A stretch of 64,000 bases of DNA from an uncultured Nitrospinaceae bacterium. Lineage in GTDB: Bacteria; UBA8248. How positions within the stretch are numbered: the first letter of the stretch is position 1; every line of letters begins with the position of its first letter. Shown piece by piece: positions 1-64,000 of this stretch. The position numbers and the translations under genes were made by a program. Location of the stretch: assembly GCA_964558115.1 (NCBI GenBank), contig CAZLCI010000002.1, positions 507 to 64,506 of the forward strand, given 5' to 3'. Below the pieces are notes generated by a model. The model searched no databases, was not told the origin of the DNA, and was given only the letters and a program-made list of their open reading frames with translations.

Positions 1-759
1 CACAAGTTTTGAGCGTGTAAAATCATCTGAAGCATGTAAGGATATAGCAAGTCCAACATCTGGAATTGTTCTTAAAAATTCTTCAATTTTATTTGAAATG
101 CCAACTGTAGATACAGTCAATCTTTTTCTTGATATGCCTTCAAAATTAGGATCTGTAAGGATCTTCGCAGCTTTTTTCATCTCATGAAAATTGTCAAGTG
201 GCTCACCCATACCCATAAAAACAATATTATGAAATCTTTCATCTTTTCCAAGTCTTCGCTTTGCAGCCAAAAACTGTTCTACAATTTCACCAGAAGTTAA
301 CTGACGAACAAAACCCATTTTACCGGTCAAACAAAATTCACATCCCATTGCACAACCTACCTGTGTTGAAATACAGATAGACCATCTCTTTATATTTCCT
401 GCATGTAACATTGGAATTCTAACACTTTCTATCATAGAACTATCTGCTAAAACCCAAGAATATTTCTCTGTTCCATCAATAGATGTTTGGACCTCGACAT
501 TAACAAATCTACCTACTTTAGCAACTTTCATGAGATTTTCACGAAAATAAGTAGGCAAATTCATCATACGATCAAATGAAATTTCATCGACGTTGTATAT
601 CCAATTAAATAATTGCTTCCCTCTATAATTCGGTTCACCGAATTTTTCACAGAAGCTTTGCAATTCTTCTAATTCCATACCCTTTAAATCTACTAAATCA
701 GGCTCTCGAGTTTTTGAATACGGATTTAGTTGCATAAAATTAGATAAGTCACTTTTCAT
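1..759 (-). CDS. rlmN: 23S rRNA (adenine2503-C2)-methyltransferase RlmN, radical SAM (5' part; C-terminus lies beyond the window start)
   Basis: Reverse-strand translation from the ATG at 759 gives MKSDLSNFMQLNP…GCAMGCEFCLTG (CxxxCxxC radical-SAM motif)…FMGMGEPL…TVSTVG…ISLHA, the classic RlmN/Cfr pattern. The ORF runs off the window edge, so it is absent from the ORF track. Confidence 0.7.
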   Translation of the reverse strand, partial: MKSDLSNFMQLNPYSKTREPDLVDLKGMELEELQSFCEKFGEPNYRGKQLFNWIYNVDEISFDRMMNLPTYFRENLMKVAKVGRFVNVEVQTSIDGTEKYSWVLADSSMIESVRIPMLHAGNIKRWSICISTQVGCAMGCEFCLTGKMGFVRQLTSGEIVEQFLAAKRRLGKDERFHNIVFMGMGEPLDNFHEMKKAAKILTDPNFEGISRKRLTVSTVGISNKIEEFLRTIPDVGLAISLHASDDFTRSKLV

Positions 760-821
760 TCGAAGTCCTTAAATGCTATCTTCCTTCAATTAGTTGCAAT
801 GCCTTCAAATTATCGGAATCT

Positions 822-1463
822 TTGAAAATGAGAATACGCGCGATCTTATTTGATCACGATGGAACTCTAGTAGACAGTTACGAAGGAATTGCTAAATCTT
901 TACAACTAACCTGCAAAGATATTGATAAACCTACCTTAAATCAAGATCAAATTCTAGCATCTATAGGTCCTACTTTAGAAACAAGATTTAGAGAACTATG
1001 GGGCAAAGAAATTGGGGAAAAAGCTGTTCCTATTTACAGGAAACACTATAAACAACATTTTATTTACGGAACAAAGATACTTCCTAAAGTAAAAAATACG
1101 ATTTTGTCATTGAAATCAAGAAAATATTTACTTGGATGTGTCACAAACAAAACTTACTCTTATGCGAAAGAACAATTAATTCATTTCAATCTCTTTGATA
1201 AAATGGAAGTTGTTTATGGAAACTTACAAGGGTTTCAACCAAAACCCAATCCTGAAATGATTGAAGAAGCACTAAAAAAATTAAATGTATCCAGAGAAGA
1301 AACAGTCTTGGTAGGTGACACTCCTATTGATATTCTTGCTGCAAAAGCCTCGGGAATTCAATCTTGGGCGATTCTTGGTAAATACGCTTCTGAAGAATCC
1401 ATCAAGAACACTAATCCTGATAAAATTTTAATTGAATTCGACGAAATCCTCCATCATCTTTAA
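822..1463 (+). CDS. HAD-superfamily hydrolase (phosphoglycolate-phosphatase-like)
   Basis: N-terminal DxDGTLVDS motif (ILFDHDGTLVDS), a later VGDTPIDI motif typical of HAD motif IV, 213 aa. Confidence 0.6.
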   Translation: MKMRIRAILFDHDGTLVDSYEGIAKSLQLTCKDIDKPTLNQDQILASIGPTLETRFRELWGKEIGEKAVPIYRKHYKQHFIYGTKILPKVKNTILSLKSRKYLLGCVTNKTYSYAKEQLIHFNLFDKMEVVYGNLQGFQPKPNPEMIEEALKKLNVSREETVLVGDTPIDILAAKASGIQSWAILGKYASEESIKNTNPDKILIEFDEILHHL

Positions 1464-1530
1464 TTTAAAGTTATACTTTTATATAAAACAGAAAAAAATA
1501 GTTTTCAAATTCAGCAAAGGATAAGACAAA

Positions 1531-2412
1531 GTGAACCTAATCGGACAGGGCGAAATGTTTGCAATTGCCTCTTCCATAATATTTGGATTTACACAAATAC
1601 TTGTTCGACAGGGTATTCAGAATGCTAGTCCCGTTACAGCAGCGTTAATTATGAATTCGATGGTATCAATAGGAGGTTTGTTCATTGCTATCTATTCAGG
1701 AACACTAACAAATTCAACTTTACCGCCAATTCTCTGGTACCTAGCCATAGGAATTACGGGACCTGGAATCGCTAGAGTCATGTACTATATTGGCATTTCA
1801 AGAATGGGCGTTAGTAGAACCGCAGGAATTTCATCTGCTACACCTATTTGGGGTGTAATTTTTGCAATAATTTTTCTTGGAGAAACACCAAATACACTTA
1901 TTCTATTAGGAACTCTAGCTGTTGTCTTTGGAGTAGGTATTCTCAGTATTCAAGATGATGATTCTAAAAGTTTTAAGGACTGGTTCCAAACTGCAATTTT
2001 TTTTGCATTAATTGCATCTATCGCCTATGCAATTCCACCAATACTTGTAAAATTTGCCTATAAATATCAGTCTACACCTGCTGTTGGGATGTTTTTTTCA
2101 TTCGCAATGGGAAATATAGTTCTTTTTTCTTGGAGAAAGATTTTACCTGAGAAAGGACTTATAAAATCAAATAAAAAAGGACTATTAATTTTAATAACGG
2201 CGGGATTTGGAGGAATTGCTAGTTCTTGGTTCCTATGGAACGCATTCACAATCGCAGACGTTACAACCGCACTCCCGCTTAGCAGGACGGCACCTATTTG
2301 GGTTGTAGTTTTTAGCAAAATTTTTCTAGGAAAAATAGAGATTATAAGCTCAAAAATATGGATAGGAACAATCTTAGTTGTCCTAGGAGGTATTTCTATA
2401 GTGATGTCTTGA
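1531..2412 (+). CDS. EamA/DMT-family membrane transporter
   Basis: 293 aa, about 10 predicted hydrophobic helices in two repeated halves. The true start may be the internal Met (MFAIASS). Confidence 0.55.
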   Translation: MNLIGQGEMFAIASSIIFGFTQILVRQGIQNASPVTAALIMNSMVSIGGLFIAIYSGTLTNSTLPPILWYLAIGITGPGIARVMYYIGISRMGVSRTAGISSATPIWGVIFAIIFLGETPNTLILLGTLAVVFGVGILSIQDDDSKSFKDWFQTAIFFALIASIAYAIPPILVKFAYKYQSTPAVGMFFSFAMGNIVLFSWRKILPEKGLIKSNKKGLLILITAGFGGIASSWFLWNAFTIADVTTALPLSRTAPIWVVVFSKIFLGKIEIISSKIWIGTILVVLGGISIVMS

Positions 2413-2436
2413 AAAAAAAACGTTATATGAAATTCT

Positions 2437-2826
2437 CTATTTTTTCTGGCAGAGTTCTATACGAACATTTTCAGGTCCACATATAAAAGCTATCATTCTT
2501 CCACCGACTCCTGAAGCCTCGGGTTCAACTAAAAAATTCGCACCTCGAGAGCGCAAAACATTTGCTGACTCTTGAACGTTTTCTACCTCTAATCCAAAGT
2601 GATCTAGCCCCTGAACAAGTTCTGGAGAAAATGCGTCTGGAACCTCCTCAGGACGAACTCCTCTTATAAAAACTCTCAATCCACCAAACTCTACGACTGT
2701 ATTCGGTGCGCCTTTTAAATTTTCGTCATAACTTAATACTTCTGCTAAGAATAAACGCTGAAAAAACGAAGACATCTCATCGACATCTTTACTAACAATA
2801 TGAACATGATCTAATTTGAAATTCAT
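2437..2826 (-). CDS. VOC/glyoxalase-bleomycin-resistance family protein
   Basis: 129 aa; the HVHIVSKDVDE…FGG…H motif pattern of the vicinal-oxygen-chelate fold. Confidence 0.5.
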   Translation of the reverse strand: MNFKLDHVHIVSKDVDEMSSFFQRLFLAEVLSYDENLKGAPNTVVEFGGLRVFIRGVRPEEVPDAFSPELVQGLDHFGLEVENVQESANVLRSRGANFLVEPEASGVGGRMIAFICGPENVRIELCQKK

Positions 2827-2897
2827 TTCAAAAAAAACTCCTTACTAAGAATTATTAGAAACTCATTTGTCTCCTGATTGCAGTGTTTGGTCTTCAC

Positions 2898-4499
2898 TTA
2901 CTTTTTTTCATTTTCTTTTTGCTCACTTAAATTTTTGGACCAAGCTAAAAGTGTCGAACGCACTATTTCAGCAAAAAAAGAAGGCGGCAATTCGTCGCTA
3001 CTTACCTCCTTTGCCAGCATAAAACATTCACTGGAAAAATCTTTCATCTCTAAAAGATAGAAGAGATACGCATTCTCTTCTAATTGACAAGTCAATCTTC
3101 TAATATAATTTTTATTTTTATAAAGTTCGCTAGTTGCAGTTTTTATAGTCTGTTCTAGAAGTTCGTTATTTTTTTGTTCATTAATTTTCTTGTCCGTTTT
3201 CAATGAATCTATATAAGATTGAACATAAGGTCTAATGAGTTGATCATCAATATACCAACCACTAAAAACCTTATTACTCAGAAGAATACTTGCATCAATT
3301 CTATTGTCATCTTCCGAAGAACAATTCATCACTTCTGTAACTGGATGAATATCCATATCCCCAGATATTTTTTTCTCAACAAGTGTATTTAGTAATAATT
3401 TAGCTCTAGTAAAACCACTTGGAGGAGTTATCCCTAATTTTTCATTCTCCAATTGCGCTCTTTCCAATAACCAGTATGCATAAGAAATTGGAACTTCTAC
3501 AGTAGTAAGAAAGTCTTGTTCTTCTATTTTAGAAAGAAAATTACGAATCTCCTTGGAAGTAGTTTCAACTAGAGATAAATCTTCTATGCCAGATTCAGTT
3601 CTCAAATTAAATTCTGCCAAATAACGACCTTTTGGTTTTTTAGATCGTATGATCCACAATATTTTTCTGCCAGTGCCATCAGTTGAACTACAAATTGCCT
3701 TAGAAATTTCATTTTCCTGAAAAATATTTGAAGTAAGGGATTCTTTTTTAGATTTTTTATTTTTGACATAAACCCCTTTTTTTTCAAGCCGAAAAATACC
3801 CTTTCTTATTAATGACTTAAATTTTTTATCCAAAGACCTCTCATTCAAATTTGCAAGAAAAATTGCAGCATGATTACTACCTAAAGAAACTACTAGATTT
3901 ACTAGATCTGAGGAGAATTTTTGAGATTTCTCAAAAATTTTTTCAAAAACATTAAATAGTTTTTCTATAGACTCAGATTCTCCCTCATTCAAAATTTGAC
4001 GAAAAATAAGAGATTGAGAATGAATAGATAATTTCCCAATACTTTCTTCAAGATCATTACCTTCCTCTTGAGTTAAATTATTATTTAGTAAGAGATGAAT
4101 ATTTTTTGAAATCTCTTCCAAATTATGATCACTTAAGACATCTGGAATAATTGAGGCAGAATCAATAGATAAAATCGTTTCCTTTAGCAATTTTAATTGT
4201 TCTGGTGTCCATTTAAAGGACATTGCCAAATCAAGCAAACTCGGAATAATCTCAGAATTGTTTATTGTTTTTATTGCAAGCAGAGTAGCAGAAACACCGT
4301 TTTCACTGGTGAAATTTAAATGTTCTAACATTCCCTTTAATCCAGAGTCGCCTAATTCCTCGATTTCTTCAATTAAAGGCGCCGGAGCCATTGCATCAGG
4401 AGGCATTGGATTTGTAAAAGATTTTTCCAAAGCAAAAGCTATAGTCCTTGCCCTTTTAAGGTCTTCTCTTATCACTTTATTTTTCTTTGTTTTTTTCAT
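2898..4499 (-). CDS. hypothetical protein, 533 aa, Lys/Glu/Leu-rich, no recognisable domain
   Basis: Long uninterrupted ORF; no motif I can assign, no TM segments, low-complexity charged ends. Confidence 0.45.
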   Translation of the reverse strand: MKKTKKNKVIREDLKRARTIAFALEKSFTNPMPPDAMAPAPLIEEIEELGDSGLKGMLEHLNFTSENGVSATLLAIKTINNSEIIPSLLDLAMSFKWTPEQLKLLKETILSIDSASIIPDVLSDHNLEEISKNIHLLLNNNLTQEEGNDLEESIGKLSIHSQSLIFRQILNEGESESIEKLFNVFEKIFEKSQKFSSDLVNLVVSLGSNHAAIFLANLNERSLDKKFKSLIRKGIFRLEKKGVYVKNKKSKKESLTSNIFQENEISKAICSSTDGTGRKILWIIRSKKPKGRYLAEFNLRTESGIEDLSLVETTSKEIRNFLSKIEEQDFLTTVEVPISYAYWLLERAQLENEKLGITPPSGFTRAKLLLNTLVEKKISGDMDIHPVTEVMNCSSEDDNRIDASILLSNKVFSGWYIDDQLIRPYVQSYIDSLKTDKKINEQKNNELLEQTIKTATSELYKNKNYIRRLTCQLEENAYLFYLLEMKDFSSECFMLAKEVSSDELPPSFFAEIVRSTLLAWSKNLSEQKENEKK

Positions 4500-4649
4500 T
4501 TACTTTTTTAAACGTTAAACCTTCTTATTAAAAAACAATAAAAAAAATAGAAATTTATGTGAATCTTCAGAAATGATAACATCCTAAAGAGTTTTTTGTA
4601 AAAAATGTATCTGTAATCATTGCTTTATAAATTTAAATAGAGGTTTTTT

Positions 4650-5438
4650 TTGGATAGACCTATATATTTTGATGTTGCTTTTAGTTATACCGATGTTCAA
4701 GAACATATTTTAGAAATTAAAAACTGTTTAAAAATACGACATAAAGATGTTAATTGTGCTGTAGTAGATGTTCTTCGTGCGACGACTACTATTATTTCTT
4801 CTTTACATAACGAATGCTCTGAAATTTATCCAGTCATATCGAAAAATGCTGCGAAAATAAAGGCAAGAGAACTAAGAAAAAAAAACATTAAGAAGAAGAT
4901 CTTATTAGCTGGAGAAAAAGATGGAAAAGCTTTAGAAGGATTCGATTTAGGAAACTCCCCATCAAACTTCGAACGTAAGATTGTTGGAAATAATATTCTT
5001 ATAATATCTACTAGTAATGGAACAAAAGCAATTCATGCAGTAAAGGAACAGGAAAACGTTTTCCTTTTCTCTTTAGCTAATTTAAGTGCAACCGCTTCTT
5101 CGATTATGAAACCTATCATGAAAAATTATAACCTCTTAGTTGTTTGTTCTGGAAGAGAAGGAAAGTATTGCGAAGAAGATTTTATAGCTTCTGGACTCTT
5201 AATCAAAAGAATAATTAGTCTTTTCAATGAAAAAGAATATATCTGTTCTGATAGCGCAAAGGCATCTATTCTTATAGCAAATTTCTACAAAGAAGACATT
5301 TATCAAGCGTTATTAGATTGTTCTTGGGGAAAACATTTAATTAAACTAGGCTTAAAAAAAGATTTAGAATTTTGTTCTAGAACAGATTGGTCAAACGTAG
5401 TACCTAAATTTAAAAATGGGAAGATAATTGTATCTTAG
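4650..5438 (+). CDS. 2-phosphosulfolactate phosphatase (ComB)-like protein
   Basis: VDVLRATTTI motif and a size (262 aa) consistent with the ComB family; assignment is tentative. Confidence 0.45.
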   Translation: MDRPIYFDVAFSYTDVQEHILEIKNCLKIRHKDVNCAVVDVLRATTTIISSLHNECSEIYPVISKNAAKIKARELRKKNIKKKILLAGEKDGKALEGFDLGNSPSNFERKIVGNNILIISTSNGTKAIHAVKEQENVFLFSLANLSATASSIMKPIMKNYNLLVVCSGREGKYCEEDFIASGLLIKRIISLFNEKEYICSDSAKASILIANFYKEDIYQALLDCSWGKHLIKLGLKKDLEFCSRTDWSNVVPKFKNGKIIVS

Positions 5439-5444
5439 ACTTCT

Positions 5445-6245
5445 TTAAATTTTAAAAATATTTTCTATTACATCCTTAAAATCTTTTTTAGAATTTTCCA
5501 TATGAAAATGGATAAAAAATTCTCTATTCCCTTTAGTTCCAAGAATCGGACTATCAGTAACGTTACATGGAGAAATACCCAAATCTGTTGATTCTTTTAG
5601 AATATTGAGTAAAACCTCTTTATGTAATTTATGATCTCGAACAATTCCACCCTTGCCAACTCTATTTTTTCCTACTTCAAACTGAGGTTTCACTAAGGCA
5701 ACAATTTCATTAGGAAAAGAAATAAGTTTATGAATCACAGGAAGAATTTTCATAAGTGAAATAAATGAAACATCAATTACAGCAAGTTCAAAATTTTGAT
5801 TACTTTCTGATGAATCCAATATCTCTCTATTTAAATATCGAGCATTAAAACCTTCTATGATCGTTACCCTACTATCGTTTCTTAAACTCCAATCAAGTAA
5901 TCCTTTGCCTACATCAATGCAAACAACATGTGCAGCTTCCCTCTTTAGAAGAACATCCGTAAAACCACCAGTTGACGAACCGACATCCAAACAGGACTTT
6001 GAAATAGGATCAATTTCAAAAAAATCCAAAGCATGGAAGAGTTTTTCTCCACCTCTACTTACAAATTCTCTTTTGCTTTCAGTAATCGAAATTAATGAAT
6101 CTACATCATAGGAGTGGCCAACTTTATCCGCTATCAAACCGTCAACTTTAACAATACCAGAAAGAACTAGTCTCTTTGCACGCTCACGACTTTTAACAAA
6201 ACCTTTATCAACGAGAAGTTTATCTATTCTTTCTTTCTTTTTCAC
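5445..6245 (-). CDS. tlyA: TlyA-family rRNA 2'-O-methyltransferase (S4 domain + FtsJ-like MTase)
   Basis: N-terminal S4 RNA-binding segment (RIDKLLVDKGF…SRERAKRLV) followed by an FtsJ-like SAM-binding region (CLDVGSSTGGFT); the conserved position downstream of dxs. Confidence 0.75.
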   Translation of the reverse strand: MKKKERIDKLLVDKGFVKSRERAKRLVLSGIVKVDGLIADKVGHSYDVDSLISITESKREFVSRGGEKLFHALDFFEIDPISKSCLDVGSSTGGFTDVLLKREAAHVVCIDVGKGLLDWSLRNDSRVTIIEGFNARYLNREILDSSESNQNFELAVIDVSFISLMKILPVIHKLISFPNEIVALVKPQFEVGKNRVGKGGIVRDHKLHKEVLLNILKESTDLGISPCNVTDSPILGTKGNREFFIHFHMENSKKDFKDVIENIFKI

Positions 6246-8152
6246 GAAATGACGCTACGCATGTGATCATCAATATCTACTAGATCACGTGCAGCCTGAG
6301 TTATATCCCCCGATGTTAGACCACAATCCTCTCTCTGCAATACAGGACTACCATGAGAGATGAAACGGTCAGGAATGCCAAGAATAGAGACTGGTATATT
6401 ACTCATCTTATTTTCAGAAAGGATTTCCAAAACACCTGAACCCATACCACCGATTTTCGTCCCCTCTTCTATTGTTACGATTCTCTTACATAAATTAGCC
6501 TGTTCAAGTATTTTTTTCTTGTCCATAGGCTTCACAAATCTGAGATTCAAAACAGAAGCTTGAATTCCTATCTCTTCCAATTGTGAGGAAGCCTCAAGTG
6601 CAAGTGGAACCATTGGACCTAGAGCAATCAATAGCACATCTCTTCCTTCTCTTAGCAATTCTGATTCGCCAATTGGAATACATTTAACTTCATCTTGTAA
6701 TTCGACACCTAAACCAGAACCTCTACAAAAACGAAGGGCTGCAGGGCCAGGATATTCTATCGATGTGAGAAGCATACTTTGTAATTCGTACTCATCCTTT
6801 GGTGACATGACAACTGCGTTTGGCAAACATCTTAAATAAGCTATATCAAAAGCACCATGATGAGTAGGTCCGTCTTCTCCAACTAAACCCGCTCGATCTA
6901 TTGCAAAAGTTACAGAAACATTAGTAAGACAAATATCGTGAACTATCTGATCATAAGCTCTTTGTAAAAAAGTACTATAGATTGCAACAACTGGCTTCAT
7001 ATTCTCTAAAGATAGTCCAGCTGCAAATGTTACCCCATGCTGTTCACACATTCCGACATCGAAACATCTATCAGGAAAAAGACTCTGATATTCAACTAAA
7101 GCTGTACCTTCCAACATAGCTGCAGTGATTGCCACTATCTTAGGATCCTTCTTGCTCAATTTAATCATTGTATCTGCAAAAACTTTAGAATAACTTGGTG
7201 GACCTGGCTTCTTTTTAAGAAATTTTCCAGTTTCAGGATCAAATTTTGTAACACCATGATAGGTAATTGGCTCGGCTTCACTATATGGATAACCATGCCC
7301 TTTTTTAGTAACGACATGTACTAAATTAGGACCTTTTAATTTGCGGACATTTCGTAAAGCTGGAATTAACAGATCTAATCTATGACCATCAATAGGACCT
7401 ATATAACGAAAACCTAATTCTTCAAATAGGATTCCAGGAACAAATAAATTTTTCATGGAATCTTCAAATCTTGTCATGAAATTAACAGCAGATTCACCAA
7501 AAACAGGAAGATGAGAGACAATTTTTTGTATTTCATTTCTAAACTTTCTCGCACGATTAGCCCATTCTCCAGTCATGATCCTTGCGAGGTAGGAACACAT
7601 AGCACCAACATTTTTTGAAATACCCATTTTATTGTCATTTAAGATTACTGTTAAATCTCTCTTAGAATCCCCCGCATTATTTAATGCTTCCATAGACATC
7701 CCAGAGGTAAGACTCCCATCTCCAATAATTGCAACAACACTAAAATCTTCTTTACTTAGATCTCTTGCAGTTGCTATTCCAGATGCTGCAGATATCGAAG
7801 TACCTCCATGAGCAACATTCATATGATCATATGGACTTTCTAGTCTATCTGGAAAACCAGCAATTCCTCCCCACTGTCTAAGAGTTTCAAATTCCTTTTT
7901 TCTTCCAGTCAAAACCTTATGTGCATAAGCCTGATGTCCAACATCCCAAATAAGTTTGTCAGTAGGTGTCTCAAAAACATAATGCAAAGCAACCACTAGC
8001 TCAGCAGCACCTAAAGATGCTCCCAAATGTCCACCAGTTCTAGAAGTAACACCAACAATAAATTCTCTTAGTTCTTCCACTAAAGTTTCAAGTTCATTTT
8101 CAGATAATTTTCTAAGATCTTCCGGAGAATCTATTTTTTCCAGTTTTTTCAC
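6242..8152 (-). CDS. dxs: 1-deoxy-D-xylulose-5-phosphate synthase
   Basis: 636 aa; the TPP-binding GHLGASLGAAELVVALHYVF and GDGSLTSGMSMEALNNAG motifs, a transketolase-like C-terminal domain. Confidence 0.9.
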   Translation of the reverse strand: MKKLEKIDSPEDLRKLSENELETLVEELREFIVGVTSRTGGHLGASLGAAELVVALHYVFETPTDKLIWDVGHQAYAHKVLTGRKKEFETLRQWGGIAGFPDRLESPYDHMNVAHGGTSISAASGIATARDLSKEDFSVVAIIGDGSLTSGMSMEALNNAGDSKRDLTVILNDNKMGISKNVGAMCSYLARIMTGEWANRARKFRNEIQKIVSHLPVFGESAVNFMTRFEDSMKNLFVPGILFEELGFRYIGPIDGHRLDLLIPALRNVRKLKGPNLVHVVTKKGHGYPYSEAEPITYHGVTKFDPETGKFLKKKPGPPSYSKVFADTMIKLSKKDPKIVAITAAMLEGTALVEYQSLFPDRCFDVGMCEQHGVTFAAGLSLENMKPVVAIYSTFLQRAYDQIVHDICLTNVSVTFAIDRAGLVGEDGPTHHGAFDIAYLRCLPNAVVMSPKDEYELQSMLLTSIEYPGPAALRFCRGSGLGVELQDEVKCIPIGESELLREGRDVLLIALGPMVPLALEASSQLEEIGIQASVLNLRFVKPMDKKKILEQANLCKRIVTIEEGTKIGGMGSGVLEILSENKMSNIPVSILGIPDRFISHGSPVLQREDCGLTSGDITQAARDLVDIDDHMRSVIS

Positions 8153-8207
8153 GATAAATAAATCCTAAAAATAGGTACTTGCAAATTTAAAAAATCATAA
8201 CTCAGAA

Positions 8208-9134
8208 CTAGAGACTACGGAAAACTATAAATTTTGCAAGAGCCTCTAAAGTTTCAGCATCTTTTCCAAATATTTTCAAAAAATCTAAAGACCTCTCTAA
8301 AGTAGAATTAGCTATCTCCCTTGATTTTTCTATGCCATACATTGACAAATAAGTAGTTTTCCCAGAAGCAAGGTCGGAGCCAATCGGCTTCCCTAATAAA
8401 TTTTCGTCTCCTTCAAAATCAAGTATATCGTCGACAATTTGAAATGCTAACCCAATATATCTACCAAAATTGCTCAATGCATTTTGCTCATCTTTATTAG
8501 CACCTCCTAATATTCCACCCATACAAACGGAAGCACGAATCATTTCAGAAGTCTTGAGAAGATGCATTCGATCCAAATACTTTGGATTTACTTTAATCGG
8601 ATCTGCTTTTATATCTAAATATTGACCACCTACCATTCCTGAAGGCCCTGCTGCTGAAGACAAAAGTGAGATAGAATCTATCAATTTTTCTGAACCAAAT
8701 TTTTCTTTCATTTTTTCAGAAGATATAAGTTCAAAAGCCCTTGTTAAAAGACCATCTCCGGAGAGTATGGCGGAAGCTTCTCCAAAAGCTTTATGGCTAG
8801 TAGGCTTTCCTCTTCTCAAGTCATCATCGTCCATTGCTGGCAAATCATCATGAATCAACGAATAAGAATGAATACATTCTATTGCGCAAGCAGGAATCAA
8901 TACATCATTCGGATTACCTTTTACTGACTCACATCCAGCTATACACAGAATCGGTCTGATCCTTTTTCCTCCATTTAACAAGCTATAAGACATGATCTTA
9001 TATAATTCTAACGGTTCAGATTGTTCATTAGAAAATAAGATTCTCAATTGTTCATTAACTAATTTATTCCACTTTTCCATATAACCTAGGACATCAAATG
9101 ATGATGACAAATTATTCTTCCTCACTTTCTTCAT
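8208..9134 (-). CDS. ispA: farnesyl/geranyl diphosphate synthase
   Basis: The two polyprenyl synthase aspartate-rich motifs (LIHDDLPAMDDDDLRRGKPT and FQIVDDILDF). Confidence 0.85.
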   Translation of the reverse strand: MKKVRKNNLSSSFDVLGYMEKWNKLVNEQLRILFSNEQSEPLELYKIMSYSLLNGGKRIRPILCIAGCESVKGNPNDVLIPACAIECIHSYSLIHDDLPAMDDDDLRRGKPTSHKAFGEASAILSGDGLLTRAFELISSEKMKEKFGSEKLIDSISLLSSAAGPSGMVGGQYLDIKADPIKVNPKYLDRMHLLKTSEMIRASVCMGGILGGANKDEQNALSNFGRYIGLAFQIVDDILDFEGDENLLGKPIGSDLASGKTTYLSMYGIEKSREIANSTLERSLDFLKIFGKDAETLEALAKFIVFRSL

Positions 9135-9381
9135 CCAAAGGTTTCACAGAAAATGTTCCATCATCAGCTATCGTTAGTTCTTCAATTTTTTTCTGAGCAG
9201 AATGTAACTGATTTTGCGTAAACTTAAATAATTTCACGCCTTCTTCATATAAAGAAATCGCACCTTCCAGACTCAGATCTCCATCTTCCAAAGTTTCCAC
9301 AATTTCTTCTAGTCGAGCAGATGCATCCTCAAAACTCTTTGGCGAATCAAAAGATGGTTTCTTTTTTTTTGAAGAACTCAT
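9112..9381 (-). CDS. xseB: exodeoxyribonuclease VII small subunit
   Basis: 89 aa; FE(E/D)…LEEIV..LE.G.L.LEE..L..EG motif; lies between xseA and ispA as in many bacteria. Confidence 0.8.
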   Translation of the reverse strand: MSSSKKKKPSFDSPKSFEDASARLEEIVETLEDGDLSLEGAISLYEEGVKLFKFTQNQLHSAQKKIEELTIADDGTFSVKPLDEESEEE

Positions 9382-10772
9382 TTTGTTTCTCCTTTTTGAT
9401 TTATTTTTTCAACCCTACAATCCAAAGCTCCATCGGACAATTTAATTTGAAGCAATTCTTGATTCTCTACTTGTTGTATGCTGCGAATTAAGGAGTGATC
9501 TTTTTCCCGATACGTCAAACTATATCCACGTGCTAAAATTGAAATTGGAGAAACAGATTCGAGTCTAAGAATTAAATTTTTTACTTCTAAGTTCTTTGCA
9601 TGGAATATTTTTTCAATACAAATTTCAATTCTTTCAATATATCCCTCCATTGTTTTAACTTTACTTGAATGAAGACTCAAAGGAGAAACAACTCTCAGTC
9701 TAGGCAAAATTGAGAAAACACGATTCCTGAAAACTGACAAGACATACTTGGTTTCTTTTAAAAGATTTTCAAAAAGCATATCAATTTTTTGCTGCAGTTC
9801 CTGAATATACAGAGTAGGTTCTTCTAATATTCTCATCCTCTCATAAAAAGCAACTTCATCTTTTCTGTTCTTTAGAATCATCTTAACGTATCGTTCCATC
9901 TCAGAGGGAAATCTCATGAAACGTTCTAAAATAATATCCCAGTTGCTGCATACTTTTTCAGCAGCCGCAGTAGGTGTCGAAGAAAAATCATCTGCAACTA
10001 AATCGGACAGCGAACTATCAATTTCATGACCAATAGCTGTTAAAATTGGAATGCTACAATTGTCAATAGCCCGAATAACTATCTCATCATTAAATGCACT
10101 GAGATCTTCATTACTTCCTCCGCCTCTAGAAAGGATTATTAGATCAGCAGGAGAATTCATTCTATTGTTTTCTTCGGCAACTAGAAGAGCTCTCTCAATA
10201 GATCTTGGAGCAAATTCTCCTTGGACAAGTGTATGAATGATTGTTAATTCCACGAAAGGAATGCGCATTGATAAAATTGGAAGCATGTCACGTAAAGCTG
10301 CTCCTTCACGACTTGTAACTAAAATAATTTTTTTTGGTCTTAATGGGATTTTTTTTTTCCTTTCCTTAGAAAAAAGGCCTTCTAATTCTAATTTCTCTCT
10401 TAATTGTCTAAATTTTACATCTAAAATTCCTTCTCCTAATGGTTCCAAAGAGAAAATAGATAATTGGAATCTACCCTCCCGCTCAAAAAGAGTCACACTA
10501 CATTTAACCAAAACTCTCATCCCCACTTCAGGAGTAAAATCAAGAGACTTTCTTCTACCTGCAAACATAACTGCATTTATTTTTGAATTAGAATCCTTTA
10601 AAACAAGATATGCATGATTCGATGGATATACCTTCCAACTTGATATCTCTCCTTCGACCAAAATATTAGTGAATTCTTGTTCAAGATGTTCTCGAACTCT
10701 CGAATTAAGTTGAGAAATTGTATATATTTGGGCTGCAAATTCTTTCGTGGAACCTAACAAATCAATATTCAA
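9378..10772 (-). CDS. xseA: exodeoxyribonuclease VII large subunit
   Basis: 464 aa; N-terminal OB-fold (VEGEISSWKVYPSNHAYLVLKD), a central catalytic region and a C-terminal coiled-coil; overlaps xseB by 4 nt. Confidence 0.85.
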   Translation of the reverse strand: MNIDLLGSTKEFAAQIYTISQLNSRVREHLEQEFTNILVEGEISSWKVYPSNHAYLVLKDSNSKINAVMFAGRRKSLDFTPEVGMRVLVKCSVTLFEREGRFQLSIFSLEPLGEGILDVKFRQLREKLELEGLFSKERKKKIPLRPKKIILVTSREGAALRDMLPILSMRIPFVELTIIHTLVQGEFAPRSIERALLVAEENNRMNSPADLIILSRGGGSNEDLSAFNDEIVIRAIDNCSIPILTAIGHEIDSSLSDLVADDFSSTPTAAAEKVCSNWDIILERFMRFPSEMERYVKMILKNRKDEVAFYERMRILEEPTLYIQELQQKIDMLFENLLKETKYVLSVFRNRVFSILPRLRVVSPLSLHSSKVKTMEGYIERIEICIEKIFHAKNLEVKNLILRLESVSPISILARGYSLTYREKDHSLIRSIQQVENQELLQIKLSDGALDCRVEKINQKGETK

Positions 10773-10784
10773 TCAATTATTCCT

Positions 10785-11654
10785 TTAAGTCACTAAAATA
10801 TGATCTTGAAATGCATTTACTGTATTGACCATTAACATAGATATAGTCATAGGACCAACTCCTCCTGGTACTGGAGTTATAGCCGAGACTTTTCCCATTA
10901 GTGATGCAAAATCACAATCTCCTACCAACTTGTCATCTAGTCGGTTCGTACCAACATCTACAACTATAGCTCCCTCCTTTACCATCTCTGCAGTCACAAA
11001 ATTTGCCCTGCCAACTGCAGCAATCAATATATCTGCTCTTTTCGTTACCTCAGCAATATCTTCTGTTCTAGAATGACATATAGTTACAGTCGCATTCTCA
11101 TGTAACAAAAGAATGGATAATGGAAGACCGACTATTTTACTCCTTCCGATTATAACAACATTTTTTCCTTCTATTGGAAAATCATAGAATTTCAATATTT
11201 CAAGTACCCCAGCAGGGGTACAAGATTTAGGACCTGGTTGTTTTAAAGATAACTTTCCAAAGTTTTCACTGTGGAAAACATCAACATCTTTTAATGGATC
11301 AACTTTTTTTAGGATTTCTGTTTCATTCAAAGTTGACGGTAGAGGTAATTGAACAAGTATTCCGTCAATTTTTGAATCCTGATTTAATTTTTCTATCAAA
11401 TCAGATAACTCTTCAAAAGAAACATCAGAGGACAATCTATAATCGTATGTTTCTATTCCAATTTTATCTGCCATTTTACCTTTTAGTCGAACGTAAACCT
11501 GAGATGCAGGATCATCTCCAACTAAAATAACGGCTAAACCCGGAGATCTGCCTGAGGATTCTTTTAATTTTTCAATTCTAGAAACGAGCACTTCTATTAT
11601 TTTGTCAGATACCGGTTTGCCTTTCATTATTAACGTGTCTATCTTTTTATTCAT
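10785..11654 (-). CDS. folD: bifunctional methylenetetrahydrofolate dehydrogenase/cyclohydrolase
   Basis: 289 aa; PGLAVILVGDDPASQVYVRLK and GVGPMTISMLMVNTV hallmark motifs. Confidence 0.9.
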   Translation of the reverse strand: MNKKIDTLIMKGKPVSDKIIEVLVSRIEKLKESSGRSPGLAVILVGDDPASQVYVRLKGKMADKIGIETYDYRLSSDVSFEELSDLIEKLNQDSKIDGILVQLPLPSTLNETEILKKVDPLKDVDVFHSENFGKLSLKQPGPKSCTPAGVLEILKFYDFPIEGKNVVIIGRSKIVGLPLSILLLHENATVTICHSRTEDIAEVTKRADILIAAVGRANFVTAEMVKEGAIVVDVGTNRLDDKLVGDCDFASLMGKVSAITPVPGGVGPMTISMLMVNTVNAFQDHILVT

Positions 11655-11816
11655 TTTTTGTTAGCACCTCTAAAAATTTTTTAGCTTCTTATATTCACTG
11701 TAATTTTGTTATACTACATTTGGTGGAGAAAAAAATAAATTGCTTTAACAATTCAAACCCCTTACAAAAAAGTAACAAACGAAAACTAGCTACATAGTTT
11801 CTAAATTAAGGAAAGA

Positions 11817-12485
11817 ATGAAAAATTTTATACATGCAGTTCAAACTGATATAGATGCAGCTCTTCAAAGAGACCCTGCTGCTAATAGTAAGATAGAAATC
11901 ATCCTCTGCTATCCGGGATTTCATGCAATTTTTTTACATCGTATTTCACACTTCATTTTCAAAAAAGGATTAAAGTTAGTTGCACGATTTTTGAGTCATA
12001 TAAGTAGACTACTTACAGGTATTGAAATTCATCCAGGAGCACAGATAGATATCGGTTTTTTTATAGACCATGGGATGGGAGTTGTAATTGGAGAAACTTC
12101 TATTATCGGAAAGAATTGCACAATTTATCATGGAGTAACTCTTGGTGGTGTAAGTCTAAAAAAAGAGAAGAGACATCCTACCCTTGAAGATGGCGTTTTA
12201 GTTGGAGTTGGAGCACGTATACTTGGTCCTCATAAAATAGGAAAAGGAGTTAGAATCGGTGCAGGTTCAGTAGTTATCTCTGATGTCCCTCCTGATTGTA
12301 CAGTTGTAGGAGTTCCTGCACGGATTATTTCAGGATTAAGTGAAGAATATAATGAAGAAGATCCAAAAATTTCTTTTGAACACGACGAACTTCCAGATCC
12401 AATACAAAATTCTATTTACCATTTAGACAAAAGAATAGAAGACCTTGAAAAAAGAATGAAAGATGAGGAGACTTCTAATCAATGA
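11817..12485 (+). CDS. cysE: serine O-acetyltransferase
   Basis: The classic CysE N-terminus (DIDAALQRDPAA…CYPGFHAI…HRISH) followed by hexapeptide-repeat left-handed beta-helix (IHPGAQIDIGFFIDHGMGVVIGETSIIG). Confidence 0.85.
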   Translation: MKNFIHAVQTDIDAALQRDPAANSKIEIILCYPGFHAIFLHRISHFIFKKGLKLVARFLSHISRLLTGIEIHPGAQIDIGFFIDHGMGVVIGETSIIGKNCTIYHGVTLGGVSLKKEKRHPTLEDGVLVGVGARILGPHKIGKGVRIGAGSVVISDVPPDCTVVGVPARIISGLSEEYNEEDPKISFEHDELPDPIQNSIYHLDKRIEDLEKRMKDEETSNQ

Positions 12486-13639
12486 AAAGAATTTATTTAG
12501 ATCACAACTCCACAACACCTGTACGTCCTGAGGTGTTCAAAATTGCGGAACCTTACATTACAACTTTTTACGGAAATCCAAGTAGCGTTCACTCTTTTGG
12601 AAGAGAAACTAGAGAAGCAATAGAAAATTCGCGTATTAAAATAGCATCTAGTATAAATGCTTCTGATCCAAATGAGATATTTTTTACTTCTGGTGGAACT
12701 GAGAGTGACAATCTCGCAATTAGGGGAGTTTTAAATAATGAAAAATCACCCTCACATATTATTACAACTCAAATCGAACATAATGCTGTTTTAGATACCT
12801 GCAATAACCTTAGCAAGGAAAAATTGTTAGAAGTTACATATATAAAACCTGACAAAGATGGTTTAGTATCTTCAAAAAAAATAAAAGATGCAGTGAAAAA
12901 AAATACAAAATTAATATCAGTAATATTGGGTAATAATGAAATAGGTACTATTCAACCAATTTCCGAAATTTCAACATTTTGTAAAGATTTAGGAATATTA
13001 TTTCATACAGACGCAGTACAAGCTGTTGGAAAAATGAAAATTGATGTGCAAGGAGATAATATCGATTTATTATCTGGAAGTGGACACAAAATTAATGCTC
13101 CAAAAGGTATTGGTTTCCTTTATGTAAGAAAAAAGACTCCTTTGAATGCAATTCTAACTGGAGGAGGACAAGAACAAAACATAAGATCAGGGACTGAAAA
13201 TGTAGCCGGTATAGTTGCACTAGGTGAAGCATGTAGAATTTTAGATACAGAAGGAAATGAACTTTGGAATAATATTTTAAAATTGAGAAACAGACTAGAG
13301 AATGAGGTTTGTGAAAAGATTCCTGATGTAGAGATTATTGGGCATAAAACACAACGTCTACCCGGAACATCAAATATCGCATTCCTAAATGCTGAAGGAG
13401 AAACTTTATTAATTAGACTAGATCTTGAGGGGATAGCCGTCAGTACGGGTTCAGCTTGCAGTTCTGGTTCAACTGAACCAAGTCATGTCTTACTTTCAAT
13501 GGATCTTCCACAAAATCTTGTGCGTGGTTCTCTTCGTTTTAGTCTGGGCTGGGGAAGTACTGATGAAGATATTGACTATTTAATAGAAAAGTTACCTACT
13601 GCCGTTAAAAAAGTTAGAGAAATTGCACCAAAGAACTAG
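12482..13639 (+). CDS. NifS/IscS-type cysteine desulfurase (PLP-dependent)
   Basis: 385 aa; SGGTESDNLAIRG, a PLP-lysine region (SGSGHKINAPKGIGFLYVRK) and the catalytic-loop Cys (VSTGSACSSG); overlaps cysE by 4 nt. Confidence 0.85.
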   Translation: MKRIYLDHNSTTPVRPEVFKIAEPYITTFYGNPSSVHSFGRETREAIENSRIKIASSINASDPNEIFFTSGGTESDNLAIRGVLNNEKSPSHIITTQIEHNAVLDTCNNLSKEKLLEVTYIKPDKDGLVSSKKIKDAVKKNTKLISVILGNNEIGTIQPISEISTFCKDLGILFHTDAVQAVGKMKIDVQGDNIDLLSGSGHKINAPKGIGFLYVRKKTPLNAILTGGGQEQNIRSGTENVAGIVALGEACRILDTEGNELWNNILKLRNRLENEVCEKIPDVEIIGHKTQRLPGTSNIAFLNAEGETLLIRLDLEGIAVSTGSACSSGSTEPSHVLLSMDLPQNLVRGSLRFSLGWGSTDEDIDYLIEKLPTAVKKVREIAPKN

Positions 13640-13662
13640 TTCTAAACTTCAATAGGTGAAAA

Positions 13663-14043
13663 ATGAACAATAGTAACTATCATTACAATTCTACTGTACT
13701 TTCACATATTGCATCACCTCAAAATATTGGTATTCTAGAAGACGCAAACTATACAGGGAAAGGAACTAATCCCTCTTGTGGCGACGAGGTAGAATTATAT
13801 ATAAATACAAATGGAGAAAAGATTACTGATGCTAAAATTAAAATTCTTGGGTGTGGAGCTATCACAGCCGCAATGAGTTCACTAACTAATTTGCTTATAG
13901 GCAAATTAATTCAAGATGCAAAAAAAATATCCTCTGAAGATATTGAAAAGAGTTTAGGAGGACTGCCTCAACACAAACGTCATTGTTCTAAATTAGCATA
14001 TAGAGTCCTCCAAAATGCACTAAATAAATCTGAAAATGAATAA
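13663..14043 (+). CDS. NifU/IscU-type Fe-S cluster scaffold
   Basis: 126 aa; the three scaffold cysteines in SCGDEV, LGCGAI and HCSKLA contexts. Confidence 0.8.
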   Translation: MNNSNYHYNSTVLSHIASPQNIGILEDANYTGKGTNPSCGDEVELYINTNGEKITDAKIKILGCGAITAAMSSLTNLLIGKLIQDAKKISSEDIEKSLGGLPQHKRHCSKLAYRVLQNALNKSENE

Positions 14044-14521
14044 AATTTCAAAAAAAGACCCTTTGCAAATTCAAATAATTAAAAAAGACCTTATAGAAGG
14101 TTCGGGTATTTTTACACAGGGTGACCCCACTCCTGAGAAAATAGGGTTATTAAGAGGTCAATTTCTTAAATTAACCAATCATCTCGAAATCTTGGACGGA
14201 GACTGTTATGGTTTGCTATCTCCTAACTATAGTTACAAAACCTTTATTCTGAAAAAGTATTTTCAGTCAAATCTTAAAGATTTTACTGCAATCCAAATTA
14301 AAGCAAACTCATACGCAGTAGGCATTCATGAAGGAAGTTATCGAAATTTATCTCAATCGCAAGAAGAGATCTTCAAAAAAATTAAAGAAAAAGGTTTAAA
14401 AAAAACAAACGGCCCTATAGTCCACCGTTTCATGAATGACCCCAGAAAAACTATAATCCAAGACCTTAGAACAGAAATATGGGTAGCAGTAATTCAAAAG
14501 GATTCAACTATATCTTCTTGA
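14036..14521 (+). CDS. hypothetical protein, possibly GyrI-like small-molecule-binding domain
   Basis: 161 aa; no strong motif. The C-terminal …TEIWVAVI… resembles the end of the GyrI-like fold. Weak. Confidence 0.35.
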   Translation: MNKISKKDPLQIQIIKKDLIEGSGIFTQGDPTPEKIGLLRGQFLKLTNHLEILDGDCYGLLSPNYSYKTFILKKYFQSNLKDFTAIQIKANSYAVGIHEGSYRNLSQSQEEIFKKIKEKGLKKTNGPIVHRFMNDPRKTIIQDLRTEIWVAVIQKDSTISS

Positions 14522-17456
14522 TTTTACATAACAGACTTTTCAAATTTGTCTGACCTGAGAACGGATCTCTCTGTTCTTTACTGGTTAGAAAATTAACTGA
14601 ATACCAAGGATTGTAAGGTTGTTTTTCCCCCCATCCAATCGGTATAAAAACAGCATCTTTTCTAATTCCACTATAAAGGTAAGCTCTGGCAGTTATTTTT
14701 CCATGGGCTGACTCAATCTGAATAATTTCTCCATCTTCTATATCTAATTCCCTGGCATGTTCGGGATGAATTTGACAAAAAAGGTCAGGCCACATTTCTT
14801 GTGCTTCCCAAAAATAGTGGGTCCAACTGTGAAAATGTGGTGCAGGAGGCCTTCCAGTTATTAATTCAGTATCAAAACCCCTTTGCCTTAAATCTCTAGA
14901 AAAACTCTTTTCTTCTGTTGAGATTATTTTTGCTTTAGATGTCCCAGTGGGGACATCATAAAATGGAGAAATCACGTCTAATCTTTCATCATTATCTGCA
15001 ATTTCCAGGAAGGGTAAATCTATTAGAAGTTCTGGATCTGAGTAAAATTCGGGTAAAGCAGACAGACCTAAACAATTAAATTTTTCCTCTAACTCTTTAG
15101 TCCAAAACTCTAGTTTTCCACTTTCTGTTGGGAATCTTTTTCCTTCTGGTTGACCTACTGCTGTTGTCCCTTCTAAGTAAAGGGTTTCTTGTTCAAGAGA
15201 ATCTTCATATTTCACTGGATATCGAACCCATCTATAAGGAACTGAATGCAATCGTTTCTGGGTTATTCCACTAAGGAAGTCATTTTTTATACACATTTCA
15301 TCCCAAAATATTTTCGGGTCTTTATATTCTTCCTTAAGAACATCATTAAATCCTAAACGTTTTCCTAATTCTATCCATATCCAGCCGTCAGGCTTCGCCT
15401 CTCCAGGAGGATCTATGAATTTATCAATCCATACAATTCGTCGATCATCATTACTTCTTCCTATTTCTCCTTTTTCAATTCCCGTTGCTGCAGGCAACAC
15501 ATAATCAGCAAATGCAGAAGTTTCATTTTGAAACAACTCAATATGCACTAGAAGATCTAAGTTCTTTAAGGCATCTCTAACATTATTCTGATCTGGCCAT
15601 TGAGCTAATGGATTACTTGAACTTATCATTCCTTTTATAGGATAAGGTTTCTCGTGTTTCATTGCATTAAGCCAACCGACAGGACTCTTTCTTATTTTTG
15701 GTCTGTTAATCTTTTCTCTTCTTTCTAATGGAGCATTTGGGGCAATAGGTGGACCTGCCGTCATATTGAAATAAGCTCCTCCTTTTCGTCCCCAATTACC
15801 TGTAATAGCGCTTACAAACATCCAAGCTCGATTAGTTTGCAATGAATTCATATGTTGATTTATACCTCTACTTGCAAAAATCACACATCCATCTGATTTA
15901 GCAATCTCACTTGCAAGTAATTCAATTTCGTTTTGAGATAAATCGATTATTTCAGATGCCCATTGCGCACTATAATCTTTCTCAAAAATAAAATTTTTCC
16001 ACTCTTCCCATCCTAAAACCCAATCATTGCAAAACTTAATATCATGCAAATTTTTTGAAAAAATCTCGTGAGCTATTGATAAAGCTAATGCCATATCTGT
16101 TCCAGGACGTATTGGCAACCATTTATCTGCTTTACTAGCTGTGACAGTCTGCCTAGGATCAACAACAACCATTTTTGCTTTATTTTTAACTCTCCAATCA
16201 TTAATCTTTCCAAAATAAACTGGGCGTGTTTCAGCTTGATTATCTCCTACATAAAGGTACATCTCTGCGCTTCCAAGATCAGTCGATGTATAACTATTTC
16301 CACTTCCATTTACTCCCTGAGTAATCTGATAAGAAATTGTTTTCCCAGAAGCACAAAATGGGTCAGTACCTTCAATGTTATGAGTTCCCCACATCTGACT
16401 AAATAATCTGGTATAACCTTTCTGAGTAAGAATGCCAGTTCTAGTACCAATAAAAATGGCGAGTGCTTCCGGTCCCCATTTCTCTTTTAACTGACTCAAC
16501 TTTCCAGCAATTTCATCTAATGCTTTCTCCCAAGTAATCTCTTCAAACTTATTTTCACCTCTTTTCCCTACTCTTTTCAGAGGAGTTCGAAGTCTTTTTT
16601 CATTATGATGAAGTTGTAATCCAAATTGTGCTTTAGGACATATTTTTCCCTCTAAGATAGGATCTTCATCATTACCAGTAATTTGCACTAGTTTGTCATC
16701 TTTAAAATGAAATTTTGTAGTACAGCAATTAAAGCAAATATTACAACCACCCGGTTCAATCCTCGTTTTAATCTTACTATCTTTTTCAAAACCAAATGGA
16801 AAATTTGACTCTAATTTTTTAGGTGAAAGAGGTCTATTTTCTAAATCAGACTTTTGAAACCCCATTCCTCTTTGGATATATTTTTTTTCCATTATCGGAA
16901 GAGATGAACTGTAACCTTTTAACCTCTCTAAATAAATTGTCTGCGGTTTAAGCAAAAAACTATCTACATCTTTAATAACTCTCTCTTCTTTTTCAGCGAT
17001 TTCAAGTAATTCTGAACGTTCTCCAAAAGTAATAGCAAATCCTGGGCATACACTAGAACAAGCTGGTTCTAGTTTATGTTCAAGTCTCTCAGAACAAAGG
17101 TCACACTTAACAGAATGATGTCCTTCTTCATCAAAACCCATAGCACTATAAGGACAAGACAAAATACATTCCCCACATCCTGTACATAATTCTTCATGGA
17201 CTTTTACTACACCAGTCTTATCATCTTTTGTTATGGCTTTCGGATTTACAGGACATGATCTAAGACAAGCAGGTCGTTCACAATGTTGACACGTTAACGT
17301 AAAGAAATCTGTACCCGGACCATTTTCATTTCCAAGCCATACAACCTTATTCCTATATGTACCCGGTTTTAGATGATGCTCTTGCTTACATGCTGCCTCA
17401 CAACTTTTACAACCGAAACATCTTTCTAAGTCAATCATTAGTGCTAGTCGATTCAA
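14508..17456 (-). CDS. molybdopterin (MopB-family) oxidoreductase catalytic subunit fused N-terminally to a 4x[4Fe-4S] ferredoxin (FdhB/PsrB-like) domain
   Basis: 982 aa. The N-terminal ~200 aa carry four Cys clusters (CFGCKSCEAAC, CQHCERPACLRSCP, CTGCGECILSCP, CDLCSE…CSSVCP). They are followed by the MopB N-terminal FeS motif (CNICFNCC…C), the molybdopterin dinucleotide-binding regions and a probable Cys Mo-ligand (GTDPFCASGK, NapA/PsrA-like rather than FDH Sec/Cys-His). Confidence 0.8.
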   Translation of the reverse strand: MNRLALMIDLERCFGCKSCEAACKQEHHLKPGTYRNKVVWLGNENGPGTDFFTLTCQHCERPACLRSCPVNPKAITKDDKTGVVKVHEELCTGCGECILSCPYSAMGFDEEGHHSVKCDLCSERLEHKLEPACSSVCPGFAITFGERSELLEIAEKEERVIKDVDSFLLKPQTIYLERLKGYSSSLPIMEKKYIQRGMGFQKSDLENRPLSPKKLESNFPFGFEKDSKIKTRIEPGGCNICFNCCTTKFHFKDDKLVQITGNDEDPILEGKICPKAQFGLQLHHNEKRLRTPLKRVGKRGENKFEEITWEKALDEIAGKLSQLKEKWGPEALAIFIGTRTGILTQKGYTRLFSQMWGTHNIEGTDPFCASGKTISYQITQGVNGSGNSYTSTDLGSAEMYLYVGDNQAETRPVYFGKINDWRVKNKAKMVVVDPRQTVTASKADKWLPIRPGTDMALALSIAHEIFSKNLHDIKFCNDWVLGWEEWKNFIFEKDYSAQWASEIIDLSQNEIELLASEIAKSDGCVIFASRGINQHMNSLQTNRAWMFVSAITGNWGRKGGAYFNMTAGPPIAPNAPLERREKINRPKIRKSPVGWLNAMKHEKPYPIKGMISSSNPLAQWPDQNNVRDALKNLDLLVHIELFQNETSAFADYVLPAATGIEKGEIGRSNDDRRIVWIDKFIDPPGEAKPDGWIWIELGKRLGFNDVLKEEYKDPKIFWDEMCIKNDFLSGITQKRLHSVPYRWVRYPVKYEDSLEQETLYLEGTTAVGQPEGKRFPTESGKLEFWTKELEEKFNCLGLSALPEFYSDPELLIDLPFLEIADNDERLDVISPFYDVPTGTSKAKIISTEEKSFSRDLRQRGFDTELITGRPPAPHFHSWTHYFWEAQEMWPDLFCQIHPEHARELDIEDGEIIQIESAHGKITARAYLYSGIRKDAVFIPIGWGEKQPYNPWYSVNFLTSKEQRDPFSGQTNLKSLLCKIKKI

Positions 17457-17482
17457 TTCTAATCCTTTTTTCTAAGACAATG

Positions 17483-18262
17483 CTATTTAGATATGTGCCA
17501 CCAGTATATATCAGAGCCATCAGAAACATAACTAGCAAAAAAAGTAACCACAATTATATGAGCAATAAGACCAAGAAAAAAAATAATCGATAAAGATATA
17601 TGAATCGATCTCCAAAAACGAATGAAAAAACTATGTTCAAATCTTTTTCTAATATAAAAGTTTTCTTGACGAACTAAATTATAAAATCGAATGGCAAAAA
17701 TAGGATGACAAAACCAATGTTTAAGATTAAGAGAAAAAGTACCTTCGTTACTATCAGGCTCAAAAGATAGTAATAATTTTTCTTTCTTTGTAATTATCGA
17801 TTCTATTTTTGCTTTGTCATCGGGTTCTATAGTATGAAAAAATCGAATTTTTGAAGAAAAAATTTTTTGATTATTCTTAGAAACATAAAATCTTGCAAAA
17901 ATCCCTAAGAGTGTAAGAGCCAATAGTGCTAAAAGGAGTAATGCTGGTGCATACCTTAAATGACCAGATGAGTGAATTGTAACTAAGACAGAACCAATTA
18001 CAGCTGTTACCACATGACAATTAAACCAAAAAACTGGCTTCTTACTTACGTTTGTTCTCTTAAGGAATAAGAAAACAATAGAAAAAGAGAGAAACAAGGA
18101 ACCAATCACACCGAAAATATAAAGTACCGGAGAACCCGGCATATGCCACATAGATGGCAACAGATGTAAAAATGAGAAATATCCAAACAAACTAAGAGAA
18201 GCTATAGATATAAGATATGTAAGTAACCTATCGTGAATTGACAAAGACTTCTTATTCTTCAT
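17483..18262 (-). CDS. integral membrane protein (candidate membrane anchor/cytochrome-b-like partner of the oxidoreductase)
   Basis: 259 aa; about four N-terminal hydrophobic helices containing conserved-looking His (HLLPSMWHMPG, VTIHSSGH) plus one C-terminal helix. Immediately upstream of, and co-directional with, the FeS-MopB gene. Confidence 0.45.
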   Translation of the reverse strand: MKNKKSLSIHDRLLTYLISIASLSLFGYFSFLHLLPSMWHMPGSPVLYIFGVIGSLFLSFSIVFLFLKRTNVSKKPVFWFNCHVVTAVIGSVLVTIHSSGHLRYAPALLLLALLALTLLGIFARFYVSKNNQKIFSSKIRFFHTIEPDDKAKIESIITKKEKLLLSFEPDSNEGTFSLNLKHWFCHPIFAIRFYNLVRQENFYIRKRFEHSFFIRFWRSIHISLSIIFFLGLIAHIIVVTFFASYVSDGSDIYWWHISK

Positions 18263-18738
18263 TCAAATTCTATTTTTGAAACTTCAACAATCTCAAAAGT
18301 TCTGATACCACCAGGCAGTTTAATCACTACCTCGTCCCCAGGTTCCTTCTGCATTAATCCTCTTGCAAGAGGAGCATTGAAAGAAATAATACCATTAGAC
18401 AAGTCACTTTCTTCTTCACCAAGAATTTGGTAGGTCAGTTCTTCATTCTTGTCAATATCATAAAGTTGAACCTTAGTACCAACGGAAACTTTATCTCCAG
18501 AAACAGGCAGTTCTTCAATTATCTGTGCAGTTCGTATTTTCTCTTTCAGTCTACTTACTTCGTGTTGTAAATTTCTTTGGAGTTCAATAGCAGCTTCCCA
18601 TTCTGCATTTTCACTTAAATCACCAAGATCGGCGGCTTTTCCGATTTCTTTTGCGACATCATGTTTAAGACGATGTTCTATTTCTTCAACCTTATTTTTT
18701 AAATTGATTAGACTTTGATTTGTTAAATAAAATGTCAT
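18259..18738 (-). CDS. greA: transcription elongation factor GreA
   Basis: 159 aa; N-terminal coiled-coil with the conserved acidic tip (GDLSENAEWEAA) and the C-terminal FKBP-like domain. Confidence 0.85.
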   Translation of the reverse strand: MTFYLTNQSLINLKNKVEEIEHRLKHDVAKEIGKAADLGDLSENAEWEAAIELQRNLQHEVSRLKEKIRTAQIIEELPVSGDKVSVGTKVQLYDIDKNEELTYQILGEEESDLSNGIISFNAPLARGLMQKEPGDEVVIKLPGGIRTFEIVEVSKIEFE

Positions 18739-18781
18739 CTTTTACCTCTTTTACAGATTAAAAAATAAAATTATATTATAC

Positions 18782-19693
18782 TTAAACAGACAAATCTCTA
18801 AAATCAAATCCTGTCTCAGAAACGAATTCGTTAATTATCTTTTCGGTTATTGGACCAGGCACAGGATTTTTTGGAAGAAATCGATCTATTTGGTTAACAG
18901 GCATCGCACAAATAGCACTTGATGTAAGAAAAAATTCATCTGCCTGACTTAAATCATAGAGAGTTATATCTTTCTCTTCAAAAGCAATACCCAATTTTTT
19001 AGCCATCTCGAATACTGTTAATCTTGTAACTCCTTGAAGAACATTTTTTTCATGAGGAGTAACAAGAACACTATCTTTAACCATAAAAAAGTTTGCTACT
19101 GAATTCTCAGCAACATTTCCGTATATATCAAGCATAAGTGATAGAGAACCGTTAGAAGAAGCATCAAGTTCTGCTAAAATTTGATTCATTTTACTGGTCA
19201 CTTTTGCCCTAGCTTCAAGACATTGGGGTGGTACCCTTCTTGTCGCTACAACTGATAGTTTTACTCCCTTAGAGTATTTATCTATCAACTTATTGGAGGG
19301 AGATTCTCTCCAGAAAATAAATATTGTTGGTCTATCAGACTCACTTGCAACCATAGAGGGATCATCCATTCCCCTTGATACCCAATGCCCAACTCGATAT
19401 ATCTTTCCCTCACCAAGTAAATCTTTATTTGCTTCCAATGTTTCATTAGTCGCTACTCTCATCTCCTCTAAATCTAAATGACAATGAATTTGAGTATATT
19501 TCAAAGATCTGTAAAGTCGTTTCAAATGATCATCAAGACGAAATAATTTGCCATTAAAACAAGGAGTAACTTCGTAAACTCCGTCTCCCCATAAAAAACC
19601 ACGATCAAAAGGAGAAATTAAAGCCTTACTCTCTTCTATTATTTCACCATTCAAATAAACATAACGTTCTAAAGACATATCAACAACTTCCAA
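18782..19693 (-). CDS. class IV (fold-type IV) PLP-dependent aminotransferase (branched-chain/D-amino-acid aminotransferase family)
   Basis: 303 aa; the family pattern (…FDRGFLWGDGVYE…, …E.N.FFMVKD..L.TP…VLQGVTR…). Confidence 0.7.
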   Translation of the reverse strand: MEVVDMSLERYVYLNGEIIEESKALISPFDRGFLWGDGVYEVTPCFNGKLFRLDDHLKRLYRSLKYTQIHCHLDLEEMRVATNETLEANKDLLGEGKIYRVGHWVSRGMDDPSMVASESDRPTIFIFWRESPSNKLIDKYSKGVKLSVVATRRVPPQCLEARAKVTSKMNQILAELDASSNGSLSLMLDIYGNVAENSVANFFMVKDSVLVTPHEKNVLQGVTRLTVFEMAKKLGIAFEEKDITLYDLSQADEFFLTSSAICAMPVNQIDRFLPKNPVPGPITEKIINEFVSETGFDFRDLSV

Positions 19694-19743
19694 TTTAATT
19701 AGTATAAACAGTACGATATTCTAATAATAACAAATTTCTGCTC

Positions 19744-21348
19744 TCAATTTAATATTTTCTTTCCCCAACCCCCTCCACCAGGAGTTTCTAGCCTTATTAT
19801 ATCTCCTTTTTCCAGATACAAACGTTGTTTGCCCTTACACTTAATTCTTTTTCCATTTTTTTTCAATACCGAATTTTTTCCTCTTTTACCTGGCAAACCA
19901 CCTTGTAGAGCCCAAGGAGAAAATTTTCTTCTTTCTGTCATAAAAGAAACCGTAGCAGGACTTAAAAGTTCTATTTCTCTAATTATTCCATCCCCACCTA
20001 TCATCAAACCTTTTCCTCCACTTTTTCTTCTTACTGCATACTTATTAACTCTTAAAGGGTATGAATGTTCAATAGCTTCTACAGGAGTATTTCTCGTATT
20101 TGTTAGGTGAGTATGTATTGCATTTTCACCATTTCCCCATTTCCCAGCACCCATACCACCTCCTGTGGTTTCATAATATGCAAAAGGTTTTCTTATTTCT
20201 TTCTTAGAACGTATATCCTCTCCTCCAATGGTAAGATTATTCATCGATCCACAAGAAGCAGAGGGTATTTTATCAGGACATGCTTTGGACATAGCTCCAA
20301 GGACTACGTCAACCATCCTCTGACTAGTTTCTACATTTCCTCCAGCAACAGCTGATGGAAATCTAGAATTAACTACTGTTCCTGATGGTGCAATTACCTG
20401 AATAGGTTCCATACAACCAGAGTTATTCGGAATTCCAAATGGTATTAAACAACGAATCGCATAATAAACTGCTGTTCTAGCTATAGATTCAACTGCATTA
20501 ATATTTCCATCAGTTTGAGAAGAAGAACCAGTAAAATCAGCCACAATCGAATCTTTTCGAATAATTATTTTGACACTAATTTTAACGGGATTCTCAGATA
20601 TACCGTCATCATCCATGAAATCGGTGAATTCAAATTCTCCTTTTGGCATCTTAGAAATCGCGGCTCTAGTCATTCTTTCAGAATAATGTTGTAATTCGTT
20701 TGTATAAGCAGAAGTCTTTTTTAGTCCATACTTATCAATAATCATTTCAATACTTCTTTGTCCTACAAGATTTGCAGAAATTTGTGCTAGCACATCTCCT
20801 TCACGCTCTTCGGGTGTTCTCACATTCGATAAAAGAATAGATAATAAATCTTCTTGTATAATTCCTTTACTAACTATTTTAATAGGCGGAATAACTAATC
20901 CATCTTGAAAGATTTCTTTAGTTAAACTCATTGAACCTGGTGCAATACCTCCAATATCCGAATGATGCGCTCTATTTGCGACAAAAAACTGAAGAGAAAG
21001 TCTCCTATTTTTTTTTGTAAATACAGGAGATATCATCGTTAGGTCCGGCAAATGATTACCTCCGTGAAACGGATCATTAAGAACAACCATATCGCCAGGT
21101 TCCAAATTCATAGTTTCGATAACATGTTCAACTGACATTGGCATTGAACCAAGATGTGCAGGTAAATGAGCAGCTTGAGATACCATTTTTGCTTTCTTAT
21201 CAAAAATAGCACATGAATAATCTCTTCTCTCTTTAATATTTGGAGAAAAAGAAGACCTGCATAAAGCAATTCCCATTTCTTCTGCCGTTGAAAAGTAAAG
21301 ATTTTTAAAAATCTCTAATAAGATTGGATCTAAACTTTTCTTTTTCAT
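19744..21348 (-). CDS. hydantoinase B/oxoprolinase-family subunit (HyuB-like)
   Basis: 534 aa; the HyuB pattern (NDPFHGGNHLPD…, C-terminal GGGGWG). Confidence 0.8.
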   Translation of the reverse strand: MKKKSLDPILLEIFKNLYFSTAEEMGIALCRSSFSPNIKERRDYSCAIFDKKAKMVSQAAHLPAHLGSMPMSVEHVIETMNLEPGDMVVLNDPFHGGNHLPDLTMISPVFTKKNRRLSLQFFVANRAHHSDIGGIAPGSMSLTKEIFQDGLVIPPIKIVSKGIIQEDLLSILLSNVRTPEEREGDVLAQISANLVGQRSIEMIIDKYGLKKTSAYTNELQHYSERMTRAAISKMPKGEFEFTDFMDDDGISENPVKISVKIIIRKDSIVADFTGSSSQTDGNINAVESIARTAVYYAIRCLIPFGIPNNSGCMEPIQVIAPSGTVVNSRFPSAVAGGNVETSQRMVDVVLGAMSKACPDKIPSASCGSMNNLTIGGEDIRSKKEIRKPFAYYETTGGGMGAGKWGNGENAIHTHLTNTRNTPVEAIEHSYPLRVNKYAVRRKSGGKGLMIGGDGIIREIELLSPATVSFMTERRKFSPWALQGGLPGKRGKNSVLKKNGKRIKCKGKQRLYLEKGDIIRLETPGGGGWGKKILN

Positions 21349-21379
21349 AAATTAAACCTCAAAAAAAGAATTTTTTTCA

Positions 21380-23371
21380 TCAAAAGTTTGCTGATTTCGT
21401 TAAAATCAAATTACTCTCTTTATCTACTTTACAATTCCAAAATGGTGGGATTATAGATGTAGCACTAAATTCAAAAACTAAAGCAGGACCACGAAAATTT
21501 TCTCCTGGATGTAAATCTATACGATCAAAAACTATAGCCTCATATGATTTTCCATCAAAAACTATCTTTTGTTTTTTTATTTTTTTCTTTCTCGTTTTTT
21601 TTCTTTTTTTATTTAACTCGACGGTCTTTGTAGAACCCGTAGCTCTAACTCTTATGTTAACGATTTCTACCTCTTGATTAGTATTTGAAATTAAATATCT
21701 TTTTTTATGAAATTTAGTAAATAATAAATATAAATCTGCATGGAAATTCGATTTAATTTCTGCAAATGGAATGGTTAGTTCGTGCGATTGTCCTAAGTAG
21801 CGCATATCTAAAAATTTTTCTATTTTAAATTCATCAATCCCCTCTTTTTTCAAATCTACTTTTGCTTGTTTTAAAAGAGGGGAAAATAAGTCCTCCAAAT
21901 GTTGATTCTCTATATTCTCCAATTTCAGAAGTACCGTTTTAGAGTAGTCTTTGATTATATCGGCCAAAAACATCCCTCTTGCTGAAAGAGTTCCAGGATC
22001 TCTTGGTATAAGTACTCTTTTCATGCTTAAAGTTTCGGCGAGTGCACAAGCATGCATAGGTCCCGCTCCTCCGAATGCTAATAGTGTAAAAAGACGAGGG
22101 TCATATCCTCTTTCAATACTCATAAGTCTAATAGCGTTAGCCATATGTTCGTTAGCAATTGTCAAAATACCTTCTGCAGTTTCTAATTTAGTAAGAAATA
22201 ACTTTTCTGCCAGAACTTTTATTCCTTCTATTGCTCTACTTCGATCAATTTTCATTTTTCCACCAAGAAAATTTAGGGGGTCTATCCTCCCTAAAAATAA
22301 ATTTGCATCGGTCACAGTCACATTGTTTCCGTTTCCATAACACATCGGTCCAGGAACTCCTCCTGCACTTTTTGGTCCTACTATAAGTGCCCCTCCTAGA
22401 TCACATTCTGCAATTGAGCCTCCTCCTGCACCAACAGTATGAATATCAATAACAGGAACTCTAACAGGAAGACCAGATAGTTCTGTCTCAGAGGTAAAAC
22501 TTAAATCGCCATCGATAATTGAGACATCTGCACTTGTTCCACCCATATCTATCGTAACAAATTTAGATAATTTGGTTTTTTTAGCTACATGAAATGCTCC
22601 GACAACTCCTCCTGCCGGACCAGATAAAATAGTTCTAACAGCTTCACTACTAGCTACTTCAGAAGAGATAAGTCCACCATTACTTTGCATAACACGGAAA
22701 CGTTTTAATGTTTCTTCTTTTTCAAGTTTACCTAAGTAACTTTTCATTAACGGTGAAACATAGGCATTCACTGCTGTTGTACTAGTTCTCTCAAACTCTC
22801 TATATTCAGGCAAAATAAGACTAGATACAGAAACAGCAAACCCTTCTTTTATGAAAAAATTTGATATCTCTAATTCATGTTTATTATTTGCATAGGAATG
22901 AAGTAAACAAATTGCTAGAGATTCTACTTTGTTCCTTTTTAATTTTAATAGTATTTTTTTTAATTCAGTTTTAGAAAGATGAACCAAAATATCACCATTT
23001 TGGTTCATTCTTTCCCTTATTCCAAAACGATTTTGTTTGTCAACAATAGATTTAGGTCTTTGGTATTTCAAATCATAAAGGATATCCCTATTCTGACGTC
23101 CAATTTCAATTATATCTTCGAATCCAGAAGTTGTAATAAGACCAACTTTTGCGCCCTCCCTAGACAAAAGCGCATTTGTCGCAACTGTAGAACCATGAAT
23201 AAGATCTACTGGTCTATTATCAATATTTTTTTCGGATATTCCTTGAATAATCGCAACTGCAGGATTGGAAGGAGTAGAAGGCAATTTATGAATATTTAGC
23301 TTCCCATTCTCAAGAAAAACAAAATCGGTAAAAGTTCCACCCGTATCAACTGCAACACGAAAATCTGTCAA
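21380..23371 (-). CDS. hydantoinase A/oxoprolinase-family subunit (HyuA-like, ASKHA ATPase fold)
   Basis: 663 aa; N-terminal VDTGGTFTDFV and internal IDMGGTSADVS actin-like ATPase motifs; contains a Lys-rich low-complexity linker (KKRKKTRKKKIKKQK). Confidence 0.8.
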   Translation of the reverse strand: MTDFRVAVDTGGTFTDFVFLENGKLNIHKLPSTPSNPAVAIIQGISEKNIDNRPVDLIHGSTVATNALLSREGAKVGLITTSGFEDIIEIGRQNRDILYDLKYQRPKSIVDKQNRFGIRERMNQNGDILVHLSKTELKKILLKLKRNKVESLAICLLHSYANNKHELEISNFFIKEGFAVSVSSLILPEYREFERTSTTAVNAYVSPLMKSYLGKLEKEETLKRFRVMQSNGGLISSEVASSEAVRTILSGPAGGVVGAFHVAKKTKLSKFVTIDMGGTSADVSIIDGDLSFTSETELSGLPVRVPVIDIHTVGAGGGSIAECDLGGALIVGPKSAGGVPGPMCYGNGNNVTVTDANLFLGRIDPLNFLGGKMKIDRSRAIEGIKVLAEKLFLTKLETAEGILTIANEHMANAIRLMSIERGYDPRLFTLLAFGGAGPMHACALAETLSMKRVLIPRDPGTLSARGMFLADIIKDYSKTVLLKLENIENQHLEDLFSPLLKQAKVDLKKEGIDEFKIEKFLDMRYLGQSHELTIPFAEIKSNFHADLYLLFTKFHKKRYLISNTNQEVEIVNIRVRATGSTKTVELNKKRKKTRKKKIKKQKIVFDGKSYEAIVFDRIDLHPGENFRGPALVFEFSATSIIPPFWNCKVDKESNLILTKSANF

Positions 23372-23454
23372 TTTTTCTCTCTGAATTTTTGATTTTGAAA
23401 GTTTGGTTAAAACTCAATACGACAATAAGAATGATAATAGTTCCATTGAACATT

Positions 23455-24621
23455 TTAAGTAAAAGTAGAAACTGCATGAGAAATACGACGAATCGCTTCC
23501 TCTAAATTTTCAATACTATTTGCAAAACACATACGCAAATGATTATTTGCGTATTTTCCAAATGCAGACCCGGGCAATGTTGCCACACCAACCTCATCAA
23601 GCAGATAATTTGATAATTTTTCCGCAGACATTGGAATTTTACCAACATTAGGAAAAGCATAAAATGCGCCTTCAGGAAACCTACATGAAATTCCATCAAT
23701 TGAATTTAATCCATTTATAAACACATCTCTTCTTTTTTTAAATTCAGTCATCATTTCAATACTATCAGCCTGTTCACCATTTAATGCTTCTACACCAGCC
23801 ATTTGCACAAAAGGGGGAACACAACTCACAGAATTTGTTATTAGTTGAGATAAAGGATCTGATAACCATGATGGAGCAGCTATGAAACCTAATCTCCATC
23901 CAGTCATTGCATAGGTCTTTGAAAAAGTCTCTAACAAGATTGTCCTTTCGCGCATACCATGAAGAGTTCCAATAGAAACATGATTGCCCTCAAATAACAT
24001 ATTCGCATAAACTTCATCAGATAAAATTACAAAATCATTTTCAATCGCAAGGTTCCCTATTTCTACCAATTCCTTATGGCTCAAAGTACCTCCTGTAGGA
24101 TTATGCGGATAATTAAGAATCAACAATCTGGTATTCTTGGAAATTCGACTTTTCAAATCATCAATAGTGAATTTGAAATCATTTTCTTCAAGAATTGGAA
24201 GAGGCACAGGCTTAGCACCTGCATACAATGTAACAGATTCATATACCGGAAAACCCGGATCAGGATATATTACTTCATCTCCTACCCCAGACGTAGCCAT
24301 AATCGTATAATAAAGAAATGGCTTTCCACCTGGACCAATTACAATTTCCTCTGGGGAGTATTCTCCACGTTTATTTTTTTTAATCCATTCGCAACAAGCT
24401 TCTCTTAGTTCGAGAACCCCAGCAGATGGACAATAATGCGTATTCCCTGAACTCACTTGGTCACAAACAACGTTAATAATATTTGAAGGAGTATCAAAAT
24501 CCGTATCTCCTATCTCAAGGTGAATAATACTTCTACCCTCCCTCTCAAGTTGATTTGCTTTGGCAAGAACAACAAAAGAGCTTTCCGTTTTCAGAAGACT
24601 CATTCTATCGGCTAGACGCAT
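23455..24621 (-). CDS. class I/II PLP-dependent aminotransferase (aspartate/aromatic aminotransferase-like)
   Basis: 388 aa; the fold-type I aminotransferase pattern including the PLP lysine context (…FSKTYAMTGWRLGF…). Confidence 0.8.
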   Translation of the reverse strand: MRLADRMSLLKTESSFVVLAKANQLEREGRSIIHLEIGDTDFDTPSNIINVVCDQVSSGNTHYCPSAGVLELREACCEWIKKNKRGEYSPEEIVIGPGGKPFLYYTIMATSGVGDEVIYPDPGFPVYESVTLYAGAKPVPLPILEENDFKFTIDDLKSRISKNTRLLILNYPHNPTGGTLSHKELVEIGNLAIENDFVILSDEVYANMLFEGNHVSIGTLHGMRERTILLETFSKTYAMTGWRLGFIAAPSWLSDPLSQLITNSVSCVPPFVQMAGVEALNGEQADSIEMMTEFKKRRDVFINGLNSIDGISCRFPEGAFYAFPNVGKIPMSAEKLSNYLLDEVGVATLPGSAFGKYANNHLRMCFANSIENLEEAIRRISHAVSTFT

Positions 24622-25237
24622 TGGGGAACTCCATATTATCTACATTTTGGGATATTCCAAATTCTTTTAAAACCTTCAAAATCTCTTTTATGGGGAAACC
24701 TATTACATTAGTGTAACTTCCATTTATCTTATCCACAAGGAAATATCCTTTTCCTTGGATAGCATATCCTCCAGCTTTATCTAAAGACTCATTTTCTAAA
24801 ATATATTCATTAATTTCAACAGAATCAAGTTTCCGGAATTCTACTTCTGTTACTACATTTTCAATTTTTTGATATTTAGAGGTCATAACTGCAAAACCTG
24901 TAATCACATGATGTCTTTCTCCTGATAAAGATTTAATCATGTTAAAAGCATCTTCTAAATCCTTCGGTTTCCCTAGAATTTCTTCATTTTTGACAACTAT
25001 CGTATCTGCTGCTAATACAATAGATTCAGGAAACTTTTCAAGAATACTCGAAGCTTTTGCTTTAGCAATTTGCATTGCTAGTTCATTTGAATTACCTGTC
25101 TTACAAAATCTCTCTTCAACAGACGAATCAGGAGGGACAACTTTAAATTCTATTTTTGTCTGCGATAAAAGAGAAATTCTTCGAGGAGAACTTGAAGCTA
25201 ACACGAAAGAACTTTTATCATGAATATTGTTAATCAA
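24605..25237 (-). CDS. maf: Maf-family nucleoside triphosphate pyrophosphatase
   Basis: 210 aa; LASSSPRR…LL motif at the N-terminus and DT.V…G…KP of the Maf/Ham1 fold. Confidence 0.8.
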   Translation of the reverse strand: MINNIHDKSSFVLASSSPRRISLLSQTKIEFKVVPPDSSVEERFCKTGNSNELAMQIAKAKASSILEKFPESIVLAADTIVVKNEEILGKPKDLEDAFNMIKSLSGERHHVITGFAVMTSKYQKIENVVTEVEFRKLDSVEINEYILENESLDKAGGYAIQGKGYFLVDKINGSYTNVIGFPIKEILKVLKEFGISQNVDNMEFPNASSR

Positions 25238-25239
25238 AA

Positions 25240-26226
25240 TTAGAAATTTCTATCAACAATAAAGTCAGCTAGGTATGTAAGCGACTCTAGATGTTTAGAT
25301 TCTTTAAGAACAGACAAAGATGATTTTGCTTTTTCTGCATATTTTTTTGCCAAATTCCTTGTATAAGAGACTGATTCATACTCTTCCATTAATCCAAGGA
25401 CAAAATTTAAATTCTCTTCATGAAGTTCTTCTGATTCCAAAATAATTTTTTTAAGTCTATTTTTACGAGTCTCGTCAATTCTTGATAATAGATTTAAGAG
25501 AGGCAAAGTTATATTGCCATCAGTTAAATCATTTCCAATTTTCTTGCCCGTTTTATTTTCGTCTCCCATATAATCTAATGCATCATCGATTAACTGAAAT
25601 GAAAATCCTATATTCTTACCATAAGAATTAAGGGATTCAATTATTTGGTCAGATGAATCACTTAAAATTGCACCTAATTTACAACTAGCAGCTATTAGAG
25701 CCGCTGTCTTTCTAAAAACTACTTTTAGATACTCCTCTTCTGTCACATCTGTATTATAAAGATTTATAAGTTGCAACACCTCGCCTTCAGAAAGAAGAGT
25801 GCATGCCTCCGACATTGTTTTCATAATACGTGTATCCTCTTCGGAAGACATAAGTTCAAAACTCTTGGCAAAAAGAAAATCGCCCACTAGAACACTTGCC
25901 TCATTTCCCCATTTTGAATTTGCAGATGGATTTCCTCTTCTAACATCCGCATCATCTACAACATCATCATGCAATAATGTTGCAGTATGAATAAACTCTA
26001 CAACACAACTATGCTTTATAGCTTTTTCTCCTGTATATCCGCAGGCTCTGGACGAAAGAAGAAGAAGCAATGGACGTATTCTCTTTCCGCCTGAAGAACT
26101 TAAATATTCACTGACATCAGGTATCAAAACTACATCAGATCGAAAATTTTTCTTAATCTCTTTCTCAACTTTATCCAAATCAGTAGAAAGTGAATTTGTA
26201 ATTTCTGAAAAAATCAAATGAATCAT
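25240..26226 (-). CDS. long-chain polyprenyl diphosphate synthase (octaprenyl/heptaprenyl-type)
   Basis: 328 aa; the two aspartate-rich motifs (LLHDDVVDDADVRRG and FQLIDDALDY). Confidence 0.8.
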   Translation of the reverse strand: MIHLIFSEITNSLSTDLDKVEKEIKKNFRSDVVLIPDVSEYLSSSGGKRIRPLLLLLSSRACGYTGEKAIKHSCVVEFIHTATLLHDDVVDDADVRRGNPSANSKWGNEASVLVGDFLFAKSFELMSSEEDTRIMKTMSEACTLLSEGEVLQLINLYNTDVTEEEYLKVVFRKTAALIAASCKLGAILSDSSDQIIESLNSYGKNIGFSFQLIDDALDYMGDENKTGKKIGNDLTDGNITLPLLNLLSRIDETRKNRLKKIILESEELHEENLNFVLGLMEEYESVSYTRNLAKKYAEKAKSSLSVLKESKHLESLTYLADFIVDRNF

Positions 26227-26408
26227 CCTTATTTAAAAAATCCATGTATGGCATCTAAACCATATGCTATGGTAGTAGTTCGTATATACTAAAAACAACC
26301 GTAATTAGGAAAAAAGAAAATTGGTTTTCTTGTTCAAAATAACGCTTCATCATACTAAATTGTCTTATTAAATCATAAGGGAAGAAAAGAAAGAATTATT
26401 TAATAGAT

Positions 26409-27626
26409 ATGAAAATAGAAACTTTCGGAAAAGAAAAAAATCAAAAATCTAACTATGTATTGGTTCATTATAATGAAATAGGTATAAAGGGAAAAAACCG
26501 CTATAAATTTATTGACCTGCTCATCGATAGAATACGCAAATCATTAAATGTATATGGCGATATAAGTGTAACGAAAAAAACAGGAAGAATTTTAGTTAAA
26601 TATGACTCAAAAATCTCATGGGATAAAATAGCAAAAAGCTTATCAACCTGCTTTGGTATCGCGTATTTTTCTAAGACTTACAAAAGTACAATAAACCTTC
26701 CTTTAGTAAAAAATAAAATTTTAAAATTAATTTCGGATGTAGAGATACAGACCTTCAAAGTACGAACAAGAAAAAGCTTTAAGAATATACCAATAAGCAC
26801 AAAAGAATGGGACAAAGAAATTGGGGCTTTTGTACAAGCAGAACGTCACTTACCTGTAGAACTAAAAAAAGACAACTTTACAATTCATATTGAAGTAATC
26901 CCAAACGAAGTTTATATATATTTTAAAAAAATATCCGGCCCAGGTGGTCTTCCACAAGGAATAAGTGGTCATATGACTTGTCTTCTTTCAGGCGGTATTG
27001 ATTCACCTGTAGCATCTTGGAGGATGATGAAAAGAGGTTGTGAGGTAATATTCGTTCATTTTCATGGCTCTCCTTTTTTGAGCCGTGCTTCTGCAGAAAA
27101 AGCCTTGGACCTTGCAGAAATTTTGAACCAATACCAGATAAATAGTAAGGTCTATCTAGTTCCCTTTGGAGAACTTCAAAAGCAAATTGTTCTTTCAACA
27201 AAACCAGAAAACAGAGTTATTTTATACCGTCGTTTTATGCTTCGTATTGCAGAATCAATTTCTAAAAAAGAAAACGTGTCCTCTCTGATTACCGGTGAAA
27301 GTTTAGGCCAAGTAGCAAGTCAAACTCTTTCGAATATTTCAACTATTCAAAATGCTGTAGAGATGCCCATTCTAAGACCACTAATCGGTATGGATAAAGA
27401 AGAAATAATAAAACAAGCAAAAGAAATTAACACTTTCGAAACTTCAATTGAACCAGATCAGGACTGTTGTACCTTATTCGTACCCAAACATCCTGCTGTT
27501 AGATCAAAACTCTTTGTTATTGAAAAAATCGAAAGCAAACTTCCTATAGAAAAGATGATGAAAATAGTCCTTGAAAAAACTGAAGTCTATGTTTTAAAAA
27601 AAGGCAGAAAAAAAACTAAAATTTAA
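26409..27626 (+). CDS. thiI: tRNA 4-thiouridine synthase ThiI (THUMP + PP-loop ATPase, no rhodanese domain)
   Basis: 405 aa; a THUMP domain followed by the PP-loop SGGIDSPVA motif; ends shortly after the adenylation domain. Confidence 0.8.
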   Translation: MKIETFGKEKNQKSNYVLVHYNEIGIKGKNRYKFIDLLIDRIRKSLNVYGDISVTKKTGRILVKYDSKISWDKIAKSLSTCFGIAYFSKTYKSTINLPLVKNKILKLISDVEIQTFKVRTRKSFKNIPISTKEWDKEIGAFVQAERHLPVELKKDNFTIHIEVIPNEVYIYFKKISGPGGLPQGISGHMTCLLSGGIDSPVASWRMMKRGCEVIFVHFHGSPFLSRASAEKALDLAEILNQYQINSKVYLVPFGELQKQIVLSTKPENRVILYRRFMLRIAESISKKENVSSLITGESLGQVASQTLSNISTIQNAVEMPILRPLIGMDKEEIIKQAKEINTFETSIEPDQDCCTLFVPKHPAVRSKLFVIEKIESKLPIEKMMKIVLEKTEVYVLKKGRKKTKI

Positions 27627-27640
27627 CCTAGGAAAACAAA

Positions 27641-28552
27641 TCAATTCACATCTATTAACTGTTTAATAGCCTCTGCAGGCAGAGGTTCGCAAGACATACA
27701 ATTCTCTTTTGCCTGTTCTTCAGTTCTTATCCCAGGAATGACACAAGATACATCGGGGTTAGAAACACAAAAACGGATTGCCGTCTCTGCAGGAGAAATA
27801 TCTAATTGATTTGATATATCTCTCAATTTATTTAATTTGATTTGAAATTTTCTTATGTTGTCTGCACTTAGTATTCTACTTCTTCTGTCTCCTTCAACAA
27901 ATTCAAATGTTTCATCTATTCTTCCCGACAAAAAACCTCTCTTAAGTGGAACCCTTGAAATTATTCCAACATTCGCAGATTTTGCCCTTGCAAAAGATTC
28001 CGTAGCTTCTTGACTAATAATATTATATTCCATTTGCAAACAAGCAGCAGTACCCTGCTCTGTGACATAATCACATTCTTCTTTTGTATTTACAGAAACA
28101 CCCCAGTGAGCAATTTTTCCATCTTCTTTAGCTTTGTCCAAAAGAGCATAACTATCTTCCGCCATCATATTATCAATAGTTGGATTATGCAGTTGATAAT
28201 AATCAATCCTATCCACACCTAATCTTTGCAAACTTGCTTCAAGGCAACTTTTTATATATTCCGGAGTATAGTTATACTCTCCAGTTACCATATTATTTCC
28301 ACCCTTAGTAAAGACAAGAATATCTTGACGATCTTTTCTTTCTTTTAAAAATTTTCCTATCACAGATTCGCTATGCCCTTGTCCATACGCGTCGGAAGTA
28401 TCAATAAAATTCATTCCATTATCTATAGATGCGTGAAGAGCACGATTACTCTCTGAATCATCTACAGGTCCGTAAATCTCCCCTATAGTCATAGCTCCAA
28501 AACCTATAACTGTTACTTCTAAACCAGTCGATCCAAGATTACGTTTTTCCAT
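27641..28552 (-). CDS. aldo/keto reductase
   Basis: 303 aa; the N-terminal LG.TGL.V…GFG motif, the IDTSDAYG catalytic tetrad context and a C-terminal IPG.R motif. Confidence 0.8.
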   Translation of the reverse strand: MEKRNLGSTGLEVTVIGFGAMTIGEIYGPVDDSESNRALHASIDNGMNFIDTSDAYGQGHSESVIGKFLKERKDRQDILVFTKGGNNMVTGEYNYTPEYIKSCLEASLQRLGVDRIDYYQLHNPTIDNMMAEDSYALLDKAKEDGKIAHWGVSVNTKEECDYVTEQGTAACLQMEYNIISQEATESFARAKSANVGIISRVPLKRGFLSGRIDETFEFVEGDRRSRILSADNIRKFQIKLNKLRDISNQLDISPAETAIRFCVSNPDVSCVIPGIRTEEQAKENCMSCEPLPAEAIKQLIDVN

Positions 28553-28800
28553 TTGTTCCCTCCGCGGAAATACGATTAATTTTAAAGATAAATTATGTGG
28601 ACAAGTTTGTTATATCAATTTCTTTTATAGTATAAAAAATCACACAAAACACCAATAATTGAAATATTTTAATTTAAAAAATATTTTTGAGTAGTTTTTG
28701 TTTTTTTGTATTCATTCAATTTAGCTTTTTAAGGATATCAGGTATTATTTTTAACACCTAAAAAAATAAAAAAGAGAAATCGACAAAGGGGACAAAAATC

Positions 28801-29226
28801 ATGCCTTACTATAATTTATATGGAATGAAGAAATTAAGGGAGAATGAAACTCCTCTTGCAGAAATACAGAAAGTAAAAGGGGAACTAATGAAAACAGGTC
28901 TTGTCACCTACAACCAAGGCGGACACCCTCGTCCCCATTTCCATCCAAACGAAGAACAATTTGTTTTTATATTAGAGGGAAAAAGATATTCGATTCTAGG
29001 AGATGAAGAAAAAGTTGTAGGTCCAGGCGACCTCCTACATATTCCAAGAAATACTCGTCATTGTGCTATCACTCTAGATGAAAAATGTGTTGCATACGTT
29101 ACTAAAAGTCCAGCTGGCACGGGTCATCTTGCGCAAGATTATAACGAATCTGACGATGCGGAAGAAGTAGAAAAAAGACTCCAAGAAAAACTTGAAGAAT
29201 ATAAGAAAACTGGGACTATCAAGTAA
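28801..29226 (+). CDS. cupin-domain protein
   Basis: 141 aa; a two-His cupin motif (HFHPNEEQFVFILEG … GDLLHIP). Confidence 0.55.
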   Translation: MPYYNLYGMKKLRENETPLAEIQKVKGELMKTGLVTYNQGGHPRPHFHPNEEQFVFILEGKRYSILGDEEKVVGPGDLLHIPRNTRHCAITLDEKCVAYVTKSPAGTGHLAQDYNESDDAEEVEKRLQEKLEEYKKTGTIK

Positions 29227-29251
29227 AATTTATTTATATTGAAAGGTAAAA

Positions 29252-30898
29252 ATGAACGCTAATTTCATTCCAAACGATCCGGAAAGAGTCCGAAATATTT
29301 ATCCATCAGTAACTCCTCAATGGCCTTTTAATCAACCTCCAAAGACCAGAGAAAGTTCTCAACCCATATACAATATTCAATCTGATACAAACTTAAAAAT
29401 TATGATGAGAGATGGCATAAGAATAGCAGCAGATGTTTTCAGACCTAGTTCAAGTGGCCAAAAGTTTCCCGCACTATTAGCAATTTCACCATATACTAAA
29501 GGGCTTCAATCTACGAATGTTCCAATTGCGCAAAACGAAGCAGGGATAACTGAGTTTTGGGTTCCGAGGGGATATGCACATATAATTGTGGACTCAAGAG
29601 GAACAAATGACTCAGAGGGAAAATTTAATAACAGAGGTGAAATAGAACAACAGGACTTTGTAGAATTAATATATTGGGCAGCAAATCAATCTTGGTGTGA
29701 TGGAACGGTTGGTATGGTCGGGTGCTCTTATTTTTCTTTAGTTCAACTTTTATCTGCGAAACATCAACCTGAACCTCTAAAAGCAATCTTTCCTTATGAT
29801 GCATGGACAGATAGATACAGACATCTTTTTTATCCTGGAGGCATCCCTCAAACGGGATATATGTGGATGTGGTTTTCTGCTATGTCAAATCTACACTTTA
29901 ACAGTGGCAGATCAAATGATTTATCCGGTTTGACAGAAATGATGGAAGAAGGAATGGGGTTTGAAAATCCATTTGATGGGGAATTTCATTGGAAATCTTC
30001 ACCTCAACCTTTTCTAGACCAAATAAAAATTCCAACATATTTAGGTTCTGACTGGTCATTTTACTGGGATCATCTACCTGGAGTCTTTGCCGGTTGGGAA
30101 AAAATTCAGGGACCACCTAAAAGAATGCTAGTAGGTCCTAAACCCTCACCTTGGAGACCTTTCGCTGCATATCACCAAGAAACTTTGCGATGGTACGATC
30201 AATGGCTTAAAGGTATGGATACCGGCGTTATGGACGGTCCACCTATTCAGATTTTTATCCAAGGAACAAACGAATGGAGAGGAGAGAATGAGTGGCCTCT
30301 TTCCAAGGCAGAATGGAAAAAATTGTATCTTGGTGGTCCTGATTCTGGATTAGAGGGAACCTTAACTGATTCAGAAGAAAATCAATCAGAAAGATCATAC
30401 ACCAATGACCCTTTGTCATCTGAGTGGCGTTACGGACATCCAAGACTTGTTTATAGAACTGAAGCATTATCTGAACCTATTGAAATTACAGGTCCGTTAT
30501 CACTTCATTTAGTAGCTCATTCAAGTGCAGAGGATGTTGATTGGATTGTTTATCTACTAGACGAATCTCCAGATGGGACAACTCATTTACTAACTAGAGG
30601 TTGTCTACGTGCCTCACATAGAGAAGTAGATATCTCTAAATCAAAACCGGGAAGACCTTGGCATCCCCACGATAAAAAAATACTTCTCACACCCAATCAA
30701 ATAGAAGTTTTTGAGATTGAGATAGTTCCAACTTCTAATGTTTTTCTTAAAGACCACCGAATTCGACTAGAAATTTGTAGTTGTACTTCAGCTGTTAAAC
30801 GTGTCGCATATTTAGACACCTTAGCCGTAAAAGCAAAAAATACTGTTATGGAAGGCCAAAATGGTTCATACTTACTTTATTCTTCGATTCCTTCTTGA
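29252..30898 (+). CDS. CocE/NonD-family alpha/beta hydrolase (X-Pro dipeptidyl-peptidase S15 family)
   Basis: 548 aa; the family's N-terminal region (…IPMRDGIRIAADVFRP…FPALL..SPY…) and the GCSYFS nucleophile elbow (GxSYxG). Paralogous to the gene at 52661-54286. Confidence 0.7.
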   Translation: MNANFIPNDPERVRNIYPSVTPQWPFNQPPKTRESSQPIYNIQSDTNLKIMMRDGIRIAADVFRPSSSGQKFPALLAISPYTKGLQSTNVPIAQNEAGITEFWVPRGYAHIIVDSRGTNDSEGKFNNRGEIEQQDFVELIYWAANQSWCDGTVGMVGCSYFSLVQLLSAKHQPEPLKAIFPYDAWTDRYRHLFYPGGIPQTGYMWMWFSAMSNLHFNSGRSNDLSGLTEMMEEGMGFENPFDGEFHWKSSPQPFLDQIKIPTYLGSDWSFYWDHLPGVFAGWEKIQGPPKRMLVGPKPSPWRPFAAYHQETLRWYDQWLKGMDTGVMDGPPIQIFIQGTNEWRGENEWPLSKAEWKKLYLGGPDSGLEGTLTDSEENQSERSYTNDPLSSEWRYGHPRLVYRTEALSEPIEITGPLSLHLVAHSSAEDVDWIVYLLDESPDGTTHLLTRGCLRASHREVDISKSKPGRPWHPHDKKILLTPNQIEVFEIEIVPTSNVFLKDHRIRLEICSCTSAVKRVAYLDTLAVKAKNTVMEGQNGSYLLYSSIPS

Positions 30899-30907
30899 GG
30901 CTTAAAA

Positions 30908-32230
30908 ATGGAAGAAATTAAAAAAATAGCTTTAGAATTTATTGAAAGTCAAAGAGGCGAGGCAAAACAAATTTCTCGTGAAATATGGAATTTTTCAGAA
31001 ATCGCTTTGGAGGAATTCAAAAGTTCCGAATTACTTGTTGAGGTACTTCAACAATACGGATTTGACGTACAATACGGAGTTGGAGATCTACCAACTGCTT
31101 TTATTGCAACATGGGGCGATTCTGGCCCAACTATTGGTATTTTAGGAGAATATGATGCTCTACCTCATTGCGGAAACCAACATGACAAAAATGGACACGG
31201 GTGTGGACACAATTTGTTTGGAACTGCATGTGTTTACGCTGCAATATCTATATCTAAAGCACTAGAAAGAACTAAAACGCCGGGGAAAGTTGTTTGCTTT
31301 GGATGCCCGGCAGAAGAAACACTAGAAGGAAAAGTCTATATGGCTCGTGATGGTGCATTTGAAGGATTAGACGCAGTACTAACATGGCATCCCCACTGGG
31401 CAAACTATGCTAGAGGTGGAAGTTCAAATGCAATGGACTCAATGGTTTTCGAATTTCATGGGAAAAGTTCGCATGCTGCAAGAGACCCATGGAATGGCAG
31501 AAGTGCATTAGATGGCATAGAAATCATGAACTACGGTGTCAATATGATGCGTGAACACATTATTGAAGAAGCAAGAATTCACTACGTAATAAGGGATGGT
31601 GGAGTCCAGCCAAATGTAGTTCCTTCGTATTCACGGGTTTGGTATTACGTAAGAGCACCAAAACGCTCAATAGTAAATGAACTAAGTAAAAGAGTACGTC
31701 AATGTGCTCAAGCTGGTGCTATCGCTTCCGAAACAGAATTTAAGGAAACTCTTTTGACGGGAGTGTATGAAACTTTACCTAATTTAGCTCTTGCTAACTG
31801 CATACAAAGAAATCTTGAATTAGTAGGAGAACATAAATACAACAATGAAGAAAAAGATTTTGCGAAAAAATTGGGTTTCGAAGATCCCCTTTTTGAAGAA
31901 ATTCTTCCTTTAAATTTAGAACATACTCGTCCTAGTAATGAACGTGGCAATGTGAGTTGGATTACACCTCTTGGAAGTTTCTACACTGCATGTCACGCTC
32001 CGGGAACACCAGGTCATCATTGGCTAGCCACACAGCAATATGGAATGGAAATAGGAGAAAAAGGAATGGAAACCGCTGCAAAAACAATCGCCACATCTGC
32101 TTTGGAACTTATTTGTAATTCTGATGTCCTTAGTGAAGTTCAAAAAGAATTTAAAGAAAAAACAAAAAAATTTGTATATGACCCATTAGTACCAAAAGGA
32201 CAAAAACCCAATCCTCTCGGTATCAGATAG
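30908..32230 (+). CDS. M20-family amidohydrolase (AbgB/hippurate-hydrolase-like)
   Basis: 440 aa; metal-binding His/Asp/Glu pattern of the M20D amidohydrolase subgroup (…HGCGHNLFG…, …CPAEE…); its RBS GAGG overlaps the upstream stop. Confidence 0.65.
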   Translation: MEEIKKIALEFIESQRGEAKQISREIWNFSEIALEEFKSSELLVEVLQQYGFDVQYGVGDLPTAFIATWGDSGPTIGILGEYDALPHCGNQHDKNGHGCGHNLFGTACVYAAISISKALERTKTPGKVVCFGCPAEETLEGKVYMARDGAFEGLDAVLTWHPHWANYARGGSSNAMDSMVFEFHGKSSHAARDPWNGRSALDGIEIMNYGVNMMREHIIEEARIHYVIRDGGVQPNVVPSYSRVWYYVRAPKRSIVNELSKRVRQCAQAGAIASETEFKETLLTGVYETLPNLALANCIQRNLELVGEHKYNNEEKDFAKKLGFEDPLFEEILPLNLEHTRPSNERGNVSWITPLGSFYTACHAPGTPGHHWLATQQYGMEIGEKGMETAAKTIATSALELICNSDVLSEVQKEFKEKTKKFVYDPLVPKGQKPNPLGIR

Positions 32231-32247
32231 ACATTTCAAATAAAATA

Positions 32248-32718
32248 TTAATGGCATCCGCCTGTGATCCCACGTTTAAGAAAATAACTTTGATGATATT
32301 CTTCTGCAGGCCAAAAAGTAGTAGCTTTAGTTATCTCTGTTACAATTGGGTCAGAAAACTTTCCTGATCTATCGTATTTTTCGCGAGAAATTTTCGCTAA
32401 TTTTTCTTGATCATCCTCAGAAAAAAAGATAGCTGAGCGATATTGTTCTCCTATGTCAGGTCCTTGCCTATTTAACGTTGTAGGATCATGTAAGTTCCAA
32501 AAACAATCTAGTAACTCTTCATAAGTAATTATAGCAGGATCAAATTCAACTCTAACAGCCTCTGCATGACCTGTACTTGAATAACATACTTCTTCGTATG
32601 TCGGATTTTCTTTACTCCCACCAATATATCCTACAGAGGTCTTTAAAACTCCATTTAAATTTTGAAAGGTAGACTCTACTCCCCAAAAACAACCAGCAGC
32701 AAAAATAGCAACAGACAA
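32248..32718 (-). CDS. msrA: peptide methionine-S-sulfoxide reductase MsrA (Cys form)
   Basis: 156 aa; the N-terminal catalytic motif AGCFWGVE with Cys (not Sec) and the conserved E..HQ.Y context. Confidence 0.9.
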   Translation of the reverse strand: MSVAIFAAGCFWGVESTFQNLNGVLKTSVGYIGGSKENPTYEEVCYSSTGHAEAVRVEFDPAIITYEELLDCFWNLHDPTTLNRQGPDIGEQYRSAIFFSEDDQEKLAKISREKYDRSGKFSDPIVTEITKATTFWPAEEYHQSYFLKRGITGGCH

Positions 32719-32753
32719 TTTCAGAACCTCCGATTAAATTATTTTTTGAAGAA

Positions 32754-33845
32754 TTAAAGGTTAACGGTTATCTTTCTTTCTTTGCCTTCAACTACTTCTC
32801 CTATTATAGACGAATAAGTAGAACCAGTAGAAATCAATTTTTGTAACATCTCATTAGAGCTTGAAGGTTCTACGGCAATTATTAAACCTCCAGAAGTTTG
32901 AGCATCATTCAAAACCGCAATCATATTTTGATCTAATTTATCTGAATAAGAGACAAAAGAACGAGTCCACTCTCTATTTCTTTCACCACCTCCAGCTGTA
33001 CCTTGAATCGCATGAGATAAAATTCCTTCAAAAAAAGGTATGTCAGAAAATGAAATCTCAGCATCTAATCCACTTGCATCAAGTATATTGTGAAGATGTC
33101 CTAAAAGGCCAAAACCAGTTACGTCAGTACAAGCATTGACTGGAAATTTCAGCATAACTTCGCTAGCGAGTTTATTAAGGGTTTTCATTGAATCAACAGA
33201 TTCTTCAAAAACACCCTCCTTTAATTTGTTGTTTTTAGATTTAAGCACTCTTGAAATCTTTTTTATGGGACTAGTACTTTTATTGAGATTCGTAATTATT
33301 CCCGTTCCTATTTTCTTAGTCAAAATTAATTTGTCTCCAGGTTTTGCACCGCTATTTAATATCATATCTTTAGGATCTATAACTCCAGTTACAGCAATCC
33401 CGTATTTTGGTTCCTGATCGTCTACACTATGACCACCTAAAATAACAGATCCAGATTCGCGAACTTTCTCCGCTCCACCCGAAAGGATTAAACTTAATAT
33501 ATCCATTCCCAAATTACACGGAAAAGAAACCAAACTCAGAGCAGTAACTGGTCTAGCTCCTATCGTATAACAGTCACTAAGTGCATTTGCAGCAGCTATC
33601 TGGCCAAAATCAAAGGGGTCATCAACAATTGGAGTGAAAAAATCTACAGTCTGAACAATTGCCAAGTCATCTCTTAGTTTATATACACCAGTGTCATCGC
33701 AAGGATTAGTCCCATAAATTAAATTTGGATCTACAAATGGTTCAAATCCTGACAGGGCTTTTCTGAGGTCCTCCGGACCAATTTTTGAGCCTCAACCACC
33801 CGCTTTGACCATACTCGTCAAAAAAACTTTTTTTTCATTCTTCAT
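32754..33845 (-). CDS. selD: selenide, water dikinase (selenophosphate synthetase) SelD; selenocysteine form, in-frame UGA at codon 18
   Basis: The ORF-track ORF 32754-33665 begins mid-domain (AIVQTVDFFTPIVDDPFDFGQIAAANA…). Reading upstream in the same frame gives ATG(33845) MKNEKKVFLTSMVKAGG-TGA(33794-33792)-GSKIGPEDLRKALSGFEPFVDPNLIYGTNPCDDTGVYKL…, which aligns with E. coli SelD LTQYSHGAGCGCKISPKVL…[21 protein letters not shown] and places the UGA at the catalytic Cys17 position. A hairpin follows the UGA. Confidence 0.8.
33767..33791 (-). promoter_or_regulatory. putative bacterial SECIS hairpin downstream of the selD UGA
   Basis: The mRNA after UGA reads GGCUCAAAAAUU-GGUCC-GGA-GGACC. A 5-bp G/C stem with a G-rich apical loop starts 13 nt after the UGA; outer GGC…GCC pairing is also possible. 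Confidence 0.45.
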
Positions 33846-34030
33846 TAAAATTAATCCCAAAAAACATATACATAAATATATTTTTATTATCGTAGAAAGA
33901 AAGAGATTAGAAAACCACAAAAATTAAATACCATTCTATTTGCAAAAAAAAATCAAAAGAAATGTTTTTTTTTATTTAATCTTAGTAAAATCAATTTTCG
34001 AAGTTCTTATATAAAAAAGGTAAATAAGAA

Positions 34031-34999
34031 ATGAAAATCATCATATCTGACGATTATCAAAGAGCAATCGAATCTTTAGAATGTTTTCATAAAATTGCAC
34101 ATCACGATGTAGTCATTCATGACAATACTGTTTTTGAAACTGAAGATTTAGCCAAGAGATTTTATGAAGCAGAAGGAATTGTTCTCATAAGGCAACGTAC
34201 AAAGATTAATGAAGACCTAATATCAAAACTCCCAAACCTAAAAATCATAAGTGCAACTGGAGCGAATTATTCTGGTCACATAGATATAGAAGCCTGTTCA
34301 AAATATAAAGTTGCAGTTGCTGCAGGAGGAAGCGGAACACGTTCAACTTGCGAACTAGCCTGGGGGCTAATAATTTCAAGTATGCGCTCTATTCCAAAAG
34401 AAGTTTCAAGCTTAGAAAATGGAGGATGGCAAAGTACACTGGGTGAAGATTTAAATGGAAAAACAATCGGAATATATGCTTATGGAAAAATAGGAAAACA
34501 AATGGCACAAATTGCAAATGCATTTAATATGAACGTTCTGATTTGGGGAAGAGAATCATCAATGGAAAAAGCAACAGAAGATGGATTCAACTTTGCAAAA
34601 AATAGAGAATCTTTTTTCTCTGCCTCAGATATTATAAGTATTCACTTGCCTTTAAAAAAAGAAACCGAAGGAATTATAACTTCACAGGATCTAGCTCTAA
34701 TGAAGAAGAACTCCGTTTTCGTAAATACAAGTCGTGCAAAAGTCATAAAATCAGGAGATTTAGAAAAAGCACTCCTTGAAGGTAGGCCTGGGTTTGCTTG
34801 TGTCGATGTTTACGAAGAAGAGCCAATCTACAATTCAGAAAATTCCTTGATCCAAATGAAAAATACATTATGTACCCCTCACTTAGGATATGTTACTAGA
34901 GGAACATATGAAAAATATTTTGCACTTGCTTTCGACCAAATAAACTCTTTTTGTGAAGGAAAACCGATTAATCTGGTAAACTCGGAAATTTTAAAATAG
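34031..34999 (+). CDS. D-isomer-specific 2-hydroxyacid dehydrogenase (NAD-binding)
   Basis: 322 aa; a Rossmann GxGxxG (GIYAYGKIGKQ), catalytic Arg/Glu/His context (…TSRA…, …HLGY…). Confidence 0.8.
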   Translation: MKIIISDDYQRAIESLECFHKIAHHDVVIHDNTVFETEDLAKRFYEAEGIVLIRQRTKINEDLISKLPNLKIISATGANYSGHIDIEACSKYKVAVAAGGSGTRSTCELAWGLIISSMRSIPKEVSSLENGGWQSTLGEDLNGKTIGIYAYGKIGKQMAQIANAFNMNVLIWGRESSMEKATEDGFNFAKNRESFFSASDIISIHLPLKKETEGIITSQDLALMKKNSVFVNTSRAKVIKSGDLEKALLEGRPGFACVDVYEEEPIYNSENSLIQMKNTLCTPHLGYVTRGTYEKYFALAFDQINSFCEGKPINLVNSEILK

Positions 35000-35043
35000 A
35001 ATTAATATGAAAATATTTTCAATTTAACAGATAGGGGATCACC

Positions 35044-36186
35044 GTGGATTTTGAATTTGATGATAAACAAAAATTAATGCAAAGAACTTTAGATGATTTG
35101 CTCAAAAGAGTTTGCCCCCAAGAATATTCTATGGAATGTGACGAAAAAGGTGAAGCTCCAATCGAAGCCTATAAAGAAATGGCTAAAGATGGATGGATTG
35201 GTGTTTCGACCCCTGAAGAATTTGGAGGTATGGGAGGAAATGAAATTGATATGTCTATAGTTTTAGAAACCGCGGGACATCATTATCTAGATTTGGGGAC
35301 TATGATTTTTCGTAATATTTGCTATGGATGCGATGCAATCTTAGCAAGTGGAACTGCAGAACAAAAGAAAAAATTTGTAACTTCAACCGTCAAGGGAGAG
35401 ACTTACTTTGCATTCAGTTTAACTGAACCCGATGCAGGCTCTGATGCTGCTTCTATTATAACCCGAGCAGATAGAGAACAGGACGTTTTCAAAATTACTG
35501 GAACTAAAAATTATACTTCTGGTATGCCTATAGCTACGGATGTTCTAGTTGCTGTTCGAACAGACAAAAACGCTAAAAAACATGAAGGAATTACCAATTT
35601 CATCATACCTGCTGATAGAGAGGGAATTGAATGGAAGAAACTCCGTTTGATGGGACATAGAGCAATGGGAACTTGTGAAGTTCATTACAATGGTGTCGAA
35701 GCTTCTGAAAAAGAAATCTTAGGAGACCTAGATGATGGATGGAATGGTCTAATGAAATATATTACAACAGAGAGACTTTGCCTTTCAGCAGCTAGAACAG
35801 GTGCTGCAGCAAACGCTCTGAAAATGGCGATAAAACACGCACAAGAACGACACCAGTTTGGAAGACCTATTGGAAAATTTCAAGCTGTAAGTCATATGAT
35901 TACTGAAATGCATACATTAGTAGATACTGCTCGATTACAAGTTTATAGATTTGCATGGCTTGCCTCCAAAGGTCATGCCGGAAGATTAGAAGCTGCAACT
36001 TTAAAACTATACGCTGCTGAAGCCTATAAAAGAGTTGCAGATTTAGGTGTACAAGTACTAGGAGGTTATGGATATAGTGCTGAATTTCCAATGGAAAGGC
36101 ATTATAGGGATGCGCGTCTTGCGACTATTGGCGCAGGGTCGAGTGAAATCCAAAGAAATATTATTGCAAAGGAATTAGGACTGTAG
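35044..36186 (+). CDS. acyl-CoA dehydrogenase
   Basis: 380 aa; GTG start 4 codons after an in-frame TAG with the RBS AGGGGAT; acyl-CoA dehydrogenase motifs (…FSLTEPDAGSDAAS…, C-terminal …YGYSAEFPMERHYRDARL.TI.AGSSEIQR…). Confidence 0.85.
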   Translation: MDFEFDDKQKLMQRTLDDLLKRVCPQEYSMECDEKGEAPIEAYKEMAKDGWIGVSTPEEFGGMGGNEIDMSIVLETAGHHYLDLGTMIFRNICYGCDAILASGTAEQKKKFVTSTVKGETYFAFSLTEPDAGSDAASIITRADREQDVFKITGTKNYTSGMPIATDVLVAVRTDKNAKKHEGITNFIIPADREGIEWKKLRLMGHRAMGTCEVHYNGVEASEKEILGDLDDGWNGLMKYITTERLCLSAARTGAAANALKMAIKHAQERHQFGRPIGKFQAVSHMITEMHTLVDTARLQVYRFAWLASKGHAGRLEAATLKLYAAEAYKRVADLGVQVLGGYGYSAEFPMERHYRDARLATIGAGSSEIQRNIIAKELGL

Positions 36187-36224
36187 TTACTATTTATAAT
36201 AAATTAAAATTTCAGGAGTAATAA

Positions 36225-36692
36225 ATGGCTTTAGATTTAAAAGTATTAGAAATGGATTTCCCTGAATTTGAAATTTTGGTGGAAAGAGGAAAAATAAGGG
36301 AATACGTCTCTGTTTTAGGACTGGAAGACCCCGTTCATTTTGATGTACAAGCTGCAAAAAATGCAGGGTATAATGATTTATTAGCACCAGCAACTTTTAC
36401 GAGACAATTCTGGCATGAAAACAACGAAAACGACCCTATGCAACATTTAGGTTATGACCCAAAAAGAAGACTCCATGGGGAACAAGAATTTGAATATTTT
36501 AAACCTCTAACAGCTGGGATGAAAATTAAAGGAAAGAACGTGATTATCTCCCACAAAGAAAAAGAAGGAAAACGGGGTGGAAAAATGACATTTGTCGTCA
36601 TTGAGACTAAATTTCTAGACGAAAATGGGGAACTGGTCCAAATAGCAAGAAGAACTTTAATTGAAACTGCGGCTCCACCTAAAAATGATTAA
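36225..36692 (+). CDS. hotdog-fold protein, N-terminal-half homologue of MaoC-like (R)-enoyl-CoA hydratase (non-catalytic partner subunit)
   Basis: 155 aa; about 60% identical to the ORF at 38787-39236; pairs with the adjacent MaoC dehydratase gene as in heteromeric or split mesaconyl-CoA-hydratase-type enzymes. Confidence 0.6.
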   Translation: MALDLKVLEMDFPEFEILVERGKIREYVSVLGLEDPVHFDVQAAKNAGYNDLLAPATFTRQFWHENNENDPMQHLGYDPKRRLHGEQEFEYFKPLTAGMKIKGKNVIISHKEKEGKRGGKMTFVVIETKFLDENGELVQIARRTLIETAAPPKND

Positions 36693-36706
36693 AGGAATAT
36701 ATTAAA

Positions 36707-37132
36707 ATGACATTTGTTAGAGAAGAAATCCTCTGGGAAAAAATAAATGAAGGTGATGAAAAAGAACTCTCTGTTGGCCCAATTACTAGAACAGATTTAG
36801 TAAAATATGCTGGTGCTAGTGGAGACTTTAATCCTAACCATCATGACGAAATCTATTCTATACGCTCTGGTTTCGACAAACCATTCGCACATGGAATGTT
36901 ACAAGGTGGCATCCTAAGCCGTCTAATTACAGATTGGTTTGGAGTAGGGACATTACGCTATTTCAGGCTTCGTTTTAGTGCACAAACCTGGCCAGGAGAC
37001 ACTATAAACTGTAAAGCCAAGGTAATTAAAAAGATAGAAGACGAAAATTCTATAGAAATAGAAGCAGAAGCAACAAATGCAAACCATGTTCTCTTAATTA
37101 AAGCTATAGCAAAGGTAGAAATTAAAAAATGA
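36707..37132 (+). CDS. MaoC-like (R)-specific enoyl-CoA hydratase/dehydratase
   Basis: 141 aa; the catalytic hotdog motif GASGDFNPNHHDE…; paralogue of 38347-38790. Confidence 0.75.
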   Translation: MTFVREEILWEKINEGDEKELSVGPITRTDLVKYAGASGDFNPNHHDEIYSIRSGFDKPFAHGMLQGGILSRLITDWFGVGTLRYFRLRFSAQTWPGDTINCKAKVIKKIEDENSIEIEAEATNANHVLLIKAIAKVEIKK

Positions 37133-38337
37133 AATTTTTAGAAGACTACAGAATAATAGATTTAGGCCAAGTAATTGCAGGAACAATCGGTGGACTTATT
37201 CTTGCTGATTTTGGTGCAGACGTCATAAAGGTCGAATCACCTAGTGGGGATATAGGCAGGAACCCTAATATAGCAGGTGTAGGAGACGTTTCGGGAATCT
37301 TTCTCACTTTCAACAGAGGTAAAAAGGGTCTAGTTATAGACCTTAAAAGTGAAGAAGGAAAAAAAGTTTTTCTTGATTTAGTGACTGTATCTGATGCAGT
37401 TATCGCTAATTTTAGACCTGGAACACTTGATCGTCTCGGAATAGGTTTTGAAGAGATGAAAAAATATAATTCTGACATAATTTTTGTGGACTCAAGTGGT
37501 TATGGTGAAGAAGGTCCTTGGAGAGATAAGCCCGCCTTTGATGTTGTTGAGCAAGCTATGAGTGGTCATATGGCTATTACAGGAGAACCTGGTGGACCAC
37601 CGTTAAGAAATGGGTCTCCAACCGCAGATATCTCTACTGCTTTGTACACCGCTATTGCCTGTATGGCTGGATTACTAGGCAAACAAAAAGGGAAAGGTGC
37701 TAAACATTTTGAAGTGCCGATGTTTGATGTTCAATTATCTATGCTTGGGTACATTTCAACCATGTATCTAAACAATGGAGATATTCCTCAACCCCCTGGA
37801 AGTGCACATGAATATATGGTCCCTTACCAAGCATTTCCAACCGCAACAATATATATTGTCTTATCTCCTAGAGAAGAGCGTTTTTATAAAAAAATGTGTG
37901 AAGTGATGGAGATACCCGAATACGCAACAGACCCAAGATTTGTAACAAACGATTTACGTGTCAAAAATAAAGATGAATTACTCCCAAAACTTGAAGAGAT
38001 CCTGCTTCAAAAACCTGGAGAAGAATGGTGCAAATTATTCGAAGATGCTGGAGTGCCCGCAGCTCCTGTGAATACTCTTGATAGAGCATTAGACAATGAA
38101 CAGGTTGAAAAAAGAAGTTTAATTAAAAGTTTCAAATATCCTGGTTCAGGAGATGTAAGAGTAGTTGGTAATCCTATTATGGATATAGGTAGTGAAAAAA
38201 ATTCTACATGTGACCCAGCGCCTATGCATGGAGAACACACAATACAAATTTTAAGAGAAACTCTCGGATATGAAAAAGAAATCATTGATTCTCTTTTAGA
38301 TAAAAATGTTGTTCAAACCGAAAAAAAAATTAAATAA
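37129..38337 (+). CDS. family III CoA-transferase (CaiB/BaiF/formyl-CoA-transferase family)
   Basis: 402 aa; N-terminal IIDLGQVIAGTIGGLILADFGADVIKVE and the catalytic Asp context (…IFVDSSGYG…); overlaps the upstream gene by 4 nt. Confidence 0.85.
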   Translation: MKFLEDYRIIDLGQVIAGTIGGLILADFGADVIKVESPSGDIGRNPNIAGVGDVSGIFLTFNRGKKGLVIDLKSEEGKKVFLDLVTVSDAVIANFRPGTLDRLGIGFEEMKKYNSDIIFVDSSGYGEEGPWRDKPAFDVVEQAMSGHMAITGEPGGPPLRNGSPTADISTALYTAIACMAGLLGKQKGKGAKHFEVPMFDVQLSMLGYISTMYLNNGDIPQPPGSAHEYMVPYQAFPTATIYIVLSPREERFYKKMCEVMEIPEYATDPRFVTNDLRVKNKDELLPKLEEILLQKPGEEWCKLFEDAGVPAAPVNTLDRALDNEQVEKRSLIKSFKYPGSGDVRVVGNPIMDIGSEKNSTCDPAPMHGEHTIQILRETLGYEKEIIDSLLDKNVVQTEKKIK

Positions 38338-38346
38338 CAGAAGATT

Positions 38347-38790
38347 TTAATCTTCAGGTACTGCAGTTAATTTTCCATCAACGAGTTTTATTTCATTTTG
38401 ATTAATTACTTCTGCTTCTATCTCAATAAATTTTTCATTCGATACTTCATATTGCCTTACGACTGTACCTCTGCAAGTAAGAATATCTCCGGGCCATGCT
38501 TGAGATACAAAACGGATCTGAAATTTTCGAAAGGAAGTGGGGCCAAGATTTTCATTTAGCATTCTTGAGAGATAACCGAGCGAAAGAGGTCCCATAGCAA
38601 AGACTTTCTCAAAACCACTTCTAATAGCAAAAATCTCATCATGATGATTAGGATTAAAATCACCTGAGGCCCCAGCGAAACGAACAATATCCGTACGAGT
38701 TATAGGACCGACTTCCAGTTCAAGTTCAGTTCCAGGTGTAAGCTCTGTAAATTTTTTATACATTTGGGACATAGTGACCTCCTTTATCAA
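38347..38790 (-). CDS. MaoC-like (R)-specific enoyl-CoA hydratase/dehydratase (paralogue)
   Basis: 147 aa; the same GASGDFNPNHHDE motif; overlaps its partner gene by 4 nt (ATGA). Confidence 0.75.
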   Translation of the reverse strand: MIKEVTMSQMYKKFTELTPGTELELEVGPITRTDIVRFAGASGDFNPNHHDEIFAIRSGFEKVFAMGPLSLGYLSRMLNENLGPTSFRKFQIRFVSQAWPGDILTCRGTVVRQYEVSNEKFIEIEAEVINQNEIKLVDGKLTAVPED

Positions 38791-39236
38791 CCTGTTTCAA
38801 TTAGAGTACGATAATCAATTTGAACAATTTCACCATTTTCGTCTCTAAATTCCGTTTTAATTACTACAAAAGTCATTTCACCACCTTTTCTTCCTTTTTT
38901 CACTTCTGAAGATACAACAGAATTTTTCCCGATTAACTTCATCCCTGCAAAAATTGGTTTAACATATTCAAAACTGTATCCCCCCAATAATCTTCTTCCT
39001 AAATCAAAACCAAGATGCCTCATCGGATCATTCTCATCATCATCAAACCAAAACTGTCTCGTGAAAGTTGGAGGTGCAACTAAATTTGGATAACCAGCTT
39101 CATTCGCAGCTTCCACATCCGTATAAACAGGATCTTCTAATCCTAAAGCTTTAGCATATTCTCGAATCTTGCCTGTTTCCACGATAAACTCAAACTCTTT
39201 AAAATCTCTATCGATAACTGACTTATCAAAAGGCAT
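38787..39236 (-). CDS. hotdog-fold partner subunit of MaoC-like hydratase (paralogue)
   Basis: 149 aa; strongly similar to 36225-36692 (DFKEFEFIVETGKIREYAKALGLEDPVY… versus DFPEFEILVERGKIREYVSVLGLEDPVH…). Confidence 0.6.
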   Translation of the reverse strand: MPFDKSVIDRDFKEFEFIVETGKIREYAKALGLEDPVYTDVEAANEAGYPNLVAPPTFTRQFWFDDDENDPMRHLGFDLGRRLLGGYSFEYVKPIFAGMKLIGKNSVVSSEVKKGRKGGEMTFVVIKTEFRDENGEIVQIDYRTLIETG

Positions 39237-39281
39237 AAAAATAATTCCTTAAAAAAATTATATTATTCTAACCAATTTTAT

Positions 39282-39827
39282 TTAATCAGAAAGATTAACA
39301 ATTTTACCGTTAATTTCTAAGGTGTTTTCAATGTCTACAGGGTTTTTCAAAGTCCACTCCGCAAAACAACCACCTTTTGCATTTTTAGCAAGTTTTTTTA
39401 ACTCTGCAGGAGAAGCATCCGAATCAATCGATAAAAAAGAACGAAAACCGTTACAACCGCTCTCAACTGTTCCTTTTAAAACAGAACCTCGCAAGAAAAA
39501 GTCATATTCAATCCTGCATTTTGCTTTTTTAAAAGATATTTTCATCATGTGCGCATACCGCGCAACTTGGGTTAAAAGTCAAAAACCCACACCAAGTGCA
39601 AAATAATTTAACGGTTGTGGATATTCTCCGTCACCTCCCAATCTTGCTGGTTCATCACAATAAATTTCAAAATCTCCACTCTTACCAACTTTTAGTTGTC
39701 CTTTGCCTTCTATAGTTTCCATCTCTGCTACTATTGTGTTGACGTATCCTTGGGTGGGATGTTCTGGCTGATCAATTACTCTCTTTCCTGGAACATTACT
39801 TTGCTCTGCTGCAGTTGTCGGCTTCAA
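39282..39827 (-). CDS. OsmC/Ohr-family peroxiredoxin-like protein with an in-frame UGA (candidate selenocysteine) at the peroxidatic-Cys position
   Basis: Track ORFs 39579-39827 and 39282-39548 are in the same frame, separated only by TGA (39581-39579) plus 10 sense codons. The joined product is …IYCDEPARLGGDGEYPQPLNYFALGVGF-U-LLTQVARYAHMMKISF…AKNAKGGCFAEWTL…. It reproduces the OsmC signature DEPxxLGGxDxGPxPxELLLxALxxC (Sec replacing the first conserved Cys) and has a second Cys about 71 residues later, like the resolving Cys. Confidence 0.65.
39550..39578 (-). promoter_or_regulatory. putative bacterial SECIS hairpin downstream of the OsmC-like UGA
   Basis: The mRNA after UGA reads CUUUUAACCCAAGU-UGCGC-GGUAU-GCGCA. 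It forms a 5-6 bp G/C stem with a GGU-containing apical loop beginning 14 nt after the UGA. Confidence 0.45.
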
Positions 39828-39867
39828 TACATAAACTCCTTTTAAAGATTTAAGAAATTTTTTAATC

Positions 39868-40425
39868 TTATTTTTTTCTCCTTAATTTTCTCCATTCCCA
39901 AGGAGGAAGAGGATCATTATGACCCCAAACTCCTATCTTTTTTTTTCGCGCATTCAATTCTGCTTTTGATAAACTTAAATTATTTTTAGCGTATTTTTTA
40001 TACCACCAACAAAGCCCTTCAGAAACAAGTACTAAACCAAGGTCAATATCCTCTTCATAAAATACCTTACCTATAACTCTGCTATAACGATCAATTCCTA
40101 TCTTCTCAACCTTTACCTTCTTATTGGAGATCAATTCTTCCACTCTTTTTTTTGCCCTTACTCCACCCGGTTGCTTTATTTCAGGACAATCAATTCCATA
40201 TAAACGTATTTTAAATTTATTAAAATTTTTCTTAATATGAATTGTATCCCCATCTGACACGTATGTTACGTCACCAAAAGAAGTTTCAGAAAATAGAAAC
40301 TTAGGTGTTAGAAAAAAAAAGATTAAAAAAACAAAAAATAGAAAGAATCTCATTCGTATTTCTCTTCTAAAATAATAAGTTATAACTATTATATTTAATT
40401 TTAAAATTTTAAATACCCTTAGCAA
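39868..40425 (-). CDS. secreted thermonuclease (staphylococcal-nuclease/SNase-like)
   Basis: SNase motifs (…GDTIHIK…IRLYGIDCPE…, …RY.R..G…); hydrophobic signal peptide if started at the internal Met (MRFFLFFVFLIFFF, coordinate 40353). Confidence 0.65.
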   Translation of the reverse strand: MLRVFKILKLNIIVITYYFRREIRMRFFLFFVFLIFFFLTPKFLFSETSFGDVTYVSDGDTIHIKKNFNKFKIRLYGIDCPEIKQPGGVRAKKRVEELISNKKVKVEKIGIDRYSRVIGKVFYEEDIDLGLVLVSEGLCWWYKKYAKNNLSLSKAELNARKKKIGVWGHNDPLPPWEWRKLRRKK

Positions 40426-40512
40426 CTTAAAAGTCCTTCAATTGATTATAAGTTGTAAAAATAATATTTTTCATATAATTTTGGATTCTTCACATTATTT
40501 AAAGGAGAAACT

Positions 40513-40983
40513 ATGAAGTTTTATAAAATATGTTTTTTAGTCATTTTATCCGCTATTTTTCTAGCAAATCCGATCTTTTTGGAATCAGTATATGCACATA
40601 AAGGAAAAAAGAAATCTCGTAAAATGCTTTTAAATTTGGCATTACGACACAGCACGAGATTGGGTCTTAATATATCTCAGATTACAAAGTTAAGAAGTTT
40701 AAGAACAAATTTCAAAAAATCTAGAATAATGAATAGAGCTAAATTGGGAATTATGAGAATAGATTTAAATTTATTAATTCGAACTGAACCTATGAAAATG
40801 AAAGAAATTGAAAAGTTAGTTAAAAAATTGACATCACAAAAAGAAATTATGTGGATGGCTAAAATTGAGACTATTGCAAAAATAAAAAATATTTTGACAA
40901 ATGTGCAATTAGAAGAAATAAAAAAAATTAGGAAAAAACTTCGAAAGAGAAGAATGCGATCTCGGCAAAACAGAAAAAAATAA
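40513..40983 (+). CDS. secreted basic protein, possibly Spy/CpxP-family periplasmic chaperone-like
   Basis: 156 aa; signal peptide, then helical, Lys/Arg-rich sequence with repeated L(T/N)xxQ-like motifs (LNISQITKL, LTNVQLEEIKKI). Weak assignment. Confidence 0.35.
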   Translation: MKFYKICFLVILSAIFLANPIFLESVYAHKGKKKSRKMLLNLALRHSTRLGLNISQITKLRSLRTNFKKSRIMNRAKLGIMRIDLNLLIRTEPMKMKEIEKLVKKLTSQKEIMWMAKIETIAKIKNILTNVQLEEIKKIRKKLRKRRMRSRQNRKK

Positions 40984-41046
40984 TATCCAAAAAAAAAAGA
41001 AGAATCATAAAAGAAAAAATGTTGCACATATTTGATCGGAAATTGA

Positions 41047-42747
41047 ATGAATATAGAGTTCCAAAAAGCCTCGTGTGATGTTTTAGTCATAGGTGGCGGT
41101 GTAGCAGGTATGTTAGCGGCTATTGAAGCCAAAAAAGAAGGTGCCGAGGTTATTCTTTTAACAAAGGCAACTTTTCCCTCTGGGAGTTCGTCCATGGCAC
41201 GCGGTGGATTTTCCAGTGCACTAGGACATCAAGACAGTAGAGATAATCCTAGAGTTCACTGGAAAGATACTATAGAAGGTGGTTATGAAATCAACAATTC
41301 TAGATTAGTAGAAGTAATGACTGAAGAAGTTATCGAACGTACATTCACAATTGATTCCTGGGGTTTAGGCCTGATCAAAAAAGAAAACGGAAAATATGAC
41401 CAACGAAAAAGTGCAGATGATACATATGCTCGTTTTCTGCATTGTGCAGGGATGATCGGGAAACCTTTAATGTCTTCCTTGTCAAAAAAAGTAAAGAATT
41501 CAGGAGTAAAAGTAGAAAGTAATGTTTTTATTATTGATTTGATCTTAGAAAAAGACGGCTCTGTTGTAGGAGCTTGGGGAGTAAAACATAAAGAAGATAT
41601 TGCAATTCTCATTTCTAGTAAGAGCACGGTTCTTTGTTCTGGAGGAGCTCCACAATTACACGAAGTCAACGACTCTCCCCCTCAGGTAACCGGCGATGGA
41701 TATGCTATGGCCTTTAGAGCAGGTGCAGAGTTAGTTGATATGGAAATGATTGATTATCAGCTTATGACCGGATGGCCTAAAAAAATGATAGGTTACAACC
41801 CTTATGCAACTGGATTTATTAGAATAGGTTCACATTTAAAGAATAAAGATGGCTTTAGGTTTATGCAAAAATGGAATCCAAATGCACCAAATGAAAATTA
41901 TGAGCAAACTACACGTTCGCTTTTTAATAGAGGTGTGGGGTTTGAAATTTTCGAAGGTAGAGGCACAGAACACGGCACTGTATATATGGATGCATCACAC
42001 TGTATGAATGTAGACCATGGAGGAGAAATAGAAATAATTAAGAGAGCTTTTAAAAATCGGGGAATTGATATTTCCAAAGAACCTATGGAAGTTTGTAGTG
42101 GACCACATACTTTTTTAGGAGGAATACGAATAGACGAATTTGGAAGGACTAATATTCCGGGTTTATACGCAGGAGGAGAGGCAGGTGGTGGAATACATGG
42201 TTCAAATCGTCTTTCAGGAGCGGCGCTTGCAGATAGCTTCGTTTTTGGTTCACGTTCAGGAAAAAATGCAGCTAAAGATTCAAAGAAAATCCATTCTAAA
42301 AATGGCGTAAAAATAAATATATCAGACAAACTTTTTTTACTTTTTGACAGACTTAAGAATTCTGGAAATATGAGTGCTAAAGAGTTTCGTCTTTCTCTTC
42401 AGAAGAATGTTTTTGATAATCTTGGACAAATAAGATCTAAAGAAAGGTTGCAGATTGGACTGGAAACATTAGAAGACCTACAAAAGAATTCGGTTTCAAT
42501 AGTAAAAGATAGAGAGAAACCTACGTCTAAAATAAATGAAATTAAAAGTGTCGTTGAAACCGAGAATTTGATGGATGTTGCAAAAATGCTTGGAATTTCT
42601 GCATTAAAAAGAGAAGAAAGCCGAGGAGGTCATTATAGATATGACTTCCCAGAAACAGACAATGACAAGTGGAAAGCAAATATTATTGTCTCTAAAAATA
42701 TTGCGACAGAAGAAATGAAAACGAAAGTTAATCAAATTTCAAGATAA
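41047..42747 (+). CDS. FAD-dependent oxidoreductase of the succinate-dehydrogenase/fumarate-reductase flavoprotein (L-aspartate-oxidase-like) family, stand-alone
   Basis: 566 aa; N-terminal DVLVIGGGVAGMLAAIEA Rossmann motif, the SSMARGG and HYTMGG-like (HTFLGGIRID) motifs, the C-terminal RGGHYRYDFPE helical domain. No adjacent Fe-S subunit gene. Confidence 0.7.
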   Translation: MNIEFQKASCDVLVIGGGVAGMLAAIEAKKEGAEVILLTKATFPSGSSSMARGGFSSALGHQDSRDNPRVHWKDTIEGGYEINNSRLVEVMTEEVIERTFTIDSWGLGLIKKENGKYDQRKSADDTYARFLHCAGMIGKPLMSSLSKKVKNSGVKVESNVFIIDLILEKDGSVVGAWGVKHKEDIAILISSKSTVLCSGGAPQLHEVNDSPPQVTGDGYAMAFRAGAELVDMEMIDYQLMTGWPKKMIGYNPYATGFIRIGSHLKNKDGFRFMQKWNPNAPNENYEQTTRSLFNRGVGFEIFEGRGTEHGTVYMDASHCMNVDHGGEIEIIKRAFKNRGIDISKEPMEVCSGPHTFLGGIRIDEFGRTNIPGLYAGGEAGGGIHGSNRLSGAALADSFVFGSRSGKNAAKDSKKIHSKNGVKINISDKLFLLFDRLKNSGNMSAKEFRLSLQKNVFDNLGQIRSKERLQIGLETLEDLQKNSVSIVKDREKPTSKINEIKSVVETENLMDVAKMLGISALKREESRGGHYRYDFPETDNDKWKANIIVSKNIATEEMKTKVNQISR

Positions 42748-42782
42748 GACTATTCGTAGAATTTTTGAATAAAACTCAATTT

Positions 42783-43886
42783 TTATCTATTTTTTTGAAT
42801 AAACTTACAAAGGACATCTCCAACTTCCTTTGTTTTTAAATGCCCACCAAGATCTCCGGTAACAGATTTCTCTCTAATTGCATTTTTAACTGCACTTAGA
42901 ATAATTTCTGCAGAAGCATCATAACCCAAAGTGCCAAGAAGAATACGGGCAGTAAGAGTTGTTGCGAATGGATTGGCAATACCCTTCAATGCGATATCTG
43001 GTGCAGTACCGTGAACAGGCTCAAACATAGAAACTTTTCCTGGGTGAATACATCCTGAAGGAGCCATGCCAACTCCTCCTACAAGACCCGCACATACATC
43101 ACTTAAAATATCACCATACATATTATTAGTGACAATCACAGAAAAATCTTCAGGATGTTGGATTAGATCCATACACAAAGTATCTATAAAATAATGTTCT
43201 CCTTCTACGTCAGGAAACTCATCATTAATTTGCCAGAAGACTCTCTGCCACAAATCATGTGCATGGACTAGAGAACCGAATTTATCAGCCATCGTTACTT
43301 TTGGATAGTTATGTTTTTTTGCATATTCAAATGCATATCTACATATTCTTTCTACTCCTTTATAAGTATTTACATCTTCTTGAATAGCCACCTCATCTTT
43401 TGTTCCTTTTTTAAAATTTCCTCCAAGTCTAACCATCACACCCTCAGTATTTTCGCGCATTACTGTCAAATCTATAGGAACTTCTTTTCGCAATGGACTA
43501 AAACTAGGATCAAACAAAAAAGCAGGGCGTAAGTTTACATAAAGATCCAACTCTAAACGAAGTGCTCTAAGAAGATCTCTACAATTTACATCTGGAGGAA
43601 TACGAGGATCCAAACCTGCACTACCAAACAAAATGGCATCGTGTTTACTTGCAAGATCGTGAACTAATGCAGGAACATCCTCCGGAAGAGGGGAACCTTC
43701 CTCAAGGTATCTCAATGCTCCATAGTTATATACTGTAGGATCAACTTGAACTTTATCTGCAAGAGCTGCCTCTTTCATCACTTCTGTTACAACAGGTAAA
43801 ACATCATGACCAACCCCGTCACCTAAGATAACTGCTAATGAAAGCTTTTTCTCATTCATAATTCTCTCTCTAAAGATGTTTAACAA
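42783..43886 (-). CDS. isocitrate/isopropylmalate/tartrate dehydrogenase-family beta-decarboxylating dehydrogenase
   Basis: 367 aa; the family pattern (…LAVILGDGVG…, …NLRP…, …MRENTEG…, …GS.G.AP…). Confidence 0.8.
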   Translation of the reverse strand: MLNIFRERIMNEKKLSLAVILGDGVGHDVLPVVTEVMKEAALADKVQVDPTVYNYGALRYLEEGSPLPEDVPALVHDLASKHDAILFGSAGLDPRIPPDVNCRDLLRALRLELDLYVNLRPAFLFDPSFSPLRKEVPIDLTVMRENTEGVMVRLGGNFKKGTKDEVAIQEDVNTYKGVERICRYAFEYAKKHNYPKVTMADKFGSLVHAHDLWQRVFWQINDEFPDVEGEHYFIDTLCMDLIQHPEDFSVIVTNNMYGDILSDVCAGLVGGVGMAPSGCIHPGKVSMFEPVHGTAPDIALKGIANPFATTLTARILLGTLGYDASAEIILSAVKNAIREKSVTGDLGGHLKTKEVGDVLCKFIQKNR

Positions 43887-45045
43887 CTTTCATTCTTTGA
43901 ACTGCATCCCCAGCTAAATGGGTCCATACTGCACCATCTCTTTGTAATTTTTCTGCTCCAACATCTTTCATAACACCTGCACCACCATGAATATCAACAT
44001 TCAAACAGGTAACTCTTTGTATAACATCAGAGGAAAAATTCATACAAAGTATTCCGTGTCTAGGGTCACGTTTAGTTCCTTCTTCACTATCACAAGCTGT
44101 TCTCATAACATAGGACCTTAAGGCTTCAGTAAGCATATGCATTTCAGCAAGTTTTAATTGGATTGCTTGATGCTCTATAATATAATTTCCACCCTGCCAT
44201 CTCGTCCTAGCATGATTCATAGCCATATCACATGCTGCCTGACATACTCCCATAGCATTAGCAGCTAATTCCAAATCATTAAATTCGGAGGTGTCGCCCT
44301 TTCTAACTTTAATACCTTCATTAACTCCTCCAACCATATTCGTATGCGGAACCCGAGCATTCTCAAAAATCAATTCAGCATTTTGGTAAAAACGCCAACC
44401 CGTTTTATCGTATACTTTTCCAACTCTAAATCCAGGAGTATCTGTTGGAACTAAAAAAAGAGTCGATCCATCTGCAATTTTTACCGAAGGATCTGTTCTA
44501 GCATCTATAAAGAAAAGTTTAGCAACACTACCATTGGCAATATAGCGTTTTGTGCCATTTAAAATCCAATCATCTCCATCTCTCTCAGCTTTCAGCATCC
44601 AACCCGTTGAAGGATCATCAGGTTGCAAACGATTATCTGAACCTGCAGCAGGTTCAGTACCACCCTTTCCTAATAAATAAGTATCATCAGCAATAAATGG
44701 TTTAAGAAATCTTTCCTTCTGATCTTCTGTACAAATAGCCGAAATCAAATGACTCCACTTCCAGCACTGACTAAATGTCTTTGATATAGCACTATCACCA
44801 CGTGCAAGTTCTTCCATTACCAAAACCTGAGTGACGAAATCTATTCCATGGCCACCCCATTCTTTAGCAACCACGGCAGTTCTAAAACCTAATGCAGAGC
44901 CTTTCTTTATAATCTCCCAGTCAAACGTTTCTCTAGGATCTAGAATCTGATCTCTTTCTAGAGATATAGGTTTGATTTCTTCCTCTGCAAATTTTCTAGC
45001 TTTCATCTGCCAAGATATTTGTTCATCATTCAATTTAAAATCCAT
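43870..45045 (-). CDS. acyl-CoA dehydrogenase
   Basis: 391 aa; acyl-CoA dehydrogenase N/M/C domain pattern (…GGTEPAAGSD…, …QIHGGAG…). Confidence 0.8.
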   Translation of the reverse strand: MDFKLNDEQISWQMKARKFAEEEIKPISLERDQILDPRETFDWEIIKKGSALGFRTAVVAKEWGGHGIDFVTQVLVMEELARGDSAISKTFSQCWKWSHLISAICTEDQKERFLKPFIADDTYLLGKGGTEPAAGSDNRLQPDDPSTGWMLKAERDGDDWILNGTKRYIANGSVAKLFFIDARTDPSVKIADGSTLFLVPTDTPGFRVGKVYDKTGWRFYQNAELIFENARVPHTNMVGGVNEGIKVRKGDTSEFNDLELAANAMGVCQAACDMAMNHARTRWQGGNYIIEHQAIQLKLAEMHMLTEALRSYVMRTACDSEEGTKRDPRHGILCMNFSSDVIQRVTCLNVDIHGGAGVMKDVGAEKLQRDGAVWTHLAGDAVQRMKVVKHL

Positions 45046-45081
45046 TATTAAGTACTCCTATTCTGATTAACAATTTTCAAT

Positions 45082-46683
45082 TTAACTATTTAAGGATGGT
45101 TTAGGAACTTGAGACCACCATTTATCAATCTTTAAATCTTCACAAATTGCATTCGCTGCATTATAACCCGGGGCTCCATTAAGACCACCCCCATGGCAAC
45201 TAGATCCACATAAATAAAATTTCTCTAATGGTGTCCTCATTCCAGAAAGTAAAGGATGTGGACGATTAATACCCAATTGATTCGAGGTATAAGCTCCCAT
45301 TCTAACCGCACCCTCTACAATATTCTTATTTCTAATATTTAAGTCATTGGGAGAATATAATTTTGCAACACGTATAGTATCACTCTTTAAATTAGGAGCA
45401 TATTCACTCCATATATCAATTAATTGTTGTGTGACTGATTCCTTAATCTCATTCCATTTTTCCGGAGAATTTCCGTCTATTCTATAGGGAGCACCAGGCC
45501 ACCAGAACGCAACATGCCCACCTTCAGGAGCATAACTTGAATCAAATAGGCTATTACATGCGCCGTTTCCCATTGGCATGGAAGGAAATTTTCCACTTCG
45601 CCTTTCCTCAGTATTTTTTGAGACTTCCTCATCTGTATCAGCACCAAAGATTATATTAAAAGATTTTCCTACATCAGGATCATATTTCTCTGCTAAATAT
45701 TTCGGAGCCTCACTGAGAGCTAAATGTAATGTCATCAGGGAATGAAATCCCCAATCCCAATTATTCATTTTTTCATTAACTTCCTCCGGAAAAGCATCCT
45801 CTCCTACAATACGAATTGAAGAAGGAGCATTTAAACCACTTGCAATAAATGAACTTGCAGCAATCTTTGTACCATTTCCAAGAACTACTCCTCCAGCATT
45901 TCCATTTTCGCGATAAACTTCCTCTACATTACAATCTCTAAAGACTTCACCTCCATATGATCTAATTAATTTCTCTAAAGATTTCGGTAATTCAAGTGCA
46001 CCCCCAACAGAAAGGCCTAAAGTAGTTTGCGATGAAAAAAGACTAGGTAAAAACATTCCTGTTCCTGGTTCATCTTCTACAGTAATTGCATGAGCAAATA
46101 ATTTAAACAATGTTCGCATTTTGGGATGCTCAAAATAGGCATCTACTGCTTCTCCAATACTCATTTTTGCGAAAGAGAGTAACTCTTTTCCCTTTTCCCC
46201 CTTAATTCTATTTCCAATTTCTTCAGGTGCTAGTGGGGCATGAAAAAGAAAACTTCGTAAAAGAGGACCTAATTCTATTGCATATCGCTCGAACAAATAT
46301 CTATAGGATTCTGCATCGTTCTTTGAGATTCGAGAAATTGAGGAAACGCTTTTATCTACATCTCTATGAAGAACTACTGATGTGCGATCTCTATAAAGAG
46401 CAGCATGTTGAACTTCCGGAGTTACCCATTTAAATCCATAGTTAGATAATTCCAAATCATTAACTATTGGAAAATCTTCTAATCCAATAAAAAAATTAGC
46501 ATGCATATTGGATTTATAGCCAGGAAGGAGAAATTCTTCAGTTGATGCGGCACCACCTATTTCTGGTTCTGATTCGAAAACAGCAATCTTAAGACCACAT
46601 TTTGCCATATAAGCAGCACAAACTAGACTGTTATGACCAGCCCCAATTAAAATACCGTCATATTTATCCACTTTAACCTCCAT
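45082..46683 (-). CDS. FAD/NAD(P)-binding oxidoreductase (phytoene-desaturase/amine-oxidase-like, COG1233-type)
   Basis: 533 aa; N-terminal dinucleotide-binding motif (DGILIGAGHNSLVCAAYMAKCGLKIAVFE) and a C-terminal GGG…G motif. Confidence 0.7.
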   Translation of the reverse strand: MEVKVDKYDGILIGAGHNSLVCAAYMAKCGLKIAVFESEPEIGGAASTEEFLLPGYKSNMHANFFIGLEDFPIVNDLELSNYGFKWVTPEVQHAALYRDRTSVVLHRDVDKSVSSISRISKNDAESYRYLFERYAIELGPLLRSFLFHAPLAPEEIGNRIKGEKGKELLSFAKMSIGEAVDAYFEHPKMRTLFKLFAHAITVEDEPGTGMFLPSLFSSQTTLGLSVGGALELPKSLEKLIRSYGGEVFRDCNVEEVYRENGNAGGVVLGNGTKIAASSFIASGLNAPSSIRIVGEDAFPEEVNEKMNNWDWGFHSLMTLHLALSEAPKYLAEKYDPDVGKSFNIIFGADTDEEVSKNTEERRSGKFPSMPMGNGACNSLFDSSYAPEGGHVAFWWPGAPYRIDGNSPEKWNEIKESVTQQLIDIWSEYAPNLKSDTIRVAKLYSPNDLNIRNKNIVEGAVRMGAYTSNQLGINRPHPLLSGMRTPLEKFYLCGSSCHGGGLNGAPGYNAANAICEDLKIDKWWSQVPKPSLNS

Positions 46684-46734
46684 TTGGTTAAATTAGATCT
46701 AATACAGTCGAAATCTAAAAAATAGATAATATAA

Positions 46735-47859
46735 CTATTTCGTTAGTTCAAATTGTAATTCTTCAGGTTCAATCGGGAGAGCTAACGGTGCCTCCATTTT
46801 TGCAGACAAATCACAGGCCATTGTTAACATTAAATTTCTATGCCCTTCCTCAGCAGTGCAATGAGGTGTGTCTACTCCTGCATATATTCTTGCAAGCCAA
46901 GAATTTGTTTCTTCACGCATAGGACCCCAGAACTGCCCTCTTGAAATATCACCAGGTGGATAACTAGCTAGAAAGTTAACATGTCTTTCGTCACCACGAT
47001 GAGCAACCCAAGGTTTTTCTGTAGCCATAACCATATCTCTATGTGTATCGTCAATAGTAAGAACTCCACCCGTTCCAACTATTCCAATTTCTAAACTATA
47101 AGTTGAAGCAGGCCATACAACCGGCAAACCCCAACTACAAGACATACTCCATAAAGTACCATCCTCAAAAGTGAAAATACTGTAGGTAGAGTCATGAGTA
47201 CCCAGACCAGTTAGAGCCTTCGCAACCGAACGAGCATATATTTCAGTAGGTTTCTTCCCTTCACCTAAGACCCAAAGTATAACGTCTAATGCATGAGTTC
47301 CAGAAATCACCATTGGAGTTAACAAAGAACGATCTTCGTTAGCCTCTAAACGCGTTATGCCAACCATTCTATTCAAAAATGCCCTAGTTGTTGCAGATGT
47401 AATATCTCCTAATTGACCAGAGGCTACTTGCTCTCTAGCAACTAACCATTTTCTCCTAAACCTTTGTGTATAACCAACAACCAGATCTATTTTCTCGTCT
47501 TGTGCTGCTTTAACTATTTTTGCAGATTCAACTACATTAGTAGCTAGAGGTTTTTCTGCAATGATTCTATGTCCATGTTCTATAGATTCAAAAAGCGTTT
47601 CTGCATGTACGTTTTCATCGGTAGCAAGAACAGCAGAATTAACTTCTGGTCTTCTTAATAACTCCCGATAATCGGTCGTAAAAAAATCTGCATTTAAATC
47701 TTCAGCTAGCTGTTTGCCTTTTTTTTCATCAATATCACAACAACCAATCCATTCTGTACCAGGATATTCTAATGCACAACGCCCTCTAATTCTTCCGACA
47801 CGACCACAACCTACAATTGCCAATCCAATTGGAGTCTTTGTTTTATCATTCGCTGGCAC
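46735..47859 (-). CDS. Gfo/Idh/MocA-family NAD(P)-dependent oxidoreductase
   Basis: 374 aa; N-terminal Rossmann (IGLAIVGCGRVGRIR), the EKP motif (AEKPLA). Confidence 0.8.
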   Translation of the reverse strand: MPANDKTKTPIGLAIVGCGRVGRIRGRCALEYPGTEWIGCCDIDEKKGKQLAEDLNADFFTTDYRELLRRPEVNSAVLATDENVHAETLFESIEHGHRIIAEKPLATNVVESAKIVKAAQDEKIDLVVGYTQRFRRKWLVAREQVASGQLGDITSATTRAFLNRMVGITRLEANEDRSLLTPMVISGTHALDVILWVLGEGKKPTEIYARSVAKALTGLGTHDSTYSIFTFEDGTLWSMSCSWGLPVVWPASTYSLEIGIVGTGGVLTIDDTHRDMVMATEKPWVAHRGDERHVNFLASYPPGDISRGQFWGPMREETNSWLARIYAGVDTPHCTAEEGHRNLMLTMACDLSAKMEAPLALPIEPEELQFELTK

Positions 47860-48013
47860 TTTCTTTTTCCTCCATTTTATGCAAAAAAATATACATACAT
47901 TTTTTCAAGTAAGTTTAGACACATTGGTAATATTTATGTAACAAGTATATTGCAAATCATACACAAAATATAATTAAAATTGAGAAAATAAATTAATTTT
48001 TAAGGAGAGACCT

Positions 48014-49687
48014 ATGCCAGAGATGAAAGGAGCTCGATACATCGGAGAATTTTTAGTTAAATACGGAGTAAGCACCTTTTTTTTTAAACCATCCGTACTA
48101 AGTAAAACTTTAGCGCAAATGGATGATTTGCCTATCAAAAGGGTTTTAACGCACGGAGAAAAATCAGCTGCTTACATGGCGGATGGTTACGCAAGAGCCT
48201 CCGGAAAACCTGGCGTATGCGGTGCGCAAACTGTAGGTGCGGCAAATTTAGCTGCAGGACTCCGCGACGCTTATATGGAGAATAGTCCGGTCATTTCATT
48301 GACGGGGGGGAGATTCCCACACTCGAAACATAAAAGACCTTACCAAGAAATAGATGACTATCCCATTTTCGAACCACTTACTAAAGCAAACTACCAGGTA
48401 GATGAAGTCGAGAGAATCCCTGATCTTATGAGACAAGCTTTTAGAGATGCAACATCAGGGACCCCAGGACCTGTAAATCTTCAGTTTTTGGGTCTTCACG
48501 GAGAAATTGAAAATGATACTGCAGATCTAGAAATGATTGTCGAAGAAGAATTTACGCAAGTTCCTTCTTACAGGTCATATCCAGATCAAGGACTACTTGA
48601 CAAATTACTTGTTAAACTAGAAAACGCAGAACGTCCAGTAATAATCGTCGACTCTGATGCAAGAAGATCCGGCGCTAGGGAAGAGTTATCTTCTCTTTCA
48701 CTTAAACTATCCATCCCAATCGCAACTTCGACTGGAGCGTATGCTCTTATACCAGATGATCATCCTAATTATATCGGAGTGCCTGGAACATATTCGAGAT
48801 CATGTTCAAATGAAATATTATCCAAAGCTGATCTAGTTGTCTTTATTGGGAGCGAAGTTGGAGGTCAAATCACACATTTTTGGAAACTTCCTATTCCAGG
48901 CACAGAAGTTATACAAATTGGAAATAACAGTTCCGAATTCGGAAGAACTTATCCAAATTCTCTATCAGTTTTAGGAGATGTAAAAATCACCATGCGTGAA
49001 CTCTTAAAAAAGATTCAGAAAGATAAAGAACCAACTTCATGGCTTTTAGAATCAAGAACAATAGTAGAAAAATGGAAAAAAGAACAATCTATTTTTAGAG
49101 ATTCAGAATCCTCTCCAATGCGCCCTGAAAGAATAATGAAAGAATTAGGTAGTTCTCTTCCAGAAAATGCTCTCTTAGTCTGTGATACTGGACATTCCGC
49201 CTTATGGGTAACACAACAATTATGGATGAATAGTAAATCATGGGATATGATCAGATGCGCTGGCTCTCTTGGATGGGCATTTCCTGCGTCCATTGGAGCA
49301 AAATGTGCTCTACCCGATCGTCCTGTTGTTTGTTTCACAGGAGATGGTGGTTTTTGGTATCATATTCAAGAAATTGAAACTGCTGCAAGATGTAAAATAC
49401 CGTCTGTAACTGTTGTAAATAATAATCATTCAATGAATCAAGAAATAAATGTATACACTGCTGCTTATGATGGAAAACCATCTGATAAGTGGGGAGATAT
49501 GTGGATTTTCAATAAAGTTAATTTCTCCAAAATTGCAGATGAAATGGGTGCTCAAGGGATTAGAGTCGAGGATCCAAATGAAATATCATCAGCTTTAGAC
49601 AAAGGGCTTAATACGCATGACAAACCAACGATTATTGAAGTGATCTCTGATATAGATGCCTTAGCTCCTAAAACATGGATGCCTTAA
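48014..49687 (+). CDS. thiamine-pyrophosphate enzyme, acetolactate-synthase/benzoylformate-decarboxylase-like
   Basis: 557 aa; the TPP N-terminal Pyr domain (…HGEKSAAYMADGYARASGKPGVC…) and C-terminal PP domain (GDGGFWYHIQEIETA…N). Paralogous to 54305-55993. Confidence 0.8.
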   Translation: MPEMKGARYIGEFLVKYGVSTFFFKPSVLSKTLAQMDDLPIKRVLTHGEKSAAYMADGYARASGKPGVCGAQTVGAANLAAGLRDAYMENSPVISLTGGRFPHSKHKRPYQEIDDYPIFEPLTKANYQVDEVERIPDLMRQAFRDATSGTPGPVNLQFLGLHGEIENDTADLEMIVEEEFTQVPSYRSYPDQGLLDKLLVKLENAERPVIIVDSDARRSGAREELSSLSLKLSIPIATSTGAYALIPDDHPNYIGVPGTYSRSCSNEILSKADLVVFIGSEVGGQITHFWKLPIPGTEVIQIGNNSSEFGRTYPNSLSVLGDVKITMRELLKKIQKDKEPTSWLLESRTIVEKWKKEQSIFRDSESSPMRPERIMKELGSSLPENALLVCDTGHSALWVTQQLWMNSKSWDMIRCAGSLGWAFPASIGAKCALPDRPVVCFTGDGGFWYHIQEIETAARCKIPSVTVVNNNHSMNQEINVYTAAYDGKPSDKWGDMWIFNKVNFSKIADEMGAQGIRVEDPNEISSALDKGLNTHDKPTIIEVISDIDALAPKTWMP

Positions 49688-49744
49688 ATTATTAACATAA
49701 AGCTTCTAAACAAAAAAATATTTTTAAATTGATGCGAGGGGAAA

Positions 49745-50935
49745 ATGTCCAAAAACAATTTACCATTATCTAGATTTAAAGTTCTCGATTTAACTACCGC
49801 CAGATCTGGCCCAACTGCCGTAAAACAACTCGCAGACTGGGGTGCAGATGTTATTAAAATTGAACCTTCAAGAAAAATTATTGCTTCTGGAGGTGGATTG
49901 TCCAGAGATAGGCATGGATATGAAATGCAAAATCTTCACAGAAACAAACGAGGTATGACATTAAATCTTAAAAGCAAAGAAGGTAAAGAGATTTTTTATA
50001 ATCTTGTTAAAAATTCAGACGTAGTCATAGAAAATTATCGTCCAGATGTCAAAAATCGCTTAAAAATAGATTACGAAACTTTAAAATCCATAAATAACAA
50101 AATAATTTTAGGAAGTATTTCAGGTTTTGGTCAATTTGGTCCGTATTCTAGTCGTCCGGGTTTAGATCAGATTGCTCAAGGGTTAAGTGGATTGATGTCT
50201 GTAACTGGAATGCCCGAAAATGGACCAACAAGAGTAGGTGTTCCAATCGGAGATCTCACCGCAGGAATGATGTTAGCACAAGGCATTCTTCTAGCTTTAT
50301 TAGAACGAGAGAAATCGGGTGAAGGTCAATGGGTACATACATCCCTTTTAGAGGGTCTGATTCAAATAATGGATTTACAAGCTGCTCGTTTCTTAATGGC
50401 AGGAGAAGTACCCAAACAAGTAGGTAATCTGCACCCGGTCTATTTACCAACTGGAGTTTTTCCAACTTCTGATTCTTCTATGAATATACAATCCCCTGGT
50501 CAGGTTTTTTGGAAAAGATTAAGTGCTGCCTTGGGGAAACCGGATCTTTATGACGATAAAGATTTTAAAACCCCAGAAGACCGATGGGAAAATAAAGATA
50601 GATTAAATAAAGAAATCTCAGAATTAACGATGAAAAAAACTACAGCAGAATGGGTTGAAATACTTAATGACGCCGGAGTACCTTGTGGCCCAATTCACAG
50701 AGTTAATGAGACATTTGCAGATCCTCAAGTTCAGCATCTAAATATGAATCCTGAACTAGAACACCCTGTGATCGGAAAGATAAATGTTGTAGGACAGGCA
50801 ATTAAATTAAGTAGGACTCCGCAAAAAATGCGATTTACTACTCCGGAAATTGGAGAACATAACGATGAAATCCTGTCTGAGTTGAAATACAGTGAAGAGG
50901 ATATCGAAAAATTCAAACAAGAGGATATAATCTAA
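49745..50935 (+). CDS. family III CoA-transferase (CaiB/BaiF family)
   Basis: 396 aa; N-terminal VLDLTTARSGPTAVKQLADWGADVIKIE and a catalytic Asp region; paralogue of 37129-38337. Confidence 0.85.
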   Translation: MSKNNLPLSRFKVLDLTTARSGPTAVKQLADWGADVIKIEPSRKIIASGGGLSRDRHGYEMQNLHRNKRGMTLNLKSKEGKEIFYNLVKNSDVVIENYRPDVKNRLKIDYETLKSINNKIILGSISGFGQFGPYSSRPGLDQIAQGLSGLMSVTGMPENGPTRVGVPIGDLTAGMMLAQGILLALLEREKSGEGQWVHTSLLEGLIQIMDLQAARFLMAGEVPKQVGNLHPVYLPTGVFPTSDSSMNIQSPGQVFWKRLSAALGKPDLYDDKDFKTPEDRWENKDRLNKEISELTMKKTTAEWVEILNDAGVPCGPIHRVNETFADPQVQHLNMNPELEHPVIGKINVVGQAIKLSRTPQKMRFTTPEIGEHNDEILSELKYSEEDIEKFKQEDII

Positions 50936-50939
50936 AATC

Positions 50940-51713
50940 TTAAATCATAATAATTCCACCATTTACATCTAAGGTTACACCGGTAATGTAACTTGCTTCA
51001 CGACTACATAAAAATAGTATTGGCCAAGCGATTTCTTCAGGATCACACATTCTACCCAAAGGGGAGTTCTGTTTTATTCTGTCCATCTGTTCTTCTGTTC
51101 TCATTGCAATAGTTCTAGGTGTATTCACATTTGCAGGAGCAACAGAATTTACTGTAATTCCAAAAGGTCCAAATTCTTTTGCTGCTTGTCTTGTTAATGA
51201 GAGCAAACCACCTTTAGAAGCGGTATAATGAGGGGAATGTGCGGCAGCACGAGCGGCGGCACTTGAAAGAGAAATAATTCTTCCATAATTGTTTTTTTTC
51301 ATAACTGGAGTTACTGCTTTCAGCAACAAAAAAAAACTTTTTAAATTATTATCCACAATATTATCCCACTCATCTACAGGAAGATCTGTGAGTGAAATAT
51401 ATTTTGGAAAACCACCTGCACTGTGGACTAAAGAATGTATATGTCCCTCTTCATTTTCAATTTTTTTGACTGCTTCTTTAATAGAAAGCCAATTAGTTAA
51501 ATCAAGACAGGAAACAAGAGCTTTACCTCCAGAATCAGATATATCATCAGCGACTCTCTCAGCACCTTTTTTATCGAAGTCCATAATTACAACATTTGCA
51601 CCTCGCGATGCAAATAATTTTGCACACATCTCGCCTATTCCAGTTGCTGCACCAGTAACAACTGCTACCTCACCATCAAAATTCATAATTAATGGATCAC
51701 GTTTATTCATCAT
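50940..51713 (-). CDS. short-chain dehydrogenase/reductase (SDR)
   Basis: 257 aa; TGAATGIG cofactor motif, NNAG, and the S…YxxxK catalytic triad (YTASK). Confidence 0.8.
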   Translation of the reverse strand: MMNKRDPLIMNFDGEVAVVTGAATGIGEMCAKLFASRGANVVIMDFDKKGAERVADDISDSGGKALVSCLDLTNWLSIKEAVKKIENEEGHIHSLVHSAGGFPKYISLTDLPVDEWDNIVDNNLKSFFLLLKAVTPVMKKNNYGRIISLSSAAARAAAHSPHYTASKGGLLSLTRQAAKEFGPFGITVNSVAPANVNTPRTIAMRTEEQMDRIKQNSPLGRMCDPEEIAWPILFLCSREASYITGVTLDVNGGIIMI

Positions 51714-51722
51714 TCTGATTTT

Positions 51723-52616
51723 CTAATCAAATCTTTCAGGCAAACCAGCCATTTTTCTTAAAACCTCAAAAACTGCCACAGAATCTCTCTCAGCATGACC
51801 ATTTTCATACGCATTCTGTGCCAATTGAGACCATATACTAGTCATCAACATTGGAGAACCAAATCTTTGTCCTTGTTCTAACATCAACCTTGAATCCTTT
51901 AAAGAAATTTTGATCAGTCCTTCTGGACTATAATCTCCATTTATCATTTTAGGACCTTTATCTATCATCGTTTTCGATGAACATGCACCGTCTTGAAGTA
52001 CTTCAAGTAAGTTATTTAACTCCATACCAGCTTTTGTTCCTAAGGACAGAGCCTCGGCGAGTGCAAGTCGATTACCTGCAAGAACTAAATTTATAATCAA
52101 TTTTGTCAGGGCTCCAGAACCAACCGCACCCATCAAGTAAGAAGCACGACTAAATCCATCAAAATATGGTTTGCAAGCATCAAAATCTTCTTGTTCCCCT
52201 CCTGCAATAATTATCAAATCTTTTTTCCAGGCCATTGCGCTTGTCCCACTAACCGCAGCATCAAGAAAACGGATTCCTTTCTCTGCCAATTCTTTTCCTA
52301 AACGCTCTGAATCCTCAGGTCTTGAGGTAGTAGCATCAGCTAGTATAAGACCTTCTTTTGCACTTTCCATGATTCCATTATTACCAAAAATTACTTCTCT
52401 AACTATATCGCTAGTAGGTAGAGAAGTTATCAACCAATTTACTCCATCTGCGGCAGTTGATGGAGAGTCGGCAGAAATACCACCTCTTTCTACAAATTCG
52501 TCAACTCTCTTTCCATCTAGATCGAAACCCTGCACTTCATAACCTGCATCAAGAAGATTTCCTGAAATAGCTGAACCCATCAATCCGATTCCTACAATAC
52601 CAACACGTTCTGACAT
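51723..52616 (-). CDS. NAD(P)-dependent 3-hydroxyacid dehydrogenase (3-hydroxyisobutyrate-dehydrogenase/6-PGDH-like family)
   Basis: 297 aa; N-terminal VGIVGIGLMGSAISGNL and the HIBADH-type catalytic Lys region (GxxxxGxxxK: GSGALTKLIIN). Confidence 0.8.
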   Translation of the reverse strand: MSERVGIVGIGLMGSAISGNLLDAGYEVQGFDLDGKRVDEFVERGGISADSPSTAADGVNWLITSLPTSDIVREVIFGNNGIMESAKEGLILADATTSRPEDSERLGKELAEKGIRFLDAAVSGTSAMAWKKDLIIIAGGEQEDFDACKPYFDGFSRASYLMGAVGSGALTKLIINLVLAGNRLALAEALSLGTKAGMELNNLLEVLQDGACSSKTMIDKGPKMINGDYSPEGLIKISLKDSRLMLEQGQRFGSPMLMTSIWSQLAQNAYENGHAERDSVAVFEVLRKMAGLPERFD

Positions 52617-52660
52617 ACTATAACCTCCAGTATTAAATTCTTTTGAAATTAAAAAGTGAC

Positions 52661-54286
52661 CTATCTAGGAATAAACGGAACAATCAGTCTAGATTGATCC
52701 TTCCCAGTTAAAATAGTGTTCGTGACTGACCTCGGAATTGGTTCATGTGTGTAAATTAGATTTGTGACTGGATCGCAAGATGAAATTTCTAATTTTAATA
52801 AATGTCCCTCAAGAAATAAATTACAAGTAGGAACTATTTCAATTTCGTACTCGTAAACTTCCCCTGGAACTATCAATTCCACTTTATCATGTGGGTGCCA
52901 AGGCCTCCAACTCTTACTTTTTTCTAAATCTAATGCCCTATGCGAAGCTTTTAAAAATCCACGGGTTAAAGTTTTCTCAGATCCATCTCGAAATTCATCT
53001 TTAATAAAAATAAACCAATCCGTATCATCCTGATCAGAAATTGCAAACAATTTGAGTACAAGAGGTCCTGTAATTTCAAATGGTTTTGTAGCAGGTTCAG
53101 TTTTAAAAACTAATTTTGGTTCACCGAATTTTGACTCTGGCGTTCCAGGAATAAATTTATAACTTCTCTCTCCAGAAGAGGAAACATTTCCAGTAAGCTT
53201 TTCACCATCAAGAAAAAGTTCCTTCCATTCCGTTCTCTCTAATGGCCATTCTTTCTCAGTCCTCCAAGTATTTTCCCCTTGAATAAAGATATTAATCGGA
53301 GGACCATCAGTTACTCCTGTATCCAATCCTTTTAAAAAATGGTCATACCATCGAAGAGCCTCAAAATGATATACCCCAAAAGGTCTTCTAGGCTGGGGTT
53401 CAGGACCAATCAACATTCTTTTTGTAGTGCTTTGGGGTATAAAATCCCAACCCTCAAATGCTCCTCTTAAATGAAGACCATAAAAATTCCAGTCACATCC
53501 AAGATATGTAGGGACTTGTATTTTGCTTAAATTAGACCATGAAGACCGTTCCTGAAAGTATTCACAATCAAGAGGATCATTTCCACCTAAAACACGGTTA
53601 AAATGGTAATTAAAACCCGAGAGATCTTTTACTCGACCACTTGTATGATTTAAGAACATTAAACTCGTGAACCAGAAACGTGCCCAAGCTGAATAGATCC
53701 CTCCATGATAGTAGGCATCACGATATAAGTCTGTCATTGCATCATAGGGAAAGATTGCAGAAAGTCCTTCCGGTTGCTGTTCCGCCGCAAGTAATTGACT
53801 CATCCCAAAATAAGAGCATCCAATCATACCTACTTTACCATTACACCATGGTTGATTAGCAATAAACTCAATCATCTCTTTTAAATCTTTTTGTTCTTCT
53901 GGACCCCAATGATCCCATGAACCTCCGGAATCGTTAGACCCTCTAACATCTGCAATAACTTGCACATATCCCCTGGGAACCCAAAATTCAGTTAACCCTG
54001 CCTCGTTTTGTCCGATAGGAACGATAGTCGGCTGTAGTTGTCGAGTATATGGAGACCAAGAAAGAAGAGCTGGAAATTTTTCACCGGGAACATTTGGTCT
54101 ATACACATCATAAGAAATATCTATGCCATCTCTTACTGTGAGTGTTTTTGAATTTTCTATAAAAACAGAATATTTAGGAAGAGAAATTTCTCTACTCTTG
54201 GGTTCTTCATTGAAAGGGTATTGCGGCCAGGATGATGGATTAACAGTTCGTATACTTTCCGGATTCACTTTAGGAAATTGAATCAC
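52661..54286 (-). CDS. CocE/NonD-family alpha/beta hydrolase (paralogue)
   Basis: 541 aa; about 50% identical to 29252-30898 over its length, the same GCSYFG nucleophile elbow. Confidence 0.7.
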   Translation of the reverse strand: MIQFPKVNPESIRTVNPSSWPQYPFNEEPKSREISLPKYSVFIENSKTLTVRDGIDISYDVYRPNVPGEKFPALLSWSPYTRQLQPTIVPIGQNEAGLTEFWVPRGYVQVIADVRGSNDSGGSWDHWGPEEQKDLKEMIEFIANQPWCNGKVGMIGCSYFGMSQLLAAEQQPEGLSAIFPYDAMTDLYRDAYYHGGIYSAWARFWFTSLMFLNHTSGRVKDLSGFNYHFNRVLGGNDPLDCEYFQERSSWSNLSKIQVPTYLGCDWNFYGLHLRGAFEGWDFIPQSTTKRMLIGPEPQPRRPFGVYHFEALRWYDHFLKGLDTGVTDGPPINIFIQGENTWRTEKEWPLERTEWKELFLDGEKLTGNVSSSGERSYKFIPGTPESKFGEPKLVFKTEPATKPFEITGPLVLKLFAISDQDDTDWFIFIKDEFRDGSEKTLTRGFLKASHRALDLEKSKSWRPWHPHDKVELIVPGEVYEYEIEIVPTCNLFLEGHLLKLEISSCDPVTNLIYTHEPIPRSVTNTILTGKDQSRLIVPFIPR

Positions 54287-54304
54287 CGCATTCCTCCAAA
54301 ATCT

Positions 54305-55993
54305 CTAAAATTCTGAATATGCTCCCGGAGCAAGCGCTTTAATATCAGTAACAACGTCTACAATAATGGGACCAGTTTTTGTTTTTAATGCTGTCTGAAG
54401 TTTTGGTTTAAGATCTTTCTCTTTTTCAATTCGAATCCCTTTAGCACCCATAGATTTGGCAACTTGCACAAAATTAGTTTTCTCAAAATGCCAAAGTTCA
54501 TGTGCTTTACCGTGCTGTTTTCCACCATATGCATCATCAAATATTTTAGTTTCTTGATTTTGGGAACTATTGTTATTCACAAGAATAACAACTGGGATTT
54601 TCCAACGAACAGCCGTCTCAATTTCTCCTATATGATACCAAAATCCCGCATCCCCAGTAAAAAGAACGACTGGACGATCGGGCGCAGCACACTTAGCTCC
54701 CATCGCGGCAGGAAAACCCCAACCCAAATGACCCGCAGCTCTTATAAAACTATGCTTGTCTCCATTTAAATCAAGGAAACCACCTGTCCACATTCCAGAA
54801 TGTCCTGTATCAGACAAAAGAATTGAATCGTTTGGCAAAATATCTGAAAGAACCTGACATACTCTCTCAGGCCTTATGGGATTCTTCTTTGAGTTCAATA
54901 ATGGAGCATATTCTTTTCTCCAATTTGAAACTATTTTACTAAACCTCTTATTCCAATTTACTCTCTTTTCATTTTGACTATCATCACAAAATTCAATTAA
55001 TTTACTTAAGGAAACTTTTGCATCTCCGTGAATAGATGCTTGTAAAGGATAATTCCTTCCAAGTTCCTCTGGATCTATATCTAATTGAATAGCAGATACT
55101 CCAATCTTAGGAACCTTCCAAAAATGAGTAGTCATTCCACCAGTTTGTGTTCCTACAAAGAAAACAAGATCAGCCTCTGAAACAACCTGGTTCGCACTTC
55201 TTCTAGAATAACTACCGACAACACCAACAGATAGTTGATGGTTCCCTGGAATAACTTCTTTCGCATTCATCGAAGTAGCAACTGGGATAGAAAGTTTTTC
55301 TGCAAGCTCGACTAGTTCCTTATGGGCTAGAGAAGTACGTACACCTCCACCACAAACAATAACAGGCTTTTTACTAGAACTAAGAATTTTTGCCGCTTTT
55401 TTTAACGAATTAATACTGGGCTCTGGACGGTAAGCAGGAGTACTCGTAAACTCTTTTTCTACAACAAGTTTAAGATTTCCTTTTTTCTGTTCTATTTGAC
55501 CTAAATTTCCAGCAAATCTCAAATGAACTGGTCCAGGCGTACCTGATGTAGCTACTCTAAAAGCTTGCCTTAGTAAATCTGGAAATCTTTCAACATCATC
55601 CACATACGCATTAAATTTCGTAACTGGATCGAACGCAGAAATATCTTCTACTTCTTGATATGGATTTCTATAACGTATCGATGGAGTTGTCCCACCTGTA
55701 AAAGCTATCACAGGAGAGCAACCTAAATAGGCCTCTCTAAGTCCCGCAGCAAGATTTACTCCTCCCACAATTTGCGCCATACAAATACCAGGACGTCCAG
55801 AAATTCGAGCATAAGCATCAGCCATATATGCAGCAGACTTTTCTCCGTGTGTCAAAACTCTAGAAATTCCTGTGTTCTTTTTATCCATTTGGGCCAAAGA
55901 ATGACTCAGAATTGTAGGGACGAAAAAAATATGCGTGACACCATATGCTTTCATAGTATCCGCCATAAACTCTGCACCTGACATTCTTGGCAT
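54305..55993 (-). CDS. thiamine-pyrophosphate enzyme, acetolactate-synthase-like (paralogue)
   Basis: 562 aa; about 55% identical to 48014-49687 (VLTHGEKSAAYMADAYARISGRPGIC…; GDAGFWYHIGEIETA). Confidence 0.8.
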   Translation of the reverse strand: MPRMSGAEFMADTMKAYGVTHIFFVPTILSHSLAQMDKKNTGISRVLTHGEKSAAYMADAYARISGRPGICMAQIVGGVNLAAGLREAYLGCSPVIAFTGGTTPSIRYRNPYQEVEDISAFDPVTKFNAYVDDVERFPDLLRQAFRVATSGTPGPVHLRFAGNLGQIEQKKGNLKLVVEKEFTSTPAYRPEPSINSLKKAAKILSSSKKPVIVCGGGVRTSLAHKELVELAEKLSIPVATSMNAKEVIPGNHQLSVGVVGSYSRRSANQVVSEADLVFFVGTQTGGMTTHFWKVPKIGVSAIQLDIDPEELGRNYPLQASIHGDAKVSLSKLIEFCDDSQNEKRVNWNKRFSKIVSNWRKEYAPLLNSKKNPIRPERVCQVLSDILPNDSILLSDTGHSGMWTGGFLDLNGDKHSFIRAAGHLGWGFPAAMGAKCAAPDRPVVLFTGDAGFWYHIGEIETAVRWKIPVVILVNNNSSQNQETKIFDDAYGGKQHGKAHELWHFEKTNFVQVAKSMGAKGIRIEKEKDLKPKLQTALKTKTGPIIVDVVTDIKALAPGAYSEF

Positions 55994-56040
55994 AAAAAAC
56001 TCCTTATCTCTTTTTAACTTTCTGAAACAACAATTTATTT

Positions 56041-56835
56041 TTATAGGCCTATCATCGCCTTAGCTTCATCAACCGAAGCGATTTCTCTACCCAATAATTT
56101 TGCTATATTAGCTATCCGATTTACATGCTCTGGATTATCTCCAAAAACGCCCGGGGTTAGAAATGGCTCATCCTCTGTTCCGACACGAACATGACCACCT
56201 TCCATGACAGCCATAGTCTCTAAATGAAGATGAGTATTACCCGTTACGCTTGTTATATATATTGAGTCCTCAGGAAGTGCAGAAACTCTATGCAAAAATT
56301 CTTTCATCGTTGCTGGAGACCATGCACCACCAGGCCTGCCAAAAAATACTGTCATTAGAACTGGAGTTTTAATTAGATCTTTCTCTAACAAATCATTAAT
56401 CATCCATAATTCCCCGATACTAAATACTTCAAACTCTGGTTTCACATTATAGTCAGCGCAAAGTTTCATCATATCTGCAATTTCATCTCGGGGATGTAAC
56501 ATCATAACGTCACCCTGAAGAAAAGCCATATTATGAGCTCCAACTGCAACAGACATCATTTCAGGCTTAAACTTCACTACTTCACGCCTTTGCTCAAGGG
56601 TCTGCGTAGAAATACCATACTGCAACATAACGGGACAAGAATCACGAATGGCTTTTGTATGATTTTCCCAAGCTTCATAATTTGTAGGAGGAGCATGGAT
56701 ATGAGCGATACAAGAACCTGCTTCCCATCCTTTTTTAACGGAACTAGCTAAAACCTCCGAATCGTGAAATCTTTTTTCAACACCTTCGTGCATAGATGTA
56801 TCTGCTGCACAATTGATAATCATAAGTTTTGACAT
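56041..56835 (-). CDS. BKACE-family (DUF849) beta-keto-acid cleavage enzyme (3-keto-5-aminohexanoate cleavage enzyme-like)
   Basis: 264 aa; a C-terminal GGHVRVGTEDEPF…G.N.E.V.R.A.IA…GRE.A…EA…GL signature typical of BKACE. Confidence 0.7.
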   Translation of the reverse strand: MSKLMIINCAADTSMHEGVEKRFHDSEVLASSVKKGWEAGSCIAHIHAPPTNYEAWENHTKAIRDSCPVMLQYGISTQTLEQRREVVKFKPEMMSVAVGAHNMAFLQGDVMMLHPRDEIADMMKLCADYNVKPEFEVFSIGELWMINDLLEKDLIKTPVLMTVFFGRPGGAWSPATMKEFLHRVSALPEDSIYITSVTGNTHLHLETMAVMEGGHVRVGTEDEPFLTPGVFGDNPEHVNRIANIAKLLGREIASVDEAKAMIGL

Positions 56836-56860
56836 TAATAATCCCTCATTACTAAAAAAT

Positions 56861-57610
56861 TTAATTAAGCCCTAGAATCTGTTTGGTTTCCTCAACAGTT
56901 GCAGGTTCTCTTCCTAGTTCTTTTGAAATTCGGACCATTCTCGAAACAAGTTGTGCATTATCCTCAGCCAAAACTCCTTTAGTATAATAAGGTTCATCCT
57001 CCGTACCAACTCGGACATGACCTCCTTGAATAATAGAAACCGTTTCTAAAGCAACATTACTCAAACCAGCAGCACTAACAGAGAAAACAGAATTTGCAGG
57101 TAAATGTTCAATGCGATGCAGTAATTCTTTTAAAGTTGCTGGAGACCAAAATCCGCCTGGCCATCCGAAAAATATGGTCAAAACAACTGGATTTTTTACT
57201 AAATCTTTCTCTAAAAGCCATTCTAAATTCCATAAATGTCCCAAATTAAAACACTCAAATTCTGGATGCACTCCATTGTCATTGAATAGTCGTACCTGAT
57301 CTTCAATTTCCTGTCTTGAATGCTCAACTAAGAGATCTGCATCAACAAACGCAAAATCATGAGAACCAAGAGCGATGGAAGCCATATCAGGTTTCAAATG
57401 AACTATTTTCTTTCTTCCTGGCAAACCCATAGCAGCTATTCCGAATTGAATGAGAATTTCAGGACAAGCTTCTCGTACTGCATTCGTAAAAGGTTCCCAA
57501 CTATCTAACTGCATTGGAATTCCATGAATATGTGCTATCGAAGCACCTGCGTCGTAACTTGCCTTAATTTCACTTGCAAGGGATTCCGCAGTCTGAAGAC
57601 GTTTTGGCAC
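56861..57610 (-). CDS. BKACE-family (DUF849) beta-keto-acid cleavage enzyme, paralogue; annotated start probably too short
   Basis: 249 aa from a GTG. The same BKACE C-terminal signature (GGHVRVGTEDEPYY…GREPATVEETKQILGL). The conserved N-terminal strand (…KLIITNCAADS…, cf. the paralogue's LMIINCAADTS) is encoded in-frame upstream of the GTG, up to a TAG at 57679-57677, with no ATG/GTG/TTG available. Confidence 0.65.
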   Translation of the reverse strand: MPKRLQTAESLASEIKASYDAGASIAHIHGIPMQLDSWEPFTNAVREACPEILIQFGIAAMGLPGRKKIVHLKPDMASIALGSHDFAFVDADLLVEHSRQEIEDQVRLFNDNGVHPEFECFNLGHLWNLEWLLEKDLVKNPVVLTIFFGWPGGFWSPATLKELLHRIEHLPANSVFSVSAAGLSNVALETVSIIQGGHVRVGTEDEPYYTKGVLAEDNAQLVSRMVRISKELGREPATVEETKQILGLN

Positions 57611-57706
57611 ACCTGGATGCTTACGACTATCTGCTGCACAATTAGTTATTATTAACTTTTCGATTTTAACTTCCTCCTACAATAGAAAAGATTGAAAATA
57701 TAATCA

Positions 57707-58477
57707 TTAATCAATACTACTTTCAGCGTATAATAAACCTCTAATTCTTTGGGTTAACGAAACAAATTCGGGATCTCCCATTGTCTTAAGATCTCGAGGA
57801 CGTGGAATATCTACTGGAATAATCTCCGCAATTTTTCCTGGTCTTGCAGTCATGACAACAATTCGATCTCCTAGAAAAACAGCCTCTGGAATACTATGAG
57901 TGATAAAGAAAACTGTTTTTTTACTTTCCAACCAAATTCTCTGTAGTTCTAGATTCATCTGTTCTCTTGTCATAGCGTCCAAAGCACCAAAAGGTTCATC
58001 CATAAGCAAAAGACTTGGATCATGTATTAATGCTCTAATTATAGAGTTTCTTTGTTTCATTCCACCTGATAATTCATGAGGGAATTTATCTTCAAATCCA
58101 TCAAGACCAACCAAATTGATTAATTCTTTAGCTCTTTTAATTGTCACTTCTGAATCAAGTTTTAAGATTTCAGAGGGAAGAAGCGTATTTTGTAGTACAG
58201 TTCTCCAGAGAAGAAGAACAGGGTCTTGAAAAACAATTCCAACATCATTTCGAGGACCTTCAATCGCAGTATTATTTAAAGTGGCAACACCGGATGTTTT
58301 TGCTAAGAGACCACTTAAAATTTTTAATAATGTACTTTTTCCACATCCACTAGGACCAACAACAGAAATAAACTCTCCTTCAGAAATATCCAAATTTATA
58401 TCAGATAGAGCATGGACAATTTCACCAGTCGAGGTGATGTATTCCTTTTCTAAATTTTTAACAGAAATGTAAGACAT
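57707..58477 (-). CDS. ABC transporter ATP-binding protein (NitT/TauT-type)
   Basis: 256 aa; Walker A GPSGCGKST, ABC signature LSGGMKQR, Walker B LLLMDEPFGALD. Confidence 0.85.
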   Translation of the reverse strand: MSYISVKNLEKEYITSTGEIVHALSDINLDISEGEFISVVGPSGCGKSTLLKILSGLLAKTSGVATLNNTAIEGPRNDVGIVFQDPVLLLWRTVLQNTLLPSEILKLDSEVTIKRAKELINLVGLDGFEDKFPHELSGGMKQRNSIIRALIHDPSLLLMDEPFGALDAMTREQMNLELQRIWLESKKTVFFITHSIPEAVFLGDRIVVMTARPGKIAEIIPVDIPRPRDLKTMGDPEFVSLTQRIRGLLYAESSID

Positions 58478-58507
58478 TTTTAAATTTCAATTTTAAGTTT
58501 TAAAAAA

Positions 58508-59452
58508 TTAAGTTCCTGTTGTTTGTTCTGTTTCTGGTGCCCAAAAAAGAACCCTCTTCTTTACAAAATGAACAGCTTTATGCATTGCTAAACCTATCAT
58601 TGAGAGAAGTACCAAAATGGCAAATGTACCAGTGGTATCGGCAGCAAAACTCATCTGCATTAAGAGAACTCCTAATCCGCATTGTCCTTTTCCACCCCAC
58701 ATACACATGCCCGCACCAACAAACTCTCCTAGTAGTGCACCAAGCAAACTAAAAACTACTGCTATCTCAAATCCTGCAAAAATAAAAGGTAGAGCATTTG
58801 GAAATTGTAATTTTCTAAAGGTGGTCCACCTTGAAGCTGATAAAGAACGAAGCAAATCTAACTGGTCTTGATCTGCAGATCTTAAACCAACCATCGTATT
58901 TACAAGAAGTGGAAAGAAAGCAACTAATCCTGCCAGAAAAATCTTAGATTCGATTTCATATCCGAACCAGATTATAAATAATGGTGCAATAGCAAGTTTA
59001 GGCAAAGTCTGGAAAGCTACAACATATGGCATGATAATAGCCTCTACCCATCTAGACTGCATAAAAACTAAACCAAGTCCAAGACCTATAAAACTACCTA
59101 AGAAAAAACCTAATACTGCTTCAAAAAGTGTGTGACTAATATGGAGATAAAAACTATTTTGCATTACACTTGTAAAATCTCCTGCACCAACAGAATCTCC
59201 AGTTTCTATAAAAAAGAGGCCTCTAAGTAAAGATTTACCTACATCAATAGGAGCAGGAAAGATAAAATCATCAACATCAAAAAAGACAACTATAAAATGC
59301 CAAAACAAAAGCAAAAACACAAAAGACACAGGAAATAACCAAAAATTTCTTTTTTGGTAAAGTACTGCTGACAAACTAGAAGTCCGTAATTCCTCGGATT
59401 CATTTATTGAATCCGAGGAATTAGTTTCTGAAATTTCACGATTATTCTTCAT
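58508..59452 (-). CDS. ABC transporter permease (NitT/TauT/SsuC-type)
   Basis: 314 aa; about six hydrophobic helices and the EAA-like loop region typical of binding-protein-dependent permeases. Confidence 0.75.
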   Translation of the reverse strand: MKNNREISETNSSDSINESEELRTSSLSAVLYQKRNFWLFPVSFVFLLLFWHFIVVFFDVDDFIFPAPIDVGKSLLRGLFFIETGDSVGAGDFTSVMQNSFYLHISHTLFEAVLGFFLGSFIGLGLGLVFMQSRWVEAIIMPYVVAFQTLPKLAIAPLFIIWFGYEIESKIFLAGLVAFFPLLVNTMVGLRSADQDQLDLLRSLSASRWTTFRKLQFPNALPFIFAGFEIAVVFSLLGALLGEFVGAGMCMWGGKGQCGLGVLLMQMSFAADTTGTFAILVLLSMIGLAMHKAVHFVKKRVLFWAPETEQTTGT

Positions 59453-59458
59453 ATTTTC

Positions 59459-60607
59459 TTATTGTTTATATTTTTTCAAAAGAGCTCTATATTTTTTCAA
59501 CTCTTTGTCTATATCAAATTTTTTCGCTCTTCTAATTACTTCTTCTTTGTCAAAATTATTTACTTCTGCGATAAGATCATTAGTCCACAAACGTTTTACT
59601 TGTGAATCTGATAATTTTTTATCTAAACCAACAAATTTGACATATTCATTCCATTCTCCCGCATGATGAGCACCAAATCGCTTATCTTTTTCATCATCTA
59701 CCATCAATTTAGGAGCACGTGCATGTAGTACTTTAATAAATTTTTCTGATGCTTTCTTACGACTCATTCCTTTGGGTACCGACTCTGGATAAAGAACCCA
59801 ATGTATTTTTAATGCTGCTTCTGGATTTGTGTAGAAGAAAAGACTACCTTTAGCCAGACCTTTCAGAAAACCAACCGCGGTTTTCCTATTGTTTTTAAGA
59901 TACTTTGTGTTAAGCCATACTACATTCCCAAATAAATTCTTTGTCCAACTTTCCTGATAAGGAACAAATCTCAATTTAAAACCTGCAGCTTGTGTAAGAG
60001 TATATTGAACATCAACACTTGCCCAAGCATCGATTCTACCAAGCTTCATGGCTGTAGCTGCTTTTGATCCTGCACCTACTGGAAGAAAAATAACATTTTG
60101 TTTTGCGGCAGGAATGCCACAAGTTTCAAGCGCTTTTTTAATAAAAATTTGACCTGCATCCCTTGCACTCATTAATCCAACTCTCTTACCCTGCAGATCA
60201 CAAACAGATTTTATTGAACTATTTGGTGGAACAGCGACTGCTTCACCATAAATTGCATCTCTATTTAAAATATAAACACCTGTAACTGGTGGCCACTTTT
60301 TTCCTCTTGCCGCTTTAAATAAAATAGGAATAGGCCTAGGTAATCCTACATGGGTTCTCCCAGCTAGTACCCAACCCATTGCTTGTGCACCACCTTGAGC
60401 AGCAACAAATTCAGCATCTACTCCCTCTTCTTGATAATATCCAAGAAAATTACTCACCCAAAGAAATGCTAATCCTGGATTAAAAAGTGGATTTGCCATA
60501 GTAACTTTAATGTTCGATAGTTTTTTAGCCGCAAAACTCTTATTGGTTGGCGCAAGCAGAACTAACAAACAAAGTACCAAAAAAATTCTTAAAAAATACT
60601 TACCCAT
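59459..60607 (-). CDS. ABC transporter periplasmic substrate-binding protein (NMT1/THI5-like, NitT/TauT family)
   Basis: The track ORF extends to 60724 and overlaps the upstream gene. The likely start is the internal ATG at 60607 (MGKYFLRIFLVLCLLVLLAPTNKSFAAKK signal peptide), preceded by the RBS GGGGGAG. Confidence 0.7.
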   Translation of the reverse strand: MGKYFLRIFLVLCLLVLLAPTNKSFAAKKLSNIKVTMANPLFNPGLAFLWVSNFLGYYQEEGVDAEFVAAQGGAQAMGWVLAGRTHVGLPRPIPILFKAARGKKWPPVTGVYILNRDAIYGEAVAVPPNSSIKSVCDLQGKRVGLMSARDAGQIFIKKALETCGIPAAKQNVIFLPVGAGSKAATAMKLGRIDAWASVDVQYTLTQAAGFKLRFVPYQESWTKNLFGNVVWLNTKYLKNNRKTAVGFLKGLAKGSLFFYTNPEAALKIHWVLYPESVPKGMSRKKASEKFIKVLHARAPKLMVDDEKDKRFGAHHAGEWNEYVKFVGLDKKLSDSQVKRLWTNDLIAEVNNFDKEEVIRRAKKFDIDKELKKYRALLKKYKQ

Positions 60608-60638
60608 AATCACTCCCCCTTTAAGAAATGAAAAAAAA

Positions 60639-61406
60639 TCAATCTTCAATAATTGCAACCGGCCTAACCCAAGCACCACTTGCATCTTTAATATTAATTG
60701 GAAAACAACAAAGCTTGAAACCATGTGGTTTAGGAATAGATCCTATATTTGCAACTTGCTCTATCTGAAAGTACTCACGTTGCCTTCCTAAAATATGGTG
60801 GCATGGCATCAAAGACTCTCTTTTTCCAGCTTTAAATTCAGGAATTTGATTGCTAAAAGGTCTATCAAACCCAAAAGCATCAATACAAATCACTCGGACA
60901 CCTCGGTCAAGCAAGAATTCCGTAGACTCAATGCTCATACCTGGGTGGAGTTCAGAATAATTTGGATCATCCCTTTTTTCGTCCGTACCAGTCCAAAGAA
61001 GTATGATGTTTCCTTCTTTAACTTCATATTCTATTTTTTTTAAGCAGGACTCTATATCACTTGCCGTTATCCAATCTCCCGTATTCTTATGACGCAAATC
61101 TAATACAACTCCGTCTCCATAGCACCATTCTAGTGGGATTTGATCTACCTTCCTCGAAACCTCTCCTGCAACAGTAGGTCCATAATGCCACGGTGCATCC
61201 ATGTGAGTTGCTGAATGTGTAGAAACCGTGACCATTTCAGCAGCTCCGCCAACACCATCATGTATATCTTCTATTTTGACACCCCATTTTTTTGCCGAAT
61301 TAGTTCCAAACTCCTTATGATCCATATAAGTTATTTCCGGAGGACGTGGTTCATAAGAGCCATTCATCATTGGAGTACTAAGATCAATAAATTGAACTGC
61401 ACACAT
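60639..61406 (-). CDS. cyclase-family metal-dependent hydrolase (kynurenine-formamidase/isatin-hydrolase-like)
   Basis: 255 aa; the HxGTHxDxPxH cyclase signature (STHSATHMDAPWHYG). Confidence 0.7.
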   Translation of the reverse strand: MCAVQFIDLSTPMMNGSYEPRPPEITYMDHKEFGTNSAKKWGVKIEDIHDGVGGAAEMVTVSTHSATHMDAPWHYGPTVAGEVSRKVDQIPLEWCYGDGVVLDLRHKNTGDWITASDIESCLKKIEYEVKEGNIILLWTGTDEKRDDPNYSELHPGMSIESTEFLLDRGVRVICIDAFGFDRPFSNQIPEFKAGKRESLMPCHHILGRQREYFQIEQVANIGSIPKPHGFKLCCFPINIKDASGAWVRPVAIIED

Positions 61407-61441
61407 ATTTTTTCCTTACCTCTAAGTATAAATAAAATATT

Positions 61442-62677
61442 TTAAACAACCCAAAGTTTTCTTTCCTGCGGATATATAAAATCATACCCATCTTTCGTGA
61501 CTATTACAGTCTTTTCAATCTGAGTTCCACCTACACCAAAAACCTGACAAGGATTCTCAATACAAATAGTCGTTCCTTCTTCCAATGGAAAATCACTTGA
61601 GGAAGGCAGAAAAGGACTATTTGTTGGAGAAGGATCAGAGAGAACATAAGGGACTTCTCTTTGTTCCAATCCAATAGCATGACCTGCAAAATTCCCATTA
61701 TGTTCAGGAAGACCCCCTTCTTTCGTACCTTCTAACAGTGCTCTATAAATCTCAGATCCTAATACACCTGCTTTTACCTTTGAAAGACCTGCGTCAAAAC
61801 CTGCTAGGGTTGCATCCCAAATATTAAGTTGTTCATCAGTTGGTTCTCCAAGAACTCCGCCCCAACCTGTATCAGACTGATAATTTCCAAGTACAAGACC
61901 AGCATCAAATTTCCACATTTCTCCTTTATTTATTTTTTTGTCCGTAGGAGGGAAAATTCCGGTCGCACGTCTACCAGAACAAAAGTGAAACCACTGCCAA
62001 ATTCCACCCCCTCTACCAACTTCACTTCGGAAAACAGAGGCAACTTCTTGTTCTGTTGCTCCTTCTTTTACAGCTTCAGAAGCTGCAATACAAGATTTCT
62101 CATTTAGAGCTGCCGCAGCTTTCATAGCATTGAGTTCATCTTGAGTTTTTACCATTCTAATTAGACGGAATAAATCACTAGCCTCTATTATTTCTGCATC
62201 AGGAAGAGCGTCCTCAATTTGTTTCCTTACAGTAGGAGTTACCCTTTCCTGATCAAGAGCTAATCTTCCCTTGTCTAAACCTCTGTCACGTAGGGCCATT
62301 GCAAGAGATGCTCCTGGACTTTTTTCTCGCTTGGAATCGTTATTGTACATTCCTAAGTAAGTTTCTTCTTCTGGAGTTTCCGCTTTTTTATCTGGTGGTT
62401 GGATAAGAGCACTTTTACCACCAAAAGTATAATGTTCCTTAATCCATGATTGTTGCATAGAGACATATGTTACTTCCTGTCCAGGAACTATCAATGCAGG
62501 AGATATCGATTCATCAACAGCAAAGAGAGCAAACATATGAACTGAATATGCATATACTTTATTTGACCATCCAACCGTGCCCCCAAGATATGTCACATTT
62601 TCCGGAGTACTAGCAATGAGTACATCTACATTGAACTCTTTCATCAATTTTCTTGCACGACTTTCATTTAAATACAT
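61442..62677 (-). CDS. M24-family metallopeptidase/amidinohydrolase (Xaa-Pro aminopeptidase/creatinase/ectoine-hydrolase-like)
   Basis: Creatinase-like N-terminal domain followed by a pita-bread catalytic domain with His/Asp/Glu metal ligands (…HAIGLE…). The track ORF starts at 62761; an internal ATG at 62677 preceded by GGAGA is a more plausible start. Confidence 0.65.
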   Translation of the reverse strand: MYLNESRARKLMKEFNVDVLIASTPENVTYLGGTVGWSNKVYAYSVHMFALFAVDESISPALIVPGQEVTYVSMQQSWIKEHYTFGGKSALIQPPDKKAETPEEETYLGMYNNDSKREKSPGASLAMALRDRGLDKGRLALDQERVTPTVRKQIEDALPDAEIIEASDLFRLIRMVKTQDELNAMKAAAALNEKSCIAASEAVKEGATEQEVASVFRSEVGRGGGIWQWFHFCSGRRATGIFPPTDKKINKGEMWKFDAGLVLGNYQSDTGWGGVLGEPTDEQLNIWDATLAGFDAGLSKVKAGVLGSEIYRALLEGTKEGGLPEHNGNFAGHAIGLEQREVPYVLSDPSPTNSPFLPSSSDFPLEEGTTICIENPCQVFGVGGTQIEKTVIVTKDGYDFIYPQERKLWVV

Positions 62678-62857
62678 ATGGTAATCTCCAAAAACAAACA
62701 ACCGCATAGATGCGTAGAAAGATATTGAATATACAATTGATTTATGAAAGCAAATTAGCACTTTTTTCTTTGCTTCGTAAATAGGATGTAGATAAAAAAC
62801 TTAAAAGATGATATCTATTGTCCCCAATAAATATAATTTTGGATTGGGTAGGCAAGA

Positions 62858-64000
62858 ATGGAATCAAAAAAAACTAAAAACAATAACGAGTCGTTAAAGT
62901 GGCTTGAGATTTCTGATAAACTTAGCAGAAGCAGATTTGCCTCCCGGGCAAAAACAATAGACGAAGAATCCAGATTTCCAAAAGAGAATTACGAGGACCT
63001 TAAGGAAACAGGACTGCTTGCACTTTCTGTTCCCAAGGAATATGGAGGAATTGGGGCAGATGCTCTCACTTACGTAAAAGTTTTATCAAATATAGCAAGA
63101 GGCTGTGCATCCACTGGACTAACATTTAATATGCATAGTGCGGTTGTAGACTTCATGAAACAACTTGCCTCCCCAGAGCAACAAGAAGAATACTTCACAA
63201 AAGTAGTAAAAGATGGTGCTATTTTTGCCTCTATTACTAGTGAGCCAGGAAGCTCTTTTAGAGACAAATTATCCGTTCGAACCTCAATAAGAAAATTTGA
63301 AGAAAGTAAATTTAAAATCCAAGGCAAAAAACATTTCTGTTCTTTATCTACGGGTGCGGATTTTTACTTTACTTGGAGTTTTTTGGATGGTTCAGAAAAT
63401 TTAAAAGACGGACTTTATAATGTTATGATTCCTTCTTCACGTGAGGGTATTGAGATTTTAGATGATTGGAATACGATTGGAATGAGAGGTACTGCATCTA
63501 ATTCAGTCATATTCAATGATGTAGAGGTATCTAAAGAAGAAGTGATTGGAGTTCCAGGTAGTATACTTGGCAAAGATATGAGTATGTGGTCACTCGGATA
63601 TACTGCTGTATATATAGGAATAGCAGAAGCAGCATACGAATTCACATTGAACTACGCTAAAAACAAGAAATCTGGATTAGGAGTTCCATTACCTGAACTA
63701 GAGAGAACTCAAAGACAGATTGGAGAAATGTCAATGATTCTCGAAAACGCTAGAAGAGCTGCTGAAAAACTTGGGATGCTCCGTGGAAATATGAATAAAA
63801 TGGAACTAACCTTTATGTTAAATCAGGCAAAATATTTAGCAACTGAAGCCGCTAGAGAATTGGCAGAAAGAGGAATCCGCTTTTGTGGAGGTCTTGGTCT
63901 TCAACGTGATCTTCCGCTAGAAAGACATCTCAGAGATTCTATTGCAGGAGTTGTGATGCCACCATCAAACGATCGTTGTCTAGAAACAGTTGGGCAAATC
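62858..64000 (+). CDS. acyl-CoA dehydrogenase (3' end beyond the window)
   Basis: Open reading frame from the ATG at 62858 to the window end: MESKKTKNNNESLKWLEISDKL…ITSEPGSSFRDK…GIRFCGGLGLQRDLPLERHLRD…, an acyl-CoA dehydrogenase N/M/C-domain pattern. Not in the ORF track because it is open-ended. Confidence 0.75.
   Translation, partial: MESKKTKNNNESLKWLEISDKLSRSRFASRAKTIDEESRFPKENYEDLKETGLLALSVPKEYGGIGADALTYVKVLSNIARGCASTGLTFNMHSAVVDFMKQLASPEQQEEYFTKVVKDGAIFASITSEPGSSFRDKLSVRTSIRKFEESKFKIQGKKHFCSLSTGADFYFTWSFLDGSENLKDGLYNVMIPSSREGIEILDDWNTIGMRGTASNSVIFNDVEVSKEEVIGVPGSILGKDMSMWSLGYTAVYIGIAEAAYEFTLNYAKNKKSGLGVPLPELERTQRQIGEMSMILENARRAAEKLGMLRGNMNKMELTFMLNQAKYLATEAARELAERGIRFCGGLGLQRDLPLERHLRDSIAGVVMPPSNDRCLETVGQI

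Follow-up and report, generated by a model that had tools for sequence, protein, structure and literature searches.

A two-gene module of a fused ferredoxin-molybdopterin oxidoreductase and a predicted dihaem membrane partner in an uncultured Nitrospinaceae bacterium

Introduction

The polysulfide reductase PsrABC is a periplasmic, Tat-exported enzyme with separate A and B subunits and an eight-helix, haem-free anchor of the NrfD type. In SoeABC of Allochromatium vinosum and Ruegeria pomeroyi, a MopB subunit facing the cytoplasm is combined with a four-cluster ferredoxin and a membrane subunit, and NarGHI joins a cytoplasm-facing catalytic module to a five-helix dihaem cytochrome b and passes electrons across the membrane. 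SoeABC, which is cited in PMC5373536, carries electrons from sulfite to quinone. Precedents for Fe-S modules covalently fused to MopB are ActB of alternative complex III, in which the fusion order is opposite to the one described below (MopB-like, then Fe-S) and the Mo-bisPGD has been lost, and ForC (YjgC) of B. subtilis ForCE (PDB 8rqz).

Here we describe a two-gene module found in a 64,000-nucleotide stretch of DNA from an uncultured Nitrospinaceae bacterium (the window, to which all coordinates refer). It is a new architectural build of the complex iron-sulfur molybdoenzyme and represents a large, tightly conserved family. Our literature search found no biochemical or genetic study of any family member, and the two-gene unit appears to be uncharacterised.

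Results

Both genes of the module lie on the minus strand. The first-pass annotation had described a 982-residue fusion of a ferredoxin domain to a molybdopterin catalytic subunit, and the ORF list, the Pfam domains and the ribosome-binding site confirm the gene at 14508..17456 (stop included), with a TTG start codon and an AGGA ribosome-binding site 7 nt further upstream. The partner gene (17483..18262) is located 26 nt upstream of it and encodes a 259-residue, five-helix membrane protein, a predicted dihaem cytochrome b that distantly resembles DUF4405. Its start is overlapped by 4 nt by greA (18259..18738, minus strand; GreA matches in Pfam and NCBIfam), which is probably co-transcribed with the module at this locus. 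greA is not part of the conserved module and adjoins it only in Nitrospinota-type loci. On the other side, a GyrI-like ORF (14036-14521) separates the module from cysE-nifS-nifU (11817-14043, plus strand). The latter cluster had been taken as a hint at sulfur or selenium oxyanion chemistry. That argument fails because these are convergent housekeeping genes of Fe-S assembly, which are syntenic only in Nitrospinota-type loci and are missing from proteobacterial ones.

The fused protein matches Fer4_11 (residues 50-147), Molybdop_Fe4S4 (238-283), Molybdopterin (288-700) and Molydop_binding (865-974) in Pfam. Its N-terminal PsrB/DmsB-type ferredoxin domain (residues 1-170; 16947..17456, minus strand) is also matched by the DMSO_dmsB, TtrB and NrfC HMMs and contains 16 invariant Cys residues in four groups of the CxxCxxCxxxC type (C13/16/19/23, C56/59/64/68, C91/94/97/101 and C118/121/133/137), which can be read as ligands of four [4Fe-4S] clusters. 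A poorly conserved linker with variable alignment columns (residues 171-234; 16755..16946, minus strand), modelled with low confidence at residues 182-219 (pLDDT < 50), leads to the Mo/W-bisPGD catalytic MopB domain (residues 235-982; 14508..16754, minus strand; PF04879, PF00384 and PF01568). The latter contains the FS0 [4Fe-4S] motif C238-x2-C241-x3-C245 ... C273 (16638..16745, minus strand; PF04879, codons checked). The predicted Mo ligand is Cys368 (codon 16353..16355, minus strand) in the motif TDPFC368ASGK, which aligns with Cys173 of Thermus PsrA, the Mo ligand of that enzyme. The 16 ferredoxin Cys residues, the four FS0 Cys residues and C368 are unchanged in 54 family members. The AF2 model of the fusion has a pTM of 0.86 and a pLDDT of about 90 across the MopB domain, which matches FDH, NapA, PsrA and acetylene hydratase in Foldseek (~20% identity). 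Structure prediction, which had been proposed as a check, thus agrees with a MopB fold and, for the partner, with a helical membrane protein.

The same domain set is found in at least 240 protein clusters of 967-1008 residues, which share 59-100% identity with one or the other of two queries and collapse into one full-length representative upon clustering at 50%. The hosts, mostly uncultured, belong to Nitrospinota, Alpha-, Beta- and Gammaproteobacteria and Tectomicrobia. One might suspect that an assembly error or a frameshift had joined separate B and A genes, as in the closest unfused relative (P0132 in locus L086, 50% identity) the ferredoxin gene is located directly upstream of the MopB gene. 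However, at least 240 clusters, and about 160 independent contigs that stem from different studies and phyla, preserve this reading frame together with a linker of 60 residues. This family-wide conservation rules out an artefact, the probability of which we consider vanishingly small, and with it the frameshift-merged gene pair raised earlier as a concern. The fusion is unusual, as initially noted, only when compared with textbook complexes. The gene order of the unfused relative also shows that the canonical order with the A subunit first, with which the fusion had been contrasted, is not the relevant ancestral one.

The fusion could not be placed in any characterised family, as every NCBIfam equivalog scores below half of its own cut-off. 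The best match is the formate dehydrogenase alpha subunit (TIGR01591; 314 bits, cut-off 666), followed by PhsA (287 bits, cut-off 694); ArrA reaches 149 bits (cut-off 1600), the NasC, NapA, DmsA and BisC models match partially, and no sulfite-dehydrogenase model is present among the best 25 matches. The top position of TIGR01591 and of FDH structures in the Foldseek list, as well as the location of R530 at the position of the conserved active-site Arg, could point to a membrane-bound cytoplasmic formate dehydrogenase. In FDHs, His directly follows the ligand Cys or Sec. In the 159 loci scored here, the ligand Cys is followed by Ala, Ser, Asp, Gly or Asn and never by His, which agrees with the initial reading of the FCASG motif as distinct from the FDH pair. 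Together with the low score and the ~20% identity to FDH structures, this makes a formate dehydrogenase very improbable.

By sequence, the closest solved structure for both halves is PsrABC of Thermus thermophilus (PDB 2vpw; PsrA, E = 2.6e-62; PsrB, chain 2vpw_B, E = 6e-25), with which the fusion shares the aligned Cys ligand, FS0, the four-cluster ferredoxin and an aligned Arg (R530, R332 in PsrA). In YjgC, only the MopB part (chain residues 263-789) aligned with residues 236-757 of the fusion, and its N-terminal part had no match to the PsrB-type ferredoxin in the PDB search. The PsrA and PsrB matches and the second rank of PhsA would fit a polysulfide, thiosulfate or tetrathionate reductase of the Psr/Phs/Ttr type, a possibility already raised in the first-pass annotation. 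Nevertheless, the MopB domain is only ~22% identical to PsrA in Foldseek, the PhsA and ArrA scores are far below their cut-offs, and PsrA His145 aligns with Thr338. Furthermore, unlike PsrABC, the fusion has the B-A order and a five-helix, four-His protein in place of the NrfD-type anchor. The substrates of such reductases are periplasmic and the present hosts are mostly aerobes. Direct reading of the N-terminus of the fusion (MNRLALMIDLERC) reveals no twin-arginine motif, as the first-pass annotation had also noted, and the enzyme thus quite probably faces the cytoplasm. We consider a reductase of this type highly unlikely.

The partner is encoded directly upstream of the fusion in 81 of the 85 genome loci and 76 of the 80 metagenome loci; the counts include some duplicated contigs, with ORFs called as the longest ones, and all the exceptions (four in each set) are cut by a contig end. 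It is therefore a true partner in every testable related locus, as had been proposed. Across these loci, there is no third conserved gene next to the module. Pfam, NCBIfam and PDB searches with the partner at normal thresholds gave no match. Weak matches to DUF4405 were found for 65 of the 70 partner homologues (16 bits for the window partner, residues 215-237; cut-off 26.7) and to Ni_hydr_CYTB for nine of the 70. Of the five predicted helices, two parallel ones carry His pairs with i/i+14 spacing: H83 (18014-18016) and H97 (17972-17974; codons checked) in helix 3, and H221 (17600-17602) and H235 (17558-17560) in helix 5 (17972..18016 and 17558..17602, respectively, minus strand). All four are predicted axial haem ligands and are 100% conserved in 69-70 partner sequences. 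A DUF4405 protein with four central His residues has been purified and binds haem b (PMC11334425). Given the four invariant His residues and the weak but consistent DUF4405 matches, the partner may be read as a dihaem cytochrome b wire, which fits better than the generic quinol-interacting anchor suggested at first, and haem b binding is likely.

As in DUF4405, MsrQ-like and PepSY-like cytochromes b, the four central His residues are the most conserved ones and reside on transmembrane helices. The partner differs from the DUF4405 type in having five rather than six helices, in its coupling to a cytoplasmic MopB enzyme rather than to ApbE-flavinylated or periplasmic partners, and in a helical, K/R-rich insert of about 90 residues between helices 4 and 5 (residues 128-215; 17618..17881, minus strand). 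According to the positive-inside rule, the N-terminus lies inside and the C-terminus outside, and this insert, which is helical in the AF2 model, is predicted to be cytoplasmic. The insert contains the invariant residues K160, E173, S177, P187 and E200 and could serve as a docking surface for the fused enzyme. The periplasmic C-terminus carries a conserved WWH motif (W254, W255, H256).

NarGHI follows the same logic of cytoplasm-facing catalysis coupled to a dihaem b subunit with five helices, and the topology would suit a Nar-like reductase in a redox loop. In such an enzyme, quinol would be oxidised near the periplasmic haem and electrons would travel inward through two haems and five Fe-S clusters to a high-potential acceptor in the cytoplasm, for example nitrate, chlorate or selenate, S- or N-oxides (such as DMSO, TMAO, methionine or biotin sulfoxide) or tetrathionate. 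The mostly aerobic hosts, the partial NasC, NapA, DmsA and BisC matches and the NapA structure among the best Foldseek matches are consistent with this possibility. In addition, the module of a cultured Pseudohalocynthiibacter (a plasmid locus with Asp after the ligand Cys, 'CD' class) shares its operon with a GbcB-like NAD(P)H:2Fe-2S reductase, which hints at electron input. However, NarG is a member of the type II clade in which Asp serves as the ligand, and a [3Fe-4S] cluster is present in NarH. NarI (PF02665) is oriented the other way in the membrane and spaces its His residues differently, and the Pfam search found no PF02665 match to the partner. Nitrate/nitrite, DMSO/TMAO or selenium genes do not recur in about 165 neighbourhoods, no NarJ/TorD-type chaperone adjoins the module, DUF4405/MsrQ-type cytochromes are described as outward electron carriers, and the recurrent neighbours described below make or export S(IV). 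We therefore regard a Nar-like reductase as rather unlikely.

Loci were sorted into motif classes by the residue that follows the ligand Cys; the window belongs to 'CA', and the sister clade, ~60% identical to the window protein, is 'CS'. In 23 of 37 'CS' loci, a TauD-like dioxygenase gene is found immediately upstream of the module, with a 4-nt overlap in the ORF maps of L068-L070 and L074/L076. These proteins are closest to taurine dioxygenase, yet they score 233-252 bits against a cut-off of 313. Thirteen of these loci also encode a cupin whose sole PDB matches are thiol dioxygenases. In six 'CA' loci (L061, L062, L067, L133, L135 and L136), a gene of the TauE/SafE sulfite-exporter family starts 4-11 nt past the fusion gene. 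Such neighbours would make or export S(IV) and fit with an oxidising enzyme. However, strong linkage is confined to the sister clade: any such gene is present in only about 8 of 111 loci of the window's class, and the window itself contains no TauD, thiol-dioxygenase-like or TauE neighbour. The TauD/TfdA and TauE families also have non-sulfur substrates.

Discussion

The architecture of the module and its electron wire can be proposed with high confidence. The overall reading that we favour, to which we assign a probability of roughly 40%, is that of a cytoplasm-facing, membrane-bound molybdoenzyme that oxidises S(IV) and sends the electrons outward. A cytoplasmic S(IV) compound would be converted to S(VI) at the Mo-bisPGD site ligated by Cys368. 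The candidate reactions are the oxidation of sulfite to sulfate or, for part of the clades, that of an organic sulfinate to a sulfonate. Electrons would then pass from the Mo site through FS0 and the four ferredoxin clusters to a haem b on the cytoplasmic side (H83/H221), to a second one on the periplasmic side (H97/H235) and finally either enter the quinone pool or reduce an acceptor in the periplasm.

Sulfite or sulfinate oxidation is the best substrate lead. The sulfur-oxyanion role suggested at the outset thus stands, but on a different basis: the operonic TauD-like, thiol-dioxygenase-like and TauE genes of related clades rather than cysE-nifS-nifU. For the window's own protein, S(IV) dehydrogenase activity is a tentative assignment. 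A transmembrane dihaem wire classically runs the opposite way, as in NarGHI, and a low-potential donor such as sulfite needs no such wire, which counts against S(IV) oxidation.

Electrons from the oxidised cytoplasmic substrate could also be handed by the dihaem protein to a periplasmic protein or cytochrome c rather than to quinone, in the manner of NOX- or MsrQ-like exporters. This is a variant of the favoured reading that differs solely in the final acceptor. The weak DUF4405 similarity, the extracytosolic electron transfer in which members of that clan are described to act, the WWH motif and a cytochrome c gene upstream of TauD in one locus (L080) point in this direction. On the other hand, no gene for a periplasmic acceptor is conserved beside the module, and we find such an exporter improbable.

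In terms of architecture rather than sequence, SoeABC may be considered the working analogue of the two-gene unit, although its three subunits are separate and its NrfD/PsrC-like SoeC carries no haem. If the S(IV)-oxidising reading is true, the enzyme would be functionally analogous to SoeABC but differ from it in the anchor.

Gene organization of the module

The two genes of the module belong to a compact run on the minus strand that begins with greA (18259-18738, minus strand). The ATG of the 259-aa partner ORF (17483-18262, minus strand) overlaps the greA stop codon by 4 nt (18259-18262), and the 982-aa ferredoxin-molybdopterin fusion ORF (Fd-MopB; 14508-17456, minus strand) follows with a TTG start after a 26-nt spacer that contains AGGA. 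Both ORFs match exactly the coordinates proposed in the first-pass annotation. Because of the overlap between its stop codon and the start of the partner gene, greA, which encodes a transcription-elongation factor, is probably co-transcribed with this respiratory-type enzyme in the window's lineage. A scan for promoters and terminators found sites no more numerous than in shuffled sequence, and no tRNA, tmRNA or Rfam family was detected across the whole 64-kb window. The GC content of the window is about 34%, and many of its genes use TTG or GTG starts. In L001, one of the related loci compared, greA and the partner gene are 5 nt apart.

The cysE, nifS and nifU genes (11817-14043, plus strand) are convergent with the module. 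Between them and the module lies a 161-aa ORF of the GyrI-like/Cass2 small-molecule-binding type (14036-14521, plus strand), which overlaps the 3' end of the fusion gene convergently by 14 nt and whose synteny is kept in Nitrospinota-type loci. The adjacency of cysE-nifS-nifU had originally been read as a hint of sulfur or selenium oxyanion chemistry. This argument does not survive: since the genes are convergent and the synteny is confined to Nitrospinota-type loci, a functional tie to the module is rejected.

A large family of ferredoxin-MopB fusions

According to Pfam, the fusion comprises a Fer4_11 dicluster domain (residues 50-147), Molybdop_Fe4S4 (238-283), Molybdopterin (288-700; PF00384, 167.5 bits versus a gathering threshold of 24) and Molydop_binding (865-974; PF01568, 74.4 bits versus 26.8), and the latter two assign the protein to the MopB superfamily. 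Residues ~1-150 match NCBIfam models of DmsB, TtrB and NrfC-type subunits and the remainder matches those of many MopB catalytic subunits, and the AF2 model fits the MopB fold with a TM-score of up to 0.83, normalised to the target. The four cysteines of the FS0 cluster (C238, C241, C245 and C273) and the predicted Mo-ligand cysteine C368 are invariant in alignments of 13 and 54 family members, in which the mean column identity is 74-76%. All 16 ferredoxin cysteines, which form four complete groups as in complex iron-sulfur molybdoenzymes (CISM), are likewise invariant (n = 54). In CISM this four-cluster ferredoxin is usually a separate subunit, whereas here it is fused to the catalytic domain. 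Between the two parts, the linker (residues 171-234) varies among members and is modelled by AF2 with low confidence.

When the fusion was used as the query of a word-indexed search of 5.8 billion proteins, at least 120 clusters were returned. They are 967-1006 aa long, share 60-92% identity with the query over 99-100% of its length and all have the same Fer4 and MopB domain set. With a homologue from a Pseudohalocynthiibacter plasmid as the query, its own cluster and at least 119 further ones were found (950-1008 aa, 59-85% identity), many of them from Gammaproteobacteria. One full-length protein, P0038, stands for the entire family among 1.84 billion 50%-identity representatives scanned exhaustively with HMMER. 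The names among the matches listed are only 'molybdopterin-dependent oxidoreductase' or a JGI double COG label.

A fusion of this kind could have been a frameshift-merged gene pair or an assembly artefact. Both are excluded, as the fusion is kept in at least 240 clusters and about 160 contigs and its cysteines are invariant throughout the alignments. The first-pass observation of a genuine fused enzyme was therefore correct, whereas its interpretation proved right only in part. Far from being peculiar to this genome, the module is a member of a large family, of which no published description was found in the full-text literature searched.

Among the best 80 species-representative genomes with the fusion, all are MAGs; they are labelled Nitrospinota, Alphaproteobacteria (including Rhodospirillales, Hyphomicrobiaceae, Methyloligellaceae and Thalassobaculaceae), Betaproteobacteria/Burkholderiales and Tectomicrobia. 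The closest relatives of the window protein come from a metagenome contig (L092, 92% identity) and a Nitrospinota MAG (L006, 87%), which assigns the window to a Nitrospinota-like bacterium. In the search with the plasmid homologue, a few clusters are from cultured strains, namely Halomonas sp. GXIMD04776, Modicisalibacter ilicicola DSM 19980 and Terasakiella sp. A23. The Nitrospinota sequences are nested among proteobacterial ones in a rough neighbour-joining tree, which is only indicative, and this nesting suggests that Nitrospinota gained the module by transfer.

The membrane partner and orientation of the complex

The 259-aa membrane protein is an obligate partner of the fusion. According to a jackhmmer search of all ORFs, its homologue lies directly upstream on the same strand in 81 of 85 loci, the remaining four being cut no more than 121 nt from the fusion start. 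The same holds for 76 of 80 metagenome loci, some of which repeat genome loci in these counts, with four truncated loci as the exceptions, and for four further loci from cultured or gammaproteobacterial carriers. The small His-bearing protein had thus been rightly singled out as a co-directional partner. No third conserved gene, chaperone or transporter emerged when 213 neighbouring ORFs were clustered all against all and counted by Pfam family; the only synteny is lineage-specific, and a NarJ/TorD-type chaperone is absent from the neighbour families listed.

Two neighbourhoods may be described here. In 13 freshwater Burkholderiales loci (L036, L040, L042-L046, L048, L049, L053-L056), a ~900-aa Pat-like protein acetyltransferase (CoA-binding, ATP-grasp_5, GNAT) is encoded directly upstream of the module, which probably reflects synteny within the lineage. 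In Pseudohalocynthiibacter aestuariivivens, the module is found on the mobilizable plasmid pRR4-35_5 (L088; NZ_CP049042.1, 9255-36167), preceded by genes for a LysR regulator and a GbcB-like NAD(P)H reductase. The island around it holds betB and genes for a Rieske protein, an amidohydrolase, a betaine/choline ABC transporter, a second MopB enzyme (733 aa) and a putative sulfate exporter.

The partner itself has no Pfam match at E ≤ 0.01 and no NCBIfam or PDB match at normal thresholds; it thus matches none of the known CISM anchors (NrfD/PsrC, NarI, FdnI, DmsC) at these thresholds, and its profile gave only chance-level matches to MRS2 in the PDB. The AF2 model (mean pLDDT 65) contains five helices (9-34, 45-69, 76-97, 105-136 and 212-248), the last two being separated by a helical insert. 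Two histidine pairs with i/i+14 spacing, H83 and H97 in helix 3 and H221 and H235 in helix 5, are 100% conserved in 69-70 homologues at 30-77% identity. In having four central, most-conserved histidines on transmembrane helices, the partner agrees with the DUF4405 haem-b cytochromes. With a permissive threshold (E ≤ 5), Pfam finds DUF4405 in 65 of 70 partner homologues (best E 8e-08) and Ni_hydr_CYTB in 9 of 70; the window protein falls below the gathering threshold of DUF4405 (PF14358; E 0.018, 16 bits versus 26.7). A purified DUF4405 protein binds haem b, and its models show four central histidines, similar to MsrQ-like and PepSY-like cytochromes (PMC11334425). Judging from sequence, the partner is probably a distant member of this group of bis-His dihaem membrane cytochromes b.

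The average number of Lys and Arg residues in the family is 3.8 in the N-terminus, 2.8 in the loop between helices 2 and 3 and 14.7 in the insert, versus 0.8, 1.4 and 0.6 in the other segments. This distribution points to an N-in, C-out topology with a cytoplasmic 90-residue insert, so that helices 3 and 5 would be parallel. The likely haem ligand pairs would then be H83/H221 on the cytoplasmic side and H97/H235 on the periplasmic side. Such a transmembrane dihaem arrangement would also suit a Nar-like reductase with inward electron flow, which is the main rival to the outward, oxidising reading discussed below and which we consider somewhat less likely than that reading. H182 in the insert (17717-17719) is conserved in 91% of the homologues, and W254-W255-H256 at the periplasmic C-terminus (17495-17503) in 96-100%; a quinone or acceptor site may lie here.

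The fusion opens directly with the first cluster motif (MNRLALMIDLERC). Neither its N-terminus nor the family consensus contains an RR motif, so the absence of a twin-arginine (Tat) signal reported in the first-pass annotation is borne out. The closest unfused relatives, P0132 and P0133, also have no Tat signal, and the more distant P0136 (SRRTFLK) and P0137 (NRREFIK), at 41-42% identity, have one. The missing export signal and the cytoplasmic insert of the partner together place the Mo site probably on the cytoplasmic face.

Relationship to known molybdoenzymes

A comparison with curated NCBIfam models shows that none reaches even half its cut-off with the fusion, and no model is satisfied by any of the ten nearest 50%-identity representatives. 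The formate dehydrogenase scores are too low (Fdh-alpha, 314 bits versus a cut-off of 666; FdnG, 138 versus 814), and the residue after the ligand cysteine, Ala369 in the window protein, is never His in the 159 loci scored, which argues against a formate dehydrogenase. The nitrate reductases are rejected by scores (NasC, 240 versus 1100; NapA, 152 versus 904) and by the ligand, which is Cys and not the Asp of Nar. PsrABC/PhsABC is rejected as PhsA is below its cut-off (287 versus 694), the RR motif is absent and the partner is not NrfD. ArrA (149 versus 1600), DmsA and YnfE/F (DmsA/YnfE, 217 versus 778), TorA, BisC and QrcB are all far below their curated cut-offs. With SoeABC, in a comparison of orientation, the module has only the predicted cytoplasmic side (no Tat signal) in common.

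Among solved structures, Thermus PsrA and PsrB are the best sequence matches. C368 aligns with PsrA Cys173, the Mo ligand of that enzyme, R530 with R332 and T338 with His145. The best fold matches are FDH, Desulfovibrio NapA, ForC, PsrA and acetylene hydratase, all at ~20% identity.

Outside the family, the closest proteins are unfused and rare. Immediately upstream of the gene for P0132 (50% identity) is a 196-aa ferredoxin gene, which gives the same B-then-A order as in the fusion, and the neighbours of P0132 are CoA-transferase, POR-like and acyl-CoA-synthetase genes, which hints at an organic-acid or CoA-ester substrate in this branch. In L086 (JGI 3300019487 contig, 2193-11458), P0132 is flanked by CoA-transferase subunits on one side and by a POR-like 2-oxoacid oxidoreductase with an acyl-CoA synthetase on the other, and no membrane partner is seen beside it there. 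P0136 belongs to a periplasmic A-then-B cluster with a NarJ-like chaperone. Beyond these proteins identity falls to ~33%, the level of a separate 983-aa B-A ferredoxin-MopB fusion (P0153/P0283), one partial cluster member of which is named Dehalococcoidia bacterium. As P0153/P0283 are only 33% identical and yet have the B-A order, the same fusion seems to have arisen at least twice.

Clues to the substrate

The motif around the ligand cysteine could be read in 159 loci. The TDPFC-A-xxK motif (CA class) occurs in 111, including the window, Nitrospinota and Burkholderiales; TEP(Y/F)C-S-xGK (CS class) in 37, which are alphaproteobacterial; and C-D in four, which make up the cultured and gammaproteobacterial group. 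Linkage to sulfur genes is strong only in CS, the sister class of that of the window. The accessory families concerned (TauD, TauE, thiol-dioxygenase-like cupin) are not sulfur-specific and are absent from the window. A TauD/TfdA-family dioxygenase is encoded immediately upstream of the partner in 23 of the 37 CS loci, with a 4-nt ORF overlap in L068-L070 and L074/L076. These TauD-like proteins score best against taurine dioxygenase (233-252 bits versus a cut-off of 313), and in the PDB they match 3pvj best (E 1e-65), with RdpA and the sulfate-ester dioxygenase AtsK next. In 13 of the 23 loci, among them L068-L070, L073, L074 (1820-2368), L076 and the metagenome loci L138, L139, L142, L143 and L147, a 180-aa cupin is encoded just upstream. 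It has no Pfam or NCBIfam match, and in the PDB it matches nothing but 3-mercaptopropionate, cysteine and mercaptosuccinate dioxygenases (E 7e-07 to 5e-04). The order is operon-like: cupin, TauD-like protein, cytochrome, Fd-MopB.

Thiol dioxygenases yield sulfinates, TauD-type enzymes free sulfite from sulfonates, and for the conversion of S(IV) to S(VI) the obvious choice of enzyme is a Mo oxo-transferase. The run may represent a pathway from thiol via sulfinate and sulfonate to sulfite. SoeABC oxidises sulfite to sulfate, and a 'molybdopterin oxidoreductase' of Variovorax paradoxus B4 is reportedly implicated in sulfite removal.

In the CA class, a TauE/SafE-family gene starts 4-11 nt after the fusion gene in six loci, and two further loci have a TauD-like gene 1.8 kb upstream. 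TauE is described as a sulfite exporter (Weinitschke 2007, as cited in PMC5373536). On the Pseudohalocynthiibacter plasmid, a 'putative sulfate exporter family' gene is found 6 kb away, and the operon includes a GbcB-like NAD(P)H:2Fe-2S reductase. The 64-kb window contains no additional MopB, TauD, TauE or thiol-dioxygenase gene.

Discussion

A single polypeptide without an export signal carries the residues for Mo-bisPGD (Cys368), FS0 and four [4Fe-4S] clusters, and it is paired with a four-His membrane protein. The single likeliest reading for the window protein, to which we assign a probability of about 0.35, is that it oxidises an S(IV) substrate and passes the electrons outward. The fusion would dock onto the cytoplasmic insert of its partner, and electrons would pass from Mo through FS0 and FS1-4 to the cytoplasmic-side haem, then to the periplasmic-side haem and finally to quinone or a periplasmic acceptor. 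The reaction would take S(IV) to S(VI): either sulfite would be oxidised to sulfate, which is the reaction of SoeABC, or sulfinate to sulfonate in a step before TauD.

More tentatively, and with some doubt, the module can be proposed as a third, unrecognised bacterial S(IV)-oxidising class after SorAB/SorT and SoeABC: a cytoplasm-facing sulfite/sulfinate dehydrogenase in which a single Fd-MopB polypeptide is wired to a dihaem cytochrome b of DUF4405-like type. It would be widespread among Alpha-, Beta- and Gammaproteobacteria of marine, freshwater and soil habitats and would have been transferred into Nitrospinota. If so, it would fill a gap in the flux from organosulfonates to sulfate in oxic waters.

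Respiration and element cycling rely centrally on complex iron-sulfur molybdoenzymes, whose subunit plans are regarded as well catalogued. The plan described here, with B and A subunits fused in B-A order on a dihaem DUF4405-like cytochrome, is absent from these catalogues. The module is kept at about 60% identity or more across phyla, in many carriers that are almost all uncultured; a few cultured hosts of a sister class make it testable and of interest to specialists in Mo enzymes or marine sulfur. Whatever the substrate, the fusion provides a natural partner for an orphan cytochrome family. If sulfite or sulfinate is oxidised, the module would account for the way in which many aerobic bacteria get rid of S(IV) released from taurine-type sulfonates and would give some Nitrospinota a sulfur-linked electron entry point.

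Follow-up and report, generated by a model that had tools for sequence, protein, structure and literature searches.

A full-length selD gene with a predicted selenocysteine codon and a candidate SECIS hairpin in an uncultured marine Nitrospinaceae bacterium

Gene model and catalytic site of SelD

The window, a stretch of 64,000 nucleotides from an uncultured Nitrospinaceae bacterium, carries on its minus strand a full-length selD gene (selenide, water dikinase; 32754..33845), which comprises 363 codons plus a stop, with a predicted selenocysteine (Sec, U) at codon 18. The minus-strand frame runs from an ATG at 33845-33843 to a TAA at 32756-32754 and has 363 sense codons with a single in-frame TGA (33792..33794), around which the N-terminal translation reads MKNEKKVFLTSMVKAGG*GSKIGPEDL. 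This TGA, the putative Sec codon, is aligned with the Cys of homologs, including Cys17 of Escherichia coli SelD, and both of its flanks are conserved. By comparison, the program-made ORF list opens the gene at a spurious TTG start (33663..33665, minus strand), which is codon 61 of the full frame. The resulting call (TTG 33665..32754, 303 aa) starts mid-domain and is short by 60 codons, just as the first-pass annotation had pointed out. The annotated selD product should be lengthened from 303 to 363 aa, and its residue 18 given as Sec.

The start codon, ATG 33843..33845 on the minus strand, corresponds to an aligned Met in relatives that marks the limit of protein conservation. Upstream of the TGA, the conserved segment KV.LT.MVKAGG reaches this Met in all relatives and nothing is conserved beyond it; in two of them (L084 and L086), stop codons lie directly upstream of the aligned Met. 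Compared to L084, codons 19-60 contain 17 synonymous and two nonsynonymous changes, and codons 1-17 contain three and two, respectively. As conservation ends at the aligned Met and the substitutions are of the coding type, ATG 33845 is assigned as the start and the 5' extension is coding throughout. The earlier assignment of the N-terminal extension to SelD is borne out by this coding-type evolution and by a family profile match that begins at residue 9. The alternative named with it, a true start at TTG 33665 with no conserved extension, fails, for the extension is conserved up to ATG 33845.

The 363-aa protein was profiled with Cys in place of the TGA. It matches the NCBIfam model TIGR00476 (selD) at 341.3 bits (cutoff 125) over residues 9-329, the match beginning upstream of the TGA, and NF002098 at 301.8 bits against a cutoff of 299. 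The best match among solved structures is E. coli SelD (PDB 3U0O), with an E-value of 3.5e-62 over residues 4-355, in which U18 falls on Cys17 and K21 on Lys20. The first-pass annotation had placed the UGA exactly at the catalytic Cys17, and the alignment of codon 18 with Cys17 of 3U0O and with the Cys of full-length homologs agrees with it, as does the family-wide comparison of the full translation that it had called for. The glycine-rich catalytic loop is present, with GG-U-GSK aligned to GAG-C17-GC-K20 of E. coli and to GGCGSK of full-length homologs. All homologs have the AIRS and AIRS_C architecture (PF00586 and PF02769), and the invariant columns D68, D75, N87, D91, H139, D143, K147 and D241 are all kept in the window protein. 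In a database of 5.8 billion proteins, full-length relatives of ~50-56% identity have Cys at the site, LTSLVKAGGCGSKIGP. All of the nearest relatives (63-94% identity) have lengths of 297-342 aa and start at assorted points just past the TGA, a pattern typical of selenoprotein genes that gene callers have cut short.

The TGA is found at the aligned codon in all eight recovered clade relatives (L001, L081-L084 and L086-L088; ~60-99% amino-acid identity), followed in each by the same GGUCCGGAGGACC. In a wider sample of 80 genome loci among the matches listed, 68 could be placed at this codon, where 44 have TGA and 24 have TGC or TGT. The recurrence of the TGA in eight independently assembled relatives leaves a sequencing error at 33792-33794, which had been named as a possible refutation, without support. 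From these comparisons, the product of the locus is very probably a full-length selenophosphate synthetase (SelD) of the Sec type, a predicted selenoprotein.

Directly downstream of selD, on the same strand and after a 35-nt gap, lies msrA (32248-32718), of the Cys type with a GCFWG motif. The selD-msrA order recurs in L083 (msrA at 3933-4418) and L086 (msrA at 11029-11496), and, together with an upstream block of 2-hydroxyacid dehydrogenase, acyl-CoA dehydrogenase and CoA-transferase genes, it is kept in relatives down to 65% identity. L087 and L088 also have a second AIRS/AIRS_C gene of 348 aa (14739-15785, minus strand), 3.7 kb downstream of the Sec-type selD, which could be a paralog (a Cys-type SelD, ThiL or HypE-like). 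Elsewhere in the window, the minus strand at 14508-17456 encodes a 982-aa molybdopterin oxidoreductase to which a 4Fe-4S ferredoxin-like domain is fused at the N-terminus. It resembles the formate dehydrogenase alpha subunit (314 bits), far under every NCBIfam cutoff, and is ruled out as a Sec-type FdhA by having no in-frame TGA. Three ORFs of 533, 259 and 156 aa (2898-4499 and 17483-18262 on the minus strand, 40513-40983 on the plus strand) gave no Pfam or NCBIfam match.

Candidate SECIS hairpin downstream of codon 18

Downstream of the TGA, the minus strand can fold into an apical hairpin, GGUCC-GGA-GGACC (33767..33779), with a stem of 5 bp and a GGA loop after a 12-nt spacer. The stem thus begins 13 nt after the UGA and ends in a small apical loop with a G, as described by the published selenoprotein criterion (PMC1088965). 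A weak outer stem, GGCU 33791-33788 paired with AGCC 33759-33756 (33756..33791, minus strand), appears in both the minimum-free-energy and the centroid folds and is tentatively proposed; in L001 and L086 the outer stem is stronger (7-8 bp) and in another register. Thermodynamic stability does not set the hairpin above chance, with z-scores of +0.2 to -1.4 against shuffles, and resampling of synonymous codons with G-U pairs allowed gave P=0.086. Searches against Rfam returned no relevant family for the whole window at the gathering threshold, and no bacterial SECIS match for 33600-33900 at E<=10.

The hairpin is partly imposed by the conserved peptide GPEDL. Every sequenced member of the window's clade retains both the TGA and the hairpin. 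The stem is built from codons that are rare in this genome of 35% GC (CCG 0.11, GAG 0.24, GAC 0.19 and CTC 0.05), and those of the outer stem are also rare (GGC and GCC, 0.08 each). Codon identity at conserved residues was compared with three relatives of 61-65% GC and 60-65% amino-acid identity. Across the TGA and the ten-codon region, 9/10 such codons are identical in L086 (63% GC), against 22% elsewhere in the gene (p=1.7e-5); the same measure gave 7/10 against 26% for L001 (p=6e-3) and 6/10 against 17% for L087 (p=4e-3). Among the sampled selD genes, a complete hairpin in one of three fixed registers is present in 29 of 50 unique Sec-type segments and absent from all 23 Cys-type segments, and cells of the window's register pair in 75.6% of cases in the 50 Sec-type genes compared to 41.7% in the 23 Cys-type genes. 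Strict compensatory changes among the Sec-type genes are few (six cells), and the observed score was reached by 7/500 shuffles. The structural support for the hairpin is mainly a nucleotide-level constraint beyond the protein, with little covariation.

A covariance model, R1, was built from nine distant Sec-type selD genes, leaving out the window's clade. Searching the 64 kb with R1 gave a single significant match, which covers the TGA and the SECIS region (33794-33759, minus strand; 32.4 bits, E about 1.6e-6), and the next-best match in the window scored 13.9 bits. Members of the window's clade scored 28.6-34.2 bits, compared to 9.4-17 bits at the homologous sites of Cys-type selD genes. A weak second match at 10-32 on the plus strand, which resembles the SelD U-A-C-K-I motif, is attributed to chance, since the plus strand is non-coding there and the minus strand carries the 3' part of an rlmN gene. 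Altogether, comparison with other selD genes, not stability, supports the hairpin as a putative bacterial SECIS. The hairpin noted 13 nt downstream in the first-pass annotation is present and specific to Sec-type genes, and the SECIS-type model search it had suggested has its only significant match at this site.

The same apical register, UGA followed by 12 nt and GGUCC-NNN-GGACC, is common to the window, Acetomicrobium mobile and two Bacillales loci (L009 and L021). In BSepDB, the 'canonical SECIS' of Acetomicrobium mobile SelD is given as UGA...GGUCC-GGC-GGACC, which is exactly the register of the window (PMC13326102). Across the 48 nt following the Sec codon in loci L001-L080, the hairpins of Sec-type selD genes fall into at least three registers that differ between phyla: 16-20/24-28, 18-23/27-32, and a second hairpin at 28-35/40-47 that encodes LAQVLR. 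Since the registers vary in this way, the selD SECIS would appear not to be one conserved structure across bacteria. Such phylum-specific registers agree with the reported heterogeneity of bacterial SECIS elements (PMC12013277).

The bacterial SECIS defined by experiment is that of Escherichia coli fdhF, in which a stem-loop closely follows the UGA within the coding region. About 11-12 nt separate its UGA from the SelB-binding apical helix, which has a GGUC-type loop and a bulged U in the stem. Like the fdhF element, the stem-loop of the window lies within the coding region, at a similar spacing, and has a small apical loop with a G. It differs in its GGA loop and its 5-bp stem, no long lower helix is evident, and SelB binding is only predicted. 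Compared to the known examples, the host is very AT-rich and the element, with its weak outer stem, amounts to little more than a minimal 5-bp hairpin.

A second candidate selenoprotein gene and selenocysteine use

Scanning the window for frames split by a TGA located a second gene, which encodes an OsmC-related (seleno)protein (39282..39827, minus strand). It comprises 181 codons from a TTG start, with a predicted Sec codon at position 83 (TGA 39581-39579) in the motif GF-U-LLT. The joined 181-aa product matches NCBIfam NF041052 (OsmC_like_Se) over the whole profile at 167.2 bits (cutoff 95), and the Pfam OsmC match runs across the TGA. Homologs have GFCLLTQ where the window gene has GF-U-LLTQ, and the TGA is kept in L081 and L089. 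The gene shares both its UXXT motif (U-L-L-T) and its fold family with the OsmC-like selenoproteins known from the Sargasso Sea (NF041052), among which it is an ordinary member; the UXXT motif was described for this family in the Sargasso Sea selenoproteome (PMC1088965). The two small ORFs called at 39282-39827 should be annotated as a single gene for an OsmC-like selenoprotein. The remaining TGA-split frames in the window were rejected as selenoproteins, being adjacent genes or short upstream extensions.

Folding of the region past this second TGA gives a SECIS-like hairpin, GU-UGCGC-GGUAU-GCGCA-C (39549..39566, minus strand), with a loop that starts with GGU. The hairpin is conserved in L089 and uses very rare codons (CGG, 0.02 of Arg; GCG, 0.09 of Ala); like that of selD, it is not distinguished from shuffles by thermodynamic stability. 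In L090, a forest-soil assembly, an OsmC-like homolog has TGG (Trp) at the Sec/Cys site, at about position 472, and retains the hairpin sequence GCGCGGUACGCGC, which may be a remnant SECIS after the loss of Sec.

The second selenoprotein gene independently indicates Sec decoding, and the uncultured low-GC marine lineage is likely a selenocysteine user. Such use had been claimed from selD alone together with an expectation of selA, selB and tRNA-Sec. The claim has gained a second selenoprotein gene, and its other part found no counterpart within the 64 kb: neither selA nor selB is among the ORFs and partial edge genes searched, and the window has no tRNA gene of any kind, hence no tRNA-Sec. In four other genomes, a tRNA-Sec lies within 10 kb of a TGA-type selD. 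Exact sequences of window proteins occur in Tara Oceans data, and the 90% clusters to which they belong include entries named as Nitrospinae or Nitrospinota bacteria. In BSepDB, MAGs that NCBI labels Nitrospinota (GTDB UBA8248) have 48-54 selenoprotein genes (PMC13326102), and this low-GC lineage may belong to the same group.

Based on the established bacterial Sec pathway, we propose that translation would start at ATG 33845 and reach the UGA at codon 18, where the stem-loop 12 nt further on would act as a bacterial SECIS and recruit SelB with GTP and Sec-tRNA(Sec). Sec would then be inserted into the glycine-rich catalytic loop GG-U-GSK, at the position of E. coli Cys17, and the completed SelD would make selenophosphate, the selenium donor in Sec-tRNA(Sec) synthesis, for SelA. 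SelB binding and Sec insertion are assumed by analogy with that pathway, and selA, selB and selC are accordingly expected outside the window. The self-dependence, or positive feedback, of a Sec-type SelD is an existing hypothesis (PMC1794560).

Alternative readings and relation to known SelD proteins

Three other explanations of the in-frame TGA were weighed. It might be read as a standard amino acid, either Trp or Gly through reassignment, or Cys or Trp through near-cognate readthrough helped by the hairpin. Sec insertion is a prediction from sequence here, selenium is scarce in the open ocean, and the equivalent Sec site of the OsmC-like relative L090 is a TGG codon, all of which lend this reading some weight. 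However, TGA is an ordinary stop that closes 9/45 long frames in the window, and the genes are intact under table 11; the code is thus standard, and reassignment as the code of this genome is ruled out. Moreover, the catalytic residue at this site is known to be Sec or Cys, the downstream element corresponds to those of Sec-type selD genes, several of which have a tRNA-Sec beside them, and a second window gene belongs to a curated selenoprotein family. Decoding as a standard amino acid is very unlikely on these grounds.

We regard as slightly less probable still that selD is a pseudogene or an artefact whose TGA arose by nonsense mutation or sequencing error, a reading favored by the genuine-looking TAA at codon 265 of selD in the sister strain L081 and by the absence of Sec machinery genes from the window. 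Against it stand the recurrence of the TGA in the eight independently assembled relatives (60-99% identity) and in the 44/68 distant loci among the matches listed, the purifying selection on both sides of the TGA, and the conservation of the downstream hairpin at synonymous sites. The least probable of the three is a real start past the TGA, at TTG 33665 or another internal codon, which would yield an N-terminally truncated SelD-like protein and make the upstream frame fortuitous. Gene callers did pick downstream starts, both here and in the closest relatives, but the called starts are arbitrary and differ between relatives (MSGFEP, MDPNL, MGPEDL and LAIVQ). The catalytic Sec/Cys-Lys loop and the conserved DD(T/A)GVY segment, both covered by the family profile, would be missing from a product that starts at codon 61. 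The substitutions in codons 1-60 are of the coding type, and the protein is conserved precisely as far as ATG 33845. Full-length SelD with Sec at codon 18 is therefore the reading we retain.

The sister strain deserves a description of its own. The selD gene of L081 (98.8% identical; locus 10001-10966, equivalent to window 32700-33665) keeps UGA-18 and has a change of TCA to TAA at codon 265 (window 33051-33053). Downstream of it lie three changes at otherwise invariant residues, R289K, T317N and L321V, although these counts are small. The same 204-aa product has entries on two long contigs. Its OsmC-like gene is intact, with the Sec-UGA kept and changes that are mostly synonymous. The L081 selD may reflect ongoing pseudogenisation or loss in part of the population, and the nonsense codon may mean that selD is dispensable there. 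An ongoing loss of selenium use in this marine population is improbable; if it were taking place, and if L081 had no second selD, the strain would offer a natural snapshot of the self-dependent loop of a Sec-type SelD collapsing.

Compared to E. coli SelD (3U0O), a member of the same family, the window protein has an equivalent catalytic loop, with Cys17/Lys20 aligned to U18/K21, but the E. coli gene encodes Cys (TGY) without a SECIS, whereas the window gene has a UGA and a candidate SECIS. Haemophilus influenzae and Aquifex aeolicus SelD are further Sec-type examples. The Sec-type SelD of Acetomicrobium mobile in BSepDB has the UGA at the same position of the catalytic loop and the same AIRS/AIRS_C architecture. 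Amino-acid identity between the window SelD and the named Sec-type examples is only about 45-50%, and the window protein has a Ser two residues after Sec (U-G-S-K), where those examples have Cys or Ala.

Sec occurs in 19% of prokaryotic SelD genes and always at the same position, according to Mariotti et al. (PMC4561486). Zhang et al. reported FdhA and SelD as the most widespread bacterial selenoproteins (PMC1794560), and SelD is often misannotated owing to its Sec, as noted in BSepDB (PMC13326102). The selD of the window is an ordinary Sec-type SelD, and Sec-type SelD proteins, their SECIS elements and their self-dependence are all already in the literature. The value of the locus is mainly practical: the models of two genes are corrected, and an uncultured marine lineage is assigned as a likely Sec decoder. 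The likely use of Sec in such a low-GC lineage bears on the trace-element demand of the ocean.

Follow-up and report, generated by a model that had tools for sequence, protein, structure and literature searches.

The window analysed here, 64,000 nt of DNA from a low-GC marine metagenome-assembled genome (MAG) of the Nitrospinaceae, a family mainly noted as nitrite oxidisers, contains eleven tightly packed minus-strand genes at 50940-62677 (Table 1). The operon is bordered upstream by a divergent acyl-CoA dehydrogenase gene and downstream, at a distance of 4 nt, by a convergent CoA-transferase gene. A preliminary description of the locus had reported eleven co-directional genes and assigned each to a family; both points were borne out, the latter by strong Pfam and NCBIfam scores, but its intergenic gaps of 0-45 nt and its operon end at 62761 became 6-47 nt and 62677 after correction of start sites. 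GTG 62761 was rejected as the start of the M24 gene since the orthologues are all 411 aa long, the length obtained from ATG 62677. The binding-protein gene starts at 60607 and therefore does not overlap the cyclase gene; the resulting call of 382 aa, with a signal peptide, was also made on the source scaffold. For BKACE-A, GTG 57610 was rejected in favour of a non-canonical start, ATC 57664, a frame that restores an N-terminal strand ('EKLIITNCAAD') which orthologues open with an ATG-encoded Met; an AGGAGG ends 8 nt upstream of this ATC. The candidate promoter/operator block upstream of the M24 gene is nearly invariant in the window and in three related loci (L013, L014 and L015), whereas the intergenic sequence on either side of it is variable, and it holds an imperfect 18-nt inverted repeat (62762-62799).

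Table 1. Features of the operon and its surroundings, with positions in the window
Feature	Position	Strand	Length	Evidence and remarks
Candidate promoter/operator block	62750..62812	.		Divergent M24/acyl-CoA-dehydrogenase intergenic region
M24 metallohydrolase with Creatinase_N domain	61442..62677	-	411 aa	Pfam PF00557 + PF01321; first operon gene, conserved core
Cyclase-family (PF04199) metal-dependent hydrolase	60639..61406	-	255 aa	Pfam 1.5e-34; conserved core
NMT1/THI5-like periplasmic substrate-binding protein	59459..60607	-	382 aa	Pfam PF09084; N-terminal signal peptide
ABC permease (BPD_transp_1)	58508..59452	-		Pfam 9.6e-27
ABC ATPase	57707..58477	-		Pfam ABC_tran
BKACE-A	56861..57664	-	267 aa	PF05853 5e-58; non-canonical ATC start; conserved core
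BKACE-B	56041..56835	-	264 aa	PF05853 2.9e-46; conserved core
ALS-like ThDP enzyme TPP1	54305..55993	-	562 aa	Three TPP domains; last conserved-core gene
CocE/NonD alpha/beta serine hydrolase	52661..54286	-	541 aa	TIGR00976 263 bits (cut-off 66); lineage-specific accessory
HIBADH-family beta-hydroxyacid dehydrogenase	51723..52616	-	297 aa	Pfam PF03446 (NAD_binding_2) + PF14833 (NAD_binding_11); accessory
FabG-like SDR	50940..51713	-	257 aa	adh_short_C2 6.6e-61; accessory, last operon gene
CoA-transferase family III	49745-50935	+		Pfam; convergent neighbour, possibly linked
ThDP enzyme TPP2	48014-49687	+		Pfam; convergent neighbour, possibly linked; 49% identical to TPP1

Eight of the genes, encoding the M24 hydrolase, the cyclase-family hydrolase, the NitT/TauT-type ABC importer, BKACE-A and BKACE-B, and the ALS-like ThDP enzyme, form a conserved core. 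Its order, M24-cyclase-(ABC)-BKACE-ThDP, was found at all 23 loci whose M24 protein is at least 73% identical to that of the window. Since these represent 23 other species-level genomes (Nitrospinota, Tectomicrobia and further MAGs), the arrangement lies far beyond chance; some of the genomes are mutually related, and part of the synteny may therefore be shared ancestry. M24 orthologues are 73-97% identical in Nitrospinota and Tectomicrobia and 54-62% in Alphaproteobacteria. Importer genes are present in 20 of the 23 core loci and absent from L022, L023 and L062, where the core enzymes are still contiguous. Conservation as a unit, on which the preliminary description had made its reading depend, thus holds for this core and not for all eleven genes: the CocE/NonD and HIBADH genes occur, among the core loci, only in the two closest relatives (L013 and L015), in which the SDR position falls outside the fetched flank. 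In the window's lineage the core was extended by the three distal genes. The Tectomicrobia loci have a GntR/FCD regulator gene upstream as well as an inserted TAXI-TRAP importer; since catabolic loci typically carry such genes, a catabolic reading is favoured. A literature search found no publication describing this gene combination and, as far as that search shows, the eight-gene core matches no described pathway, as the preliminary description had supposed.

The ABC system is classified by sequence as NitT/TauT type. The best NCBIfam matches of the permease were SaoP, SsuC and TauC types and those of the ATPase SaoA, taurine and nitrate types, each below cut-off, and the binding protein reached a sub-threshold 65 bits against SsuA_fam (cut-off 163.5). 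Since the binding protein carries a signal peptide, the system was taken to be an importer. No liganded structure close to the binding protein was found, the best match (E=1.5e-9) being an uncharacterised protein.

The M24 protein has the two-domain fold (Creatinase_N plus pita-bread) of the M24B enzymes DoeA/EutD, creatinase and prolidase. Its di-metal ligands (D258, D269, H333, E374 and E388) are all invariant and align with those of prolidases; creatinase, to our knowledge, lacks the metal site retained here. Identity to each of the three enzymes is ∼20%, a 12-residue insertion precedes the fourth ligand, and scores against the available family models (PepQ, DoeA, DddP and creatinase types) were far below cut-offs. 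A fold search did not separate prolidase, DoeA and creatinase. Since the protein is equally distant from all three, it could be a true peptidase. The locus might be a mosaic without a common pathway, in which the importer and unrelated hydrolases scavenge proline-containing peptides, with M24 as a prolidase and CocE/NonD as an X-Pro dipeptidyl peptidase, while the BKACE/ThDP unit and the dehydrogenase pair are each independent neighbours. Consistent with this, M24, with its full metal site, finds its best sequence matches among prolidases and aminopeptidase P, CocE/NonD shows a match to Peptidase_S15, and the three distal genes are additions to the core. Such a mosaic is nevertheless quite unlikely, given that the M24, cyclase, BKACE and ThDP enzyme genes are contiguous across phyla, even after importer loss, that M24 homologues adjoin ThDP enzymes in three other contexts, and that the importer is of NitT/TauT rather than Opp/Dpp type.

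The cyclase gene directly follows the M24 gene in 32 of 51 loci. Residues H64, H68, D70 and H74 of its product, which we take to be the PF04199 family metal motif, are invariant in 12 homologues, and isatin hydrolases, a type of lactam hydrolase, are its best solved relatives by both sequence and fold. Relatives of the cyclase share loci with Mo-hydroxylases and ring-cleavage dioxygenases as well as with M24, NMT1 binding protein and ThDP enzyme genes. L069 has its cyclase (58%) beside two Mo-hydroxylases and LigAB, together with an NMT1 binding protein (34%) and an M24 protein (46%); the cyclase is situated within a Mo-hydroxylase operon in L067 and L068; and two cyclase-M24 pairs, whose M24 homologues are only 34-36% identical, occur in L066 along with a NicX-like gene and a TPP1 orthologue (66%). 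At 13 metagenome loci, among ∼55 informative loci of at least 4 kb, a cyclase homologue stands directly beside a BKACE gene in phloroglucinol-like modules, one of which consists of BKACE-cyclase-BKACE-cyclase and an ABC importer without other enzymes. For BKACEs adjoining cyclase homologues of 40-49% identity, the 3,5-dioxohexanoate-enzyme model (cut-off 430) gave 337-400 bits. These contexts point to hydrolytic ring opening, either of a lactam or N-heterocycle or of a cyclic 1,3-dione.

In a nitrogen-free alternative resembling the phloroglucinol route, the substrate would be a cyclic 1,3-dione or a ring derived from a polyphenol, with reduction by the SDR, C-C cleavage by the cyclase, oxidation of a hydroxy-keto acid by the HIBADH-like enzyme and release of acetoacetate by BKACE. 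In the Clostridium scatologenes phloroglucinol cluster (PGR-DPGC-TfD-TAL; PMC10470551) a PF04199 ring-opening hydrolase likewise stands upstream of an acetoacetate-releasing BKACE, an SDR is also present, and all four of its enzyme types (SDR, cyclase, hydroxyacid dehydrogenase and BKACE) are found in the window. However, the window BKACEs are shorter (264-267 aa), belong to a subfamily without an assigned substrate and score only 126 (BKACE-A) and 97 bits (BKACE-B) against the 3,5-dioxohexanoate-enzyme model. Neither the SDR nor the hydroxyacid dehydrogenase is a member of the core, CocE/NonD and HIBADH genes being missing from 21 of the 23 clusters, and the dehydrogenase is of HIBADH rather than 3-hydroxyacyl-CoA-dehydrogenase type. 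The window also adds a linked M24 amidohydrolase, invariably beside the cyclase in the conserved core, an ALS-like ThDP enzyme and an ABC importer, and the closest cyclase relatives (58%) cluster with Mo-hydroxylases, NicX-like genes and M24. We therefore consider a nitrogen-free route unlikely.

The two tandem BKACEs are, as described previously, true paralogues; they are 49% identical. BKACE-A keeps the Zn ligands H45, H47 and E222 together with E137 and R218, and BKACE-B has the same catalytic set. Among available models BKACE-A is closest to Kce, at 173 bits yet far below the cut-off of 382 (BKACE-B, 142 bits), and the pair reached 137 and 91 bits against the 3-oxoadipate enzyme model (cut-off 350). 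Judged by these scores and those for the 3,5-dioxohexanoate enzyme, both proteins fall outside all three BKACE subfamilies with an assigned substrate, a point that the preliminary description had raised. The Kce Tyr145 position is occupied by Phe139 in BKACE-A and likewise by Phe in BKACE-B. Since Phe at this canonical tyrosine position is also found in the non-canonical BsfD, a BKACE homologue of flavophos biosynthesis (bioRxiv 10.64898/2026.01.15.699783), these enzymes need not catalyse the canonical reaction, and the change may reflect a variant of BKACE chemistry. BsfD differs in containing an insertion of ∼20 residues that includes Arg91 and in belonging to a biosynthetic cluster for a phosphonate; the window BKACEs lie in an importer-linked cluster with no phosphonate genes.

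TPP1 reached no NCBIfam cut-off, its score against AHAS, for example, being 351 bits (cut-off 538). Its best solved relative is BbmA (8X3X, 249 bits), presumably a biosynthetic enzyme, with AHAS behind at 207 bits. This match and the BsfD-like Phe would suit biosynthesis of a small acyloin or beta-diketone, in which a ThDP carboligase would form an alpha-hydroxy-beta-keto acid, a BsfD-like BKACE would acetylate and decarboxylate it, and the 'cyclase', whose family takes its name from polyketide cyclases, would cyclise the product. Against this, ABC and TRAP systems that depend on a binding protein serve import, there is a GntR/FCD regulator gene in the Tectomicrobia loci, genes for export, resistance or precursor supply were not seen, and relatives are located in oxidative ring-degradation clusters; a biosynthetic role is thus very improbable.

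Of the accessory proteins, CocE/NonD carries a GxSxG-type motif ('GCSYFG') and occurs, among 37 informative loci, in L013 and L015 only. A CocE/NonD paralogue (50%) is encoded at 29252-30898. The HIBADH-like protein scored below the cut-offs of the tartronate-semialdehyde reductase, threonate dehydrogenase and HIBADH models; homologues 61-63% identical lie near an M24 homologue in 12 alphaproteobacterial loci. The best solved relatives of the SDR are FabG 3-oxoacyl reductases. An SDR homologue (56%) is directly upstream of a BKACE-B homologue (63%) in L009, and outside the window SDR genes pair with BKACE-B homologues (62-63% identical), among other places in further Nitrospinaceae. As for the convergent neighbours, homologues of TPP2 (56-59%) immediately precede an M24 homologue in alphaproteobacterial loci, a 65% TPP2 homologue follows an M24 homologue in L039, and a CoA-transferase homologue (60%) is convergent to the core in L007 and L060.

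In the model built on the preliminary description, a carnitine-like, N-containing beta-hydroxy-acid osmolyte would be imported, unmasked by the hydrolases, oxidised by the HIBADH-like enzyme or SDR and then cleaved by BKACE. The carnitine pathway provides a precedent, the operon encodes both dehydrogenases, and a FabG-like SDR suits beta-keto/beta-hydroxy chemistry; the SDR/BKACE adjacency in L009 may partly rescue the dehydrogenase idea. Because only M24-cyclase-(ABC)-BKACE-ThDP is conserved, however, the oxidation step falls outside the conserved pathway: CocE/NonD and HIBADH are confined to two carriers, in which the SDR position was unseen. Moreover, a carnitine-dehydrogenase-type (3HCDH) gene is absent, the transporter falls outside the betaine/carnitine (OpuA/ProU) type, and the conserved M24-cyclase pair and ThDP enzyme would be left without a role. 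The likeness to carnitine catabolism (carnitine dehydrogenase plus a dehydrocarnitine-cleaving BKACE) and lysine fermentation (Kce) lies in BKACE chemistry on an N-bearing beta-keto acid, but the window is without carnitine dehydrogenase, kamA, kamDE, kdd and kal, and Phe takes the place of Tyr145. No observation suggests an osmolyte-like hydroxy acid, the cyclase contexts indicating ring opening instead, and we regard the osmolyte proposal as improbable; the description of an importer-linked, co-directional, catabolic-type operon was supported.

Precedents exist for both kinds of ring opening. Cyclase-family enzymes open dihydrophloroglucinol by C-C cleavage upstream of a BKACE (PMC10470551) and convert 2,3,6-trihydroxypyridine to 2-oxoglutaramate by C-N cleavage, followed by an amidase (PMC6214936, PMC9304392); characterised relatives also open isatin by C-N cleavage. 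The lower pathway for 2-hydroxypyridine and nicotine, to which the trihydroxypyridine step belongs, shares with the window the logic of a cyclase-family enzyme that hydrolyses a C-N bond of the ring and then an amidase, giving ammonia and a 2-oxo acid that would suit the ThDP enzyme. Its amidase is a nitrilase-superfamily omega-amidase, whereas that of the window is M24; the window core is without a hydroxylase or oxygenase, and only the window has BKACE.

Taken together, the tight operon, the signal peptide, the conserved core, the intact residues, the cyclase contexts and the cited precedents argue for catabolism of a small ring compound, a cyclic amide or a beta-dicarbonyl, by import, ring opening, deamidation and BKACE/ThDP C-C cleavage, a route to which we give about an even chance. 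We infer its five steps from the observed gene content, the gene order and its conservation, and the intact catalytic residues. The compound would be imported by the binding-protein-dependent NitT/TauT-type ABC system, its ring would be opened by the cyclase-family metal hydrolase, and an amide-linked N group (ammonia, urea or amine) would be released by the di-metal M24 hydrolase. BKACE-A/B would then convert the resulting beta-keto acid and acetyl-CoA to an acyl-CoA and acetoacetate, and the ALS-like ThDP enzyme, whose role here is a guess, would act on the other fragment, making or breaking a C-C bond adjacent to its 2-oxo or 2-hydroxy-acyl group. The substrate most likely belongs to the class of cyclic beta-keto-lactams, imides or hydroxylated N-heterocycles, since a beta-keto acid would form from such a compound without an oxygenase or dehydrogenase. 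The CocE/NonD esterase/amidase, beta-hydroxyacid dehydrogenase and FabG-like SDR probably widen the range to ester and hydroxy derivatives, while further processing of the products probably falls to the CoA-transferase, the second ThDP enzyme and the acyl-CoA dehydrogenases nearby. For this marine Nitrospinaceae bacterium, the operon probably serves in nitrogen scavenging.

The ORF listing gave eleven ORFs on the minus strand, within 50940-62761, in agreement with the eleven co-directional genes of the preliminary description, and Pfam and NCBIfam scans bore out the family named for each. None of the eleven proteins reached the cut-off of a substrate-specific NCBIfam model. Three gene starts were corrected: that of the M24 hydrolase, now 411 aa with the N-terminus MYLN common to all orthologues, that of the importer's binding protein, now 382 aa with a signal peptide, and that of BKACE-A (see below). 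After correction the gaps between operon genes are 6-47 nt. The operon is separated by 183 nt from a divergent acyl-CoA dehydrogenase gene upstream, and at its other end the SDR stop is only 4 nt from the end of a convergent CoA-transferase gene, with no terminator-like hairpin between the two gene ends; transcripts from both sides would overlap or collide. GC content is ∼35%. The closest genomes (M24 identity 95-97%) are MAGs labelled "uncultured Nitrospinaceae" or "Nitrospinota", and an identical BKACE-B protein occurs in a 155-kb TARA Oceans scaffold as well as in 13 other contigs, those listed being from marine metagenomes.

Coordinates of the operon genes, neighboring features and homologous loci (L-numbers) discussed in the text. 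Numbers 1-11 give the order of transcription.
Feature	Sequence	Coordinates	Strand	Basis
1, M24 hydrolase with Creatinase_N domain	window	start ATG 62677	minus	Pfam/NCBIfam
2, cyclase-family protein (PF04199)	window		minus	Pfam/NCBIfam
3-5, NMT1/THI5-like binding protein, permease, ATPase	window	binding-protein start 60607	minus	Pfam/NCBIfam
6-7, two BKACE proteins (BKACE-A, BKACE-B)	window	BKACE-A start ATC 57664 (region 57610-57675)	minus	Pfam/NCBIfam
8, ALS-like ThDP enzyme (TPP1), three domains	window		minus	Pfam/NCBIfam
9, CocE/NonD hydrolase	window		minus	Pfam/NCBIfam
10, HIBADH-family dehydrogenase	window		minus	Pfam/NCBIfam
11, FabG-like SDR	window		minus	Pfam/NCBIfam
SDR and CoA-transferase gene ends	window	50935-50940		
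Second ThDP enzyme (TPP2)	window	48014-49687		
Conserved intergenic block	window	62750-62812		
Imperfect inverted repeat	window	62762-62799		
Region of catabolic-type genes	window	29252-50935		
Hydantoinase/oxoprolinase pair and aminotransferase	window	19744-24621		
Tandem BKACE-cyclase module	L110	1155-6008		
Tandem BKACE-cyclase module	L139	982-4768		
Tandem BKACE-cyclase module	L140	7061-13440		
Cyclase-M24 pairs with TPP1 orthologue	L066	4906-13609		
Alphaproteobacterial M24-containing cluster	L052	3500-15100		
Region beyond the 3′ end of the window	L001	1-4000		

Conservation of the cluster was assessed by scanning an alignment of M24 homologues against one genome per GTDB species, which gave 51 loci on which the window proteins were placed by tblastn; for high-GC loci this was preferred to ORF clustering, which was swamped by spurious antisense ORFs. 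Counts on the core refer to the 37 loci in which M24 is followed by at least 8 kb of sequence. In 23 of these 37 the cyclase, one or both BKACEs and TPP1 occur in the window's order, and these 23 are all the loci with an M24 at least 73% identical; protein identities are 89-99% in the two closest relatives and ∼68-84% in the others. ABC genes lie between the enzymes in 20 of the 23 core loci and both BKACEs are present in 15, while at L022, L023 and L062 the importer is missing and the enzymes are still contiguous. In Tectomicrobia loci a GntR/FCD regulator gene is added upstream, and the cluster itself includes a TAXI-TRAP importer. The eight-gene core, from M24 to TPP1, is a conserved unit. 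The eleven genes that the preliminary description had treated as a unit are not conserved as one, because only the two nearest relatives (L013 and L015) have the CocE/NonD and HIBADH genes after TPP1, and the other 21 core loci lack them. The last three genes, of which the SDR position lies beyond the fetched flanks, appear to be a recent addition in the window's lineage.

A differently built cluster is found in 12 alphaproteobacterial loci (OCS116, Rhodobiaceae, Hyphomicrobiales) whose M24 is 54-62% identical. These have a homologue of TPP2, the second ThDP enzyme of the window (56-59%), directly before M24, a HIBADH homologue (61-63%) after it, a CitE-like lyase and a CoA-transferase gene upstream, and neither cyclase nor BKACE. 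The M24-containing cluster shared by marine Alphaproteobacteria (L042, L044, L046-L056) holds homologues of three window genes; at L052, the one locus annotated beyond the window homologues, the genes encode an ABC transporter, CitE-like lyase, CoA-transferase, TPP2-like enzyme, M24, alpha/beta hydrolase, Zn-ADH, HIBADH and a DHDPS-like protein.

BKACE-A and BKACE-B match PF05853 at 197 and 158.5 bits, respectively (cut-off 24.8). By comparison with the structure of Kce, the lysine-fermentation BKACE, H45, H47 and E222 are assigned as the zinc ligands, and E137 and R218 as the counterparts of Kce E143 and R226. All five residues are invariant in BKACE-A, BKACE-B and six homologues aligned to 2Y7D. 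Since the zinc ligands and the catalytic Glu and Arg are kept, both proteins fall outside the inactive "G7" group of the family. All eight aligned sequences have Phe139 at the position of Kce Tyr145 and PdKce Tyr173. The same Tyr to Phe change, with non-canonical chemistry, has been reported for BsfD, the BKACE homologue of flavophos biosynthesis (bioRxiv 10.64898/2026.01.15.699783), and a biosynthetic role for the present cluster is one of the rival readings. BKACE-A and BKACE-B scored 173/142 bits against the Kce model (equivalog cut-off 382), 137/91 bits against 3-oxoadipate:acetyl-CoA acetyltransferase (NF053568, cut-off 350) and 126/97 bits against the 3,5-dioxohexanoate enzyme (NF053538, cut-off 430). 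Being below the cut-offs of all three assigned models, the paralogues lie outside these three subfamilies. None of the lysine-fermentation neighbors kamA, kdd and kal is present in the operon, and no 3HCDH-type (carnitine dehydrogenase) gene is in or beside it.

The start of BKACE-A is an ATC codon, read in frame. No ATG, GTG or TTG is present upstream of codon 19, AGGAGG ends 8 nt upstream of the ATC, and reading from it regains the first barrel strand, which is lost in public gene calls that shorten the protein to 249 or 217 aa. The corresponding genes of 17 other loci have ATG at this codon. ATC is fixed in the low-GC Nitrospinaceae lineage, being present in six independent assemblies and in L013 and L015.

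The M24 protein matches PF00557 at 118 bits, and all five of its di-metal ligands (D258, D269, H333, E374 and E388) align with those of prolidases. Its identity to prolidases, DoeA and creatinases is only ∼20%, and it scored below the NCBIfam cut-offs for DoeA (57 vs 613 bits), DddP (41 vs 600) and PepQ (84 vs 630). AlphaFold models of M24 (pLDDT 75.5) and the cyclase (pLDDT 80.5), compared with PDB structures by Foldseek, did no more than confirm the folds; the M24 model resembled prolidase, DoeA and creatinase equally well. A reading of the cluster as a mosaic, or as serving peptide scavenging, is a rival at this point, to be set beside the conserved order of the core. Creatinine or creatine was rejected as substrate because M24 has retained its metal site and falls well short of creatinase relatives in score; creatinase structures match it at only 38-39 bits. 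The cyclase matches PF04199 at 119.7 bits (cut-off 23.1), H64, H68, D70 and H74 of its HxxxHxDxxxH metal motif are invariant, and its best structural matches are isatin hydrolases (Foldseek E=2e-14). It scored 32 bits as the arylformamidase KynB (TIGR03035, cut-off 223).

The importer is of the NitT/TauT type, with an exported NMT1/SsuA-like binding protein, a single BPD_transp_1 permease and an ATPase. Its best matches are taurine, sulfonate and nitrate systems, all three proteins being below substrate-specific cut-offs, and among solved structures searched by sequence the binding protein had no liganded relative that was informative. TPP1 is closest to BbmA (PDB 8X3X) and then to AHAS; it scored 351 bits as a biosynthetic acetohydroxyacid synthase (TIGR00118, cut-off 538) and no ilvN-like small-subunit gene lies beside it.

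Relatives of the cyclase were collected by scanning its alignment against metagenomes, which gave 80 loci. A BKACE gene lies immediately beside a cyclase homologue (40-49% identical) in 13 of the ∼55 loci of at least 4 kb, some of which consist of BKACE-cyclase-BKACE-cyclase with an ABC importer and a TrmB regulator, without further enzymes. Tandem modules of this order with ABC ATPase genes were seen at L110, L139 and L140, the last also with a Peripla_BP_6 binding protein and a TrmB regulator. Four BKACEs scanned from cyclase-adjacent loci scored 337-400 bits against the 3,5-dioxohexanoate-enzyme model (L140 just under the cut-off), and these loci therefore look like phloroglucinol-like modules. 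In phloroglucinol degradation, the dihydrophloroglucinol ring is opened by a cyclase-family enzyme upstream of BKACE (PMC10470551), and a nitrogen-free pathway of this kind is a rival explanation for the window operon. The known cluster combines PGR (an SDR), DPGC (a cyclase), a 3-hydroxyacyl-CoA-DH-type TfD and a TAL-type BKACE, and the operon likewise has a cyclase and an SDR. In contrast, its BKACEs are not TAL-like, its dehydrogenase is of the HIBADH type, CocE/NonD and HIBADH are missing in 21/23 core loci with the SDR outside the fetched flank, and the invariable presence of M24 makes a cyclic 1,3-dione a poorer fit.

Closer cyclase relatives (58%) sit in contexts other than BKACE-cyclase modules. 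At L066 a NicX-like gene precedes two consecutive cyclase-M24 pairs, followed by a TPP1 orthologue (66%), an ABM monooxygenase and a Zn-ADH, and an Asp/Glu-racemase-family gene is also present; this arrangement suggests that cyclase and M24 function as a pair when heterocycles are broken down. L069 combines the cyclase with an NMT1 binding protein (34%) and M24 (46%), next to two Mo-hydroxylase large subunits and LigAB, and a Chloroflexi genome has a 46% cyclase relative within a Mo-hydroxylase operon. Cyclase-family enzymes have been credited with ring opening of 2,3,6-trihydroxypyridine to 2-oxoglutaramate, followed by deamidation of this product by an amidase (PMC6214936, PMC9304392). Two couplings turn up independently: one joins cyclase and BKACE, the other M24 and a ThDP enzyme (plus cyclase and NMT1 binding protein). 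Both are united in the Nitrospinota core.

The preliminary description had proposed catabolism of a hydroxy-acid osmolyte-like compound, and this model is a further rival. The conserved core has no redox enzyme or aminotransferase, and the beta-keto acid for BKACE must therefore come from hydrolysis alone. A cyclic beta-keto-lactam, an imide or a hydroxylated N-heterocycle fits such a route. With gene content, order, conservation and residue integrity as the observations, we favor a scheme of which we infer every step: the substrate would be imported, its ring opened by the cyclase and the product deamidated by M24, after which BKACE cleavage would yield an acyl-CoA and acetoacetate, and a ThDP-dependent step would act on a 2-oxo or 2-hydroxy fragment. 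The window's esterase and two dehydrogenases may be accessories extending the substrate range, and the neighboring CoA-transferase, TPP2 and acyl-CoA dehydrogenases may be downstream handlers. Uracil or barbiturate (with urea release), 2,4,6-trihydroxypyridine or 3-oxoglutarimide, tetramic acids, ectoine-like amidines, N-formyl enamides of the maleamate pathway, sulfonates and thiamine pyrimidines were also considered as substrates and were not adopted, evidence for them being lacking.

An Rfam E-value scan of 47000-64000 found nothing relevant as a riboswitch or other RNA leader, and promoter and terminator consensus scans did no better than on shuffled sequence. A block of ∼60 nt between M24 and the acyl-CoA dehydrogenase gene, containing an imperfect inverted repeat, is near-invariant in four lineages with variable flanks, and is a candidate operator or promoter. 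The ∼20 kb upstream of the operon are packed with catabolic-type genes, several of which have paralogues in the operon itself: a second CocE/NonD (50% identical) with an M20-like gene, a D-2-hydroxyacid dehydrogenase, two acyl-CoA dehydrogenases, a second CoA-transferase III, an FAD flavoprotein, an isocitrate/isopropylmalate-dehydrogenase-family protein, a CrtO/amine-oxidase-like protein, a GFO/IDH/MocA oxidoreductase and TPP2. Such a gene set is surprising in a presumed autotroph. A hydantoinase/oxoprolinase A and B pair adjoining a class I/II aminotransferase gene is possibly a further cyclic-amide utilization module. Beyond the divergent acyl-CoA dehydrogenase, the source scaffold (L001) has genes for an EamA transporter, a further acyl-CoA dehydrogenase and a second M24/Creatinase_N protein of 399 aa.

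The enzyme families of the cluster are known ones, and so is its logic, in which a cyclase is followed by an amidase or BKACE. A literature search found no published description of this cluster or gene combination, and none of the NCBIfam and Pfam models scanned describes the combination. Nitrospinaceae are the ocean's dominant nitrite-oxidizer family, with urea and cyanate as their known organic nitrogen sources. They are regarded as chemolithoautotrophs (PMC7005884), and the cluster was not turned up by a term search of a recent comparative study of the phylum (PMC10839748). We raise, with more doubt than confidence, the possibility that Nitrospinaceae, many other Nitrospinota and Tectomicrobia share a dedicated, undescribed pathway that imports a dissolved N-heterocycle or lactam and dismantles it by hydrolysis alone, two metal hydrolases freeing reduced nitrogen, and a new BKACE subfamily (Tyr to Phe, often as an A/B pair) and an ALS-like ThDP enzyme giving acetoacetate and acyl-CoA. 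The cluster is well conserved, and its core is small (four or five enzymes and a binding protein), making the question directly testable. Assigned BKACE substrates are still few, and the pathway, if real, would add a new substrate class and a new branch to that family. The host group is ecologically important and its use of organic nitrogen is an active question; the pathway would, if real, bring a new dissolved-organic-nitrogen substrate into the repertoire of marine nitrifiers and a new route of organic nitrogen and organic carbon use to nitrifier relatives.
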